Origin: a virus
Virus record (IMG/VR): IMGVR_UViG_3300002098_000018
Reading direction: 5' to 3' (one strand)
DNA length: 35,397 nt
Of this stretch, positions 1-35,397 are shown piece after piece; the stretch's first letter is position 1, and each line of letters opens with the position of its first letter. The position numbers were made by a program, and so were the translations under genes. A model generated the notes under the pieces. That model saw nothing but the letters and a program-made list of their open reading frames with translations, was not told the origin of the DNA and did not search any database.

Positions 1-88
1 ACTAACTATTTACCTAAAGAATGGGTAGAGCGTATTTTCCAAAGACTGCATGGCCGCTTTGGTAATTCATTTACAGATAAATTTAAAC
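1..88. repeat. Terminal direct repeat, copy A (assembly overlap of a circular or circularly permuted genome)
   Basis: Bases 1-88 read identical to 35310-35397. Confidence 0.95.
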
Positions 89-375
89 TAGGCCAGCATG
101 ATGCTAACGGCAATGATATTGGCATATTAAACGCCAAGCAAGTCTGGGCCGAGGAGCTCGCTGGAATATCACCAGAGCGAATTAAAAATGCTTTGCTGCA
201 CAATTATGATTACGCGCCATCTTGCGATCAGTTTAAAGCACAGTGCAAAACAACTATAGCAGCGCATCGAGATATGTTAGCGATAACGCGCAAGTTTACG
301 CATGAGGAAAAAGCCAGCAATCATGCCAGGCTGCAAAAGATTCTTAATGATCTAAACATTAAGAGGATCGCATGA
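1..375 (+). CDS. Replication protein P-like helicase loader (last 124 codons; the ATG is at 35307 across the circular junction, giving 125 aa in total)
   Basis: Frame 1 is open from base 1 to the stop at 373-375. The stretch EWVERIFQRLHGRFGNSF...KQVWAEELAGISPERIKNALLHNYDYAPSCDQFKAQC fits the lambda P family pattern (W..L.G....I..A...P.S..QF...C). The track ORF 193..375 is only its TTG-started tail. Confidence 0.75.
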   Translation, partial: TNYLPKEWVERIFQRLHGRFGNSFTDKFKLGQHDANGNDIGILNAKQVWAEELAGISPERIKNALLHNYDYAPSCDQFKAQCKTTIAAHRDMLAITRKFTHEEKASNHARLQKILNDLNIKRIA

Positions 376-608
376 TCACGCTAACTAAACGAGAAATAGA
401 CGTTGTTACAACAATTAGTGCTGGTGCTGTAAGCGGTAAAGAAATTGCAGAAATTATGGGAGTTGGTGAGCAGCAAGTGAAAAAGTATTTAAGCCGCATT
501 TATAAAAAACGCAACATCAAGGATAAATACGAATTAATGCAATATATTTTTGAGTTAAAGGAATTGGCCCATGTCATGGAATTACAGATTAGTAAACGTC
601 AGAGATGA
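372..608 (+). CDS. LuxR/GerE-type HTH transcriptional regulator (stand-alone DNA-binding domain, 78 aa)
   Basis: LTKREIDVV...SGKEIAEIMGVGEQQVKKYLSRIYKKRNIKDKYELM is a typical GerE HTH. ATGA overlap with the upstream gene. Confidence 0.85.
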   Translation: MITLTKREIDVVTTISAGAVSGKEIAEIMGVGEQQVKKYLSRIYKKRNIKDKYELMQYIFELKELAHVMELQISKRQR

Positions 609-810
609 TGAATCAGACGAGGATGTGCTAGAGATTTGTGAAGTTTATTACAATGATTTAGGGCAGCCAGTCGGTTACTGTTCATCTAGCAATATTGCAA
701 GCGACATTGAGGAGTTTTGGGATATATTTAATATGTATATCGAGGCCTTTGATAAGCCAATATTAAAGACAGATGACTTTCCAGAAAATGACGAATTGAC
801 TGAAATTTAG
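571..810 (+). CDS. Small acidic hypothetical protein (79 aa)
   Basis: AAAGGA lies 8 nt upstream of the ATG. The WNYRLV...EVYYNDLGQP motif resembles a widespread small phage protein family (from memory). Confidence 0.6.
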   Translation: MSWNYRLVNVRDDESDEDVLEICEVYYNDLGQPVGYCSSSNIASDIEEFWDIFNMYIEAFDKPILKTDDFPENDELTEI

Positions 811-813
811 GTC

Positions 814-842
814 TTGTAAATCATTTAGAATAAGAGTAATGT
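814..842 (+). promoter_or_regulatory. Sigma70-like promoter (TTGTAA-N17-TAATGT) upstream of the nin-like gene block
   Basis: In the 60-bp intergenic gap. CTTGTAAATCATTTA matches CTTGCAAATCATTTA of the leftward early promoter at 33812-33827 (minus strand) at 14 of 15 positions. Confidence 0.45.
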
Positions 843-870
843 TTAGATATATTACTTTTTAGGAAATTAT

Positions 871-1041
871 ATGGATGAAAAACATTATGCGATGCTTGGA
901 TCGTATGTTAGAGAGCTTATCACTTCAAAAAGGGCCGAGGGATTGTCGGCTGCAGAGCTTGGTAGGATAATAACCAAGTATGTTGAAACTCTAGAATTAG
1001 AAGCGCAGCGCGATGCTCGCGACAAAGCGAATGGAAAATAA
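871..1041 (+). CDS. Small hypothetical protein (56 aa; below the ORF-track cutoff)
   Basis: ATG preceded by AGGA. Translation MDEKHYAMLGSYVRELITSKRAEGLSAAELGRIITKYVETLELEAQRDARDKANGK. The stop abuts the next ATG at 1042. Confidence 0.5.
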   Translation: MDEKHYAMLGSYVRELITSKRAEGLSAAELGRIITKYVETLELEAQRDARDKANGK

Positions 1042-1338
1042 ATGACTAGCGTATTTTATGAAAAGTTTATTAAGGGCCAACTTGTTGAGCAGCAATCATC
1101 AATTGTTGATGACAATGTAAACAGCCCATCACATTACACATCTGGCGGCATTGAAACAATCGACTATATGGAAGCTAAATCAACGCATGAGGAATTTTGC
1201 GGCCATTTACGATTAACAACTATTAAATATTTATCTCGCGCTGGTTTAAAAGAAAATGAGATCCAGGATCTAGAAAAGGCTGCCTGGTATTTAAACAAAT
1301 TGATTAAAGTAAGGAAAGATCATGGCAACACAAAATGA
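1042..1338 (+). CDS. DUF3310 (SaV-like) family phage protein
   Basis: NSPSHYTSGGIETIDYMEAK...IKYLSRAGLK...DLEKAAWYLNKL matches the DUF3310 signature. Confidence 0.75.
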   Translation: MTSVFYEKFIKGQLVEQQSSIVDDNVNSPSHYTSGGIETIDYMEAKSTHEEFCGHLRLTTIKYLSRAGLKENEIQDLEKAAWYLNKLIKVRKDHGNTK

Positions 1339-1528
1339 CATCACTGGGGATTTTTTAATTTCGCGCGGACTTTCAGAGGAAGGTCAAAAACAGTTTGATA
1401 TTATTTTTGGCGTAAAGAAAAAAGAACGATGGATACCACCGCCATTGCCAACAGATGACGAATGGCCAGAGGATCGCATAGATGTAATTGGTTCCAACGG
1501 TAACATTGGATACAGTCTGGATGAGTAA
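1322..1528 (+). CDS. Hypothetical protein (68 aa)
   Basis: Overlaps its neighbours in operon style. The C-terminal RIDVIGSNGNIGY motif is seen in many small phage proteins (from memory). Confidence 0.55.
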   Translation: MATQNDITGDFLISRGLSEEGQKQFDIIFGVKKKERWIPPPLPTDDEWPEDRIDVIGSNGNIGYSLDE

Positions 1529-1709
1529 ATGGGAAGCCTGGGGCAAATATGCGCGTAAAAACGCAACCCACAGTGTATCTAAATCATTAGTAAACGGTGA
1601 GTGGATTTATCAACTTTGGAAACTTACACCACCTAAATATGAATTGTCGGTACTTATTGGCAAATACAAATCATTTAAAGAAGCGGAAGCAGATGTCAAA
1701 AATAACTAA
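1521..1709 (+). CDS. Hypothetical protein (62 aa)
   Basis: The internal ATG at 1521 overlaps the stop of the previous ORF (1526-1528). The track start at 1488 gives a long overlap and seems less likely. Confidence 0.45.
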   Translation: MSKWEAWGKYARKNATHSVSKSLVNGEWIYQLWKLTPPKYELSVLIGKYKSFKEAEADVKNN

Positions 1710-1995
1710 ATCTGCACACGGCGAGCAGTGCACAGTATTGTTTTATTGGATCCCATATCACAATGCTGAAACAGTAGTATTTGCTCATGCAAATGGCCTT
1801 AAATATGGCAAGGGCATAGGAAAAAAGGCAGATGATAAGCATGGTGCTTATGCCTGCTACTTATGTCACATGACATACGATGGGCACATTAACAGGCCAA
1901 AAGATGTAAGCAAAGAATATGTAAACCAGATCTTTGAAAAAGCAATGGGAATAACTAAACGGAAACTAATAGATAAAGGATTGTTACATGAGTGA
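1693..1995 (+). CDS. DUF1364 / YbcO-like putative nuclease (nin-region type, 100 aa)
   Basis: SAHGEQCTV...NAETVVFAHANG...GKGIGKKADDKHGAYACYLCH parallels E. coli YbcO (ARGRECQVR...PETSVLAH...ACSACH). Start moved to the ATG at 1693. Confidence 0.65.
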   Translation: MSKITKSAHGEQCTVLFYWIPYHNAETVVFAHANGLKYGKGIGKKADDKHGAYACYLCHMTYDGHINRPKDVSKEYVNQIFEKAMGITKRKLIDKGLLHE

Positions 1996-2521
1996 AAAAG
2001 ACGAAGTATTAAAAATAGCTAAATATGTTCTTGAATGTTACAACCAAGAAATTCCAACAAACGCAGCTAAAGAAGCAATACAAGCCTGTAAAGAAGCATT
2101 AACACAGCCAGTATGTAGCAAGTGTGGAAAGCCTACACAGCAAGGTGAATGTTTTTATGGGTGCAGACAAGAACAGCCAGCACAAGAACCTGTGGCGTTT
2201 GATTGTAAGAATTGCCACGCTTGTTTGAAAGGCGTTAAAGGTGAAACAGGTTATCCAATAACTATGACAAGAATGATTGTTTGTCCTGATTGTGGTAATA
2301 AACGATGCCCTAAAGCAACAGACCATAGACATTTTTGCACTAACAGCAATGACACAAACCAAGCAGGAAGTATTTATAACACCCACCCTGCACCATCATG
2401 GCAAGGATTAAGTGATGATGAGATAACAAAAGTATTTGATGACATTGGAGTATCAACTACGCACAGAAAGATTTATCTTGCTATTGAACAAGCATTAAAG
2501 GAAAAGAATCATGGCGCATAA
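1988..2521 (+). CDS. Cysteine-rich (putative zinc-binding) hypothetical protein (177 aa)
   Basis: Several CxxC pairs. The block CPDCGNKRCPKATDHRHFCTNSN recurs in many phage proteins (from memory). Confidence 0.65.
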   Translation: MSEKDEVLKIAKYVLECYNQEIPTNAAKEAIQACKEALTQPVCSKCGKPTQQGECFYGCRQEQPAQEPVAFDCKNCHACLKGVKGETGYPITMTRMIVCPDCGNKRCPKATDHRHFCTNSNDTNQAGSIYNTHPAPSWQGLSDDEITKVFDDIGVSTTHRKIYLAIEQALKEKNHGA

Positions 2522-2978
2522 AAGCCAATCATTAAAGATTCGCGCTAATGTTTTATTGTCAGTAATGCAGGGCCATGAGCTCACTAGCGAAATAGCAGAA
2601 AACTGTGGTGTTTGCACATCCAGCATACAATTTCACTTGAATTACCTTGTTGACATTGGCTGCGTAATTAAAGAGATCCTGCTGCCGAAGCAATCCACAA
2701 AAATGCGCAAGCAAGCTGTATATACTTTTGTTGACGATCGAGAAAACCTAATTGAGAATCACGCTTGTTTGCCAAGCAGGCCAAAAGCAATAGTTGATAC
2801 TGATTTTCTTAAACGAATGATGGGTTACACAGACATTAAACCAGCAGAAGGCCGCGTCATTACAGAAAAAGACATCCAAAAATGTATGTGGCAGCAAGGT
2901 GTAACGGTTTGGAATCCAAGCAATAAGAAAAGCGATAAAGTTTGGGTGGCTGGATCAACGTTAAGTGACGCAATATGA
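2511..2978 (+). CDS. Winged-HTH (ArsR-like) DNA-binding protein; candidate regulator
   Basis: ELTSEIAENCGVCTSSIQFHLNYLVDIGCVIKE looks like a wHTH recognition unit. Confidence 0.5.
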   Translation: MAHKSQSLKIRANVLLSVMQGHELTSEIAENCGVCTSSIQFHLNYLVDIGCVIKEILLPKQSTKMRKQAVYTFVDDRENLIENHACLPSRPKAIVDTDFLKRMMGYTDIKPAEGRVITEKDIQKCMWQQGVTVWNPSNKKSDKVWVAGSTLSDAI

Positions 2979-3361
2979 TTAAAGACTTTAACATTACGCC
3001 AAACAACAAAGCGTTTTTAATAGACAAGATCAACAGACTAGATCCAACAGAGCAATGGGTTTGCAATGTAAGAAAACGTAAGCAGCAAAGATCCAGCCCA
3101 CAAAACGAAAGAATGTGGCAATTTTTTAGTGATCTGGCAGAGTATTTAGGTTATGAACGAAAAGAGCATGAATTCGTAAAAGAATTTGTAACTTTAGATG
3201 CCTGGCCCGAAATTGTTACGCTGCCAACAGGGGAAATACAGAAGCTGCCACCGCGCACCAGCCGCATGGATGTTAAAGAACACCGCGAGATGATGGATGC
3301 AGTAGAACGTAGATGTGCAGAGTGGGGATTTGTTTGGGATAATGCACACAATTTTGAATAA
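2975..3361 (+). CDS. ninB: NinB/Orf-family recombination mediator
   Basis: RSSPQNERMWQFFSDLAEYLGY and TSRMDVKEHREMMDAVERRCAEWGFVW parallel lambda NinB (RSLDQNRKLWACLGDVS..., TSRMRVGEFAELLELIQAFGTERGVKW). Confidence 0.8.
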   Translation: MIKDFNITPNNKAFLIDKINRLDPTEQWVCNVRKRKQQRSSPQNERMWQFFSDLAEYLGYERKEHEFVKEFVTLDAWPEIVTLPTGEIQKLPPRTSRMDVKEHREMMDAVERRCAEWGFVWDNAHNFE

Positions 3362-3366
3362 ATGGC

Positions 3367-3396
3367 TTACAATATAACTTAGTAATTTTTTATTAA
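3367..3396 (+). promoter_or_regulatory. Possible sigma70-like promoter (TTACAA-N18-TATTAA) for the kinase cassette
   Basis: Lies in the 58-bp AT-rich gap after ninB. The hexamers are weak. Confidence 0.3.
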
Positions 3397-3419
3397 CTTT
3401 TTCTTGCAAGGAAAAAATC

Positions 3420-3635
3420 ATGGGTAAAATGGATTCATCAAAAGGTATTCCGCTAAAGACTGGCGATAAGCTACCAAAAGGCGCAACTGCATCTGATATG
3501 ACTGGCGAACGCCGCGAAGCATTAAAAGGTGGCGTAGCACAAGGTAAAGAGGACAGCGTTGGTAAAGACGGCGAATTCAATACTGGCAAGACAGCTGGTA
3601 TCTGTTACGAGCACAAACGCGAAAACTATCGTTAA
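3420..3635 (+). CDS. Lys/Gly-rich small protein (71 aa), probably disordered
   Basis: AAGGA lies 7 nt upstream of the ATG. The stop at 3633-3635 abuts the ATG of the kinase gene at 3637. Confidence 0.55.
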   Translation: MGKMDSSKGIPLKTGDKLPKGATASDMTGERREALKGGVAQGKEDSVGKDGEFNTGKTAGICYEHKRENYR

Positions 3636-3636
3636 A

Positions 3637-4548
3637 ATGAAGCATAGTTTGTCAAGTTTAGCAGCTGTAGGCCAAAAGCCTATGGCTGCCTTAAATAGCA
3701 TTGCTGATTTAGCAGGCCAAGAGCAGCAGGATCCGCAACAAGATCCGCAGCAGGCGAAAAACGCTATTGAAGCTGCAATGTTTGAACGTCTGGAAAAGAA
3801 TTATCCAGATCTAGTAAAAGAATATTTCGATTTACCAGAATCAAGTAATGGCCGCATATTAAATACAGACGTTGCCAGGGAACTATCGCCAGATTATCGT
3901 GCAGATCGCACTAAATCTGCTGACGTTCACGAGCCGTCAAGTGCATTTATTAAAAAGATCTACGCAGATCGCCTGGAGCATGACACGCCAAAAGGTTTGA
4001 ATAGCGAGATTGTATTTACTGCAGGCGGTACAGGCGCTGGTAAAACAACAGCATTAAACGCATCAAAGAATATTAGCGATCAAGTTAAAAAAGCTGAGAT
4101 GATCTATGACACCAACATGAACAAATTGGAATCGTCAGACAAAAAGATCCAGCAAGCATTAAAAGCTGGTCGTAACGTAAGCATTATGTATACTTATCGC
4201 GATCCTGTAGAGGCATTAACTCAAGGCGCGTTAAGCAGAGCATCAAGAATGGAAAAAGAACTCGGTACAGGCCGCACAGTGCCTATTGACGAGCATCTTA
4301 AAACGCATATTGGTGCAAGAAAAACAGTAGAGCAGCTAATCAATAAATATGCGGATAACGATAAAGTAAAGATCCACGTTATTGACAACTCTCGCGGCCG
4401 TGGTAAAGCAGCATTAAGCTCTATTGATAAGTTACCACAATTAAATGAACACGAAGTAAGAGGAAAATTACATGAAGCCTTGGAATCCGAACGAGCAAGC
4501 GGTAGAATCTCAGATGCAATCTACAGAGGCACAAAAGGGAATCGCTGA
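3637..4548 (+). CDS. Zeta-toxin-like P-loop kinase (303 aa; an alternative SD-preceded TTG start at 3559 would give 329 aa)
   Basis: Walker A AGGTGAGKTT is encoded at 4021-4050. DVARELSPDY...VHEPSSAFIKK and the downstream ...IYDTNM...RNVSIMYTYRDP... are reminiscent of Zeta/PezT-type kinases (by eye). Confidence 0.6.
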   Translation: MKHSLSSLAAVGQKPMAALNSIADLAGQEQQDPQQDPQQAKNAIEAAMFERLEKNYPDLVKEYFDLPESSNGRILNTDVARELSPDYRADRTKSADVHEPSSAFIKKIYADRLEHDTPKGLNSEIVFTAGGTGAGKTTALNASKNISDQVKKAEMIYDTNMNKLESSDKKIQQALKAGRNVSIMYTYRDPVEALTQGALSRASRMEKELGTGRTVPIDEHLKTHIGARKTVEQLINKYADNDKVKIHVIDNSRGRGKAALSSIDKLPQLNEHEVRGKLHEALESERASGRISDAIYRGTKGNR

Positions 4549-4642
4549 GTATAAGAAGGATAGGGAGTTTCAAAAGAACTCTGACGAGATGGCCAGAGCA
4601 ATGGTAATGGCATTAAACAACGCAGTAAAGCAAAACAATTAA
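4472..4642 (+). CDS. Possible small ORF (56 aa) overlapping the 3' end of the kinase gene by 77 nt
   Basis: AGGA lies 7 nt upstream of the ATG. Translation MKPWNPNEQAVESQMQSTEAQKGIAEYKKDREFQKNSDEMARAMVMALNNAVKQNN. It ends just before the hairpin at 4652. Confidence 0.3.
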   Translation: MKPWNPNEQAVESQMQSTEAQKGIAEYKKDREFQKNSDEMARAMVMALNNAVKQNN

Positions 4643-4650
4643 AAGCAAAA

Positions 4651-4680
4651 AGCCCCAGATTCATGGTCTAGGGCCTTTCT
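4651..4680 (+). terminator. Candidate intrinsic terminator closing the kinase cassette
   Basis: GCCCCAGA / TCTAGGGC stem (one mismatch), 7-nt loop, weak CTTTCT tail. An A-tract lies upstream. Confidence 0.4.
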
Positions 4681-4705
4681 AACCAATTGAAAGGATAGTT
4701 TCAAA

Positions 4706-4873
4706 ATGGCTGATCAGAATTCTAAACCAATGTGTTTAACCTGTCGATTTTTCGTTAATCAGACACCTTATGGCGCTTGCCAACGTTACCCTAGCATTGT
4801 TCAAAAACACGAGATGAGCTGGTGCGGTGAATACGCAGCAGTCGTTATTTCGCTTGTAAAGACTAAAAAATGA
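4706..4873 (+). CDS. Small Cys-rich protein (55 aa; below the track cutoff)
   Basis: MADQNSKPMCLTCRFFVNQTPYGACQRYPSIVQKHEMSWCGEYAAVVISLVKTKK. AAAGGA upstream. ATGA overlap with the next gene at 4870. Confidence 0.55.
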   Translation: MADQNSKPMCLTCRFFVNQTPYGACQRYPSIVQKHEMSWCGEYAAVVISLVKTKK

Positions 4874-5175
4874 TTAAACCATTAGCAGATAAAATCCTGG
4901 TAAAACCAATTGTTCGCGTCAAAAGTAAAATTATTGACATAATTATGGATGAAGCAGACAACATGGGAACAATCGTTGCCGTTGGCCTAGGTAAAAAGAT
5001 TAATGCAACAGAGCGCGGCCCTATGCCAGTAGAAGTCGGACAATTTATCCGCTTTGGCAATATGGGCCATGAATCTAAAGACGAGTATTTAAAATTCCAT
5101 GAATATGAAATTAACAACGAGCGTCATTTAGTAATGAGTTGGCAAGATGTATGTTGGGCGCAAGATGGAAGCTGA
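4870..5175 (+). CDS. Divergent GroES/Cpn10-like co-chaperonin (101 aa)
   Basis: IKPLADKILVKP...GTIVAVGLG...PMPVEVGQFIRFG follows the Cpn10 pattern, but the mobile-loop region is atypical. Confidence 0.6.
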   Translation: MIKPLADKILVKPIVRVKSKIIDIIMDEADNMGTIVAVGLGKKINATERGPMPVEVGQFIRFGNMGHESKDEYLKFHEYEINNERHLVMSWQDVCWAQDGS

Positions 5176-5371
5176 AATTAGAATCCTAATCACTTACGAA
5201 AAAGATGGTGAGCCGCCATTTACGATGGCTAATGCAACTTTTGACGGTGATGGTAATGTGGAGCTAATATCATTTATTGAAAATGAGGAAATACTTGTCA
5301 CTACATTAATAGGATTAGCAGAGTTTATTGATGACAACATAGACGATAGGGAAAACAATATATGCCATTAA
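5165..5371 (+). CDS. Small acidic hypothetical protein (68 aa)
   Basis: ATG at 5165 (MEAEIRILITYEKDG...). Overlaps the upstream stop by 11 nt. Confidence 0.5.
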   Translation: MEAEIRILITYEKDGEPPFTMANATFDGDGNVELISFIENEEILVTTLIGLAEFIDDNIDDRENNICH

Positions 5372-5508
5372 AAAAAGGTACTAGCGATAAAACGCGCCAA
5401 TCTAATATCAAAAAAGAGATAGAAGCTGGCAAACCACCAAAGCAAGCAATAGCGATCGGTTATGCTGTGCAGCGTGAATCAGAAAAAAAGAAAAGCAAGA
5501 AAAAATGA
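5362..5508 (+). CDS. Small basic protein (48 aa; below the track cutoff) with a KQAIAIGYA motif
   Basis: MPLKKGTSDKTRQSNIKKEIEAGKPPKQAIAIGYAVQRESEKKKSKKK. ATGA overlap with the next gene. The KQAIAI motif recalls DUF6496-type proteins (from memory). Confidence 0.5.
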   Translation: MPLKKGTSDKTRQSNIKKEIEAGKPPKQAIAIGYAVQRESEKKKSKKK

Positions 5509-5756
5509 AACCATTACATAATAGACTTGTCGTTAAGCGTTTAGATAGCGCTGCCGAAACATCTTTCGGTTTTATTTTGGAAACAGAGCCTATTGATGAG
5601 TGCTCAGTTATTGCAATTGGCCCAGATGTGAAAGATGTCAAAGTAGGCGAAACAATTATTTTAAGTAGGAATGTCGGCCAGGCTGTAAAGCATGACGATG
5701 AGTGGGTGACTGTCATCACAGAGGATGACGTTTTAGCAATTATTGAAAGGGAATAA
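5505..5756 (+). CDS. groES: GroES/Cpn10 co-chaperonin homolog (83 aa)
   Basis: MKPLHNRLVVKR...ETSFGFIL...VIAIGPD...VKVGETII...EWVTVITEDDVLAIIE is collinear with E. coli GroES (IRPLHDRVIVKR...AGGIVL...VLAVGNG...VKVGDIVIF...EVLIMSESDILAIVE). Confidence 0.85.
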   Translation: MKPLHNRLVVKRLDSAAETSFGFILETEPIDECSVIAIGPDVKDVKVGETIILSRNVGQAVKHDDEWVTVITEDDVLAIIERE

Positions 5757-5758
5757 CA

Positions 5759-6019
5759 ATGGCTTTAAATTTGAACGTTGAACTACAAGAAGCAGAACTA
5801 ATCTACAAATATCTATTAACAGGCCAATATGCAGAAGTGGCTCCGTTGATCGATAAGATTAAAGCTCAAGTATCAGCACAATTGGCAGCAGCTAATGCTA
5901 ATGGCGAATCAACAGCAACTGTAGTAAACAATGCAGTAGCTGCAGCAGAGCAAAGCCCAGAAGTTGCAGACGCAGTAGACGAGGCAGAGGCTAACTCTGA
6001 CAGCACAGCGAATGAGTGA
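5759..6019 (+). CDS. Hypothetical Ala-rich acidic protein (86 aa)
   Basis: ORF in operon context directly upstream of terS. Confidence 0.55.
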   Translation: MALNLNVELQEAELIYKYLLTGQYAEVAPLIDKIKAQVSAQLAAANANGESTATVVNNAVAAAEQSPEVADAVDEAEANSDSTANE

Positions 6020-6440
6020 TACGGAAAAACATCCAGGCGGCAGGCCGACATCTTATGATCCCTCTTTTTGTGAGAGGGTGATTGAGCTTGGCAAGTGCGG
6101 CAAATCTTTTGAACAGATCGGCGCTGAGCTTGGTGTTACCTATAGAACTATGGTCAATTGGCGTGATACTCACGAGGAGTTTTTTCATGCCTTGGAAGAA
6201 GCCAAGATCCAAGAGATGGTTTGGTGGGAAAATCAAGGCCAGGCTTATATGCTTGAACACCCAGGATCACCTAAGTTAAACGCTGGATTATATTCACGCT
6301 CATTGGCCGCACGTTTTCCTAAGAAGTATTCAGAGCGTATACGTCAAGAGATTACAGGCGAGGATGGTCAACCATTAGTCACAGGCATGACAGTTACTTT
6401 TGTAAGGCCAGACGCAAAGACAGATGACGAAAACAATTAA
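6012..6440 (+). CDS. terS: Terminase small subunit (HTH type)
   Basis: GGRPTSYDPSFCERVIELGKCGKSFEQIGAELGVTYRTMVNWRDTHEEFFHALEEAK...WWENQG is a common TerS N-terminus. Directly upstream of, and overlapping, terL. Confidence 0.75.
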   Translation: MSDTEKHPGGRPTSYDPSFCERVIELGKCGKSFEQIGAELGVTYRTMVNWRDTHEEFFHALEEAKIQEMVWWENQGQAYMLEHPGSPKLNAGLYSRSLAARFPKKYSERIRQEITGEDGQPLVTGMTVTFVRPDAKTDDENN

Positions 6441-7716
6441 TGAAATTATTGCTAATGCAGAGTTTCCAGAAAAGCTGCAGTGCTTATTTGAGCCAGAATC
6501 TATCCGCTATCGCGTTTTATATGGCGGTAGAGGTGGTGCAAAGTCGTGGGGAGTTGCACGAGCATTGCTTATCAAAGCAGCCAAGACGCAATTACGAATA
6601 CTCTGCGCCCGTGAGTTTCAGACATCCCTCAAAGATTCAGTCCATAAGCTATTATCTGATCAAATTGAATCTTTGGGCCTGCTTGGTCACTATGAGATTA
6701 CACAAGCTGCAATACGATGCAAAACGACAGGTAGTGAGTTTTTCTTTGTTGGGCTCAAAAACAACATCAACAACGTAAAATCTATTGAAGGTATAGACAT
6801 CTGCTGGGTAGAGGAAGCGCAATCGGTTTCAAAATCTAGCTGGTCAACTCTCATACCAACAATTCGTAAAGAGAACTCAGAGATCTGGATTACATTTAAC
6901 CCAGAACTTGAAACAGACGAAACCTATCAGCGCTTTATTCTGAATAAACCAGGCGAATCTATTGTTGAAAAGATCAATTGGTCTGACAATCCATGGTTTC
7001 CGGAAACGCTGCGCATTGAGAAGGACAATCTTAAAGCCAGGGATCAAGAAGCCTATAATAATGTTTGGGAAGGTTTATGCCGCCAAACAGTCGATGGCGC
7101 TATCTTTGCTAAAGAGATGCAACTTGCTGAATTAGACGGCCGCATAACTAAAGTGCCTTATGATGCAACTAAACCTGTTCATGCTGTATTTGATCTGGGA
7201 TGGGCCGATAGCACAGCGATCTGGTTTTTACAGTTTGTTGGAATGGAAACCAGGCTGATCCGATACATGGAAAGCTCGCAGCAGACGATTAGCTGGTACA
7301 TGGCCCAGATGCAAACTTTTGGTTATGTTTACGATACGCTATGGCTGCCACATGATGCAGAGAACAAAACATTGGCTGCAGCAGGCCGTACTATTGATGA
7401 CATTGTAAGAGCAGCAGGCTTTAAAACTCGCATCTTGGGCAAAGTGCCTATTGTGGATTCTATCAATGCTGCCAGGACTATATTTTCAAATTGCTATTTT
7501 GATAGAGAAAACTGCGCACAAGGGTTACAATGTTTAAGACATTATCGTTATGATGTCGATCCCGATACAGGAATGTTTAGCAGAACGCCCCTACATGATA
7601 ATTATTCACACGGCGCTGACGCATTTCGCTATATCGGACTTATGATTAATGAGCCAAGGAAATTTGTGCAGAAAAAAGCACAGATGTATTCACCTGGCGC
7701 TTCTTGGATGGGATAG
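6424..7716 (+). CDS. terL: Terminase large subunit (PBSX / Terminase_3-like)
   Basis: Walker A YGGRGGAKSWG, then ILCAREFQTSLKDSV, WVEEAQSVS, LIPTIRKENSEIWITFNP. Confidence 0.9.
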   Translation: MTKTINEIIANAEFPEKLQCLFEPESIRYRVLYGGRGGAKSWGVARALLIKAAKTQLRILCAREFQTSLKDSVHKLLSDQIESLGLLGHYEITQAAIRCKTTGSEFFFVGLKNNINNVKSIEGIDICWVEEAQSVSKSSWSTLIPTIRKENSEIWITFNPELETDETYQRFILNKPGESIVEKINWSDNPWFPETLRIEKDNLKARDQEAYNNVWEGLCRQTVDGAIFAKEMQLAELDGRITKVPYDATKPVHAVFDLGWADSTAIWFLQFVGMETRLIRYMESSQQTISWYMAQMQTFGYVYDTLWLPHDAENKTLAAAGRTIDDIVRAAGFKTRILGKVPIVDSINAARTIFSNCYFDRENCAQGLQCLRHYRYDVDPDTGMFSRTPLHDNYSHGADAFRYIGLMINEPRKFVQKKAQMYSPGASWMG

Positions 7717-7719
7717 AAA

Positions 7720-9831
7720 ATGGCTTTTACAAATCAAGATGATTACGACAGTCGCATAGGCGCTGCACAAGACTTTTTGCGTTTATGTGCAGAAGCCGAT
7801 TCAACCAATCGTAGTGAAGCGTTCGAGGATCTTAAATTTGCAGCTGGCGATCAATGGCCAGTAGAGATTCAAAACTCACGCACTCTTGAGGCTCGCCCTT
7901 GTTTGACAATCAATAAGATTGATCCATACATCCGCCAGGTAACAAACCAACAACGTCAGCAGCGCCCTCGCATGAAGGCCCACGGCATGAATACTCAGAC
8001 AGATGAGAAAATGGCCCAGACGATTACAGGTATTTTCCGACACATTGAGGTGAATTCAGATGCAGATCAAGCCTATGATAACGCTTTTAATTTCGCTGTT
8101 CGCATGGGCTGGGGTTATTGGCGTGTTGTTACTGACTATGTTAGGGATGACAGCTTCGATCAAGAGATATTTATTAAACAAATTACCAACCCTTTTACTG
8201 TTTATTTTGATCCTAATAGCGTTTTACCAGATGGTAGTGATGCAGAACGGTGCTTAATTACAGAAGTAATGCCTAAAAAAGCATTTAGGGCCATGTATCC
8301 AGGTAAAGATGACGGCACTGGGTTTACGCAGCGCAGCACAGGCGATACTAGCGCCGAGTGGATGATGAAAGAGGACATCCGCATTGCTGAATACTTCTAT
8401 ACAGTCCGCAAAGCAACCAAACTTCTATTGTTGACAGACGGCAGCAAAGTTTATAAAGACGAATTCGATGGTGATCCATTGATGATCGTTGATGAGCGCG
8501 ACACAGTTAAAAAAGAGATTCATTGGTGCAAATTAACAGGCATGGAAATTCTTGAGGAACGAGTGCTGCCTGGTCGTTTTATCCCAGTTATTCCTGTTTA
8601 CGGTGAGCAGCTGATCGTTGACAACAAGCGTAAGAAGTTTGGACTAGTCCGCCAGGCTAAAGATCCACAAAGGATGTATAACTTCTGGCAAACAGCGTTT
8701 ACTGAATCAGTAGCGCTTGCACCTAAAGCTAAATGGCTTATGGCAGAGGGCCAAGACGAGGGCCACGAATCAGAGTGGGCTCAAGCTAACGTTAAGGCTT
8801 ATCCTGTTTTACGTTACAAACAAAAAGACATTGAAGGTCAACCAGCACCGGTGCCTTCACGCTTGCAACCAGAGCCGCCACCAGCTGGCGTAATGGCTGC
8901 AGCACAATCTATTAATGATGATTTGCAATCTGTATTAGGTATCTTTGATCCGTCACAGATGCCAACAGGCAACATCTCTGGTAAAGCATTAAACGGTCAG
9001 CAGCAGCAAGCTGATATGTCTAATTTCCATTATTACGATAACTTAACACGCTCAATTCGCCACACAGGCAAGATCATTTTGGATTTGATCCCTTATATCT
9101 ATGACACAGAGCGCGTATTACGCATTATTGGTGATGATGAAAAACCAGAGTTGGTCACAATCAATCAGCGCAGCCAAGACGATAACGGCATCGAAAAGAT
9201 TTTAAACGATGTAACAATCGGTGAATATGATGTGGTTATGGATACTGGCCCAGGATTCAACTCTAAACGTCAAGAAGCCGTTAATGCGATGATGCCATTA
9301 ATCACTGGCAATCAAGAACTATTTAATATTGCTGGCGATCTAGTATTCCGCAATATGGACTTTCCTGGCGCAGATATTATTGCCGATCGTTTGGCTGCAG
9401 CTAACCCATTAGCACAAATTGATGAAAAATCAGACGTTCCACCACAGGTTCAGATGAAAATGCAACAAGGAGCTAAACAGATCCAAGAGTTGCAACAACA
9501 AGTGCAAGCTCTCACGATGGATCTACAATACGGTAAATCTGTTGCAGCTCTTAAAGAGGAAGGCAACAACAAACGCAAACTTATGGATGTTACTGCTAGA
9601 GCGCACAATACTGAAACAATGGCCGAAGTTAAGGTAAACGATCAAAATACACGCGCAATCACCAGCCAAAACAAAACAGAGATTGATGCGATTGTTGAGT
9701 TGTTATTGCATCACATGGATACAGCTCGCTTAGAACGCGAGATCGAAAAGCGTAACCAGGAACAATATAACTCTGCTGCTGCAGCTGTTGAGGACATCGC
9801 TAGTGGCGCAAATCCGTTTATGCAACAATAA
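7720..9831 (+). CDS. Portal protein (P22-like, with a C-terminal coiled-coil barrel)
   Basis: IRIAEYFY..., PVIPVYGEQLIVDNKRKKFGLVRQAKDPQRMYN parallel P22 gp1 (IQIAEFYE..., PIVPVFGEW...GVVRLTKDGQRLRN). Q-rich helical tail. Confidence 0.85.
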   Translation: MAFTNQDDYDSRIGAAQDFLRLCAEADSTNRSEAFEDLKFAAGDQWPVEIQNSRTLEARPCLTINKIDPYIRQVTNQQRQQRPRMKAHGMNTQTDEKMAQTITGIFRHIEVNSDADQAYDNAFNFAVRMGWGYWRVVTDYVRDDSFDQEIFIKQITNPFTVYFDPNSVLPDGSDAERCLITEVMPKKAFRAMYPGKDDGTGFTQRSTGDTSAEWMMKEDIRIAEYFYTVRKATKLLLLTDGSKVYKDEFDGDPLMIVDERDTVKKEIHWCKLTGMEILEERVLPGRFIPVIPVYGEQLIVDNKRKKFGLVRQAKDPQRMYNFWQTAFTESVALAPKAKWLMAEGQDEGHESEWAQANVKAYPVLRYKQKDIEGQPAPVPSRLQPEPPPAGVMAAAQSINDDLQSVLGIFDPSQMPTGNISGKALNGQQQQADMSNFHYYDNLTRSIRHTGKIILDLIPYIYDTERVLRIIGDDEKPELVTINQRSQDDNGIEKILNDVTIGEYDVVMDTGPGFNSKRQEAVNAMMPLITGNQELFNIAGDLVFRNMDFPGADIIADRLAAANPLAQIDEKSDVPPQVQMKMQQGAKQIQELQQQVQALTMDLQYGKSVAALKEEGNNKRKLMDVTARAHNTETMAEVKVNDQNTRAITSQNKTEIDAIVELLLHHMDTARLEREIEKRNQEQYNSAAAAVEDIASGANPFMQQ

Positions 9832-9917
9832 TTGATAAAGTTTTAGATTAGCAGTACCATAATTCTACAAACCTTACTAGTTGGGTATTCAACTAGGTTA
9901 ATTCTTGAGGATAGCTC

Positions 9918-10826
9918 ATGTCAGAAGCAAGAGAAGTGCAAAATGTATTAACAAGTGAAAATTCGGCAGAGTTTTATGCCAAAAAGTTAGATTTAGCTAC
10001 CGAAGCTGCTCCTAGTGAGGCTGCACAAGAGGAAACTCAAGCAGAGCCAGTAGTCGAGCCAGTAGGTGAGAGTGAATCTGAGGCAGAGAATGAGCCAGCG
10101 ACAGAGGAACGGAAACCAAACCCGAAATTAGAGAAGCGTTTTTCAGAGCTAACCAAACAACGTGAGGAAGCGCGTAAAGAAGCGCAGCGCGAACGTGAAG
10201 CCAGGGAAGCCCTAGAATCTCGCTTACAAGCACTTGAGGGCCGTCAGCCGCAACAGCAGCAGGCAGCCGTAGATCAAGAGCCGCAGCCGAGCCAATTTAG
10301 TGATGCTTTTGAATATGCAAAGGCACTAGCTGAATACTCGACTGAAAAAGCATTGAGAGATCGTGATCAGCAGGAAGCAAATCGCAAAGTGGAGCAAGAA
10401 AACGCCAAACGAGTTGAGGCATTTTTAGAGCGTCAAAATGCGGTGAAAGCAGAACTGCCAGATTACGAGGATATGGTAGCAAGCTCAGATGTGGTCGTGA
10501 GTGATCAAATCAGAGATGCCATCATTGAGAGTGACGTTGGCCCTAGAATTCTTTATCACCTGGCGGAAAATCCCGAGCTGGCAGAGGAATTAGCGGCAAT
10601 GTCAACAATCAGTGCATTGCGTAAAATCGGAAAATTGGAAGCTCAGTTTGAAAAATCAAGCGAGCCTGTAAGTAAGCCTGTTGCGAAAAAATCTAATGCG
10701 CCTGCACCAATCAAGCCATTACAAGCTACATCCGCTGCAACTGATACACCAATTGATTCTAATGGTGAATTCCATGGATCTTATCAACAGTGGCGTGAAT
10801 CTCGTAAGGCTGGCAAGATTAGGTAG
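9918..10826 (+). CDS. Scaffolding protein
   Basis: Acidic, E/Q/A-rich coiled-coil-like protein between portal and coat. GAGG lies upstream of the ATG. Confidence 0.7.
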   Translation: MSEAREVQNVLTSENSAEFYAKKLDLATEAAPSEAAQEETQAEPVVEPVGESESEAENEPATEERKPNPKLEKRFSELTKQREEARKEAQREREAREALESRLQALEGRQPQQQQAAVDQEPQPSQFSDAFEYAKALAEYSTEKALRDRDQQEANRKVEQENAKRVEAFLERQNAVKAELPDYEDMVASSDVVVSDQIRDAIIESDVGPRILYHLAENPELAEELAAMSTISALRKIGKLEAQFEKSSEPVSKPVAKKSNAPAPIKPLQATSAATDTPIDSNGEFHGSYQQWRESRKAGKIR

Positions 10827-10858
10827 GCTTTAAAATATTTTAATTAAGGACTTTCAAA

Positions 10859-12109
10859 ATGGCTAACCAATTACTTACCATTAGCAAGATCACCAACGAA
10901 GCGTTGATGGTCTTAGAAAATGAACTAACATTTACATCAGAAGTAGATCGTAACTATGATGATCAATTCGCAGTAGTAGGCGCGAAAATTGGCAACACAG
11001 TAAACGTTCGCCGCCCAGGCCGTTTCATCGGTACTACTGGCCCAGCATTGAACGTTGAGGACTTTAACGAAACTTCTGTACCAGTAACATTAGGTACACA
11101 ATTCCACGTTGACACTCAATTCACTACACAAGATTTGGCATTATCTTTGGATATGTTCTCTGATCGCGTATTGAAACCAGCTGTTGCTGCTATTGCCAAT
11201 AAGATCGACCGCGATGGTCTTTTGATGGCAAAAAACAACACTGCTAACATCGTTGGTACTGCAGGCACTCCACCAACTGGCTTGATCACATACTTGACAG
11301 CTGGCGCATACCTAGATTCAGAAGGCGCACCACGCGATGGCCGCCGTTCATGTATCGTTGAGCCATTCACAGGCGCTACTATTGTTGACAGCTTGAAAGG
11401 CTTATTTATGCCACAAGAAGCTATCAGCGAACAATATCGCAAAGGCTTGATGGGCCGTGATTCTGGTGGTATGAACTGGAAAATGGATCAAAACGTTGTA
11501 TCACAACAATTCGGTTCTTACGCTTCTGCTACATTGTCAACAGACACAACAGGCGCGTTCTCTGGCTCATTGACAAGCGGCTGGGCTCAAACTTCTACTA
11601 TCCAAGTAAAAGCAACAAGCGCTGCAGCTACATTGAATCAAGGTGATACATTCACAATCGCTAACGTTTATGCAGTCAACCCACAAAACCGTCAACCATA
11701 CGGCACTAACAAGTTGCGTAACTTTGTTGTTACTTCAACTACTGCTATTGGTTCTGGCGCTACTGTTGCGGTAACTGTTTCACCAGCTATTATTACTGCT
11801 GGTCAATTCCAAAACGTAAGCGTAACTGCAACATCAGCTACAGCTGTTGTTACACCATTCAATAACACAGGTATCGTTTCACCACAAAACATCGTGATGC
11901 ACCGTAACGCTTTCACTTTAGCTACTGCTGATTTGGAATTGCCAGAGGGTGTTCATTTTGCTGGTCGTGCAAGCGATAAGGAAATTGGTTTGTCAATGCG
12001 TGTTGTTCGTCAATACACAATTAACAACGACAGTATTCCTACTCGTTTGGATGTGTTATATGGCTGGGCTCCACTCTATCCAGAGTTGGCTTGCCGCGTA
12101 GCAGCTTAG
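10859..12109 (+). CDS. Major capsid protein (P22 coat gp5 family, HK97 fold)
   Basis: N-terminus ISKITNEALMVLENELTFTSEVDRNYDDQFA..GAKIGNTVNVRRPGRF is typical of P22_CoatProtein-family members. Position after the scaffold, followed by a terminator. Confidence 0.8.
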   Translation: MANQLLTISKITNEALMVLENELTFTSEVDRNYDDQFAVVGAKIGNTVNVRRPGRFIGTTGPALNVEDFNETSVPVTLGTQFHVDTQFTTQDLALSLDMFSDRVLKPAVAAIANKIDRDGLLMAKNNTANIVGTAGTPPTGLITYLTAGAYLDSEGAPRDGRRSCIVEPFTGATIVDSLKGLFMPQEAISEQYRKGLMGRDSGGMNWKMDQNVVSQQFGSYASATLSTDTTGAFSGSLTSGWAQTSTIQVKATSAAATLNQGDTFTIANVYAVNPQNRQPYGTNKLRNFVVTSTTAIGSGATVAVTVSPAIITAGQFQNVSVTATSATAVVTPFNNTGIVSPQNIVMHRNAFTLATADLELPEGVHFAGRASDKEIGLSMRVVRQYTINNDSIPTRLDVLYGWAPLYPELACRVAA

Positions 12110-12115
12110 TGAATA

Positions 12116-12140
12116 GGGGCGGCCAAAAGCTGCCCCATTT
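12116..12140 (+). terminator. Candidate intrinsic terminator/attenuator after the coat gene
   Basis: GGGGCGG / CTGCCCC stem (one mismatch), 7-nt loop CCAAAAG, short ATTT tail. Confidence 0.45.
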
Positions 12141-12168
12141 AAAAAACATTTAATAAAGGAATACAATT

Positions 12169-12405
12169 ATGTCTAATCCAGGCCCAGCAGTCACAAGCAC
12201 CCCTAGTTATTTACTAAATGGTGATTCATCAGACGGTGATTTAATTGGCGGTTCAGCTTCAAACAAAGTTGGTTTTCATGGCGCTACTCCTGTAGTGCAA
12301 GCAGGCGCAATTACTGCGATTACTAACACAGCAACAGGTACTGAAATTGCTACCGCTGTTAATGCACTAATTACAGCATTGAAAAACAAAGGCTTAACAG
12401 CTTAG
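12169..12405 (+). CDS. Small virion-associated hypothetical protein (78 aa)
   Basis: Follows the coat gene. The NKVGFHGATPVVQ motif is common in small ORFs downstream of the capsid gene (from memory). Confidence 0.6.
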   Translation: MSNPGPAVTSTPSYLLNGDSSDGDLIGGSASNKVGFHGATPVVQAGAITAITNTATGTEIATAVNALITALKNKGLTA

Positions 12406-12427
12406 TTTTATATGAAGTGATGCACAG

Positions 12428-12457
12428 AAAGGTGGCTTAAAAACCCACCTTTTTTTG
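12428..12457 (+). terminator. Rho-independent terminator
   Basis: AAAGGTGG-CTTAAAAAC-CCACCTTT hairpin running into a T7 tract. Confidence 0.8.
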
Positions 12458-12501
12458 CATTTTTCAAGCATAATATACACAATCTTTACAAAGGATCTAT
12501 C

Positions 12502-12828
12502 ATGCCATCATCAACAATTGCTCGTGGTAACTCACTTTCAACGTTTTACATCGCTCCATCACTAACACCAACATCAGTTTTGACAGCTATTACTGCAGCT
12601 CAAACATTTACAGTGCCAGGTCTTTTAACTACTGACATCGTTAATGTTATTGGTTTCAATGGCTCACAAACTGCTGGTATTATTATTGCTGAGGCTGATT
12701 GTTTAGCGAATAACGTTTTAACAATTCAATTCGGTAACGTAACAGGCGGTACTTTAACTCCAGCAGCTGGTGTATATACAATCCAAGTTGTTCGAGCAGA
12801 CGGCCCATTGCCAGTTACTGCTGTTTAA
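12502..12828 (+). CDS. Hypothetical structural protein (108 aa, Thr/beta-rich)
   Basis: First ORF after the terminator, in the structural block. Confidence 0.55.
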   Translation: MPSSTIARGNSLSTFYIAPSLTPTSVLTAITAAQTFTVPGLLTTDIVNVIGFNGSQTAGIIIAEADCLANNVLTIQFGNVTGGTLTPAAGVYTIQVVRADGPLPVTAV

Positions 12829-12837
12829 GGAATCATC

Positions 12838-13185
12838 ATGGCTAACACATCGGTTATACGTTTAGCAGGAAAAACATCGGTTATTGCTGTAACAGCTACA
12901 TCGTCAACAGCGATCTCGATCACTAGCACTACAAACAATCAGATCAACTATGCTTCTTTTCTTAACGTAGGCACGAAACCTTGTGCTGTTAATGTATCAA
13001 GTTTAGCGACTGCTCCTGCTGCCGTATTTCCGACAGCTGGAACGCCTGGTGATTATGTTTTACCTGGCAACATGGTTTCACCTGTAGTTTTAGCTGTTCC
13101 AACGGCCCCATTTAGCGTTACTGCTATCTGTGGCGGCACTGATACAACTACATTATATGTAACTGCAGCAGACGATCAGTCTTAA
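12838..13185 (+). CDS. Hypothetical structural protein (115 aa, Thr/Ala-rich)
   Basis: ORF in the structural block upstream of the fibre genes. Confidence 0.55.
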   Translation: MANTSVIRLAGKTSVIAVTATSSTAISITSTTNNQINYASFLNVGTKPCAVNVSSLATAPAAVFPTAGTPGDYVLPGNMVSPVVLAVPTAPFSVTAICGGTDTTTLYVTAADDQS

Positions 13186-13214
13186 TGACTGGTAGTAATT
13201 ATTAGGAAAATAAA

Positions 13215-15689
13215 ATGGCTGAAATTTCCAAAACAATCGATCAAAATTTATTGCCTGTTCAAGCATATTTTAATGTTGACGGCACTTTTAATACGTTTAT
13301 CGGACAAGGACAGCCATTTTATGCAACAGCTAATCCGTTTCAATCTGGGCTGCATATCACAGATAGTACGATAGACAGCTCAGTAATTGGCGGTACAACG
13401 CCTGCAGCCGGTTATTTTTCATTAGGAACTGTGGCAGCAGCACCAGTAGGCGCAACAGATCTAGTCAATAAACAATATGTAGATTATTTTGTAGCTGGTT
13501 TAAGCTGGAAAGCGCCAGCACTTGTAGCATCTACAGCAAACATTCCATCATTGTCTGGCCTTTTGACTATTGACGGTGTAACGCTTGTTGATGGCAATAC
13601 TGTATTGGTAAAAAATCAATCCACAGCATCACAAAACGGTATTTATGTAGCACATTCTGGCGCATGGACTTATTCAGTAGGTGGTGACACTTGGAACGAA
13701 TATTTAGGCGCAATTATTTTTATTCTTGAAGGAACGCAAACAGGATCGGCTTGGTATTGTACCGCGCAGCCTGGTGGCACTTTAGGAACTACAGCTTTAA
13801 ATTGGTCAAACTTTAGCGTTTCATCAACTTACACAGCTGGCACTGGACTTACTTTAGCCGGTACACAATTTAGCATTACAAACACTGGCGTTACTGCAGC
13901 CGCTTATGGTTCAGCATCTAGCGTTGGTACATTTACAGTAAACGCCCAGGGCCAATTAACATTAGCTGGCAGCACAGCAATTGCAATTAACGGCAATCAA
14001 ATCACTAGCGGCACTGTTGGATCGGCTTATTTATCTGGTACATACTCTGGCATTACTGGCTTGGGTACATTGCTTAATTTAACAGTGACAAACACAATCA
14101 GCGGCAGCATTAACGGTAACGCTGCAACTGCAACAACAGCAACAACAGCAACTACGGCAACAACTGCAACAACTGCTACTAATTTAGGTGGTGGTGCAGC
14201 TGGTTCTGTTCCATATCAAACAAGCGTTGGCGTTACATCATTCCTTGCTGCTGGCACTAATGGCCAAGTATTAACGCTTGCATCTGGCGTTCCATCATGG
14301 GCCACGCCAACAACGGGAACTGTAACTAGCGTATCTGGTACCGGTACAGTATCTGGTTTAACATTAACAGGAACAGTAACATCTAGCGGATCATTAACAT
14401 TAGGTGGATCATTAAACTTATCTAGTCCGCCAGTTATTGGAAATACAACGCCTGCCGCAATCACAGGAACTGTAATTACAGCAAATACCAATTTTGCAAG
14501 TGAAAACTATTATGCTTTAAGCGTATTAGGCGGTAATTTGCGCACATCTGGCGGTACAAGTTTATTAAATTGGGATGGCGGCGGTAGTGGTAATGTAACC
14601 ATTAATGGTGGATTGACTGCAACTCCTGCTAACAAAAACGTTACGCTATCACCTAGCGGTACAGGCACTGTAACAATTAATCCAGCTACTGCTGGCGCAC
14701 TTGATAATGTGGCAATTGGTGCGACAACACCTTTAGCTGCTACATTTACTACATTAAGAGTTAATTCAACTATATCTCTGGCTGGATCAACAGGTACAGC
14801 AGGCTATGTATTAACATCTAATGGAGCATCTGCACCTACCTGGACTGCGCCAACATCTTATGCAACAGTAACAGATGACACATCGACAGCAGCAACTCGT
14901 TATCCATTGTTTGCTGCTGTAACAACAGGCAATCTAACAACTGAATATACCAGCTCAACTAAATATCAATTTAATCCATCTACAGGAACGTTGACTGTTA
15001 ATGCGTTTACTTTAAATGGAACTGGTGGATTGTTTTCTGGAGATTTTTCAAACGCTACTGTATTAAGCAGAAATTCGTTTAAAACTTCAACAACCAATGG
15101 TTCAACAGGTATTTATGCTTTACCTAATGGGACTTCAACGGCAGCTTCATGGCAAGCAACAAACGCAGCAGATCCTACAAACGCATCTAAAATTTTAATA
15201 GCTACTAACGGCGCTACAGACGTTCAATTGGTATCTGGAATTAATGGAACAGGTACATATTTACCAATGACGTTTTACAATAGTGGCGCAGAAAAGATGC
15301 GTCTTGATACGTCAGGTAACTTAGGTATTGGAACTAACTCGCCTGGGGCTAGACTAGCAGTAGTAGGAACAGGTTATTCACCTAACATTACTTTAACTGA
15401 TGCAGCAACTGTTGCTTGGGATACTTCTACAGGTCAAGTAGCTACATTTACTTTTGTTTCAACAAATCGCACAATGGGAGCACCAACAAACCTCGTCAAT
15501 GGCGGCTTCTACGCGCTTGCAGTCATTCAAAATGGCGGCTCTAATACATTGACATGGAACAGCGTATTTAAATGGGCTGGTGGCTCTGCACCAACATTGT
15601 CAACTGCTGCTAGTGCAAAAGACTATTTCACTTTCCGTTCAGACGGTACTAACTTATACGAGCAAGGTCGCGCTCTAGGGGATGCTTAA
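13215..15689 (+). CDS. Tail fibre protein (824 aa, highly repetitive, Thr/Gly-rich)
   Basis: GATDLVNKQYVD and SWKAPALVASTANI...IDGVTLVDGNTVLVKNQ...NGIY motifs are typical of phage tail fibre proteins. Contains an (Ala-Thr-Thr)n tract and GT-rich repeats. Confidence 0.75.
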   Translation: MAEISKTIDQNLLPVQAYFNVDGTFNTFIGQGQPFYATANPFQSGLHITDSTIDSSVIGGTTPAAGYFSLGTVAAAPVGATDLVNKQYVDYFVAGLSWKAPALVASTANIPSLSGLLTIDGVTLVDGNTVLVKNQSTASQNGIYVAHSGAWTYSVGGDTWNEYLGAIIFILEGTQTGSAWYCTAQPGGTLGTTALNWSNFSVSSTYTAGTGLTLAGTQFSITNTGVTAAAYGSASSVGTFTVNAQGQLTLAGSTAIAINGNQITSGTVGSAYLSGTYSGITGLGTLLNLTVTNTISGSINGNAATATTATTATTATTATTATNLGGGAAGSVPYQTSVGVTSFLAAGTNGQVLTLASGVPSWATPTTGTVTSVSGTGTVSGLTLTGTVTSSGSLTLGGSLNLSSPPVIGNTTPAAITGTVITANTNFASENYYALSVLGGNLRTSGGTSLLNWDGGGSGNVTINGGLTATPANKNVTLSPSGTGTVTINPATAGALDNVAIGATTPLAATFTTLRVNSTISLAGSTGTAGYVLTSNGASAPTWTAPTSYATVTDDTSTAATRYPLFAAVTTGNLTTEYTSSTKYQFNPSTGTLTVNAFTLNGTGGLFSGDFSNATVLSRNSFKTSTTNGSTGIYALPNGTSTAASWQATNAADPTNASKILIATNGATDVQLVSGINGTGTYLPMTFYNSGAEKMRLDTSGNLGIGTNSPGARLAVVGTGYSPNITLTDAATVAWDTSTGQVATFTFVSTNRTMGAPTNLVNGGFYALAVIQNGGSNTLTWNSVFKWAGGSAPTLSTAASAKDYFTFRSDGTNLYEQGRALGDA

Positions 15690-18064
15690 TGTTTCCTGTT
15701 TTATCAGCTAATGGGCCATCTGGTTACACTATTGCCAACTCTTTGCGCTTTCAAGCTGCAAGCAGTCAATATGCAAATCGTACATTTACTACACCAACAA
15801 ATAATAAAATTTGGACTTGGGCTGGCTGGGTTAAAAGAGGAACATTAACTGCCTACCAAACTTTATTATCTGCTGGCGCTCCATCAGTAGGTAACGCATT
15901 TAGATTATGGTTTGATTCAAGCGATAGACTTGGTCTTGATTTATATGGTAATGGCGGCCCATTTACAACCGCCGTTTATCGTGATCCATCTGCTTGGTAT
16001 CATGTTGTTGTTTCTTTGGATACTACACAAACAGCAGCTAACATATTAAAGATATATATAAATAACGTATTACAAGCAACAACTAATATTGGATATACAC
16101 TTGTTCAAAATACAAACTATGCAATTAATTCTGCTCAAGCTCATAACATTGGTAGAGATATATCATTATCTAATAATTACTTTGATGGTTATATTGCCGA
16201 GCAATATTTTATTGACGGTCAAGCCTTAACTCCATCATCATTCGGCTCTACAGACGCTACATCTGGTCAATGGGTAGCTGCTAAATATACAGGCACATAT
16301 GGCACTAATGGCTTCTATCTACCATTCTCTAACGGCACATCTACTACAACGCTAGGTGCTGATTCAAGTGGTAACAGTAACAACTGGACATTGACTAACT
16401 TTACACGCTCTGCTGGTGTATCTGATTGCTGGATGTATGATGTACCTAGTGGCAATGGTGGTGCAAGTGGTACACAGCCTAATAGTAACTATTGTGTAAT
16501 GAATCCAGTTAAGAAAAATTCTGCTGTTTCAATTACAAACGCCAACTTAAATGTAGCTGGAAGTAACGCATATCCTTCATTTGGCTCTATTGCCATGGAT
16601 GAAACCAATGGATATTACGCTGAATTTTATGTTGTTAGTGTTGATGGTGGTATTGGACCAGTATTAGGAGTTGTTGATTTATCAATAAATGAAAATACAT
16701 TAGCAGACATTGGCTCTACTAAAGGCGTTCAAATAGGTGCTACAGGTACAGTAAGAAAAGATGGAACTACAGGATTAACAGGTCTTGGAACTTATGGTGC
16801 TGGCTCTATTGTAATGATTGCTTATCAAGCAGGCAAAGTATGGGCTGGGGTAAATGGAACTTGGTGGAACTCTGGTAATCCTGCTGCTGGAACTGGAAAC
16901 ATATCTACCACATCAACTCCTATTAGTGGATATACATACGGCTCTAATGCTTACAATTCTGCACAAATGATTGCTAACTTCGGTCAACGCTCATTTGCTT
17001 ACACTCCACCTACAGGCTACAAAGCACTATGTACCGCTAACTTACCCGTAGCTACTATTAAGCAGGGTAATAAGTATATGGATGCAACGCTATATACAGG
17101 TAACGGTACAGGCCAAAGTGTAACTAATGCTGCAACATTTAAACCAGATTTGGTATGGGCAAAAAGCAGAAGCTCTGGATCGCAATGGAATATATTAGTA
17201 GATAGTGTAAGAGGCGCTGGTACCGTATTATTTTCAAACAGCTCCGCTGCCGATCAATCTTATCCAACTTCTATTACTGCATTTAATTCTAATGGATTTA
17301 CTGTAGGGGTTGATGTTACTGGGGGATGGAATGTTAGCGGAAGCACTATGGTTGGCTGGCAATGGCAAGCAGGACAAGGTTCAACATCATCTAATACTAA
17401 CGGCTCTATCACTTCTACTACATCTGTAAATGCTACAGCAGGATTTAGTATAGTGACTTATAGCACTACTGGTGCTGGAACTGTTGGTCATGGTTTAGGT
17501 GTTGCTCCTAAAATGATTATTCGCAAATGTAGAAATTTTGCCGATGATTGGCAGGTATATCATGCAAGTTTGCCAAGTGCCGCTTATTATTTATCTTTAG
17601 ATTTAAGTAACGCTCAAACTAGCAACAGCACAATTTGGAATAGCACGGCACCAACATCATCTGTATTTAGCGTAGGCTCTAGCGTTGGTACTGCAAATTA
17701 CGTTTCATATTGTTTTGCTGAAATAGCTGGCTTTAGCAAGTTTGGTTCTTATGTTGCTAATGGTTCTACAGACGGCCCATTTTGTTACACAGGATTCCAA
17801 CCTAAATTCTTGTTGTTAAAAGGTTCAACATCTGCTGGTGGTACAGGTTGGTATATTTTAGATTCAGCAAGAAATACATACGATGTATTGGGAAATTACT
17901 TATCTCCTAATAACTCAAATGCAGAATCAAGTTTGGCTATTGTTGACTTCTTATCTAATGGATTTAAATTAAGAACAACAAACAGCGAATTTAACGCTTC
18001 AGGTCAAACGTGGATATATGCCGCCTTTGCAACCAATCCGTTCCAAAATAGCAACGCATTTTAA
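15689..18064 (+). CDS. Second tail fibre / receptor-binding protein with an N-terminal LamG/ConA-like domain (791 aa)
   Basis: SLRFQAASSQYANRTF...WTWAGWVKR...AWYHVVVSLD...KIYINN fits a LamG jelly-roll pattern. TAATG overlap with the upstream fibre gene. Confidence 0.6.
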   Translation: MFPVLSANGPSGYTIANSLRFQAASSQYANRTFTTPTNNKIWTWAGWVKRGTLTAYQTLLSAGAPSVGNAFRLWFDSSDRLGLDLYGNGGPFTTAVYRDPSAWYHVVVSLDTTQTAANILKIYINNVLQATTNIGYTLVQNTNYAINSAQAHNIGRDISLSNNYFDGYIAEQYFIDGQALTPSSFGSTDATSGQWVAAKYTGTYGTNGFYLPFSNGTSTTTLGADSSGNSNNWTLTNFTRSAGVSDCWMYDVPSGNGGASGTQPNSNYCVMNPVKKNSAVSITNANLNVAGSNAYPSFGSIAMDETNGYYAEFYVVSVDGGIGPVLGVVDLSINENTLADIGSTKGVQIGATGTVRKDGTTGLTGLGTYGAGSIVMIAYQAGKVWAGVNGTWWNSGNPAAGTGNISTTSTPISGYTYGSNAYNSAQMIANFGQRSFAYTPPTGYKALCTANLPVATIKQGNKYMDATLYTGNGTGQSVTNAATFKPDLVWAKSRSSGSQWNILVDSVRGAGTVLFSNSSAADQSYPTSITAFNSNGFTVGVDVTGGWNVSGSTMVGWQWQAGQGSTSSNTNGSITSTTSVNATAGFSIVTYSTTGAGTVGHGLGVAPKMIIRKCRNFADDWQVYHASLPSAAYYLSLDLSNAQTSNSTIWNSTAPTSSVFSVGSSVGTANYVSYCFAEIAGFSKFGSYVANGSTDGPFCYTGFQPKFLLLKGSTSAGGTGWYILDSARNTYDVLGNYLSPNNSNAESSLAIVDFLSNGFKLRTTNSEFNASGQTWIYAAFATNPFQNSNAF

Positions 18065-18073
18065 GGAAAAATT

Positions 18074-18616
18074 ATGTTTTATTGCACAACTACAGGCCAA
18101 TACATTCAAGAGGGCCAGGCTTTTGAAATTGATGGAACTCAATATCCAGCAAACTGGTTAAACTTATCTACGCCAGAGGAAAAGGCTGCCATCAATTTAG
18201 TTGATGTCGTTCAAATCAATCAGCCAGCTAATCCTCAATATTACTGGGTACAAGAAAACTTAAACGGTGCGGAATTAAGCTATACAAACACACCTAAAGA
18301 TCTAGTCGATGTAAAAACTAATGCAATCAATCAAATTAATAATGCAGCATATTTATTGTTGCAGCCGACTGATTGGATGGTAGTAAAATCTGTTGAAACA
18401 TCTACAGCAATCCCGAAAGCGTGGAATACCTGGCGGCAATCAGTGCGCAGCTATGCTACTAGCTCAGTTAATGCAATTGAAGCTACAAGCGATGTTGCAG
18501 AAGTTGAAGGAATTATGAGCAACTTGCAATGGCCTAATGATCCAGATCATCCAGCTTATACAGAATCATTAACTCCAGAAGTTACACCAGCTGAGGTAGT
18601 AAATGGCCAAGTATGA
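18074..18616 (+). CDS. DUF4376-type tail fibre assembly/chaperone-like protein
   Basis: LLQPTDWMVVKSVETSTAIPKAWNTWRQSVR resembles the DUF4376 core. Located directly after the fibre genes. Confidence 0.55.
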   Translation: MFYCTTTGQYIQEGQAFEIDGTQYPANWLNLSTPEEKAAINLVDVVQINQPANPQYYWVQENLNGAELSYTNTPKDLVDVKTNAINQINNAAYLLLQPTDWMVVKSVETSTAIPKAWNTWRQSVRSYATSSVNAIEATSDVAEVEGIMSNLQWPNDPDHPAYTESLTPEVTPAEVVNGQV

Positions 18617-18920
18617 TTGGAAAGTATTAGATCTTGAAGCTGACGGTGAACTAATTACAAAGGTTCACTATCATGTATCAGCATCTGACGATCAAAACAC
18701 AGTCGAAACAGAGGGATATTGGGAGTTTACCAATCCTGTGTTAAACATTCCGTTTAAAGATGTGCTGCCGATTGATGTAACACAATGGATAGAAATTGAT
18801 TCAACAAAAGATGGCGTAAATCCTATAAAATTGAGGCTTGATGAGCAGCTAGAAGCGCTAAGTAATATTAAAGCTGTGCAAGCTCCATGGGTTAAAAATA
18901 CGTTTAAACCGAAATTCTAG
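18603..18920 (+). CDS. Hypothetical protein (105 aa)
   Basis: Operon-style overlap with the upstream gene. Confidence 0.5.
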   Translation: MAKYDWKVLDLEADGELITKVHYHVSASDDQNTVETEGYWEFTNPVLNIPFKDVLPIDVTQWIEIDSTKDGVNPIKLRLDEQLEALSNIKAVQAPWVKNTFKPKF

Positions 18921-18928
18921 GAACAATC

Positions 18929-19900
18929 ATGGCAAAACCAATAGACATTATTACTCGCGCACTTAAAGACATCGGAGCACTGGCCGCTGGTGAGGATCCA
19001 ACGGCTGACGCTTCGCAAGATGCGTTCGATATGCTTAATGATATGTTAGATCAATGGTCTAACGAGGACATGATGGTCTATAACTACACGGAAATTATTT
19101 TTCCTGTAGTATCTGGTCAAACACAATATACTATTGGCCCAGGCGGCGATCTTGGATCAAACTTTGTCGGCTCTATTGCCGGCGATATTCTTACCATTAC
19201 AAGCGTAAACTCTGGCTCTATTACACTAAATCAATACATTGATGGTGGCGCAGTATTGCCTGGTACACAAATTGTCAGCTTCTTAACTGGTGCCGGCGGT
19301 GTAATTAATGCGCCTGGTACATATAAATTGAATATTCCACAAACTGTTGCATCGACAACAATTGTTGGTTATTACCAAAAACCGCTAGGCATTAACTCTG
19401 CCTTTGTGCGTATTAATACAAATTCAAACGGCCAGCCTGTTGTTAATGGCGGCCTTGACTATCCTCTATCTATCTTAGGTTTAGATGAATACGAGATGAT
19501 CGGTTTAAAAACATTAAATGGCCCATGGCCAAAAGCGCTTTATTACAATCCAGGCGATGTGCTTGGTAACTTGTTTGTTTGGCCTAATCCATCACAAGGC
19601 GAATTGCATTTATTTACAGATACAATCTTTACTCGCTTCAATACATTGTATGATGAGCTGCGAATTCCGCAAGGTTACTCAATGGCCCTTCGCTGGTGCC
19701 TAGCTGAACGTTTAATGCCAATGTATGGTAAGGCATCACAAACACAAATTGCGATGATTAACGCTTACGCTGCGCAAGCTAAAGCCACAATTAAACGCAC
19801 TAATATGCGGCCAATGCAAGTTTCACGTTATGATGAAGTAATTACATCAAGCCGCAGCAAAGATGCTGGCTGGATCTTGTCTGGGGGGTTCTTTAGATAA
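18929..19900 (+). CDS. P22 gp4-like tail accessory factor / head-to-tail adaptor, carrying an inserted ~65-aa domain
   Basis: [43 protein letters not shown] parallels P22 gp4 (DLVRAALRKLGVAS...[25 protein letters not shown]). At 323 aa it is about twice the size of gp4. Confidence 0.7.
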
Positions 19901-21762
19901 TGGCTGATTTTGGATTCGTAGGCCCTAGTTATGAGGCCCCATCAATTTATCAAGACGGCCAAGAATGTATTAACTTCTTTGCCGAGATAGATCCGCTTAA
20001 ACCGCAAGGTTCGCGCGGTGTTGTTGCTTTATATCCAACGCCAGGACTAACAACTAAAGCCATTTTTCCTAATCAGCAATCAGTCCGGGGATTGAGAACT
20101 GTATCTGGTGGTCAGCAGATGGTCGCTGTTTGTGGATCTTATGTTTATTCTTTGACATCTAATCTAGTGCCTACCATTATTGGCCAGCTTAATTCAAGCA
20201 CTGGCCGCGTAGGTATTTCAGATAATGGGATTAACGTTTACATTGTTGACGGTGCAAATCGTTATACATGGAGAATCTCAAGTCCATCATCAGCTGTATT
20301 TGAAGGATCTGTAACCGCTACAACATTAACCGTTACTCGCTTAATTAGCGGCGTGATCGGAATTAATCAATCATTGTTTGGTGTAGGAACGTTGCAGGAA
20401 ACTGTGATCACTGCGCTTGGCACTGGTACTGGTGGCGTTGGTACTTATACCATTAATAGAACACAGACTGTTGCAGCAGGAACTATGAACACTGCAGCGG
20501 TGGCAGCCGTGATCACTGGATCTATGTCTGCAACTACTTTAACTGTTACTGCAGTAACATCCGGCACTTTATATGTGGGCCAAACTATTCAAGGCGCTGG
20601 TATTACTGTTGGCACGATTATTACTGCACTTGGTACAGGCACTGGCGGAACTGGCACTTATACAATTAACAACTCGCAAACTGTTTCAAGCGAAACAATG
20701 TATGGCCTTAATTTTACCGTGATCCCATCAACAGATGGCGCTTTCACTGGCGGCGATACTGTAGACATTGTAGATAACTATTTTGTTTATAATCGCCCTA
20801 GCTCACAACAATGGGCGGCATCTAATCTATTGTCACCTATTACTAACGGCCTTAGTTTTGCGTCTAAAGATGGTGCTCCAGATAATCTAGTATCATTGAT
20901 CGTTGATCATCGAGAAGTATATTTGCTAGGTGAGGCTTCATCAGAGGTTTGGGTAGATGTAGGCGCGTTTCCTTTTCCTTTCCAACGTATTCCAGGAACT
21001 TCAACGCAGCATGGTATTGCAGCTAAATTCTCTATGGCGCGTGTTGGTAACTCATTTTGTTACTTGTCACGCAACAGCCGTGGCCAAGCTCAAATTATGC
21101 AGATGAATGGATATATTCCGCAGCGCGTATCAACCCACGCTGTTGAAAACACTTTAGTTAATCAATACATTGATGATGCAATTGCCTGGACTTATCAATT
21201 AGAGGGCCATGAGATTTATGTTATTAGCTTTCCTACACTAGATCTAACCTGGGCTTACGATACATCAACAACAATGTGGCATAAGTGGTTATGGTCTGAT
21301 AATAACAATACTTATCATCGTCATCGAGGTAATTGTGCAGCACTGTTCCAGGGTAAAGTATTGGTAGGCGATCATTCTAATGGCAAACTATACGAATTAG
21401 ATCCAGACGTTTACACAGATGATGGCCAGATGACGCGCAGGCTTCGCCGTTGTCCGCATATTGTTACAGATTTTCAACGTCAATATTTTGAGGAATTGCA
21501 AATACAATTCCAACCAGGCGTTGGTTTATCTACAGGACAAGGTGATGATCCACAAGCAATGCTACGTTGGTCAAGTGACGGCGGCTCTACCTGGTCTAAT
21601 GAGCACTGGGTAAGTATTGGTGCGCAAGGTAAATATAACAATCGGGCCATCTGGCGCAGATTAGGCTGGGCGCGTGATCGTGTTTATGAGGTAGTAGTAA
21701 CAGATCCTATTAAAGCAGTGATCGTATCTGCAAACCTTAAAGGCAGCGAGGGTGAAAACTAA
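19900..21762 (+). CDS. P22 gp10-like tail hub protein (packaged-DNA stabilisation protein), carrying a tandem inserted domain
   Basis: N-terminus [12 protein letters not shown]...QECINFF and C-terminus [33 protein letters not shown] parallel P22 gp10 (RVLWKRVGRIRRLIGFKLRVITKSPVTLSGCQIRLE). Confidence 0.75.
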
Positions 21763-21998
21763 TGGCTAACGGTATTTATGGCTCAAGCCAAACTAACCCA
21801 TATCCACAGTCTGAATTTTTGGATCAAGCTAGTAAAAGGCCAACTAGGGCCTGGCAGCAATTCTTTTTGAATTTGCTAAACTTTAGCAGCGCAACAACAG
21901 CAACAGCTGGCAGCGCTACTTTGCCTGCAAATCCTGTAGGTTTTATTAATGTAACCGTAAATGGCCAACAATATAAGGTGCCCTATTACAATGTCTGA
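21762..21998 (+). CDS. Small hypothetical virion-module protein (78 aa)
   Basis: ATGA-type coupling to the gp10-like gene. C-terminus INVTVNGQQYKVPYYNV. Confidence 0.55.
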   Translation: MANGIYGSSQTNPYPQSEFLDQASKRPTRAWQQFFLNLLNFSSATTATAGSATLPANPVGFINVTVNGQQYKVPYYNV

Positions 21999-22368
21999 TC
22001 GCGCTATTGAATCAATCTACCAATCTGTTAAAGAGCGCTTACATTTAACTTTTGATGAGTTTAAAGAAGCGCTAAAAGACTGGGATTTTGTAGAACTAAC
22101 CGAACAAGATCAATTGATCGGCGCTGTAATGATTAAAGACAATGAGCTGCACGTTGGTTATTCACAAAAGCCAACAGCATCAATTAGAGGTCATATTAAA
22201 AAAACATTGTCGGAATTAATAGAAAAGTATGGTTCGGCGGTAACAAGTGTCACAAAAGGCAACGAAAAAGGGTTAAAATTCTGTAAACGTATTGGCTTTG
22301 AAATTGTTGGTGAGGATCAAGGCAAAATATACATGAAATGTGATAGGTGCAACTATGTTCTCAAATAA
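21991..22368 (+). CDS. Small GNAT-fold-like protein (125 aa); sits at the position of P22 gp26/gp14
   Basis: QLIGAVMIKDNELHVGY... and GLKFCKRIGFEIVGEDQGKIYMK resemble the GNAT beta4 and C-terminal motifs. No clear Q/RxxGxG/A motif. Start moved to the ATG at 21991. Confidence 0.35.
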   Translation: MSDRAIESIYQSVKERLHLTFDEFKEALKDWDFVELTEQDQLIGAVMIKDNELHVGYSQKPTASIRGHIKKTLSELIEKYGSAVTSVTKGNEKGLKFCKRIGFEIVGEDQGKIYMKCDRCNYVLK

Positions 22369-23212
22369 ATTTGGTGTCGGCGTATTAAAACATCCAGGCT
22401 ATAACGATCCTGTATCTGCTGCTATTTCGGTAGGCGGAAGTCTATTAAGTGGCGCAATGGGTGCGGATGCAGCTTCTAGTGCTGCTGATACGCAAGCGGC
22501 AACAGCTCGTGATCAGATGGCTTTGCAAAAGCAAATTTTTGACGTTCAAAATGCACAACAAGCACCATATCGTGCAGCTGGATATAATGCTCTTAATAAA
22601 ATTTCTGAATTTTTGCCTGGTACATATAATCAATATGACGATAACGGCAATATCGTTGGTACTGGTACAGGTTCAGATTATTTAACGCGCCAATTTACTA
22701 ATGCTGATTTAACATCAAATCTTGCGCCAAACTATGCTTGGCAATTAGATCAAGGTCAGCGCGCTAATAATGCAGCTGCAAACGTAGGCGGTGGTGCATT
22801 AAGTGGTAATACACTTAAATCATTACAAGATTACACACAAAATTATGCTGGTGGCGCTTATCAAAACGCATTAACAAACTTTAGCAATCAACGTAAAGAC
22901 ATTTACAATACATTGGCTGGTATTGCTGGTATTGGTCAAACTGCAAACACTGCAAGCAATACACTTGCTACTAATTACGGTACAAACACAGCAAACTTAG
23001 CAACTGGCGCTGCTGCAGCACAAGCTGCTGGTGGTGTTGGTGCCGCTAATGCTTGGAGTGGTGCAATTAATAATGCAACCAATATGTATGGATTAAGTAA
23101 TATTTTAGGCGGCGGTGGATCACCAACGTTTGGCAGCGGAACTATGTCATCTGGCGGCGGTATCTCATTAGCTCCTAATCAAACTCCATCATCTTGGTTA
23201 AGTATTGGATAG
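22355..23212 (+). CDS. Ejection/internal virion protein 1 (Gly/Ala/Asn-rich; positional analog of P22 gp7)
   Basis: ATG at 22355 is preceded by AGGTG (the track start at 22340 is GTG). Low-complexity G/A/N-rich sequence and synteny with P22 7-20-16. Confidence 0.55.
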   Translation: MFSNKFGVGVLKHPGYNDPVSAAISVGGSLLSGAMGADAASSAADTQAATARDQMALQKQIFDVQNAQQAPYRAAGYNALNKISEFLPGTYNQYDDNGNIVGTGTGSDYLTRQFTNADLTSNLAPNYAWQLDQGQRANNAAANVGGGALSGNTLKSLQDYTQNYAGGAYQNALTNFSNQRKDIYNTLAGIAGIGQTANTASNTLATNYGTNTANLATGAAAAQAAGGVGAANAWSGAINNATNMYGLSNILGGGGSPTFGSGTMSSGGGISLAPNQTPSSWLSIG

Positions 23213-23221
23213 GGATAAATC

Positions 23222-25135
23222 ATGGCCGCATTTAACATTGATCCAAACATCTCACTAGGCGTTAAACCGCCTGCAGCTATTGGTATTGGCGATATTATGA
23301 ATATCGCTAGAGGCGCTCAAGCGTATAAGCAAGCGCAGGAAACTAATCCAAACTTAGCTAGAGCCATTGCTGCGCAAGCACAAGAAGCTGAAACTAGCGC
23401 AGAATTAGCTAAACAAACTATGCAGCCTAAAATTCAGCTGCAACAATCTCAAACTGAATTGGCTGGAACGCAATCTCAAAAAGCTAAATTTAATTTTGGC
23501 AATGAGCAAGCTCAAGTTGTTAATGATGAAACCAATGCGTTAATGAATGATCCGCGCATTATGAAAGCTGAAAATACACCAGAAGGCCGTCACGGCGCTT
23601 TATCTGCATTGCTTGAATCTAAAAAACGTGCAATTAAACGTGGCGTTCCAGAGGTATTAGTTGAATCATTAACTGCACCATATATTGCTGCAGCATCAAC
23701 CGATCCAACAACTATTCGTCAAGAGATGTTGAATTCATCTCGAGCTGCATCTGGCGCAACTGCACAAGCAAATCTCAATACTCCGCAACTAACAACCAAT
23801 GCTCGTGGTCAAGCTGTTGTCGCTAATGCTACAACTGGCCAATATGATGTTGTTGGAACTCCAGAAGCTAATCCTCGCAATGCAGCTGGCGAATGGAAAA
23901 CTGACGCACTTGGCCGTCAATATTTTGTACCATATACAAGCACTGGTTTGCCTGGTGCACCACAAGGAATCGGCGAAGCTCCAGCAGAGGCCGCACCAGC
24001 TGCACCAACAGTTATTAGTCGTAATGAAACTGGCGGTGCCAAGGTTGCAGCGGATGTTAATAATCCTGGTGGAATCAAAATTAATGGTAAATTTGCAGAA
24101 TACAAAACACCATCTGCAGGCGTAAGAGCAACACAATCGCTTGTTGGCGAATACTTATCTGGCGAAGGCCCTATGGCTAATGTCAAACCAACAGTAGAAA
24201 ACGTTGTTGGTATGTGGGTAAATGGCAAACCAGAAACAGGTTCTAAAGTAATGGGCGGCGCTTATGTTGCTGCAGTTAAACAAGAACTACAAAATGCTGG
24301 CGTTAAACTTAATGCGGATGGATCTATTCCAGATACGCCTATGGCCGTTGCTGCAGTAACAACAGCTAAAATTAAAATGGAAGCTGGCCCTAATGCGGCT
24401 AAATTCTTAGGTGGTCAACAACCAGCTAAATCAACGTTTGTGCAGCCAACTGAATCACAAACTGCTGAAACCATTAAAGCTAATATCAATACTGGATATA
24501 ATCATTATCAACAATCTGTTGATCAATTAAACAATCCAGATAGCAAAAGCGGACATTTACCAACGCAATTATTTAATAACCAAAATATTCTTAAACTTAT
24601 TAAAGATCCAGAAGTTGATACAGCTCGCATTGCTAATTACTTCTCTGATCCTGTGAAATATAAACTATTGTCAGCTAAAGAACAGGATCTTGCTAAATAT
24701 CTTGAGCAGCGTGTTCAAGGTAAAAATCCAAGCTCTGCAATGGATTTAGAATCTAAACACAAAGCCTACGGCACCACAGCGCTTAAAAAAGAAGCGTTGA
24801 TGGAATTGATCCGTAATGAAACAGGCACGTTGACATCACAAGAACTTCAAGCCAAAGGCCGTATAAGAGCAGCTGGCGATTCATCTAAACCAGATGCTGC
24901 AGCCGTTAATAAATTTGATAATACTTATGCAAATTATGCAAAAGATCCATTGTTAATGAAATATATTGGCATTGTTGGTGAAGGCAAAACAGCGCATCTA
25001 GATAAAAACGATCTAGAGGACATCTCAAAATTATTTGCTCGTTTACCAAAACAAGGCACATCTTACAAAGAAGCTCAAGCGGCGTTGGAATTAAAACGCC
25101 AAGCATTAATTAAGTTAGTTAATGGTGAACAATAA
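23222..25135 (+). CDS. Ejection/internal virion protein 2 (637 aa; positional analog of P22 gp20)
   Basis: Large A/Q-rich protein in the ejection-protein position. Internal NNPGGIKINGKFAEY block. Confidence 0.5.
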   Translation: MAAFNIDPNISLGVKPPAAIGIGDIMNIARGAQAYKQAQETNPNLARAIAAQAQEAETSAELAKQTMQPKIQLQQSQTELAGTQSQKAKFNFGNEQAQVVNDETNALMNDPRIMKAENTPEGRHGALSALLESKKRAIKRGVPEVLVESLTAPYIAAASTDPTTIRQEMLNSSRAASGATAQANLNTPQLTTNARGQAVVANATTGQYDVVGTPEANPRNAAGEWKTDALGRQYFVPYTSTGLPGAPQGIGEAPAEAAPAAPTVISRNETGGAKVAADVNNPGGIKINGKFAEYKTPSAGVRATQSLVGEYLSGEGPMANVKPTVENVVGMWVNGKPETGSKVMGGAYVAAVKQELQNAGVKLNADGSIPDTPMAVAAVTTAKIKMEAGPNAAKFLGGQQPAKSTFVQPTESQTAETIKANINTGYNHYQQSVDQLNNPDSKSGHLPTQLFNNQNILKLIKDPEVDTARIANYFSDPVKYKLLSAKEQDLAKYLEQRVQGKNPSSAMDLESKHKAYGTTALKKEALMELIRNETGTLTSQELQAKGRIRAAGDSSKPDAAAVNKFDNTYANYAKDPLLMKYIGIVGEGKTAHLDKNDLEDISKLFARLPKQGTSYKEAQAALELKRQALIKLVNGEQ

Positions 25136-27204
25136 TGGCAGCTGCACAAAAGAAAGTTACAAATCTTGGTGTTATTCCAGCTGTAGCTGTAGGTAAACAA
25201 GATGATTCAGAGCCACAAGAGATTGATCTAAACGAGCTGGCATCTACATTGCCGCCTGCGCAAGATACAAGCCCTGGCACTGTAGAATACGATCTATCTA
25301 AATTGCATCAAGTTGTTAAGCCTTATAAAGAGCCTAAAAAACTTGGATTGTTAGAATCAATGCAAGGGCCTTATGCTAAAAATGAGCCATTGAAACTTGA
25401 AAAGCAATTTGCATCATTGGCTGATACGGCATTAAATCTGCCTGCAGCCGTTGCAAGTATTGGCACTTATGCTGCTGCAAGGCCATTTACAACACCAGAA
25501 CGCGCTCAAGAGCTATCTGGCAAAGTAAGCTCATACCTTGAAAATCCTATTGGTCAAGCAACTGGCATTACTGAATCACCAGCATATAAAGGTGAAGGCA
25601 GCCGCCAGTTAATGGACTTCATTGGCCAAAATATTCACAAAGGCGCTTCATGGGTAGCTGAAAAAGCAGGAATTCCTGTGCAAGACGTTGAAAATATTGC
25701 CAATTCATTAAGTTTTGCTGCGGTTCCAGAAGCTGTGAAGTTAGGCGTTAAAGGTGTTAATAAAGTAACACCTATTGCAAGCCGAGCAACACAAGCAATC
25801 CAGGATCAATTTGCTGCTCGTAAAGGGCCACAGGAAACTGTTGCATCTGAATACTTGCCTAATATTCCTGGCGAATCAACTGCTGGGCCAATCCATGATT
25901 TACATCCAGCGTTAGCTGCTATTGTTACTGACGCTCAAAAACGTGGCTTGCCAATTAATGCAGAAGCGCTTGCTAGACAAAATGAAGCATTATCGCTTGG
26001 TGTTGATCTTACAGAAGGTCAACGCACACAAGATCCGATGCTTATCTCTAAAGAACGTAACGAGCGCGGAATTAAAGAGCAATTGGTTAATAAGTTTAAC
26101 GAACAAAACCAACAATTAAAAAATGTTGCTGAAAACTTCAAAGCTAAAGTTGGCCCAGAAAATGCAGCTGATAACTATGTAACAAATTCAGAGCATATTT
26201 TGGCATTAACTAAAGATCAAATAGATGCAAACAATAAAATCGCTAAAGAGGCTTATCAAAAACTTGATGAGGCTTCTGGTGGTAAATTGCCTATTGATGG
26301 TAGGGCCGTTGGTAACAATGCGCTAGAAGCATTAAAATCTGCTGACATTGAGGAATATGTACCAGGCACCATTTTAAGCAAGCTCAAGAGCTACGCAGAG
26401 GGCGGCAAAGAGATGAATTTTAATCTTTTTGAAAATTTACGCACTCAACTTGCTAATGAATCACGCAAAGCAGAACGCGCTGGCGATGGCAACACTGTTC
26501 ACGCATTAAGCGTTGTTAGAACTGAATTAGAAAACTTGCCATTAACTAATGAAGCTGGCGGAATTAAAACATTAGCAGATGAAGCTCGATCAGCTTTTCG
26601 CGCTAATCGTCAATTGGAAGCTAACAATCAATTTTATGGCAAAGCAGCTCGCGGCAGTTTGGATTCTGCAAATCTAATTCAATCAACTGTATTCGGTGTT
26701 AAAAATGATTATTTTGGCCATGTAATGGATATAGTTGCAAAAGATCCTGCAGCCAAACAACATCTGGCCCAGGGCACTGTTGACTATATGCTATCTAAAT
26801 CTACAGACGGCAGCGGCAATCTTAATCCTATGAAAATGGCTAAATACATTGATGATCTAGATCGCAATAAACGTTTAGAGCCATTATTCGGTAAAGATGA
26901 AGCAGCGCAGATGAGAAAATATGCTCGCGTATCTCGTTACACTAAATCAGCGCCAGAAGGTTCATTCGTTAATTACTCTAATACAGCGCCAGCTGCTGCA
27001 CAGCTTATTCAACAATATGGCCCTGCTGCTGCGGAAGTTGTTGGCTCTCAATTTGGTTTGCCTGGTGGATCTCAAGCTGCAAGCTGGGTAGGCGAAAAAA
27101 TGCAACAACGCGCAACTAAAAAGCAAGCTAAAAAATCAACAAGCCCAGAAGCTGGTATTGTTGGCAACAAAATCTCAGAATCATTTAACTTTGGTAAGGA
27201 CTAA
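25135..27204 (+). CDS. Ejection/internal virion protein 3 (689 aa; positional analog of P22 gp16)
   Basis: TAATG overlap with the upstream gene. Large helical A/E/K-rich protein. Assigned by synteny. Confidence 0.5.
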   Translation: MAAAQKKVTNLGVIPAVAVGKQDDSEPQEIDLNELASTLPPAQDTSPGTVEYDLSKLHQVVKPYKEPKKLGLLESMQGPYAKNEPLKLEKQFASLADTALNLPAAVASIGTYAAARPFTTPERAQELSGKVSSYLENPIGQATGITESPAYKGEGSRQLMDFIGQNIHKGASWVAEKAGIPVQDVENIANSLSFAAVPEAVKLGVKGVNKVTPIASRATQAIQDQFAARKGPQETVASEYLPNIPGESTAGPIHDLHPALAAIVTDAQKRGLPINAEALARQNEALSLGVDLTEGQRTQDPMLISKERNERGIKEQLVNKFNEQNQQLKNVAENFKAKVGPENAADNYVTNSEHILALTKDQIDANNKIAKEAYQKLDEASGGKLPIDGRAVGNNALEALKSADIEEYVPGTILSKLKSYAEGGKEMNFNLFENLRTQLANESRKAERAGDGNTVHALSVVRTELENLPLTNEAGGIKTLADEARSAFRANRQLEANNQFYGKAARGSLDSANLIQSTVFGVKNDYFGHVMDIVAKDPAAKQHLAQGTVDYMLSKSTDGSGNLNPMKMAKYIDDLDRNKRLEPLFGKDEAAQMRKYARVSRYTKSAPEGSFVNYSNTAPAAAQLIQQYGPAAAEVVGSQFGLPGGSQAASWVGEKMQQRATKKQAKKSTSPEAGIVGNKISESFNFGKD

Positions 27205-27206
27205 AC

Positions 27207-27443
27207 ATGGACTGGCAAGCAATCATTAACTTTTCGATCTGTGGTATCTTTACTGTAATTGGATGGTTTTTAAAACAATTGTGGGATAGTATTCAATCTC
27301 TTAAAAATGACATTAAAAGCATTGAAGTTAGTTTGCCTACACATTACGTTAGACAATCAGACTTAAACACTCGATTCGATAAGCTAGAAGCTATCTTGGA
27401 TCGCATATTTGACAAACTAGATAGCAAAGCAGATAAGGACTAA
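27207..27443 (+). CDS. Membrane-anchored coiled-coil protein (78 aa, one N-terminal TM segment)
   Basis: IINFSICGIFTVIGWFL hydrophobic segment followed by a charged helical tail. Function unknown (holin / i-spanin-like topology; occupies the P22 sieA position). Confidence 0.55.
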   Translation: MDWQAIINFSICGIFTVIGWFLKQLWDSIQSLKNDIKSIEVSLPTHYVRQSDLNTRFDKLEAILDRIFDKLDSKADKD

Positions 27444-27445
27444 TC

Positions 27446-28207
27446 ATGTCAGTTAATTTATCACCTGTAGGAAACGCAGCGCAGTTTTTAACGGCAACAG
27501 GTATTCCGTTGGCTGGCGGTAAGTTATACACTTATCAAGCTGGATCATCTACACCGTTTACAACTTACACAGACGTTGATGGTCACATTGCTAATACTAA
27601 TCCTATTATTTTAAATGCTGACGGCCGCTTGCCTGCAGAGGTTTGGCTATCAGCTGGTTATAGTTATAAATTTGTGCTTAAAGATGCAAGCGATGTATTA
27701 ATTGCAACGTATGACAATCTTTATGGAATTATTGGCACTATTCCAGCAGTAACAGCAATTCCAGCTGGCATTATTACTTTATGGTCTGGCGCAATTGGAT
27801 CTGTTCCTAGTGGCTGGAATCTTTGTGACGGCACTAATGGTACTCCAGATTTACGCGATCGTTTTATTGTTGGCGCTGGTAACAATTATGCAGTAGCTGC
27901 AATTGGCGGTACTGCGGACGCAATTGTTGTTTCGCATACTCACACCGCAACAGTAACGGATCCAAGCCATTACCACATGACAGATGGCACCAATGGCGGC
28001 AATAAAACTGTTGTGTTTTTAGGTACAGATGGGCCATTTGATTATACTTCAACCCATGCAAATCCTAATGATGCTGATTATATTACTGGATCAAAAACTG
28101 GTACTGCATCAACCGGCATTACTGTTGCAAACCAATCAACCGGTACAAGCGGCACTGGCCAAAACTTGCCACCTTACTATGCTTTAGCGTATATTCAAAA
28201 ACTATGA
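27446..28207 (+). CDS. Short tail fibre with a phage tail-collar domain
   Basis: GIITLWSGAIGSVPSGWNLCDGTNGTPDLRDRFIVGAG is the Collar-domain signature. N-terminus GGKLYTYQAGSSTPFTTYTD...NTNPIILNADGR is typical of fibre/spike N-termini. Confidence 0.8.
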   Translation: MSVNLSPVGNAAQFLTATGIPLAGGKLYTYQAGSSTPFTTYTDVDGHIANTNPIILNADGRLPAEVWLSAGYSYKFVLKDASDVLIATYDNLYGIIGTIPAVTAIPAGIITLWSGAIGSVPSGWNLCDGTNGTPDLRDRFIVGAGNNYAVAAIGGTADAIVVSHTHTATVTDPSHYHMTDGTNGGNKTVVFLGTDGPFDYTSTHANPNDADYITGSKTGTASTGITVANQSTGTSGTGQNLPPYYALAYIQKL

Positions 28208-28620
28208 TAAATAGCAAAAGCCTGGATGATTTGCATCCAAAAGTAAAAGCGTTAGCGTTAGAGTTTCAAAAAGCCTGTGCTGAAAAAGGCATGGATATTT
28301 TAATCTACAGCACTTATAGAGATGGTGAAGCGCAAAACAAACTTTATGCACAGGGCCGCACAGAAAAAGGCAACATCGTTACCAATGCTCGTGCTGGTGA
28401 ATCTATGCACAATTATCATCTTGCTTTTGATTGGGTTCCTATGCTTCATGGAAAGGCCCTTTGGAATGATCATGTTGCTTATGCGACTTGTGGCAAGATA
28501 GCAGAGGATCTTGGTTTAGAATGGGCTGGCAGATGGTCTGGTAAGTTAAAGGAAACCGCACACTGTCAATTTACTGGCGGTTTATCATTACATGATTTAC
28601 AAAAAGGAAAAACACTATGA
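28204..28620 (+). CDS. Endolysin, peptidase M15 family (L-alanyl-D-glutamate / D-Ala-D-Ala peptidase type)
   Basis: STYRDGEAQNKLYAQGRT...VTNARAGESMHNYHLAFD...LGLEWAGRW...ETAHCQ (H..D...H zinc ligands). Confidence 0.85.
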   Translation: MINSKSLDDLHPKVKALALEFQKACAEKGMDILIYSTYRDGEAQNKLYAQGRTEKGNIVTNARAGESMHNYHLAFDWVPMLHGKALWNDHVAYATCGKIAEDLGLEWAGRWSGKLKETAHCQFTGGLSLHDLQKGKTL

Positions 28621-28793
28621 AAGATTTTATCTTAGCTCGCGGTAAAGAAGCATCAACATGGCGTGGTTTAGTAGCGCTTTTAACAGCTGTAGGCGTGACA
28701 ATTTCACCAGATCAAGGCGAAGCTATTGTTGCTTTAGGTTTAGCTGTTATTGGTGCTATTGGTGTATTTACGGCTGACAAACCAGCAGCATAA
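28617..28793 (+). CDS. Putative holin (58 aa, two TM segments; below the track cutoff)
   Basis: MKDFILARGKEASTWRGLVALLTAVGVTISPDQGEAIVALGLAVIGAIGVFTADKPAA. ATGA overlap with the endolysin stop. Confidence 0.6.
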   Translation: MKDFILARGKEASTWRGLVALLTAVGVTISPDQGEAIVALGLAVIGAIGVFTADKPAA

Positions 28794-28984
28794 TGCTTAC
28801 GTTTTTATCTATCTTAGACAAGCTGCTCACTCTTATTCAAGGGTGGGCCATTGTCAAAGAACAAAAAGACGCACAAGAGCAACGCAATGAAATTGAAAAC
28901 AATCCTAGCGGCTGGTTTACTACTCACTTTAGTGGGATGCCAACCGATTCTAGTCAAGCCGACAAAACCAATCCTAAAAATTGA
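28793..28984 (+). CDS. Putative i-spanin / lysis accessory membrane protein (63 aa)
   Basis: TAATG coupling to the holin. Hydrophobic N-terminus. Contains the start of the lipoprotein gene in another frame (overlapped spanin architecture). Confidence 0.45.
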   Translation: MLTFLSILDKLLTLIQGWAIVKEQKDAQEQRNEIENNPSGWFTTHFSGMPTDSSQADKTNPKN

Positions 28985-29084
28985 ACAACGAGCCGATGGC
29001 GGATTTTGCGTAGATCGCGAAAATGCTAGTAAGCTCGGTGATTATATTTTGGAACTTGAGAGAGTGAACAATGCAACTCGATGA
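28887..29084 (+). CDS. Putative o-spanin (outer-membrane lipoprotein, 65 aa)
   Basis: MKLKTILAAGLLLTLVGC signal peptide with an LVGC lipobox, then a Pro-rich QPILVKPTKP stretch. Starts inside the previous ORF. Confidence 0.7.
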   Translation: MKLKTILAAGLLLTLVGCQPILVKPTKPILKIEQRADGGFCVDRENASKLGDYILELERVNNATR

Positions 29085-30231
29085 GGGATTCAAAGATTTT
29101 GCAACAGAAAAACAATCATTCTATATAGACGCATTAAACCAACACGGTACATATAGAAAAGCAGCTAAAGAAATAGGTGTTTGCCCTGGTACTATTCAAA
29201 ACGCAATAGCGGCCGTTAAACGCAGAGCTGCAAAGCAAGGATACTCACCCCAGCATGACATGACAAAAGTGGCTCCAGAGCCATTTATTGTGCGTGGCGT
29301 GTCAACTTATTACAACAAAGACGGCAAAGCATCTGGCCAATGGGTAAAAACTCGCATTGATGATGCCAAGCTGCAGCTGATCATGGCTGAAACCATCGAA
29401 GCGATGAAAGAGGAAATTCCTCGCGTTGCAATAATGGCAGCGCCGCCTTTAGGAAAAGACAATCTCTTAAACTGTTACGTTATTACTGACTATCACATGG
29501 GGATGCTATCTTGGAAAGAGGAAACTGGCGCAGACTGGGATCTATCTATTGCCCAGGATCTAATCGTTAAATGGTTTGCTCAAGCTATTCAACAATCACC
29601 AGATGCTAATACTGCTATATTTGCGCAGCTGTCAGACTTCTTACATTTTGATGGGATGGATGCCGTAACGCCAGCATCTAAGCATCTACTAGATGTTGAC
29701 ACGCGATTTGCAAAAGTAGTCCGTTCCGCAATACGAGTATTGAGGACTGTTATTGATATGTTATTGGCAAAGCATCAAAAAGTCCATGTGATTATGGCCG
29801 ATGCTAATCACGATCCTGTATCACAGATCTGGCTGCGCGAATGGTTTAGCGTTTTATATGAAAATGAGCCCAGGATCACAGTAGATAAATCACCGTCACC
29901 TTATAACGCTTATGAGTTTGGCAAAACTGCATTGTTTTTCCATCATGGCCACAAGCGCAAAGTTGAAAACGTTAGTGATGTATTTGTGGGCCAATTCCGT
30001 GAGATGTTTGGCAGAACTAAACACGCCTACGCTCACACTGGCCATCTGCACTCCGTAAACGTAAAAGAAAATAACTTGATGATAGTAGAGCAGCACAGAA
30101 CTTTAGCGCCTGCTGACGCTTACGCTGCGCGTGGTGGATGGCTATCGGGCCGTGATGCTAAAGTGATTACATATCACAGCACCTATGGCGAAGTAAGTAG
30201 ATTGACTATCAACTCCGATATGCTAAAATAA
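29071..30231 (+). CDS. HTH domain fused to a calcineurin-like metallophosphoesterase (386 aa)
   Basis: N-terminal HTH (TEKQSFYIDALNQHGTYRKAAKEIGVCPGTIQNAIAAVKRR). MPE motifs in canonical order: ITDYHMG, SDFLHFDG, ADANHDP, FFHHGHK, HTGHLHS. Confidence 0.65.
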   Translation: MQLDEGFKDFATEKQSFYIDALNQHGTYRKAAKEIGVCPGTIQNAIAAVKRRAAKQGYSPQHDMTKVAPEPFIVRGVSTYYNKDGKASGQWVKTRIDDAKLQLIMAETIEAMKEEIPRVAIMAAPPLGKDNLLNCYVITDYHMGMLSWKEETGADWDLSIAQDLIVKWFAQAIQQSPDANTAIFAQLSDFLHFDGMDAVTPASKHLLDVDTRFAKVVRSAIRVLRTVIDMLLAKHQKVHVIMADANHDPVSQIWLREWFSVLYENEPRITVDKSPSPYNAYEFGKTALFFHHGHKRKVENVSDVFVGQFREMFGRTKHAYAHTGHLHSVNVKENNLMIVEQHRTLAPADAYAARGGWLSGRDAKVITYHSTYGEVSRLTINSDMLK

Positions 30232-30257
30232 ATTTGCTTTCTCCAAGCACCCCATTT

Positions 30258-30287
30258 TCCCCAGGCTAAATACTTGGGGATTTTTTT
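30258..30287 (+). terminator. Rho-independent terminator ending the late/lysis transcription unit
   Basis: CCCCAGG-CTAAATA-CTTGGGG hairpin (7 bp, one G-U pair) followed by T7. The T-tract ends at the first base of the tRNA. Confidence 0.8.
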
Positions 30288-30363
30288 GCCCTCTTAGCTC
30301 ATCTGGTAGAGCAACGCACTTGTAATGCGTAGGTGGTCTGTTCAAGTCAGACAGAGGGCACCA
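30288..30363 (+). tRNA. tRNA-Thr (anticodon UGU), CCA encoded
   Basis: Manual cloverleaf: acceptor GCCCTCT/AGAGGGC, D arm GCTC-ATCTGGTA-GAGC, anticodon arm ACGCA-CTTGTAA-TGCGT, variable loop AGGTG, T arm GTCTG-TTCAAGT-CAGAC, A73, CCA. Confidence 0.9.
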
Positions 30364-30409
30364 CATCTTTACAATTACAGTTTAAAAACTTGACAATAAC
30401 TAAACTCAA

Positions 30410-30437
30410 AGTTTACAAAAGCAACAAAATGTAAACT
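30410..30437. repeat. 8-bp inverted repeat AGTTTACA-N12-TGTAAACT in the non-coding region
   Basis: Read directly from the sequence. Confidence 0.6.
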
Positions 30438-30456
30438 ATATATACTAAATATATAT

Positions 30457-30492
30457 TTAACTATTCATTTAACTATTCATTTAACTATTCAT
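30457..30492. repeat. Three perfect tandem copies of the 12-bp unit TTAACTATTCAT
   Basis: Read directly from the sequence. Lies in the AT-rich non-coding region between the convergent late and early-left units. Confidence 0.95.
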
Positions 30493-30553
30493 TGTGTCTA
30501 ATATATTTGACACTACTTTTGTAGCTTGTAATAAATCGTTAAATATTCCAGAC

Positions 30554-30579
30554 AAAAAAATAGTCCCGTTTTGGGACTA
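30554..30579 (-). terminator. Rho-independent terminator of the leftward early operon
   Basis: TAGTCCC-GTTTT-GGGACTA hairpin preceded on the plus strand by A7, which is a T7 tail on the minus strand. A second hairpin, GTAACG-TTATA-CGTTAC, lies at 30588-30604. Confidence 0.75.
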
Positions 30580-30607
30580 TGTTATGCGTAACGTTATACG
30601 TTACAGT

Positions 30608-30856
30608 TTAAAAAGGAATATCCTCATCTGCTGGTGCTTCTACTGGCGCTTGATTACCAGGTTTGCTATCTTTAGGCAATGGCACTCGCATCTGCAGCCA
30701 ACCGTCAAAATTGATCGGCAGCGTTTCAATGTTTAATGCTGTACCGCCTTTGTTGTTTTCAATTGCCACGCCGCATTTAATCCAGCGCACCTTTTTTTCA
30801 CCATCTTTGTTTGTGTATTCGCCAGCTTTAGCGATCAATTCATGCGTTATTGCCAT
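30608..30856 (-). CDS. Very short SSB-like protein (82 aa) with a C-terminal acidic DEDIPF tip
   Basis: Ends ...APADEDIPF (compare E. coli SSB DDDIPF). Sits downstream of the annealase/exonuclease genes, where phage SSBs usually lie. Confidence 0.6.
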   Translation of the reverse strand: MAITHELIAKAGEYTNKDGEKKVRWIKCGVAIENNKGGTALNIETLPINFDGWLQMRVPLPKDSKPGNQAPVEAPADEDIPF

Positions 30857-30995
30857 TTTGTTTCCCTTCTAGTTTAGTGATTGGTTTTGCTAATCTGTAT
30901 TTATCCCCGAGTAACTGAATGGCTGCTGCCAATTTCTTTTGATAATCTTTGTTAGGTTTAGGTGATGTCATGCCGTAAACAGAATTAATTAACAT
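30840..30995 (-). CDS. Possible small ORF (51 aa; below the track cutoff)
   Basis: ATGTTAA start/stop overlap with the upstream gene. MLINSVYGMTSPKPNKDYQKKLAAAIQLLGDKYRLAKPITKLEGKQNGNNA. Overlaps the SSB-like start by 17 nt. Confidence 0.35.
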   Translation of the reverse strand: MLINSVYGMTSPKPNKDYQKKLAAAIQLLGDKYRLAKPITKLEGKQNGNNA

Positions 30996-31315
30996 AATTT
31001 CTCCCATAATGATGCGTTAGCTTGATGTGCTTTTGGATTCTTAACCTGGTTATATCCACAATGCTTAATCAACTGCTCTTTTTTAGCTTTGTGCATAATA
31101 GATCCCCAGGCACGATGCGTTGGCGGATCTGGCAGCATAAATTTATCAGCTGCAAATCGTCTAACATCCTCGCACATAAACGGATTATTGGTTTGCTGCA
31201 CATAAACTTTCAAAATATCATACGCTGCAGCCGCCCAGTCTGGATGAACTTTATTGGCATGAGTAACAGCTCGATCAATGCCAACAAGTTTTAATGCTTT
31301 GCCAAAATTAAACAT
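30989..31315 (-). CDS. Hypothetical early protein (108 aa)
   Basis: The FMCEDVRRFA...PPTHRAWGSIMHKAKKEQLIKHCGY motif is seen in other phage early proteins (from memory). Confidence 0.6.
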   Translation of the reverse strand: MFNFGKALKLVGIDRAVTHANKVHPDWAAAAYDILKVYVQQTNNPFMCEDVRRFAADKFMLPDPPTHRAWGSIMHKAKKEQLIKHCGYNQVKNPKAHQANASLWEKLC

Positions 31316-31316
31316 A

Positions 31317-31922
31317 TTATAGTTTCCCTAGTTTATTAACGGTTTCCTCAACTTCATTTAAAAACTTTGTAACTTCTGTTTCCATATTTTCTATGTATTC
31401 ATCATCGCGATTAACACGAATAACACATAGCTGCAGCGCTTCTGGTAGATCTGCACAATAAGATACAAAATCAACCCATTTTCCCTCTGTGCAAGCCATC
31501 TGCCATTGCATCTGGGCCATATACTTTGATGGTGCTGTTTGGCTAGTTAATGTTTCAATGTGATTGGCAGCCGTAGGACATTTAATCTCAATCAATCCAT
31601 CTTTGCCAACCAGGCCATCTGGGCTGCAGCCAGACATTGCGATCTCTGGATGCTCAACAAAACCAATCTCTGTAACGAAAGTGCTTGTTTTTATCTCGTA
31701 TAAAGATCTGGCAATAGGTTCTAATTCAATGCCGCGCTCCATGTGAGAATTGGTAAAACTTTCCTCTTTTTTACCTGTCAGACGCTCACATACCAATTGC
31801 ATCCGATAGTTTTTGCGAGTTGCAGCTTCACCGCTTTTGATTGTGGCCATTACATCTGCTACACGGCTGGCTGTTACTTTACCAACACGCTGCGCAAACC
31901 AGGCTTCTGTGCGCTGTTCCAT
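31317..31922 (-). CDS. YqaJ-type (lambda Exo-like) recombination exonuclease
   Basis: QRTEAWFAQRVGKVTASRVADV...ERGIELEPIAR...SPDGLV...GLIEIKCP is the YqaJ / PD-(D/E)XK signature. Confidence 0.85.
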   Translation of the reverse strand: MEQRTEAWFAQRVGKVTASRVADVMATIKSGEAATRKNYRMQLVCERLTGKKEESFTNSHMERGIELEPIARSLYEIKTSTFVTEIGFVEHPEIAMSGCSPDGLVGKDGLIEIKCPTAANHIETLTSQTAPSKYMAQMQWQMACTEGKWVDFVSYCADLPEALQLCVIRVNRDDEYIENMETEVTKFLNEVEETVNKLGKL

Positions 31923-32515
31923 TATTCAGCACCTTTCGCTAATTCTTTAAAATGTGCACCGTTGATGGCCCAGAACTTTGCTGCTTTTTCTTTGCCCATC
32001 TCTGTCGCTATTTTTAACCAAACTTTGTGCAGCTCCGCTTCGCCTTTTTCTGCTGCAGCCGTTAGAGTTTCGCCGTACTCGATTGTTTTATCCTCTGGCT
32101 CTGGTAAATCCTCGCCGCTGTAGATATATAAACCAATTCCATGTAATGCGATCGCTTTAGCTAGGCAACGCTGCATCCCAGTATTAACGGCCATTGCGTC
32201 TGGATTAGGAATTGCTTTATTACGAAAATCGATTACCGGTAATTGCGCTGTCATAGATTTTCCAAACGCTGTCACTGTGCAAAATACCATTAAAGTATCG
32301 TTAAATTTAACAGGCTCACCATAAACCCAGGTAGCTGTTGGATCTTGCTGCAGCAATGTATCTACAGCCCAGGCCCATGATAAATAAGTAAGGCCATTTT
32401 TAGTTTCAGTTTTATCGTTTACATTAATCTTGCGTAATTCTGCGAATGATGTCATTTTGCTTTGCTCCATTTTTAATTGATCCATTACTTCAGTTTGGAA
32501 TTGTTGTTGGCTCAT
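31922..32515 (-). CDS. Rad52-like single-strand annealing protein (Sak / DUF1071 family)
   Basis: NGLTYLSWAWAVDTLLQQDPTATW...MQRCLAKAIALHGIGLYIY. Start placed at the ATG at 32515 (ATGA overlap with the upstream mini-ORF). Confidence 0.75.
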   Translation of the reverse strand: MSQQQFQTEVMDQLKMEQSKMTSFAELRKINVNDKTETKNGLTYLSWAWAVDTLLQQDPTATWVYGEPVKFNDTLMVFCTVTAFGKSMTAQLPVIDFRNKAIPNPDAMAVNTGMQRCLAKAIALHGIGLYIYSGEDLPEPEDKTIEYGETLTAAAEKGEAELHKVWLKIATEMGKEKAAKFWAINGAHFKELAKGAE

Positions 32516-32610
32516 AAGCAATACCACCATTTTAGGAAAGTATATAAAAAGAACGCTCCAACAACTACAGTCCAGAACACCAACCATTTATCTACATTTT
32601 GATTTTGCAT
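32512..32610 (-). CDS. 32-aa hydrophobic peptide (single TM segment)
   Basis: Manual translation MQNQNVDKWLVFWTVVVGAFFLYTFLKWWYCL. GGAG lies 7 nt upstream. Its TGA overlaps the annealase ATG (ATGA). Confidence 0.45.
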   Translation of the reverse strand: MQNQNVDKWLVFWTVVVGAFFLYTFLKWWYCL

Positions 32611-32612
32611 GA

Positions 32613-32831
32613 TTACTCCGCTTCAATATTAATAAGTTGTTCAGTAATAGTTTCAATGACGTAATTGGCCAAAACTTCTTGCAAGTCTTGAGTATCGCTG
32701 CCAGCTTCAATTGAGATAATTTCGATGTTATATTCGGTAGGACTGTCACCAGTGCCTAATGGATCGTGCTCAATTTCACATTCATAGTAAACGTCAAATT
32801 GCACACCTAAGACTTCAATAGTTTGTAACAT
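32613..32831 (-). CDS. Small acidic hypothetical protein (72 aa)
   Basis: ATG at 32831 preceded by GAGAGGAAATATT. MLQTIEVLGVQFDVYYECEIEHDPLGTGDSPTEY... Confidence 0.55.
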   Translation of the reverse strand: MLQTIEVLGVQFDVYYECEIEHDPLGTGDSPTEYNIEIISIEAGSDTQDLQEVLANYVIETITEQLINIEAE

Positions 32832-32874
32832 AATATTTCCTCTCGTTTCCGTTAATTTGCTTGCTACAGTTACC

Positions 32875-32903
32875 AATATACAGAAGGCGATAACGAATAG
32901 CAA
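32875..32903 (-). promoter_or_regulatory. Internal leftward sigma70 promoter (TTGCTA-N17-TATATT), near-duplicate of the promoter at 33798-33826
   Basis: Minus strand reads AGTGCTTGCTATTCGTTATCGCCTTCTGTATATTGGTAACTGTAG. The flanks AGTGCTTGC and CTGTATATT.GTAACTGTAG are shared with the other copy. Confidence 0.65.
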
Positions 32904-32917
32904 GCACTTTATATCAA

Positions 32918-33457
32918 TTATTTAATATCATTTAAAGCGTATCTAACAACATCACACCAGGCGCTATTAAACAAACCGTTTTTATACATCTCAACAGTCG
33001 GGATTGGTTCGCCGCACATAGTGCCATATTGCTGCTGCAAACCGTCTAATGCCTGCTGGATCATGGCATCGCTTAACTCGCGATTAGTAAATAAGTATTT
33101 TGTACCACCAAACGCATCGTTCCAGCTGTTGTTGTAATATTCGTAGCTGTCTGTCATGCCATCAAATCTGCCGTATTCGTATTTGCCGATCACCGCTTCA
33201 ACTTGATTAACAGTAGGGCCATCAGTCCAACGCACTTTTACGCTGTCACCCATGCTGTATTGATCGCTAGTGACGCTGAATTTAACACCAGGAAACGCAG
33301 CTCTTAATTCAACACGAATATTCTTTGCTGCAATCACACAATTGTTGCCTGGTACAAGATTAGGATATTGAGCCTGTAAATCTACAACCGCAACATCCCT
33401 AGCGGCTCGCGCCGCCTGGTAGTCGTTAAAAGCATTTACCACGTTTTGAATTTCCAT
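32918..33457 (-). CDS. Hypothetical early protein (179 aa), possibly related to LPD29-type polyvalent-protein domains
   Basis: ATG at 33457. IRVELRAAFPGVKFSVTSDQYSMGDSVKVRWTDGPTVNQVEAVIGKYEYGRFDGMTDSYEYY resembles a domain I recall from polyvalent proteins of plasmids and phages (unverified). Confidence 0.55.
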   Translation of the reverse strand: MEIQNVVNAFNDYQAARAARDVAVVDLQAQYPNLVPGNNCVIAAKNIRVELRAAFPGVKFSVTSDQYSMGDSVKVRWTDGPTVNQVEAVIGKYEYGRFDGMTDSYEYYNNSWNDAFGGTKYLFTNRELSDAMIQQALDGLQQQYGTMCGEPIPTVEMYKNGLFNSAWCDVVRYALNDIK

Positions 33458-33479
33458 TTTATTTCCCTTTCGTTTCCTA

Positions 33480-33755
33480 TTAATTTGCAAACACAATACT
33501 GCCAGTGTCGTACCATTCCCAGTAACCACCATTTTCAGTGGCCCAGTTTTCTAATGCTGGGTTAATCCAGCTATGGCCACGTTCACCATAATAATCAGCA
33601 GCATTATCACCGTACTCAGCACTAACAAACAACATCCCATCACGAACAAAACCATGCGGATCACGCATTACTGAAACAAACTCACGTTCTGCGCGATTGT
33701 AAACAAGACATTCTAATGCTGGCAAAGTCGCTACTAAGTTTTCTAAGTTTTGCAT
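33480..33755 (-). CDS. First leftward early gene, hypothetical (91 aa)
   Basis: Preceded by AAAAGGAAATAAA. The YGDNAADYYGERGHSWINPALENWATENGGYWEWYD block matches no function I know. Confidence 0.6.
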   Translation of the reverse strand: MQNLENLVATLPALECLVYNRAEREFVSVMRDPHGFVRDGMLFVSAEYGDNAADYYGERGHSWINPALENWATENGGYWEWYDTGSIVFAN

Positions 33756-33797
33756 TTTATTTCCTTTTCGTTTCCGTTGTTAATCACTACAGTTACT

Positions 33798-33826
33798 AAT
33801 ATACAGATCTATTAAATGATTTGCAA
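33798..33826 (-). promoter_or_regulatory. Leftward early sigma70 promoter (TTGCAA-N17-TATATT)
   Basis: Minus strand reads AGTGCTTGCAAATCATTTAATAGATCTGTATATTAGTAACTGTAG. Lies in the divergent control region. Confidence 0.7.
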
Positions 33827-33845
33827 GCACTAAATATCATTAATA

Positions 33846-33875
33846 TTGATAAAAAGATAAAATAATTCATAAAAT
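33846..33875 (+). promoter_or_regulatory. Rightward early sigma70 promoter (TTGATA-N18-TAAAAT)
   Basis: Back-to-back with the leftward promoter (19 bp between the -35 boxes). Upstream of the strong AAGGAG RBS at 33906. Confidence 0.55.
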
Positions 33876-33898
33876 GAATAAAAAGGTGTATTATTCAT
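33865..33898. promoter_or_regulatory. Candidate operator: three ATTCAT/ATGAAT half-sites overlapping the -10 and start region of the rightward promoter
   Basis: ATTCAT-AAA-ATGAAT palindrome (33865-33879), plus ATGAATAA-N9-TTATTCAT (33874-33898). Confidence 0.45.
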
Positions 33899-33916
33899 GC
33901 AACAAAAGGAGCAATT

Positions 33917-34084
33917 ATGGCTAGAGGTGGAGCACGACCAGGCGCAGGAAGGCCGCGGAATACGCATGAAACTTTACAAATTAAGATTACTATTCCTATT
34001 AACATGAAAAACCAGCTTAAAAAGTTAGGTGGATCCAAGTGGATTGTTGATCAAATATTGAAAGCATCATTAAGCGATGAATGA
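33917..34084 (+). CDS. First rightward early gene: small basic, possibly ribbon-helix-helix DNA-binding protein (55 aa; below the track cutoff)
   Basis: AAGGAG RBS. MARGGARPGAGRPRNTHETLQIKITIPINMKNQLKKLGGSKWIVDQILKASLSDE has a beta-strand then helix pattern. Confidence 0.55.
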   Translation: MARGGARPGAGRPRNTHETLQIKITIPINMKNQLKKLGGSKWIVDQILKASLSDE

Positions 34085-34418
34085 ACACCAAGAGCAAGTA
34101 GCATTGATCCATTGGTTTAGGCTTGCACATCCTAAACTGATTATGTTTGCTATTCCTAATGCTGCAAAGCGCAGCCCTGGCCTGGCTGCCTATATGAAAG
34201 CCGAGGGCCTTGTTGCTGGTGTAAGTGATTTGTTTTTAATGAAGCCAAACAAGCAACATCACGGCCTATTCATCGAGATGAAAGCAGCCAAAGGTAAGGT
34301 ATCAGAACAGCAGGAATATTTCGTGCAGCAGGCGCAGCTGCAAGGGTACGCAGCTTGCGTATGTTTTGGCTTTGAACAGGCTCAATCCACTATTGAAAAC
34401 TACTTGCGCGATGTCTGA
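34077..34418 (+). CDS. VRR-NUC domain nuclease
   Basis: EQVALIHWFR...AIPNAAKRSPGLAAYMKAEGLVAGVSDLFL...GLFIEMKAAKGKVSEQQEYF... is the VRR-NUC (PD-(D/E)XK) pattern. Confidence 0.8.
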   Translation: MNEHQEQVALIHWFRLAHPKLIMFAIPNAAKRSPGLAAYMKAEGLVAGVSDLFLMKPNKQHHGLFIEMKAAKGKVSEQQEYFVQQAQLQGYAACVCFGFEQAQSTIENYLRDV

Positions 34419-34575
34419 TAATCATTTAATCTTTAACGATCGCGTGGTGGCGATTAACATAGTATGGCTTCACATGGGCACTGGCGGTTACTATACCGTT
34501 CCACCAACATCCTTAAAAAAGATGAGTGCCCAGGTGAGGCCATTTTTTTTGGATAAAAATTATGGACTGGTTTAA
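34411..34575 (+). CDS. Possible small ORF (54 aa)
   Basis: ATG at 34411 overlaps the VRR-NUC stop (ATGTCTGA). No clear SD. It fills an otherwise 143-nt gap. Confidence 0.25.
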   Translation: MSDNHLIFNDRVVAINIVWLHMGTGGYYTVPPTSLKKMSAQVRPFFLDKNYGLV

Positions 34576-35314
34576 ACACGATTCAAACGCCAATCTAGAC
34601 GAGAAGCTGCAGGAAGTGCTGCTCGATTATGGCTTAGAAGGTTACGGCCTTTATTGGTATTGCATAGAACTGATTGTTGGCAAGACATCTGCAGATAACA
34701 TTACTTTTGAGCTCAAGCATGATGCCAGGATTATTGCCAGGAACACAGGATCAACTCCCCAGAAAGTAGAGGAGATGATGAAACGTTTTGTGGATGTTGG
34801 TTTGTTTGAAAACATAGACGGCAAGATCACTTGTTTGAAGGTAGCAAAACGCTTGATGACATCCGCCACAAGCAACCCACAGATGCGCGTTCTCATTCAA
34901 AATATCAAATCAAATCAAGAGAATGAAAACACATCACGACACCGTCATGACGATGTCATGCCAGATAAGATAAGATTAGATAAGATTAGAGTAGATAAGA
35001 TAGATAAATACACGCCACCAATTCCTACGGACTTGTTGTCTGATTATCTAAAAATCCGCAAAGTAAAGAAAGCTGGTGAGCTTACAGAGCGAGCATACCT
35101 GGCAATTGTTCGAGAAGCCAAGATCGCTGGTATTACTCCAGAAAAAGCAATTGAGATTTGCTGCGAGCGCAGCTGGATAAGTTTCAAGGCTGAATGGATA
35201 ACTAAAGACAAACCAAAAACATATCAAGATTCACGCGAGGCTGCAGCGCGCACTGCGTTTGGATCATTATTAGATCATTATCAGATAGCTGAAAGGGATA
35301 TTACTAATGACTAA
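34562..35314 (+). CDS. Replisome organizer / replication initiator (DUF4373-type N-terminus)
   Basis: MDWFKHDSNANLDEKLQEVLLDYGLEGYGLYWYCIELIV matches the Lin1244/DUF4373 N-domain. Followed by the P-like loader with an ATGA overlap. Contains iterons. Confidence 0.75.
   Translation: MDWFKHDSNANLDEKLQEVLLDYGLEGYGLYWYCIELIVGKTSADNITFELKHDARIIARNTGSTPQKVEEMMKRFVDVGLFENIDGKITCLKVAKRLMTSATSNPQMRVLIQNIKSNQENENTSRHRHDDVMPDKIRLDKIRVDKIDKYTPPIPTDLLSDYLKIRKVKKAGELTERAYLAIVREAKIAGITPEKAIEICCERSWISFKAEWITKDKPKTYQDSREAAARTAFGSLLDHYQIAERDITND
34963..35009. repeat. Iteron cluster inside the organizer gene (AGATAAGAT three times at 15-bp spacing, plus AGATAAAT); candidate replication origin
   Basis: AGATAAGAT at 34963, 34978 and 34993. 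TAAGATTAGA is tandemly duplicated at 34971-34990. A 10-bp palindrome CGTCATGACG lies at 34943-34952. Confidence 0.6.
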
Positions 35315-35397
35315 CTATTTACCTAAAGAATGGGTAGAGCGTATTTTCCAAAGACTGCATGGCCGCTTTGGTAATTCATTTACAGATAAATTTAAAC
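35307..35397 (+). CDS. 5' end of the P-like helicase-loader gene (continues at base 1 after circularisation)
   Basis: The ATG at 35307 overlaps the organizer stop (ATGACTAA). The reading frame continues into the repeat, which equals bases 1-88. Confidence 0.75.
   Translation, partial: MTNYLPKEWVERIFQRLHGRFGNSFTDKFK
35310..35397. repeat. Terminal direct repeat, copy B
   Basis: Identical to bases 1-88. Confidence 0.95.

Follow-up and report, generated by a model that had tools for sequence, protein, structure and literature searches.

A freshwater P22-like phage, represented here by a 35,397-nt stretch of viral DNA (IMG/VR record IMGVR_UViG_3300002098_000018; hereafter the window), carries an optional two-gene module in which a zeta-family P-loop kinase of the permuted ng_zeta1 type is followed by a small conserved gene, ORF56, overprinted in the +1 frame upon the 3' end of the kinase-coding sequence. 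The reading that we favor, with somewhat better than even confidence, is that the module encodes an accessory toxin-type kinase together with its overprinted cognate inhibitor or immunity protein. The module is found between the gene for a 71-aa protein and the genes for a Cys-rich protein and Cpn10, just 5' of the terminase genes. The features of the region are as follows (positions are those of the window):

3362-3419, no strand: AT-rich intergenic gap of 58 bp between ninB and the 71-aa protein gene, outside the kinase module
3420-3635, + strand: backbone gene, within the pre-packaging module, that encodes a Gly/Lys-rich protein of 71 aa (UFOVP194_8)
3637-4548, + strand: 303-aa P-loop kinase of the zeta family, permuted ng_zeta1 type (Pfam, PDB search, AlphaFold2, and Foldseek)
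3868-3870, + strand: codon of Asp78, the predicted catalytic base, N-terminal to the P-loop (by alignment to Asp56 of ng_zeta1)
4021-4050, + strand: Walker A motif (P-loop) AGGTGAGKTT, read from the sequence, with the Lys136 codon at 4042-4044
4458-4464, + strand: Shine-Dalgarno-like AAGAGGA within the kinase-coding sequence, 7 nt 5' of the ORF56 ATG
4472-4642, + strand: ORF56, encoding a helical protein of 56 aa, overprinted on the kinase gene (+1 frame) with an overlap of 77 nt
4647-4679, no strand: lineage-specific hairpin (-11.2 kcal/mol, z = -2.3) within the 63-nt gap 3' of ORF56
4706-4873, + strand: gene for a 55-aa Cys-rich protein, a backbone gene downstream of the insertion that overlaps the Cpn10 gene
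4870-5175: Cpn10 gene, overlapped by the gene for the 55-aa Cys-rich protein

By sequence and by predicted fold, the kinase is a genuine zeta-family member of the permuted ng_zeta1 type. Pfam PF06414 (Zeta_toxin) matches it with E = 2e-14 and 54 bits (cut-off 22.3), its homologues carry the same precomputed Zeta_toxin domain, and a sequence search of the PDB finds ng_zeta1 (6EPH) at 5.7e-9 in an alignment that covers kinase residues 58-302. When the AlphaFold2 model (pLDDT 87, pTM 0.81) is compared with known structures by Foldseek, the top match is again ng_zeta1 (6eph_B, 1e-14, TM 0.72), followed by zeta, PezT, and AvrRxo1, and all matches at E ≤ 0.001 are structures of this family. A preliminary description of this DNA, made from the sequence, had proposed just such a zeta/PezT/AvrRxo1-type kinase. 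Residues 1-39 are predicted to be disordered and include a short conserved N-terminal motif. The protein is named "Zeta toxin domain containing protein" in GenBank; the "Thymidylate kinase" labels that some members of the family carry are probably wrong.

The catalytic residues can be placed by alignment: Asp78 and Lys136 correspond to Asp56 and Lys115 of ng_zeta1, and both are invariant in 33 homologues, as are several Arg residues. In ng_zeta1, Asp56 is a catalytic residue, and the K115A mutant is inactive and non-toxic (PMC5923241). The Walker A motif reported earlier at 4021-4050 is present, and so are the other motif blocks that had been picked out by eye (NTDVARELSPDY, VHEPSSAF, IYDTNM, and YTYRDP), which between them contain the majority of the residues that are invariant in the family. 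The preliminary description had found it unusual that a DxxRELxPDY-like block should precede the P-loop; the order is as described, but it is no anomaly, because the kinase is of the ng_zeta1 type, a subclass defined by its permuted motif order (PMC5923241). An alternative TTG start at 3559, raised in the same description, is rejected: the motif MAxPLSxxAAxGQ is conserved from the ATG onward, and several relatives have an in-frame stop codon 0-4 codons 5' of that ATG.

ORF56 is a real gene and is linked to the kinase. An ATG-initiated ORF of 53-77 aa lies in the same frame over the kinase 3' end in all 86 stand-alone kinase loci, some of which have a different gene neighborhood, and the length of the overlap ranges from 65 to 116 nt across these loci; the overlapping partner ORF first seen in the window is accordingly conserved and travels with the kinase. 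Its start codon is preserved by a NAT codon followed by G in 76 of 76 unique genes, with the kinase residue at this point varying, and the strong Shine-Dalgarno sequence pointed out earlier has counterparts in the form of comparable purine-rich runs in relatives. In the part of ORF56 that does not overlap the kinase, variation is greatest at codon position 3, the signature of a sequence that codes in this frame, and in-frame stop codons number 0 in this frame versus 125 and 152 in the other two. The distal motif AExxAxxLNxAV is conserved, and the AlphaFold2 model of the protein is a single long helix (residues 6-54, pLDDT 83). Searches of the PDB and Pfam, made with ORF56 as a profile and member by member, gave no consistent match, and no known antitoxin or immunity protein, Pfam family, or PDB chain resembles the protein. 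For the most part, gene-finding programs overlook the gene or call it too short.

Some of these features could also arise from a +1 ribosomal frameshift near the kinase stop codon, which would append the AExxAxxLNxAV helix to some kinase molecules and so yield two isoforms: conservation within ORF56 coincides exactly with the stretch 3' of the kinase stop, the conserved helix is encoded in the +1 frame, and a purine-rich AAAGGG precedes the kinase stop in the window. We nevertheless judge a frameshift very unlikely, given that the homologous ATG is kept in every one of the 76 unique genes by T-ending codons, that it is preceded by a Shine-Dalgarno-like run, and that the +1 frame is open well 5' of the kinase stop in all loci. 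Moreover, the kinase stop falls at differing distances into ORF56 (65-116 nt), so that there is no fixed shift site, and re-pairing from CGC to GCU would be expected to be poor.

The 71-aa gene is also real, but it is not a member of the kinase module. Its product belongs to a conserved family (705 matches) with the motif ASDxxGER..G[VI]AxGKxD..F..G[VI]CYxHxR, for which a profile search of the PDB returned nothing relevant. All 84 loci retrieved by means of the 71-aa ORF (the 80 best IMG/VR loci plus L008-L011) have Cpn10 after this gene and no kinase. Relatives with 71-aa proteins 59-80% identical to that of the window likewise have neither the kinase nor ORF56 between this gene and Cpn10, the kinase being missing even at 80% identity, and the Cys-rich 55-aa gene adjoins Cpn10 in kinase-bearing and kinase-less phages alike. 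The kinase and ORF56 together form an accessory module, both genes of which are lacking in the closest backbone relatives.

These data bear directly on a reading in which positions 3362-4680 constitute a three-gene autonomous moron, with its own promoter and terminator and with the 71-aa protein as the antitoxin. All three ORFs of the preliminary description, from which this reading derives, are present (3420-3635, 3637-4548, and 4472-4642), and the upstream position of the 71-aa gene fits the epsilon/zeta gene order. The two genes also abut, as had been noted: the 71-aa stop codon ends 1 nt ahead of the kinase ATG, and in relatives the two overlap as ATGA. The synteny of the supposed three-ORF cassette, however, holds only for its downstream member, the 56-aa ORF being present in 86 of 86 kinase loci and the 71-aa ORF occurring with Cpn10 in the 84 kinase-less loci, and in some kinase loci the 71-aa gene is not the immediate neighbor. 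As a backbone gene paired with Cpn10 in phages without the kinase, it is rejected as the antitoxin.

The proposed boundary signals do not help a three-gene moron either. The promoter read from TTACAA-N18-TATTAA agrees with the consensus at only 7 of 12 positions and is not called by a promoter scan, in which the region has 9 promoter-like sites compared with 7.4 ± 2.6 in shuffled sequences, that is, no excess. A hairpin does lie at the distal end, but the weak T tail ascribed to it does not stand up as a terminator: there is no T-run on the + strand, and a terminator-like score is obtained on the - strand only. The hairpin is also missing from relatives, where there is neither a gap nor a hairpin because the stop codon of the ORF56 homologue overlaps the ATG of the next gene. 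Nor is there an anomaly in base composition, G+C being 0.39-0.48 across the module and 0.35-0.48 in its flanks. Of the moron idea, then, presence or absence at a fixed site survives, whereas an own promoter and an own conserved terminator do not, and the three-gene version with the 71-aa protein as antitoxin appears to us most improbable.

The relatives of the kinase place it in a different setting. The closest, at 50-59% identity over about 260 residues, are kinase domains inside proteins of 400-4500 aa that also carry ART-PolyVal, LPD22, ddrB-ParB, InPase, or SLT domains; these are polyvalent effector proteins of phages and conjugative elements, in which zeta-like kinases have been noted (Iyer et al., 2017; PMC5512222). 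In these fused forms, 350-2000 aa lie N-terminal to the kinase domain; in phage MW202577, for example, the domain is the C-terminal end of an 878-aa protein in the structural module. A fused polyvalent form is also carried by Luteibacter sp. NPDC031894. The stand-alone kinase of the window is not one domain of many but a kinase domain with a 39-residue disordered N-terminus, and among the stand-alone forms the N-terminal regions are wholly different, some of them lipoprotein-like. Pfam searches with ten fused homologues returned Zeta_toxin only, plus SLT once, and no MuF domain. The same phage also encodes a stand-alone LPD29 protein. The clade is almost entirely metagenomic, with 2262 representatives at the 50% level, and deposited genomes yielded 1 match among 50,697 phages and 2 weak matches among 72,556 plasmids; a search of deposited phages by DNA similarity gave no match to the region.

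On the sequence evidence, the kinase domain of the large polyvalent-type proteins is likewise overlain by a related ORF in the +1 frame. Among 6987 six-frame segments, the 12 best matches all fall at the homologous site in the fused forms; individually, matches of the distal-motif HMM in these forms are weak (E from 6e-7 to above 1). An open stretch of 50 codons or more is present in the +1 frame in all 29 loci, as against 7 of 29 for the +2 frame. No in-frame copy of ORF56 was found inside the polyvalent proteins themselves.

Because polyvalent-protein domains are the closest relatives, the role of the kinase is likelier that of an effector with an immunity-like partner than that of a plasmid-type addiction module. 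The latter kind of role is embodied in a reading of the two genes as a classical type II-like toxin-antitoxin, abortive-infection, or superinfection-exclusion pair, which, like epsilon/zeta and PezAT on plasmids and chromosomes, would either help to maintain a prophage or episome or bring about cell death when a second phage infects. Several observations fit such a pair: the kinase is a zeta-family member, the two genes are tightly coupled and one encodes a small partner, the presence/absence polymorphism is typical of accessory defence cargo, and the closest solved relative, ng_zeta1, is a plasmid toxin of this class (PMC5923241). Against this, among ORFs of at least 90 aa in the 35.4-kb contig there is no integrase or CI-type repressor, and the genes are part of a co-directional array beside morphogenesis genes rather than in a lysogeny or moron position with an own promoter. 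The polyvalent effector domains are, in addition, much closer than ng_zeta1 (50-59% versus about 20% identity). PADLOC gave no match; together with NCBIfam and PHROGs, it returned nothing meaningful for the 71-aa ORF, the kinase, or ORF56. We therefore hold a classical pair of this kind to be improbable, though a good deal less so than a frameshift.

As to the substrate, the favored reading of a toxin-type kinase with an overprinted inhibitor points to a UDP-sugar, which we consider probable. The UNAM-binding residues of ng_zeta1 are Lys59, Asn75, Arg175, and Arg181 (PMC5923241); in a HMMER alignment, the first two correspond to Arg81 and Ser94, both invariant in the kinase family, and Arg204 and Arg213 fall 1-2 positions off the last two. 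The low identity to ng_zeta1 (~20%) and the changes in residues that set the UNAM preference count against reading the substrate off ng_zeta1. The same lack of conservation at substrate-specifying positions would suit a role in counter-defence or metabolic takeover, in which the kinase would phosphorylate NAD+ or a nucleotide immune signal or precursor, with ORF56 as a regulator; the NAD kinase AvrRxo1 shares the fold family, and polyvalent kinase domains occur beside ART and InPase domains that act on NAD and nucleotides (PMC5512222). The AvrRxo1 match, however, is far inferior to that of ng_zeta1 (E = 7e-4 and TM 0.37 versus 1e-14 and TM 0.72), and an enzyme harmless to its producer would not obviously need an inseparable partner. 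A counter-defence function seems to us a doubtful prospect, slightly more so than a toxin-antitoxin pair.

Comparison with characterized systems shows which parts of the module have precedents. The best match in both sequence and structure is ng_epsilon1/ng_zeta1 of N. gonorrhoeae conjugative plasmids (6EPG/6EPH/6EPI; Rocker et al., 2018; PMC5923241), with which the phage kinase shares the catalytic Asp N-terminal to the P-loop, the zeta-family nucleotide-kinase fold, and a small unrelated protein encoded alongside. It differs in its sequence, about 20% identical, in carrying Arg and Ser in place of the UNAM-contacting Lys59 and Asn75, and in lacking the C-terminal OB domain, the match and the phage protein both ending at residue 270 of 401 of ng_zeta1, the end of its kinase domain; few ng_zeta1 homologues possess this domain (PMC5923241). 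The gene for ng_epsilon1 is upstream and not overprinted, whereas in the phage the gene 5' of the kinase has no linkage to it and the partner is encoded 3', in the +1 frame, and the gonococcal system is a plasmid addiction module, the phage kinase an accessory gene. The kinases of polyvalent proteins are nearer in sequence and have a similar +1-frame small ORF over the domain end, an ORF for which no description accompanies the polyvalent kinases in the original survey (Iyer et al., 2017; PMC5512222); in contrast to them, the phage kinase forms a protein by itself, of 303 aa and with a short disordered N-terminus, for which delivery with DNA is only putative.

More distant systems share single elements. 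PF06414 and the fold are common to the phage kinase and to streptococcal epsilon/zeta and PezAT (1GVN, 3Q8X, 2P5T), in which a kinase toxin with substrates of the UDP-sugar class is neutralized by a small helical protein. In these, however, the P-loop precedes the catalytic Asp, the antitoxin is an upstream three-helix bundle, and the structural agreement is low (TM 0.34-0.40). The gene for AvrRxo1-ORF2 sits downstream of its kinase. The AvrRxo1-ORF1:ORF2 pair of Xanthomonas (4Z8Q) thereby resembles the phage module in having a zeta-like kinase with a small partner gene directly downstream and a significant fold match, but this match is weak (TM 0.37), AvrRxo1 is a type III secreted NAD kinase, and its partner is neither overprinted nor similar in sequence to ORF56. 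In MuF and other polymorphic toxin-immunity cassettes from temperate phages (Jamet et al., 2017; PMC5576092), one again finds a C-terminal toxin domain behind variable N-terminal regions, a small gene directly 3', and a site beside head and packaging genes; unlike these, neither the kinase nor the fused proteins tested contain a MuF domain, the immunity role of ORF56 is putative, and an overlap of 65-116 nt is unusual. Every characterized zeta-family kinase has a small inhibitor encoded alongside it, and the folds of these inhibitors are unrelated (PMC5923241).

From these parallels, we infer how the favored module of kinase and overprinted inhibitor may work. The kinase, which looks active, would be a toxin-type effector: with ATP as the phosphate donor, it would phosphorylate a hydroxyl group on the sugar of a metabolite linked to a nucleotide, and the host pool of this metabolite would thereby be drained or poisoned. 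The most plausible target is a UDP-sugar from which the cell envelope is built. ORF56, which starts at a separate ATG in the +1 frame and shares its first 77 nt with the end of the kinase gene, would supply a helix that holds the kinase inactive by binding to it, either in the cell that makes it or up to the moment at which it is needed, and as a putative cognate inhibitor or immunity protein it would be genetically inseparable from the toxin owing to the overprinting. The comparative pattern would be no different if the partner activated the kinase or directed it to a target rather than inhibiting it. By codon reading, replacement of CAT by CAC at 4471-4473 leaves His279 of the kinase unchanged and removes the ORF56 ATG.

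A broader version of this mechanism, which we put forward tentatively and at somewhat less than even confidence, is that of a self-immunizing cassette in which the antidote is encoded in the +1 frame over the 3' end of the toxin domain, from stand-alone phage genes to the giant polyvalent proteins of phages and conjugative elements. Recombination could then not split toxin from antidote, and in the polyvalent forms the small gene would overlie a low-complexity linker inside a larger gene.

As bacterial toxins, zeta-family kinases have been studied in detail, and to our knowledge their phage-borne relatives are known from domain surveys only, with none characterized. The present analysis adds the placement of a phage kinase in the permuted ng_zeta1 subclass, within a large and almost entirely metagenomic clade, and the presence of a small gene that is conserved and overprinted where the kinase domain ends. 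For annotation, the case of the 71-aa gene teaches that a position next to a kinase is no ground for calling a gene an antitoxin. If ORF56 is an inhibitor, the arrangement would be a compact way to make toxin and antidote inseparable, and it would suggest how producing cells tolerate multi-toxin polyvalent proteins. Should the self-immunizing reading be true, genes such as ORF56 would represent an unannotated class of embedded immunity genes, and polyvalent effectors could be made safely in the donor cell.

The preliminary description had placed three ORFs between ninB and the packaging genes, the middle one encoding a zeta-toxin-like kinase, and all three are present in the window, as is the Walker A motif (AGGTGAGKTT, 4021-4050). 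They and their downstream neighbours are:

3420-3635 (+), 71-aa ORF
3637-4548 (+), 303-aa kinase
4472-4642 (+), 56-aa ORF (ORF56), +1 frame relative to the kinase, overlapping it by 77 nt
4706-4873, 55-aa Cys-rich ORF (CxxC...C...C), zinc-ribbon-like
4870-5175, Cpn10/GroES-like gene, its start overlapped over 4 nt by the Cys-rich ORF

The reading of the 303-aa protein as a zeta-type P-loop kinase is borne out by Pfam, PDB sequence search, and Foldseek alike. Pfam Zeta_toxin matches it at 2e-14 (54 bits; cut-off 22.3), and by sequence no solved relatives turned up other than chains 6EPH and 6EPG of gonococcal ng_zeta1 (5.7e-9). With an AlphaFold2 model built from 33 homologues (pLDDT 87, pTM 0.81, disorder confined to residues 1-39), Foldseek against the PDB ranks ng_zeta1 first (1e-14, TM 0.72), followed by streptococcal zeta, PezT, and AvrRxo1 (4e-5 to 9e-4, TM 0.34-0.40). 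We regard the protein as almost certainly a zeta-family kinase; it adds one more member to a kind already known, in keeping with its existing GenBank label ('Zeta toxin domain containing protein', CAB5212371.1). In the HMMER alignment, Asp78 corresponds to ng_zeta1 Asp56, the catalytic base, and Lys136 to Lys115, the essential P-loop lysine (PMC5923241); ng_zeta1 represents a subclass with two sequence blocks in exchanged order, which puts the P-loop nearer the C terminus (PMC5923241). The DxxRELxPDY-like block does precede the P-loop, as had been pointed out, but given this alignment and the swapped blocks the order is the signature of the ng_zeta1 subclass rather than an anomaly. D78, K136, several arginines, and the sequence blocks first singled out are invariant across the 33 homologues, and the catalytic set of the predicted kinase is, as read from its sequence, intact. 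The phage kinase lacks the C-terminal OB domain of ng_zeta1, and Lys59 and Asn75, which confer UNAM preference on ng_zeta1 (PMC5923241), align in the HMMER alignment with Arg81 and Ser94 (both invariant in the homologues), so that the ng_zeta1 substrate is not confidently transferable.

Kinase homologues share an MAxPLSxxAAxGQ N terminus that begins at the ATG, and in several of them the ATG follows an in-frame stop by 0-4 codons, which together rule out the alternative TTG start (3559). Residues 1-39 (3637-3753), in which this motif is followed by a Pro/Gln-rich linker of variable length, predicted to be disordered, look like a tether or targeting peptide; quite different N-terminal modules are found in other stand-alone forms (i.e., those encoded as separate genes).

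The suggestion that the 56-aa ORF is a partner gene of the kinase gains firm ground from the related loci: an ATG ORF of 53-77 aa in the same +1 frame, sharing 65-116 nt with the 3' end of the kinase gene, is present in 86 of the 86 kinase-bearing loci examined. Its translations carry a conserved distal motif, PAEH[RK]xxR...AExxAxxLNxAV (EYKKDREFQKNSDEMARAMVMALNNAV in the window). Beyond the kinase stop, pairwise differences in the ORF56 frame amount to 0.41 at the first codon position, 0.35 at the second, and 0.60 at the third, and 70 unique sequences contain no stops in this frame but 125 and 152 in the two alternative frames; within the overlap, the variable position is the kinase third codon position. 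The ATG site is homologous in 76 of 76 unique genes, being formed by an AT-ending codon (His, Asn, Tyr, or Asp) plus G, such that the kinase residue varies and the T-ending synonymous codon is constant. A purine-rich Shine-Dalgarno-like run lies 5' of the ATG (AAGAGGA, 4458-4464, in the window), and in relatives the ORF56 stop overlaps the ATG of the following Cys-rich gene. The comparison thus shows a small, predicted helical partner that is inseparable from the kinase and has its own conserved start codon, and ORF56 is very probably a translated gene. The same reading frame could also be entered by a +1 frameshift to give a kinase isoform in place of a separate protein; alongside the constant start codon we consider this highly improbable. 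Gene callers usually skip ORF56 or give a shortened version of 31-48 aa; matches to it number only 110 among called proteins, and the window's exact sequence is called in Logan and Metaclust only. AlphaFold2 predicts a single long helix (residues 6-54, pLDDT 83), and no similarity was found in Pfam or the PDB.

The 71-aa protein (UFOVP194_8 in GenBank) is part of a conserved family with 705 small Gly/Lys-rich members and a clear motif (ASDxxGER..G[VI]AxGKxD..G[VI]CYxHxR), for which no Pfam or PHROG family was found; its genes (3420-3635 in the window; related loci L008-L091) lie almost always just 5' of phage Cpn10 and terminase genes. Its closest relatives come from kinase-less phages (L008-L011 and, at 59-69% identity, each of the 80 best IMG/VR loci), in which the Cpn10 gene lies 0-600 bp 3', often with a Cys-rich ORF between; a relative with 80% identity shows this arrangement too, again without the kinase, and at some kinase loci the 71-aa gene is not the immediate neighbour of the kinase. 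These kinase-less loci rule out the proposed role of the 71-aa ORF as kinase partner; judged by its conservation and gene order, it is a real backbone gene of the pre-packaging module, and its stop abutting the kinase start reflects tight packing of the whole array. A three-gene cassette, to which that abutment had lent itself, therefore has next to no likelihood. The Cys-rich ORF and Cpn10 gene are kept as a pair in kinase-bearing and kinase-less phages alike.

Nor are kinase and ORF56 an autonomous transcription unit, or moron, as had been envisaged: the promoter-like hexamers in the 58-bp gap (7/12 match) are not reported by a promoter scan and are no better than chance, and the hairpin said to close the cassette is present (about 4647-4679) but lacks a plus-strand T-run and any counterpart in relatives. 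The hairpin qualifies as a terminator on the minus strand only (T-run GCTTTTTGCTTTTAATT), and no minus-strand gene lies nearby. No base-composition anomaly was found across the kinase region. The nearest backbone relatives lack kinase and ORF56 at exactly the window's insertion site, and the pair is therefore optional, with an accessory distribution among related phages; we see it best as a mobile insertion of two genes into an array whose members are co-directional and translationally coupled.

The window, a 35,397-bp contig, is that of the uncultured freshwater Caudovirales phage UFOVP194 (GenBank record) and has genes for terminase, a P22-type portal, coat and tail proteins, recombination, and replication; the larger ORFs, when scanned, gave no integrase or CI-type repressor. 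Kinase-bearing relatives on 33-36-kb contigs share the order ninB - (DUF5856) - ~72-aa gene - kinase - small gene - Cpn10 - DUF6321 - terminases (small, large) - P22-type portal. The DUF5856 gene directly precedes the ~72-aa gene in 50 of 69 evaluable kinase-bearing loci and is missing from the window, where ninB adjoins the 71-aa gene. Further features are:

L002:3407-3766, L004:3413-3772, L006:3334-3774, DUF5856 gene in kinase-bearing relatives
23222-25135 and 25135-27204, ORFs of 637 and 689 aa ending the structural module, no PHROG/Pfam match; by position, candidate ejection or internal virion proteins
28204-28620, endolysin
32918-33532 (-), stand-alone 204-aa LPD29 protein (8.7e-25); gene also in a kinase-less relative (L008:3374-3727)

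LPD29 ('large polyvalent protein associated domain 29') is otherwise typical of polyvalent proteins, and is a second polyvalent-protein domain with a gene of its own in this phage.

Among 5.8 billion proteins searched, 477 close relatives of the kinase were found; outside the 90%-identity cluster that contains the window's copy, none exceeds 66% identity (56-66% among the 120 listed), and many lie on 33-36-kb contigs. Searched exhaustively, 1.84 billion cluster representatives yielded 2262 matches, the best of which (50-59% identical) are mostly domains within 400-4500-aa proteins; those tested also contain ART-PolyVal, LPD22, ddrB-ParB, InPase, or SLT domains and are 'polyvalent proteins' of phages and conjugative elements. 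A zeta-toxin-like kinase is listed among polyvalent-protein domains by Iyer et al. 2017, who proposed that it weakens the wall, aiding DNA entry (PMC5512222). By sequence, the phage kinase shows its closest kinship to these effector domains. Other stand-alone forms (350-400 aa, varied N-terminal regions) likewise lie ~1 kb 5' of the large terminase gene. Deposited plasmids gave two weak matches only, and a single deposited phage matched, MW202577, whose 878-aa protein is labelled 'thymidylate kinase' (as is one JGI homologue), probably wrongly. Fused and distant forms include:

L001 (MW202577.1 27283-29919), the 878-aa protein, ending in a zeta-like kinase domain, in a siphovirus structural module
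L172-L186, L192, L194-L201, L206, L213, L233, L239, L242, L253, polyvalent-type proteins (700-3200 aa; Proteobacteria and phages) with a +1 ORF over the kinase-domain end, e.g., L181:6638-6805 and L183:4419-4592
L187:88-1089, L188, L189, L191:5821-6840, ~335-aa stand-alone kinases, 38-40% identical, in Binatia, Syntrophobacteraceae, and other MAGs

The hydrophobic N termini of the ~335-aa proteins, one with a lipobox-like LASC, suggest lipoprotein toxins destined for export; a matching overlapping small ORF is weakly hinted at in these loci.

When 36 loci, cut into 6987 six-frame segments, were searched with an HMM of only the non-overlapping C-terminal part of stand-alone ORF56, the top 12 matches (E 6e-7 to 1.6) were without exception the +1-frame segment spanning the kinase-domain end; each match is weak, but the positional enrichment is not. 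In 17 fused genes inspected, the +1 frame carries, distally, an hhxxhhxxLN[KR]xh motif and terminates 58-133 nt past the kinase domain; 15 of the 17 have a Met where the homologous start lies. In 29/29 fused loci this frame runs open for 50 codons or more across the domain end, vs 7/29 for the +2 frame. The main frame beneath it encodes a low-complexity linker and then, in many, a conserved C-terminal '...CFLR' module; no in-frame ORF56 copy was found in the large fused proteins. The +1 ORF looks like an embedded, unannotated gene.

We propose that the kinase phosphorylates a nucleotide-linked metabolite and would in this way be harmful to the cell. To our knowledge, every characterised bacterial zeta toxin has a UDP-sugar substrate, and by analogy a UDP-sugar is the most plausible candidate, at somewhat below even chances. 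A counter-defence NAD or nucleotide kinase would also suit the non-conserved Lys59 and Asn75; it seems rather unlikely. The ORF56 helix may, at about even odds, bind and silence the kinase, as epsilon, PezA, ng_epsilon1, and AvrRxo1-ORF2, whose folds are unrelated (PMC5923241), do with zeta-type kinases. A classical toxin-antitoxin or exclusion module would draw on the same precedent; next to the kinship with polyvalent-protein effectors, we judge it unlikely, if a shade less so than counter-defence. For the proposed kinase and silencer, overprinting would hold the pair together. In the literature searched, neither the stand-alone kinase as a module that P22-like freshwater phages may have or lack nor its conserved overprinted partner gene, found also inside polyvalent-protein genes, has been described.

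Follow-up and report, generated by a model that had tools for sequence, protein, structure and literature searches.

What would a phage do with a phosphoesterase that carries its own DNA-binding domain? The question is raised by a complete, ATG-initiated ORF of 386 aa (29071..30231, + strand) in the window, as we call the whole 35,397-nt stretch of viral DNA analysed here. The ORF is real, and its product is predicted, from its sequence and a structural model, to combine a DNA-binding domain with an intact Mre11/DP1-like metal-dependent phosphoesterase.

The gene directly follows a lysis cassette (28204..29084, + strand), recognised from PHROG matches and ORF coordinates. The cassette comprises an endolysin (28204-28620, PHROG match), a small holin-like ORF (28617-28793) and an i-spanin-like ORF (28793-28984), the roles of the latter two being suggested by position and size, and an Rz1-like o-spanin (28851-29084, matching the Rz-like spanin PHROG), all on the + strand. 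As the first-pass annotation had stated, the ORF coordinates contain both the 386-aa frame and a 14-nt overlap between its start and the o-spanin ORF. Downstream, a pattern scan located an intrinsic terminator (30258..30287, + strand) with an 8-bp stem, a 7-nt loop and seven Ts, which ends one base before a tRNA gene; its hairpin (30258-30280) and seven Ts were the cleanest on the + strand, and RNA folding of 30232-30295 gave -15.6 kcal/mol (z = -2.3), bearing out the strong terminator proposed earlier. The tRNA, identified by ARAGORN, is a tRNA-Thr with anticodon TGT (30288..30363, + strand). The repeats that had been noticed beside it were also recovered: a repeat finder detected a 12-nt unit repeated three times in tandem (TTTAACTATTCA), together with palindromes, in an AT-rich non-coding region between convergent operons (30446..30513), and a pattern scan found a terminator-like hairpin (30560..30580, - strand) closing the leftward recombination operon. 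PHROGs or Pfam searches of every window ORF of at least 200 aa and of most shorter early-region ORFs revealed no integrase-like protein, in agreement with the earlier impression that the genome has no recognisable integrase. Two large ORFs at 23222-27204 had no PHROGs or Pfam match.

The catalytic part of the protein was delimited by invariant motif residues, Foldseek and profile alignment as a calcineurin-like metallophosphoesterase domain spanning residues 129-386 (29455..30228, + strand). All five motifs read earlier from the translation were located in canonical order on the + strand: motif I, DYH (D140/H142, 29488-29496); motif II, SDFLHFD (D189/H192/D194, 29635-29652); motif III, NHD (N246/H247/D248, 29806-29814); motif IV, HHGH (H292, 29941-29952); and motif V, GHLH (H325/H327, 30040-30051). 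This is the order of the superfamily (DxH, GD, GNH(D/E), H, GHxH). In an alignment that added 67 diverse homologs at 35-52% identity, the invariant residues were D140, H142, D189, N246, H247, H292 and H327, and conservation reached at least 90% for H192, D248 and H325. The conservation check suggested by the first-pass annotation thus left the metal-binding residues invariant or nearly so; the five motifs are conserved well beyond chance, the active site is intact, and the near-invariance of its residues among such distant homologs indicates that enzyme activity is selected. The Pfam Metallophos model matched 18/68 family members, with the window sequence itself below threshold. Motif II is SDFLH in the window and GDFLH in the family consensus, with a His at +3 from the Asp, as in Mre11, and the family profile aligned it with GDLLH of Thermotoga maritima Mre11 in a profile-versus-PDB alignment that spans motifs I-II at a weak E-value (0.05).

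The N-terminal residues 1-57 (29071..29241, + strand) form a helix-turn-helix (HTH) of the sigma-70 region 4 or LuxR-GerE type, as indicated by the model helices and by family-profile and Pfam matches. In the AlphaFold model, residues 5-55 form a confident helical bundle, with helices at 5-10, 13-25, 28-35 and 39-55 (pLDDT 94-98), the last approximating the predicted recognition helix. The window sequence alone was sub-threshold for an HTH in Pfam (HTH_50, E 0.027), and the support came at the family level: Sigma70_r4_2 (1.5e-9), GerE (2.4e-8) and HTH_1 in 18/68 members, together with matches of the family profile to the GerE, FixJ and RhlR HTHs. The HTH fusion is conserved across the family, including members whose N-termini differ, and the original call of an HTH joined to a calcineurin-like phosphoesterase was therefore correct, with complete motifs and with an HTH backed by family profile and model. 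A connector (residues 58-128; 29242..29454, + strand), defined by secondary structure, pLDDT and conservation, joins the two domains and contains a conserved GYxP motif, a beta-hairpin (72-96) with conserved residues G76, S78, G85, W91 and K93, a helix (98-114) and a linker modelled with less confidence.

The two domains evolve at different rates. Among close homologs, identity to the window protein was 48% in the HTH versus 87% in the catalytic domain, so that the HTH has diverged about four times faster, and the predicted recognition helix was the most variable portion of the protein, as expected for a DNA-specificity module. Because HTH and catalytic-domain divergence were correlated (r = 0.68), we prefer accelerated divergence as the explanation and reject an exchange of discrete HTH cassettes.

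The AlphaFold model (pLDDT 95.3, pTM 0.81) was then compared with the PDB by Foldseek. The top matches were the 3'-5' proofreading exonuclease DP1 and Mre11 from three organisms (E 1e-7 to 1e-6); the best was PolD DP1 (8ppt_A, E 1.3e-7), T. maritima Mre11 (4nzv) matched at E 2.3e-7, and Mre11 matches at about 2e-7 had TM-scores of 0.42-0.49. The cyclic-nucleotide and lipid phosphoesterases Rv0805, GpdQ and LpxH gave E-values of 1e-5 to 1e-4 (about 1e-5 for Rv0805 and GpdQ), and none of lambda phosphatase, Pnkp-type phosphatase and Dbr1 was among the top 50 Foldseek matches. The fold class is clear, and the structural comparison proposed at the outset, against Mre11/SbcD, cyclic-nucleotide enzymes, LpxH and lambda phosphatase, was led by Mre11 and DP1. 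The matches were remote (about 11% identity, TM-scores 0.35-0.49), and the nucleases led the non-nuclease phosphoesterases by about 100-fold in Foldseek E-value only; both points count against reading the protein as a nuclease. By sequence, the window protein alone had no significant match in Pfam, NCBIfam or PADLOC, and a direct search of the PDB returned no match.

The protein is an additional member of phrog_704, a common, catalogued and functionally uncharacterised phage family labelled 'DNA repair exonuclease', whose profile aligned residues 12-385 with positions 5-389 of 390 (E 5.5e-133). Homologs were present in 2073 phage records and formed about 4800 protein clusters at 50% identity; members include T1 ST16 (YP_003929.1, gene 16), Klebsiella phage Sushi gp37 (about 38% identical to the window protein), the Tunavirus 'phosphoesterase' and Pseudomonas phage MPK9 gp27 (72% identical), and the family extends to Jersey-like, Dhillonvirus-like, Vibrio, Campylobacter, Rhodobacter and Pseudomonas phages. 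According to a 2026 paper, 508/522 Drexlerviridae genomes carry the gene, described as persistent in T1-like phages, and a GenBank note on Sushi gp37 describes a fusion of sigma-70 region 4 and a phosphatase. The architecture is accordingly known and not new, and the initial view of it as unusual and unassigned does not hold. The accompanying statement that no characterised phage function could be assigned does agree with the literature searched, in which we found no biochemical or genetic data for any phrog_704 member. The 'DNA repair exonuclease' label derives from similarity alone, and some GenBank records name family members Ser/Thr phosphatase. A TLS re-annotation paper mentions a 'proof-reading exonuclease gp66', which is a candidate homolog only. 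Papers on phage Tn-seq, PUA-Cal-HAD, Metis and the anti-Tmn protein of Dhillonvirus proved to have no bearing on this gene; the anti-Tmn protein is a different, small one. PUA-Cal-HAD confers protection from the Tunavirinae phage Bas12 and detects m6-dAMP that host-DNA degradation sets free.

Genomic context was assessed in relatives' loci gathered with the single window protein as query. The first-pass annotation had regarded the position of the gene, in the slot where temperate phages keep an integrase and beside a tRNA and repeats, as informative, but this context does not generalise. A tRNA was present in only 2 of the 80 loci tallied and absent from the other 78, which led us to reject a conserved tRNA link; the tRNA adjoins the gene without being a conserved component of the module. 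The position of the gene is also variable, with close homologs lying after lysis genes, before lysis genes, in recombination operons or in an island among tail genes. In one Pusillimonas prophage the gene is last and adjoins a tRNA-Thr at the apparent prophage end, and the integrase-slot intuition is valid for that prophage lineage only. The idea that the gene stands in for the missing integrase found no support, as no integrase was detected and the protein has no recombinase features.

Genes of DNA metabolism were frequent neighbours, including Sak with YqaJ exonuclease, a PDDEXK exonuclease with ERF, SSB, helicase with primase, and dNMP kinase with polynucleotide kinase. An obligatory partner gene was rejected because the best neighbour occurred in only 22/87 loci, and a conserved link with polynucleotide or dNMP kinase was rejected because the association, frequent in some Drexlerviridae, is broken in T1. 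Adjacency to a lysis cassette or terminase was recurrent, in 508/522 Drexlerviridae, at least 32/59 of our own loci, MPK9 and RcPacific, and thus in several unrelated groups and orientations. Homologs about 77% identical occur in unrelated genomes, indicating that the gene moves between phage types.

With moderate confidence, we favour an HTH-held, Mn-dependent DNA nuclease of the Mre11/DP1 type, for which we infer both the DNA substrate and the biological role. The gene product would be an active phosphodiesterase of the Mre11/PolD-DP1 nuclease type that uses two metal ions, probably Mn2+, and is anchored on DNA by the N-terminal HTH. Its likeliest activity would be that of a DNA exo- and/or endonuclease acting in the phage's own DNA transactions, where it may process ends or branches in recombination-dependent replication and packaging, and it could in addition break down host DNA to supply nucleotides. 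In the window phage the enzyme would be expressed late, because of translational coupling to the spanin genes. Three roles had been suggested at first: a Mre11/SbcD-like nuclease, a phosphodiesterase destroying cyclic (oligo)nucleotide messengers, and a DNA-end or packaging-related enzyme. The first is best supported, by the fold matches and the motif II His, and the others less so. Several further observations count against a nuclease: the Mre11 capping domain is absent, a Rad50/SbcC-like or DP2-like partner was not found, two other nucleases, one a YqaJ-type exonuclease and one of the VRR-NUC type, are already encoded by the window phage, and it is not obvious what the common placement beside lysis cassettes would have to do with DNA metabolism.

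Among the alternatives, we consider it unlikely that the enzyme is an anti-defence phosphodiesterase destroying the cyclic (oligo)nucleotide immune messengers of CBASS, Pycsar, type III CRISPR or Thoeris, with the HTH as an autoregulator like that of HTH-fused anti-CRISPRs. HTH-fused anti-defence proteins are known, the superfamily includes cyclic-nucleotide phosphodiesterases, of which Rv0805 and GpdQ were matched, the gene is mobile, and in Jerseyvirus and Bas74 it shares a small accessory island with a gene for superinfection immunity. However, accessory anti-defence genes are not typically as persistent and near-universal as this one is in Drexlerviridae, the nuclease resemblances, in fold and in the Mre11-type motif II, outrank the others, and PADLOC and NCBIfam gave no match. 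Furthermore, its start overlaps the upstream ORF in the window and in relatives' loci L007 and L093, which leaves no separate promoter on which autoregulation could act.

We hold it equally unlikely that the protein is a metallophosphoesterase nuclease that its fast-evolving HTH directs to particular sequences and that serves conflict instead of housekeeping. It might cut superinfecting or competitor phage DNA, act as a mobile element of a homing-like kind, or eliminate a host immune signal made of DNA or nucleotides. If this were true, phage conflict nucleases would gain a new enzymatic class, one present in thousands of phages including T1.

It is more doubtful still that the protein is an RNA end-healing 2',3'-cyclic phosphodiesterase/phosphatase, which would partner a polynucleotide kinase in mending tRNAs that host anticodon nucleases have cleaved. 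Polynucleotide kinase/phosphatase and P-loop kinase genes lie directly downstream in many Drexlerviridae, a 'nucleotide kinase' lies directly upstream in MPK9, the window encodes a Zeta-toxin-type P-loop kinase, and tRNA genes are nearby in the window, in loci L092, L075 and L076 and in a Vibrio phage. On the other hand, pnk is about 36 kb distant in T1 and the kinase association is not conserved, the great majority of tallied loci have no tRNA, no ligase partner was seen, Pnkp-type phosphatase and Dbr1 are outside the top 50 fold matches, and an HTH would be an odd module for RNA targeting.

A comparably slim chance attaches to a protein that works mainly as a transcription factor on late or lysis genes, through its sigma-region-4-like HTH with the phosphoesterase as a sensor or secondary function. 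The HTH type would suit such a factor, as would the gene's place next to lysis or terminase genes, the slot of lambda Q-like regulators, in several phage groups that are not related and in different orientations, but the invariant catalytic residues indicate selection for enzymatic activity, and in the window and RcPacific the gene is the last one downstream of the lysis genes and would be made after them. An unsystematic look near the lysis promoters revealed no repeated operator-like site.

A protein phosphatase like lambda NinI, acting on host or phage phosphoproteins, is less probable again. In lambda, ninI lies in the nin region before the lysis genes, and the homolog in the lambdoid Pseudomonas phage MPK9 occupies that position, between NinB and the lysis genes of a nin-like region; the Ser/Thr phosphatase name in GenBank points the same way. 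The PPP family carries the signatures GDxHG, GDxxDRG and GNHE, but here motif II is SDFLHFDG, without GDxxDRG, and motif III is NHD (GNHD, not GNHE); moreover, lambda phosphatase was outside the top 50 fold matches, and the DNA-binding domain would be left unexplained.

Least probable of all is a selfish nuclease, of the homing type or for competition between phages, whose fast-changing HTH retargets cleavage to competitor or allelic DNA, for despite the fast-evolving HTH on a conserved catalytic domain, the variable gene position with highly similar copies in unrelated phages, the adjacent superinfection-immunity gene in Jerseyvirus and Bas74 and the frequent HNH homing-type neighbours (directly upstream in 12/87 loci, and also near the gene in T1, Ent2 and a Vibrio phage), the gene, unlike sporadic homing endonucleases, persists in a syntenic position throughout an entire virus family, the correlated divergence of the two domains argues against cassette swapping, and we know of no metallophosphoesterase homing endonuclease.

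As another copy of a catalogued family, the gene itself is an ordinary finding, and it is the family that merits attention by its breadth. A function settled for T1 or a BASEL-collection member would carry over to thousands of phage genes and could identify the T1 enzyme responsible for breaking down host DNA. Such work has two concrete starting points, the fourfold faster divergence of the HTH relative to the enzyme and the recurrent lysis-cassette adjacency.

Compared with known systems, the window protein is closest to the other phrog_704 members, of which it is a full-length homolog with the same motifs and architecture, often beside a lysis cassette; it differs in gene order, being encoded between the lysis genes and a tRNA here but ahead of the lysis genes in T1-like phages. 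It shares with Mre11/SbcD the calcineurin-like two-metal fold, the five motifs and a His-type motif II (GDLFH there, GDFLH here). Unlike Mre11/SbcD, to which it is only about 11% identical with a weak profile match (E 0.05), it carries an N-terminal HTH, ends in the model with the phosphoesterase core at residue 386 without a capping domain, and has no Rad50/SbcC partner or binding helices; no Rad50/SbcC-like protein was seen among the window ORFs scanned, and no large conserved neighbour in 87 loci. DP1, which is the small subunit and proofreading exonuclease of the archaeal family-D DNA polymerase, has a similar overall order of small helical N-domain, beta element and phosphoesterase, and several phage homologs are automatically labelled 'DNA polymerase II small subunit'. 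However, the model has a two-stranded hairpin and a helix before the catalytic domain instead of a full OB fold, the RMSD of about 16 A means that the domains are placed differently, and neither a DP2 subunit nor any DNA polymerase gene was seen among the window ORFs scanned. Lambda NinI is likewise a calcineurin-like phosphoesterase encoded near lysis genes, in the lambdoid nin region, as is the MPK9 homolog, but it has the PPP signatures GDxxDRG and GNHE, absent here, and no HTH. Bxb1 gp47, a replication factor and serine-integrase directionality factor, belongs to phrog_221 and not phrog_704, is 254 aa long and has no HTH, and the window has no detected integrase for such a protein to assist; homology was rejected, as hhalign gave a probability of 6.7% (E 0.005) over motifs III-V only. 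By analogy, gp47 is the best functional precedent for the family, being, like the window protein, a standalone phage metallophosphoesterase with Mre11 and DP1 as its best structural relatives.

The ORF at 29071-30231 (+ strand; ATG start, 386 amino acids) encodes a protein that matches phrog_704, a phage 'DNA repair exonuclease' family, along its whole length (E 5.5e-133); the window protein alone had no significant match in Pfam, NCBIfam, PADLOC or PDB sequences. Homologs were found by tblastn in 2073 deposited phage genomes, whose hosts include Escherichia, Klebsiella, Salmonella, Vibrio, Campylobacter, Rhodobacter and others; the best match was the temperate Pseudomonas phage MPK9 (72% identity), and the archetype phage T1 carries a homolog as ST16. 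When a representative set of 1.84 billion proteins was searched exhaustively, 4785 clusters matched with E no higher than 1e-3, of which 1226 reached 1e-30 or below; most of the cluster matches listed begin about 20 residues or fewer from the N-terminus. The GenBank labels of the homologs conflict (DNA repair exonuclease, phosphoesterase, Ser/Thr phosphatase, DNA polymerase small subunit, sigma70_r4_2 protein and even oxidoreductase), and the note on gp37 of Klebsiella phage Sushi already describes the fusion, as sigma factor 70 region 4 type 2 plus metallo-dependent phosphatase-like domains. The first-pass annotation had considered this architecture unassignable to any characterised function. 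Our literature search indeed found no paper testing the function of phrog_704, but the family profile, the 2073 genomes and the Sushi gp37 note indicate that the architecture is already catalogued and common. Judged from these sequence matches, the gene is an additional member of a known, very widespread and experimentally uncharacterised phage family, and its architecture is not new. Overall, the first-pass observation holds and its interpretation is borne out in part. The question of function is weightier for the family than for the single copy in the window, and T1 or BASEL phages would allow it to be tested readily.

All five metallophosphoesterase motifs that had been read from the sequence are present (D140/H142, D189/H192/D194, N246/H247/D248, H292 and H325/H327). 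Loss of these residues in homologs had been named as an argument against the reading; when we aligned the window protein with 67 representatives (35-52% identical), D140, H142, D189, N246, H247, H292 and H327 were invariant and H192, D194, D248 and H325 were at least 90% conserved, indicating that the active site is under selection. The family consensus of motif II is LGDFLHxDG, which the profile pairs with GDLLH of Thermotoga maritima Mre11; a His at this position is typical of Mre11 nucleases and not of PPP phosphatases (GDxxDRG). An AlphaFold2 model built from the same alignment (pLDDT 95.3, pTM 0.81) comprises an HTH helical bundle (residues 5-55) followed by a conserved GYxP motif, a beta-hairpin (residues 72-96, with conserved G76, S78, G85, W91 and K93), a helix (residues 98-114), a softer linker and the phosphoesterase core (residues 129-386), with nothing C-terminal of it. 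The fold comparison proposed earlier was run with Foldseek against the PDB and ranked first the DP1 proofreading exonuclease of archaeal PolD (E 1.3e-7), followed by Mre11 of T. maritima, M. jannaschii and P. furiosus (E 2e-7 to 1e-4) and by Rv0805, GpdQ, LpxH, acid sphingomyelinase, YfcE and Vps29 (E 1e-5 to 1e-4). With sequence identities of about 11% and TM-scores of 0.35-0.49, these matches to a predicted model point to superfamily-level kinship leaning to the nuclease clade, not to family membership.

The N-terminal domain, described in the first-pass annotation as a TerS/sigma-region-4-type HTH, is of the sigma-70 region 4/LuxR-GerE type: the family profile matches GerE, FixJ, RhlR and DesR, and family members match Pfam Sigma70_r4_2 (1.5e-9) and GerE (2.4e-8). 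HTH-type domains are kept at the N-terminus also in members whose N-termini differ or run longer. Among 120 close homologs (75-99% identical overall), identity to the window protein was 87% in the catalytic domain and only 48% in the HTH domain, and mean column entropy was 1.76 in the predicted recognition helix against 0.35 in the catalytic domain; the scaffold positions G26, A31, A32, G36 and A53 are conserved, and variation lies at surface positions of helix 3. A fast-changing HTH on a constant enzyme is the pattern expected of a DNA-specificity module, although it may instead reflect relaxed constraint. The divergence of the two domains is correlated (r = 0.68), which argues for accelerated divergence of the HTH and against the exchange of discrete HTH cassettes.

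The gene starts 14 nt before the end of the o-spanin ORF (Rz1-like match, 28851-29084, +), which itself follows the endolysin (28204-28620, +) and two small ORFs. The overlap is as first described, and makes it very probable that the gene is translated from the late transcript of the lysis genes. A pattern scan and RNA folding identified the hairpin at 30258-30287 (8-bp GC-rich stem and seven Ts) as the cleanest terminator candidate on the + strand of the window, in agreement with the earlier reading. The hairpin directly abuts tRNA-Thr(TGT) (30288-30363, +), which starts one base past its end. Upstream of the hairpin, at the extreme end of the ORF, lies a promoter-like site with an extended -10 (30202-30229, +; TTGACT, 16 nt, TG-TAAAAT); read-through, or transcription from this site through the hairpin, are candidates for expression of the tRNA. 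Beyond the tRNA, the gap between the converging operons is an AT-rich spacer in which AT-rich palindromes flank a 12-nt unit repeated three times in tandem (TTTAACTATTCA; 30446-30513), and the terminator of the leftward operon follows; candidate roles for these repeats are those of an origin, a packaging site or the relic of an attachment site.

The first-pass annotation had placed the gene in an integrase slot beside a tRNA. This context fits one lineage: in a Pusillimonas MAG (9108-11378), a 63%-identical homolog lies in a layout mirroring that of the window, preceded by a lysozyme-like ORF and a lipoprotein-like ORF that overlaps its start, and followed about 140 bp later by tRNA-Thr(CGT). 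As read from the translations, which also underlie the lysozyme-like and lipoprotein-like labels, the ORFs past this tRNA look like ordinary bacterial transporter, carbonic-anhydrase and regulator genes; the homolog seems to lie last in an integrated prophage, and the layout suggests attachment at the tRNA directly after it. However, the window tRNA is followed by phage early genes and is thus phage-borne, no more than 2 of the 80 tallied loci of relatives contain any tRNA, and in none of the phages sharing the window layout did one follow the homolog. In a few distant cases, tRNAs lie upstream of the homolog: tRNA-Trp at about 80 bp in a Paraburkholderia genome, arrays at 0.2-2 kb in two phages of about 70 kb, and tRNAs at 1.7 kb in a Vibrio phage. 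No link of the protein to integration was found.

Closeness to the lysis cassette is the most consistent context feature of the homologs. Such adjacency occurs in 508 of 522 Drexlerviridae genomes according to a 2026 paper, and also in RcPacific and MPK9. Of the 59 loci whose flanking sequence was long enough, at least 32 have a recognised lysis gene no more than four genes from the homolog, in several orientations and with two unrelated endolysin families. These loci are not independent, and by rough inference a random gene would meet this criterion in about a quarter of cases. Movable genes gather at module boundaries, which lysis cassettes mark, so the proximity may reflect position and not function.

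A conserved partner gene was sought in 87 loci and none was found, the commonest neighbour being the window-type endolysin (22 of 87). In window-like phages the homolog follows the lysis cassette and precedes either a converging recombination operon or, all on one strand, Sak and replication genes; in a third layout, Sak and the YqaJ exonuclease lie upstream on the same strand. Homologs of about 77% identity occur on metagenome contigs (about 25-69 kb) of an unrelated, larger phage type encoding a giant LPD38/SLT virion protein of about 2900 residues, with PDDEXK exonuclease and ERF genes on one side of the homolog and helicase and primase genes on the other; sequence similarity across such different phages shows that the gene moves between phage types and was exchanged recently. 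In Jerseyvirus and Bas74, it occupies an opposite-strand island within the tail module, beside a superinfection-immunity gene. In 12 of the 87 loci, the gene that immediately precedes the phosphoesterase gene encodes an HNH endonuclease of the type found in the window at 1597-1995 (+), and in 4 a second HNH-type ORF is just downstream; T1, Ent2 and a Vibrio phage likewise have HNH genes next to it, which hints that homing endonucleases help to move the region.

PHROG and Pfam scans indicated that the window (G+C about 41%) is a complete genome in circularly permuted form, in which lambdoid early genes are combined with a structural module like that of short-tailed phages. The rightward early region encodes a VRR-NUC nuclease (34077-34418, +), an O-like replication protein, the HNH endonuclease, NinB, a Zeta-toxin-type P-loop kinase and a GroES/Cpn10-like co-chaperonin (4870-5175, +); small and large terminase, portal, scaffold and major head protein, then fibre, head-closure and DNA-ejection proteins, and the lysis cassette with the phosphoesterase gene follow, and the leftward early region encodes an LPD29-domain protein (32918-33532, -), a Sak annealing protein, a YqaJ-type exonuclease and small ORFs. 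Two large late ORFs (637 and 689 residues; 23222-27204, +), between a DNA-ejection-like protein and the tail fibre, matched no PHROG at an E-value threshold of 1e-4. The kinase ORF (3559-4548, +; 329 residues; Pfam E 2.7e-14, no PHROG match) is about 25 kb from the phosphoesterase gene; in relatives, P-loop kinases adjoin that gene (Sushi gp38/gp39, MPK9 gp28). No integrase, as had been noted, and no DNA polymerase or Rad50/SbcC-like protein was detected among the scanned ORFs, nor was a repressor identified among them. No deposited phage is closely related in DNA sequence to the 3.5 kb surrounding the phosphoesterase gene, except in the tRNA gene.

The best-supported reading, to which we give about half of the probability, is the Mre11/SbcD-like role proposed at first: a two-metal DNA nuclease of the Mre11/DP1 type, which the HTH would tether to DNA, acting in phage DNA metabolism. 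Five other readings share the remainder: an anti-defence phosphodiesterase, an enzyme that heals RNA ends, a regulator of late genes, a protein phosphatase, and a nuclease that is selfish or serves competition between phages. As for the role of such a nuclease, end or branch processing for recombination-dependent replication, or clearing of DNA structures ahead of packaging, would fit. Degradation of host DNA to mononucleotides would also fit, and would suit both the dNMP kinase that adjoins the homolog in many T1-like phages and the reported protection against the Tunavirinae phage Bas12 by a defence system that senses m6-dAMP of degraded host DNA. Proofreading is unlikely, because neither the window phage nor T1 has its own DNA polymerase. 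The nearest functional precedent is Bxb1 gp47, a phage phosphoesterase that stands alone and likewise has Mre11 and DP1 as its best structural relatives; it differs in belonging to phrog_221 and not phrog_704, and this assignment, with an hhalign probability of 6.7%, rules out family-level homology between the two.
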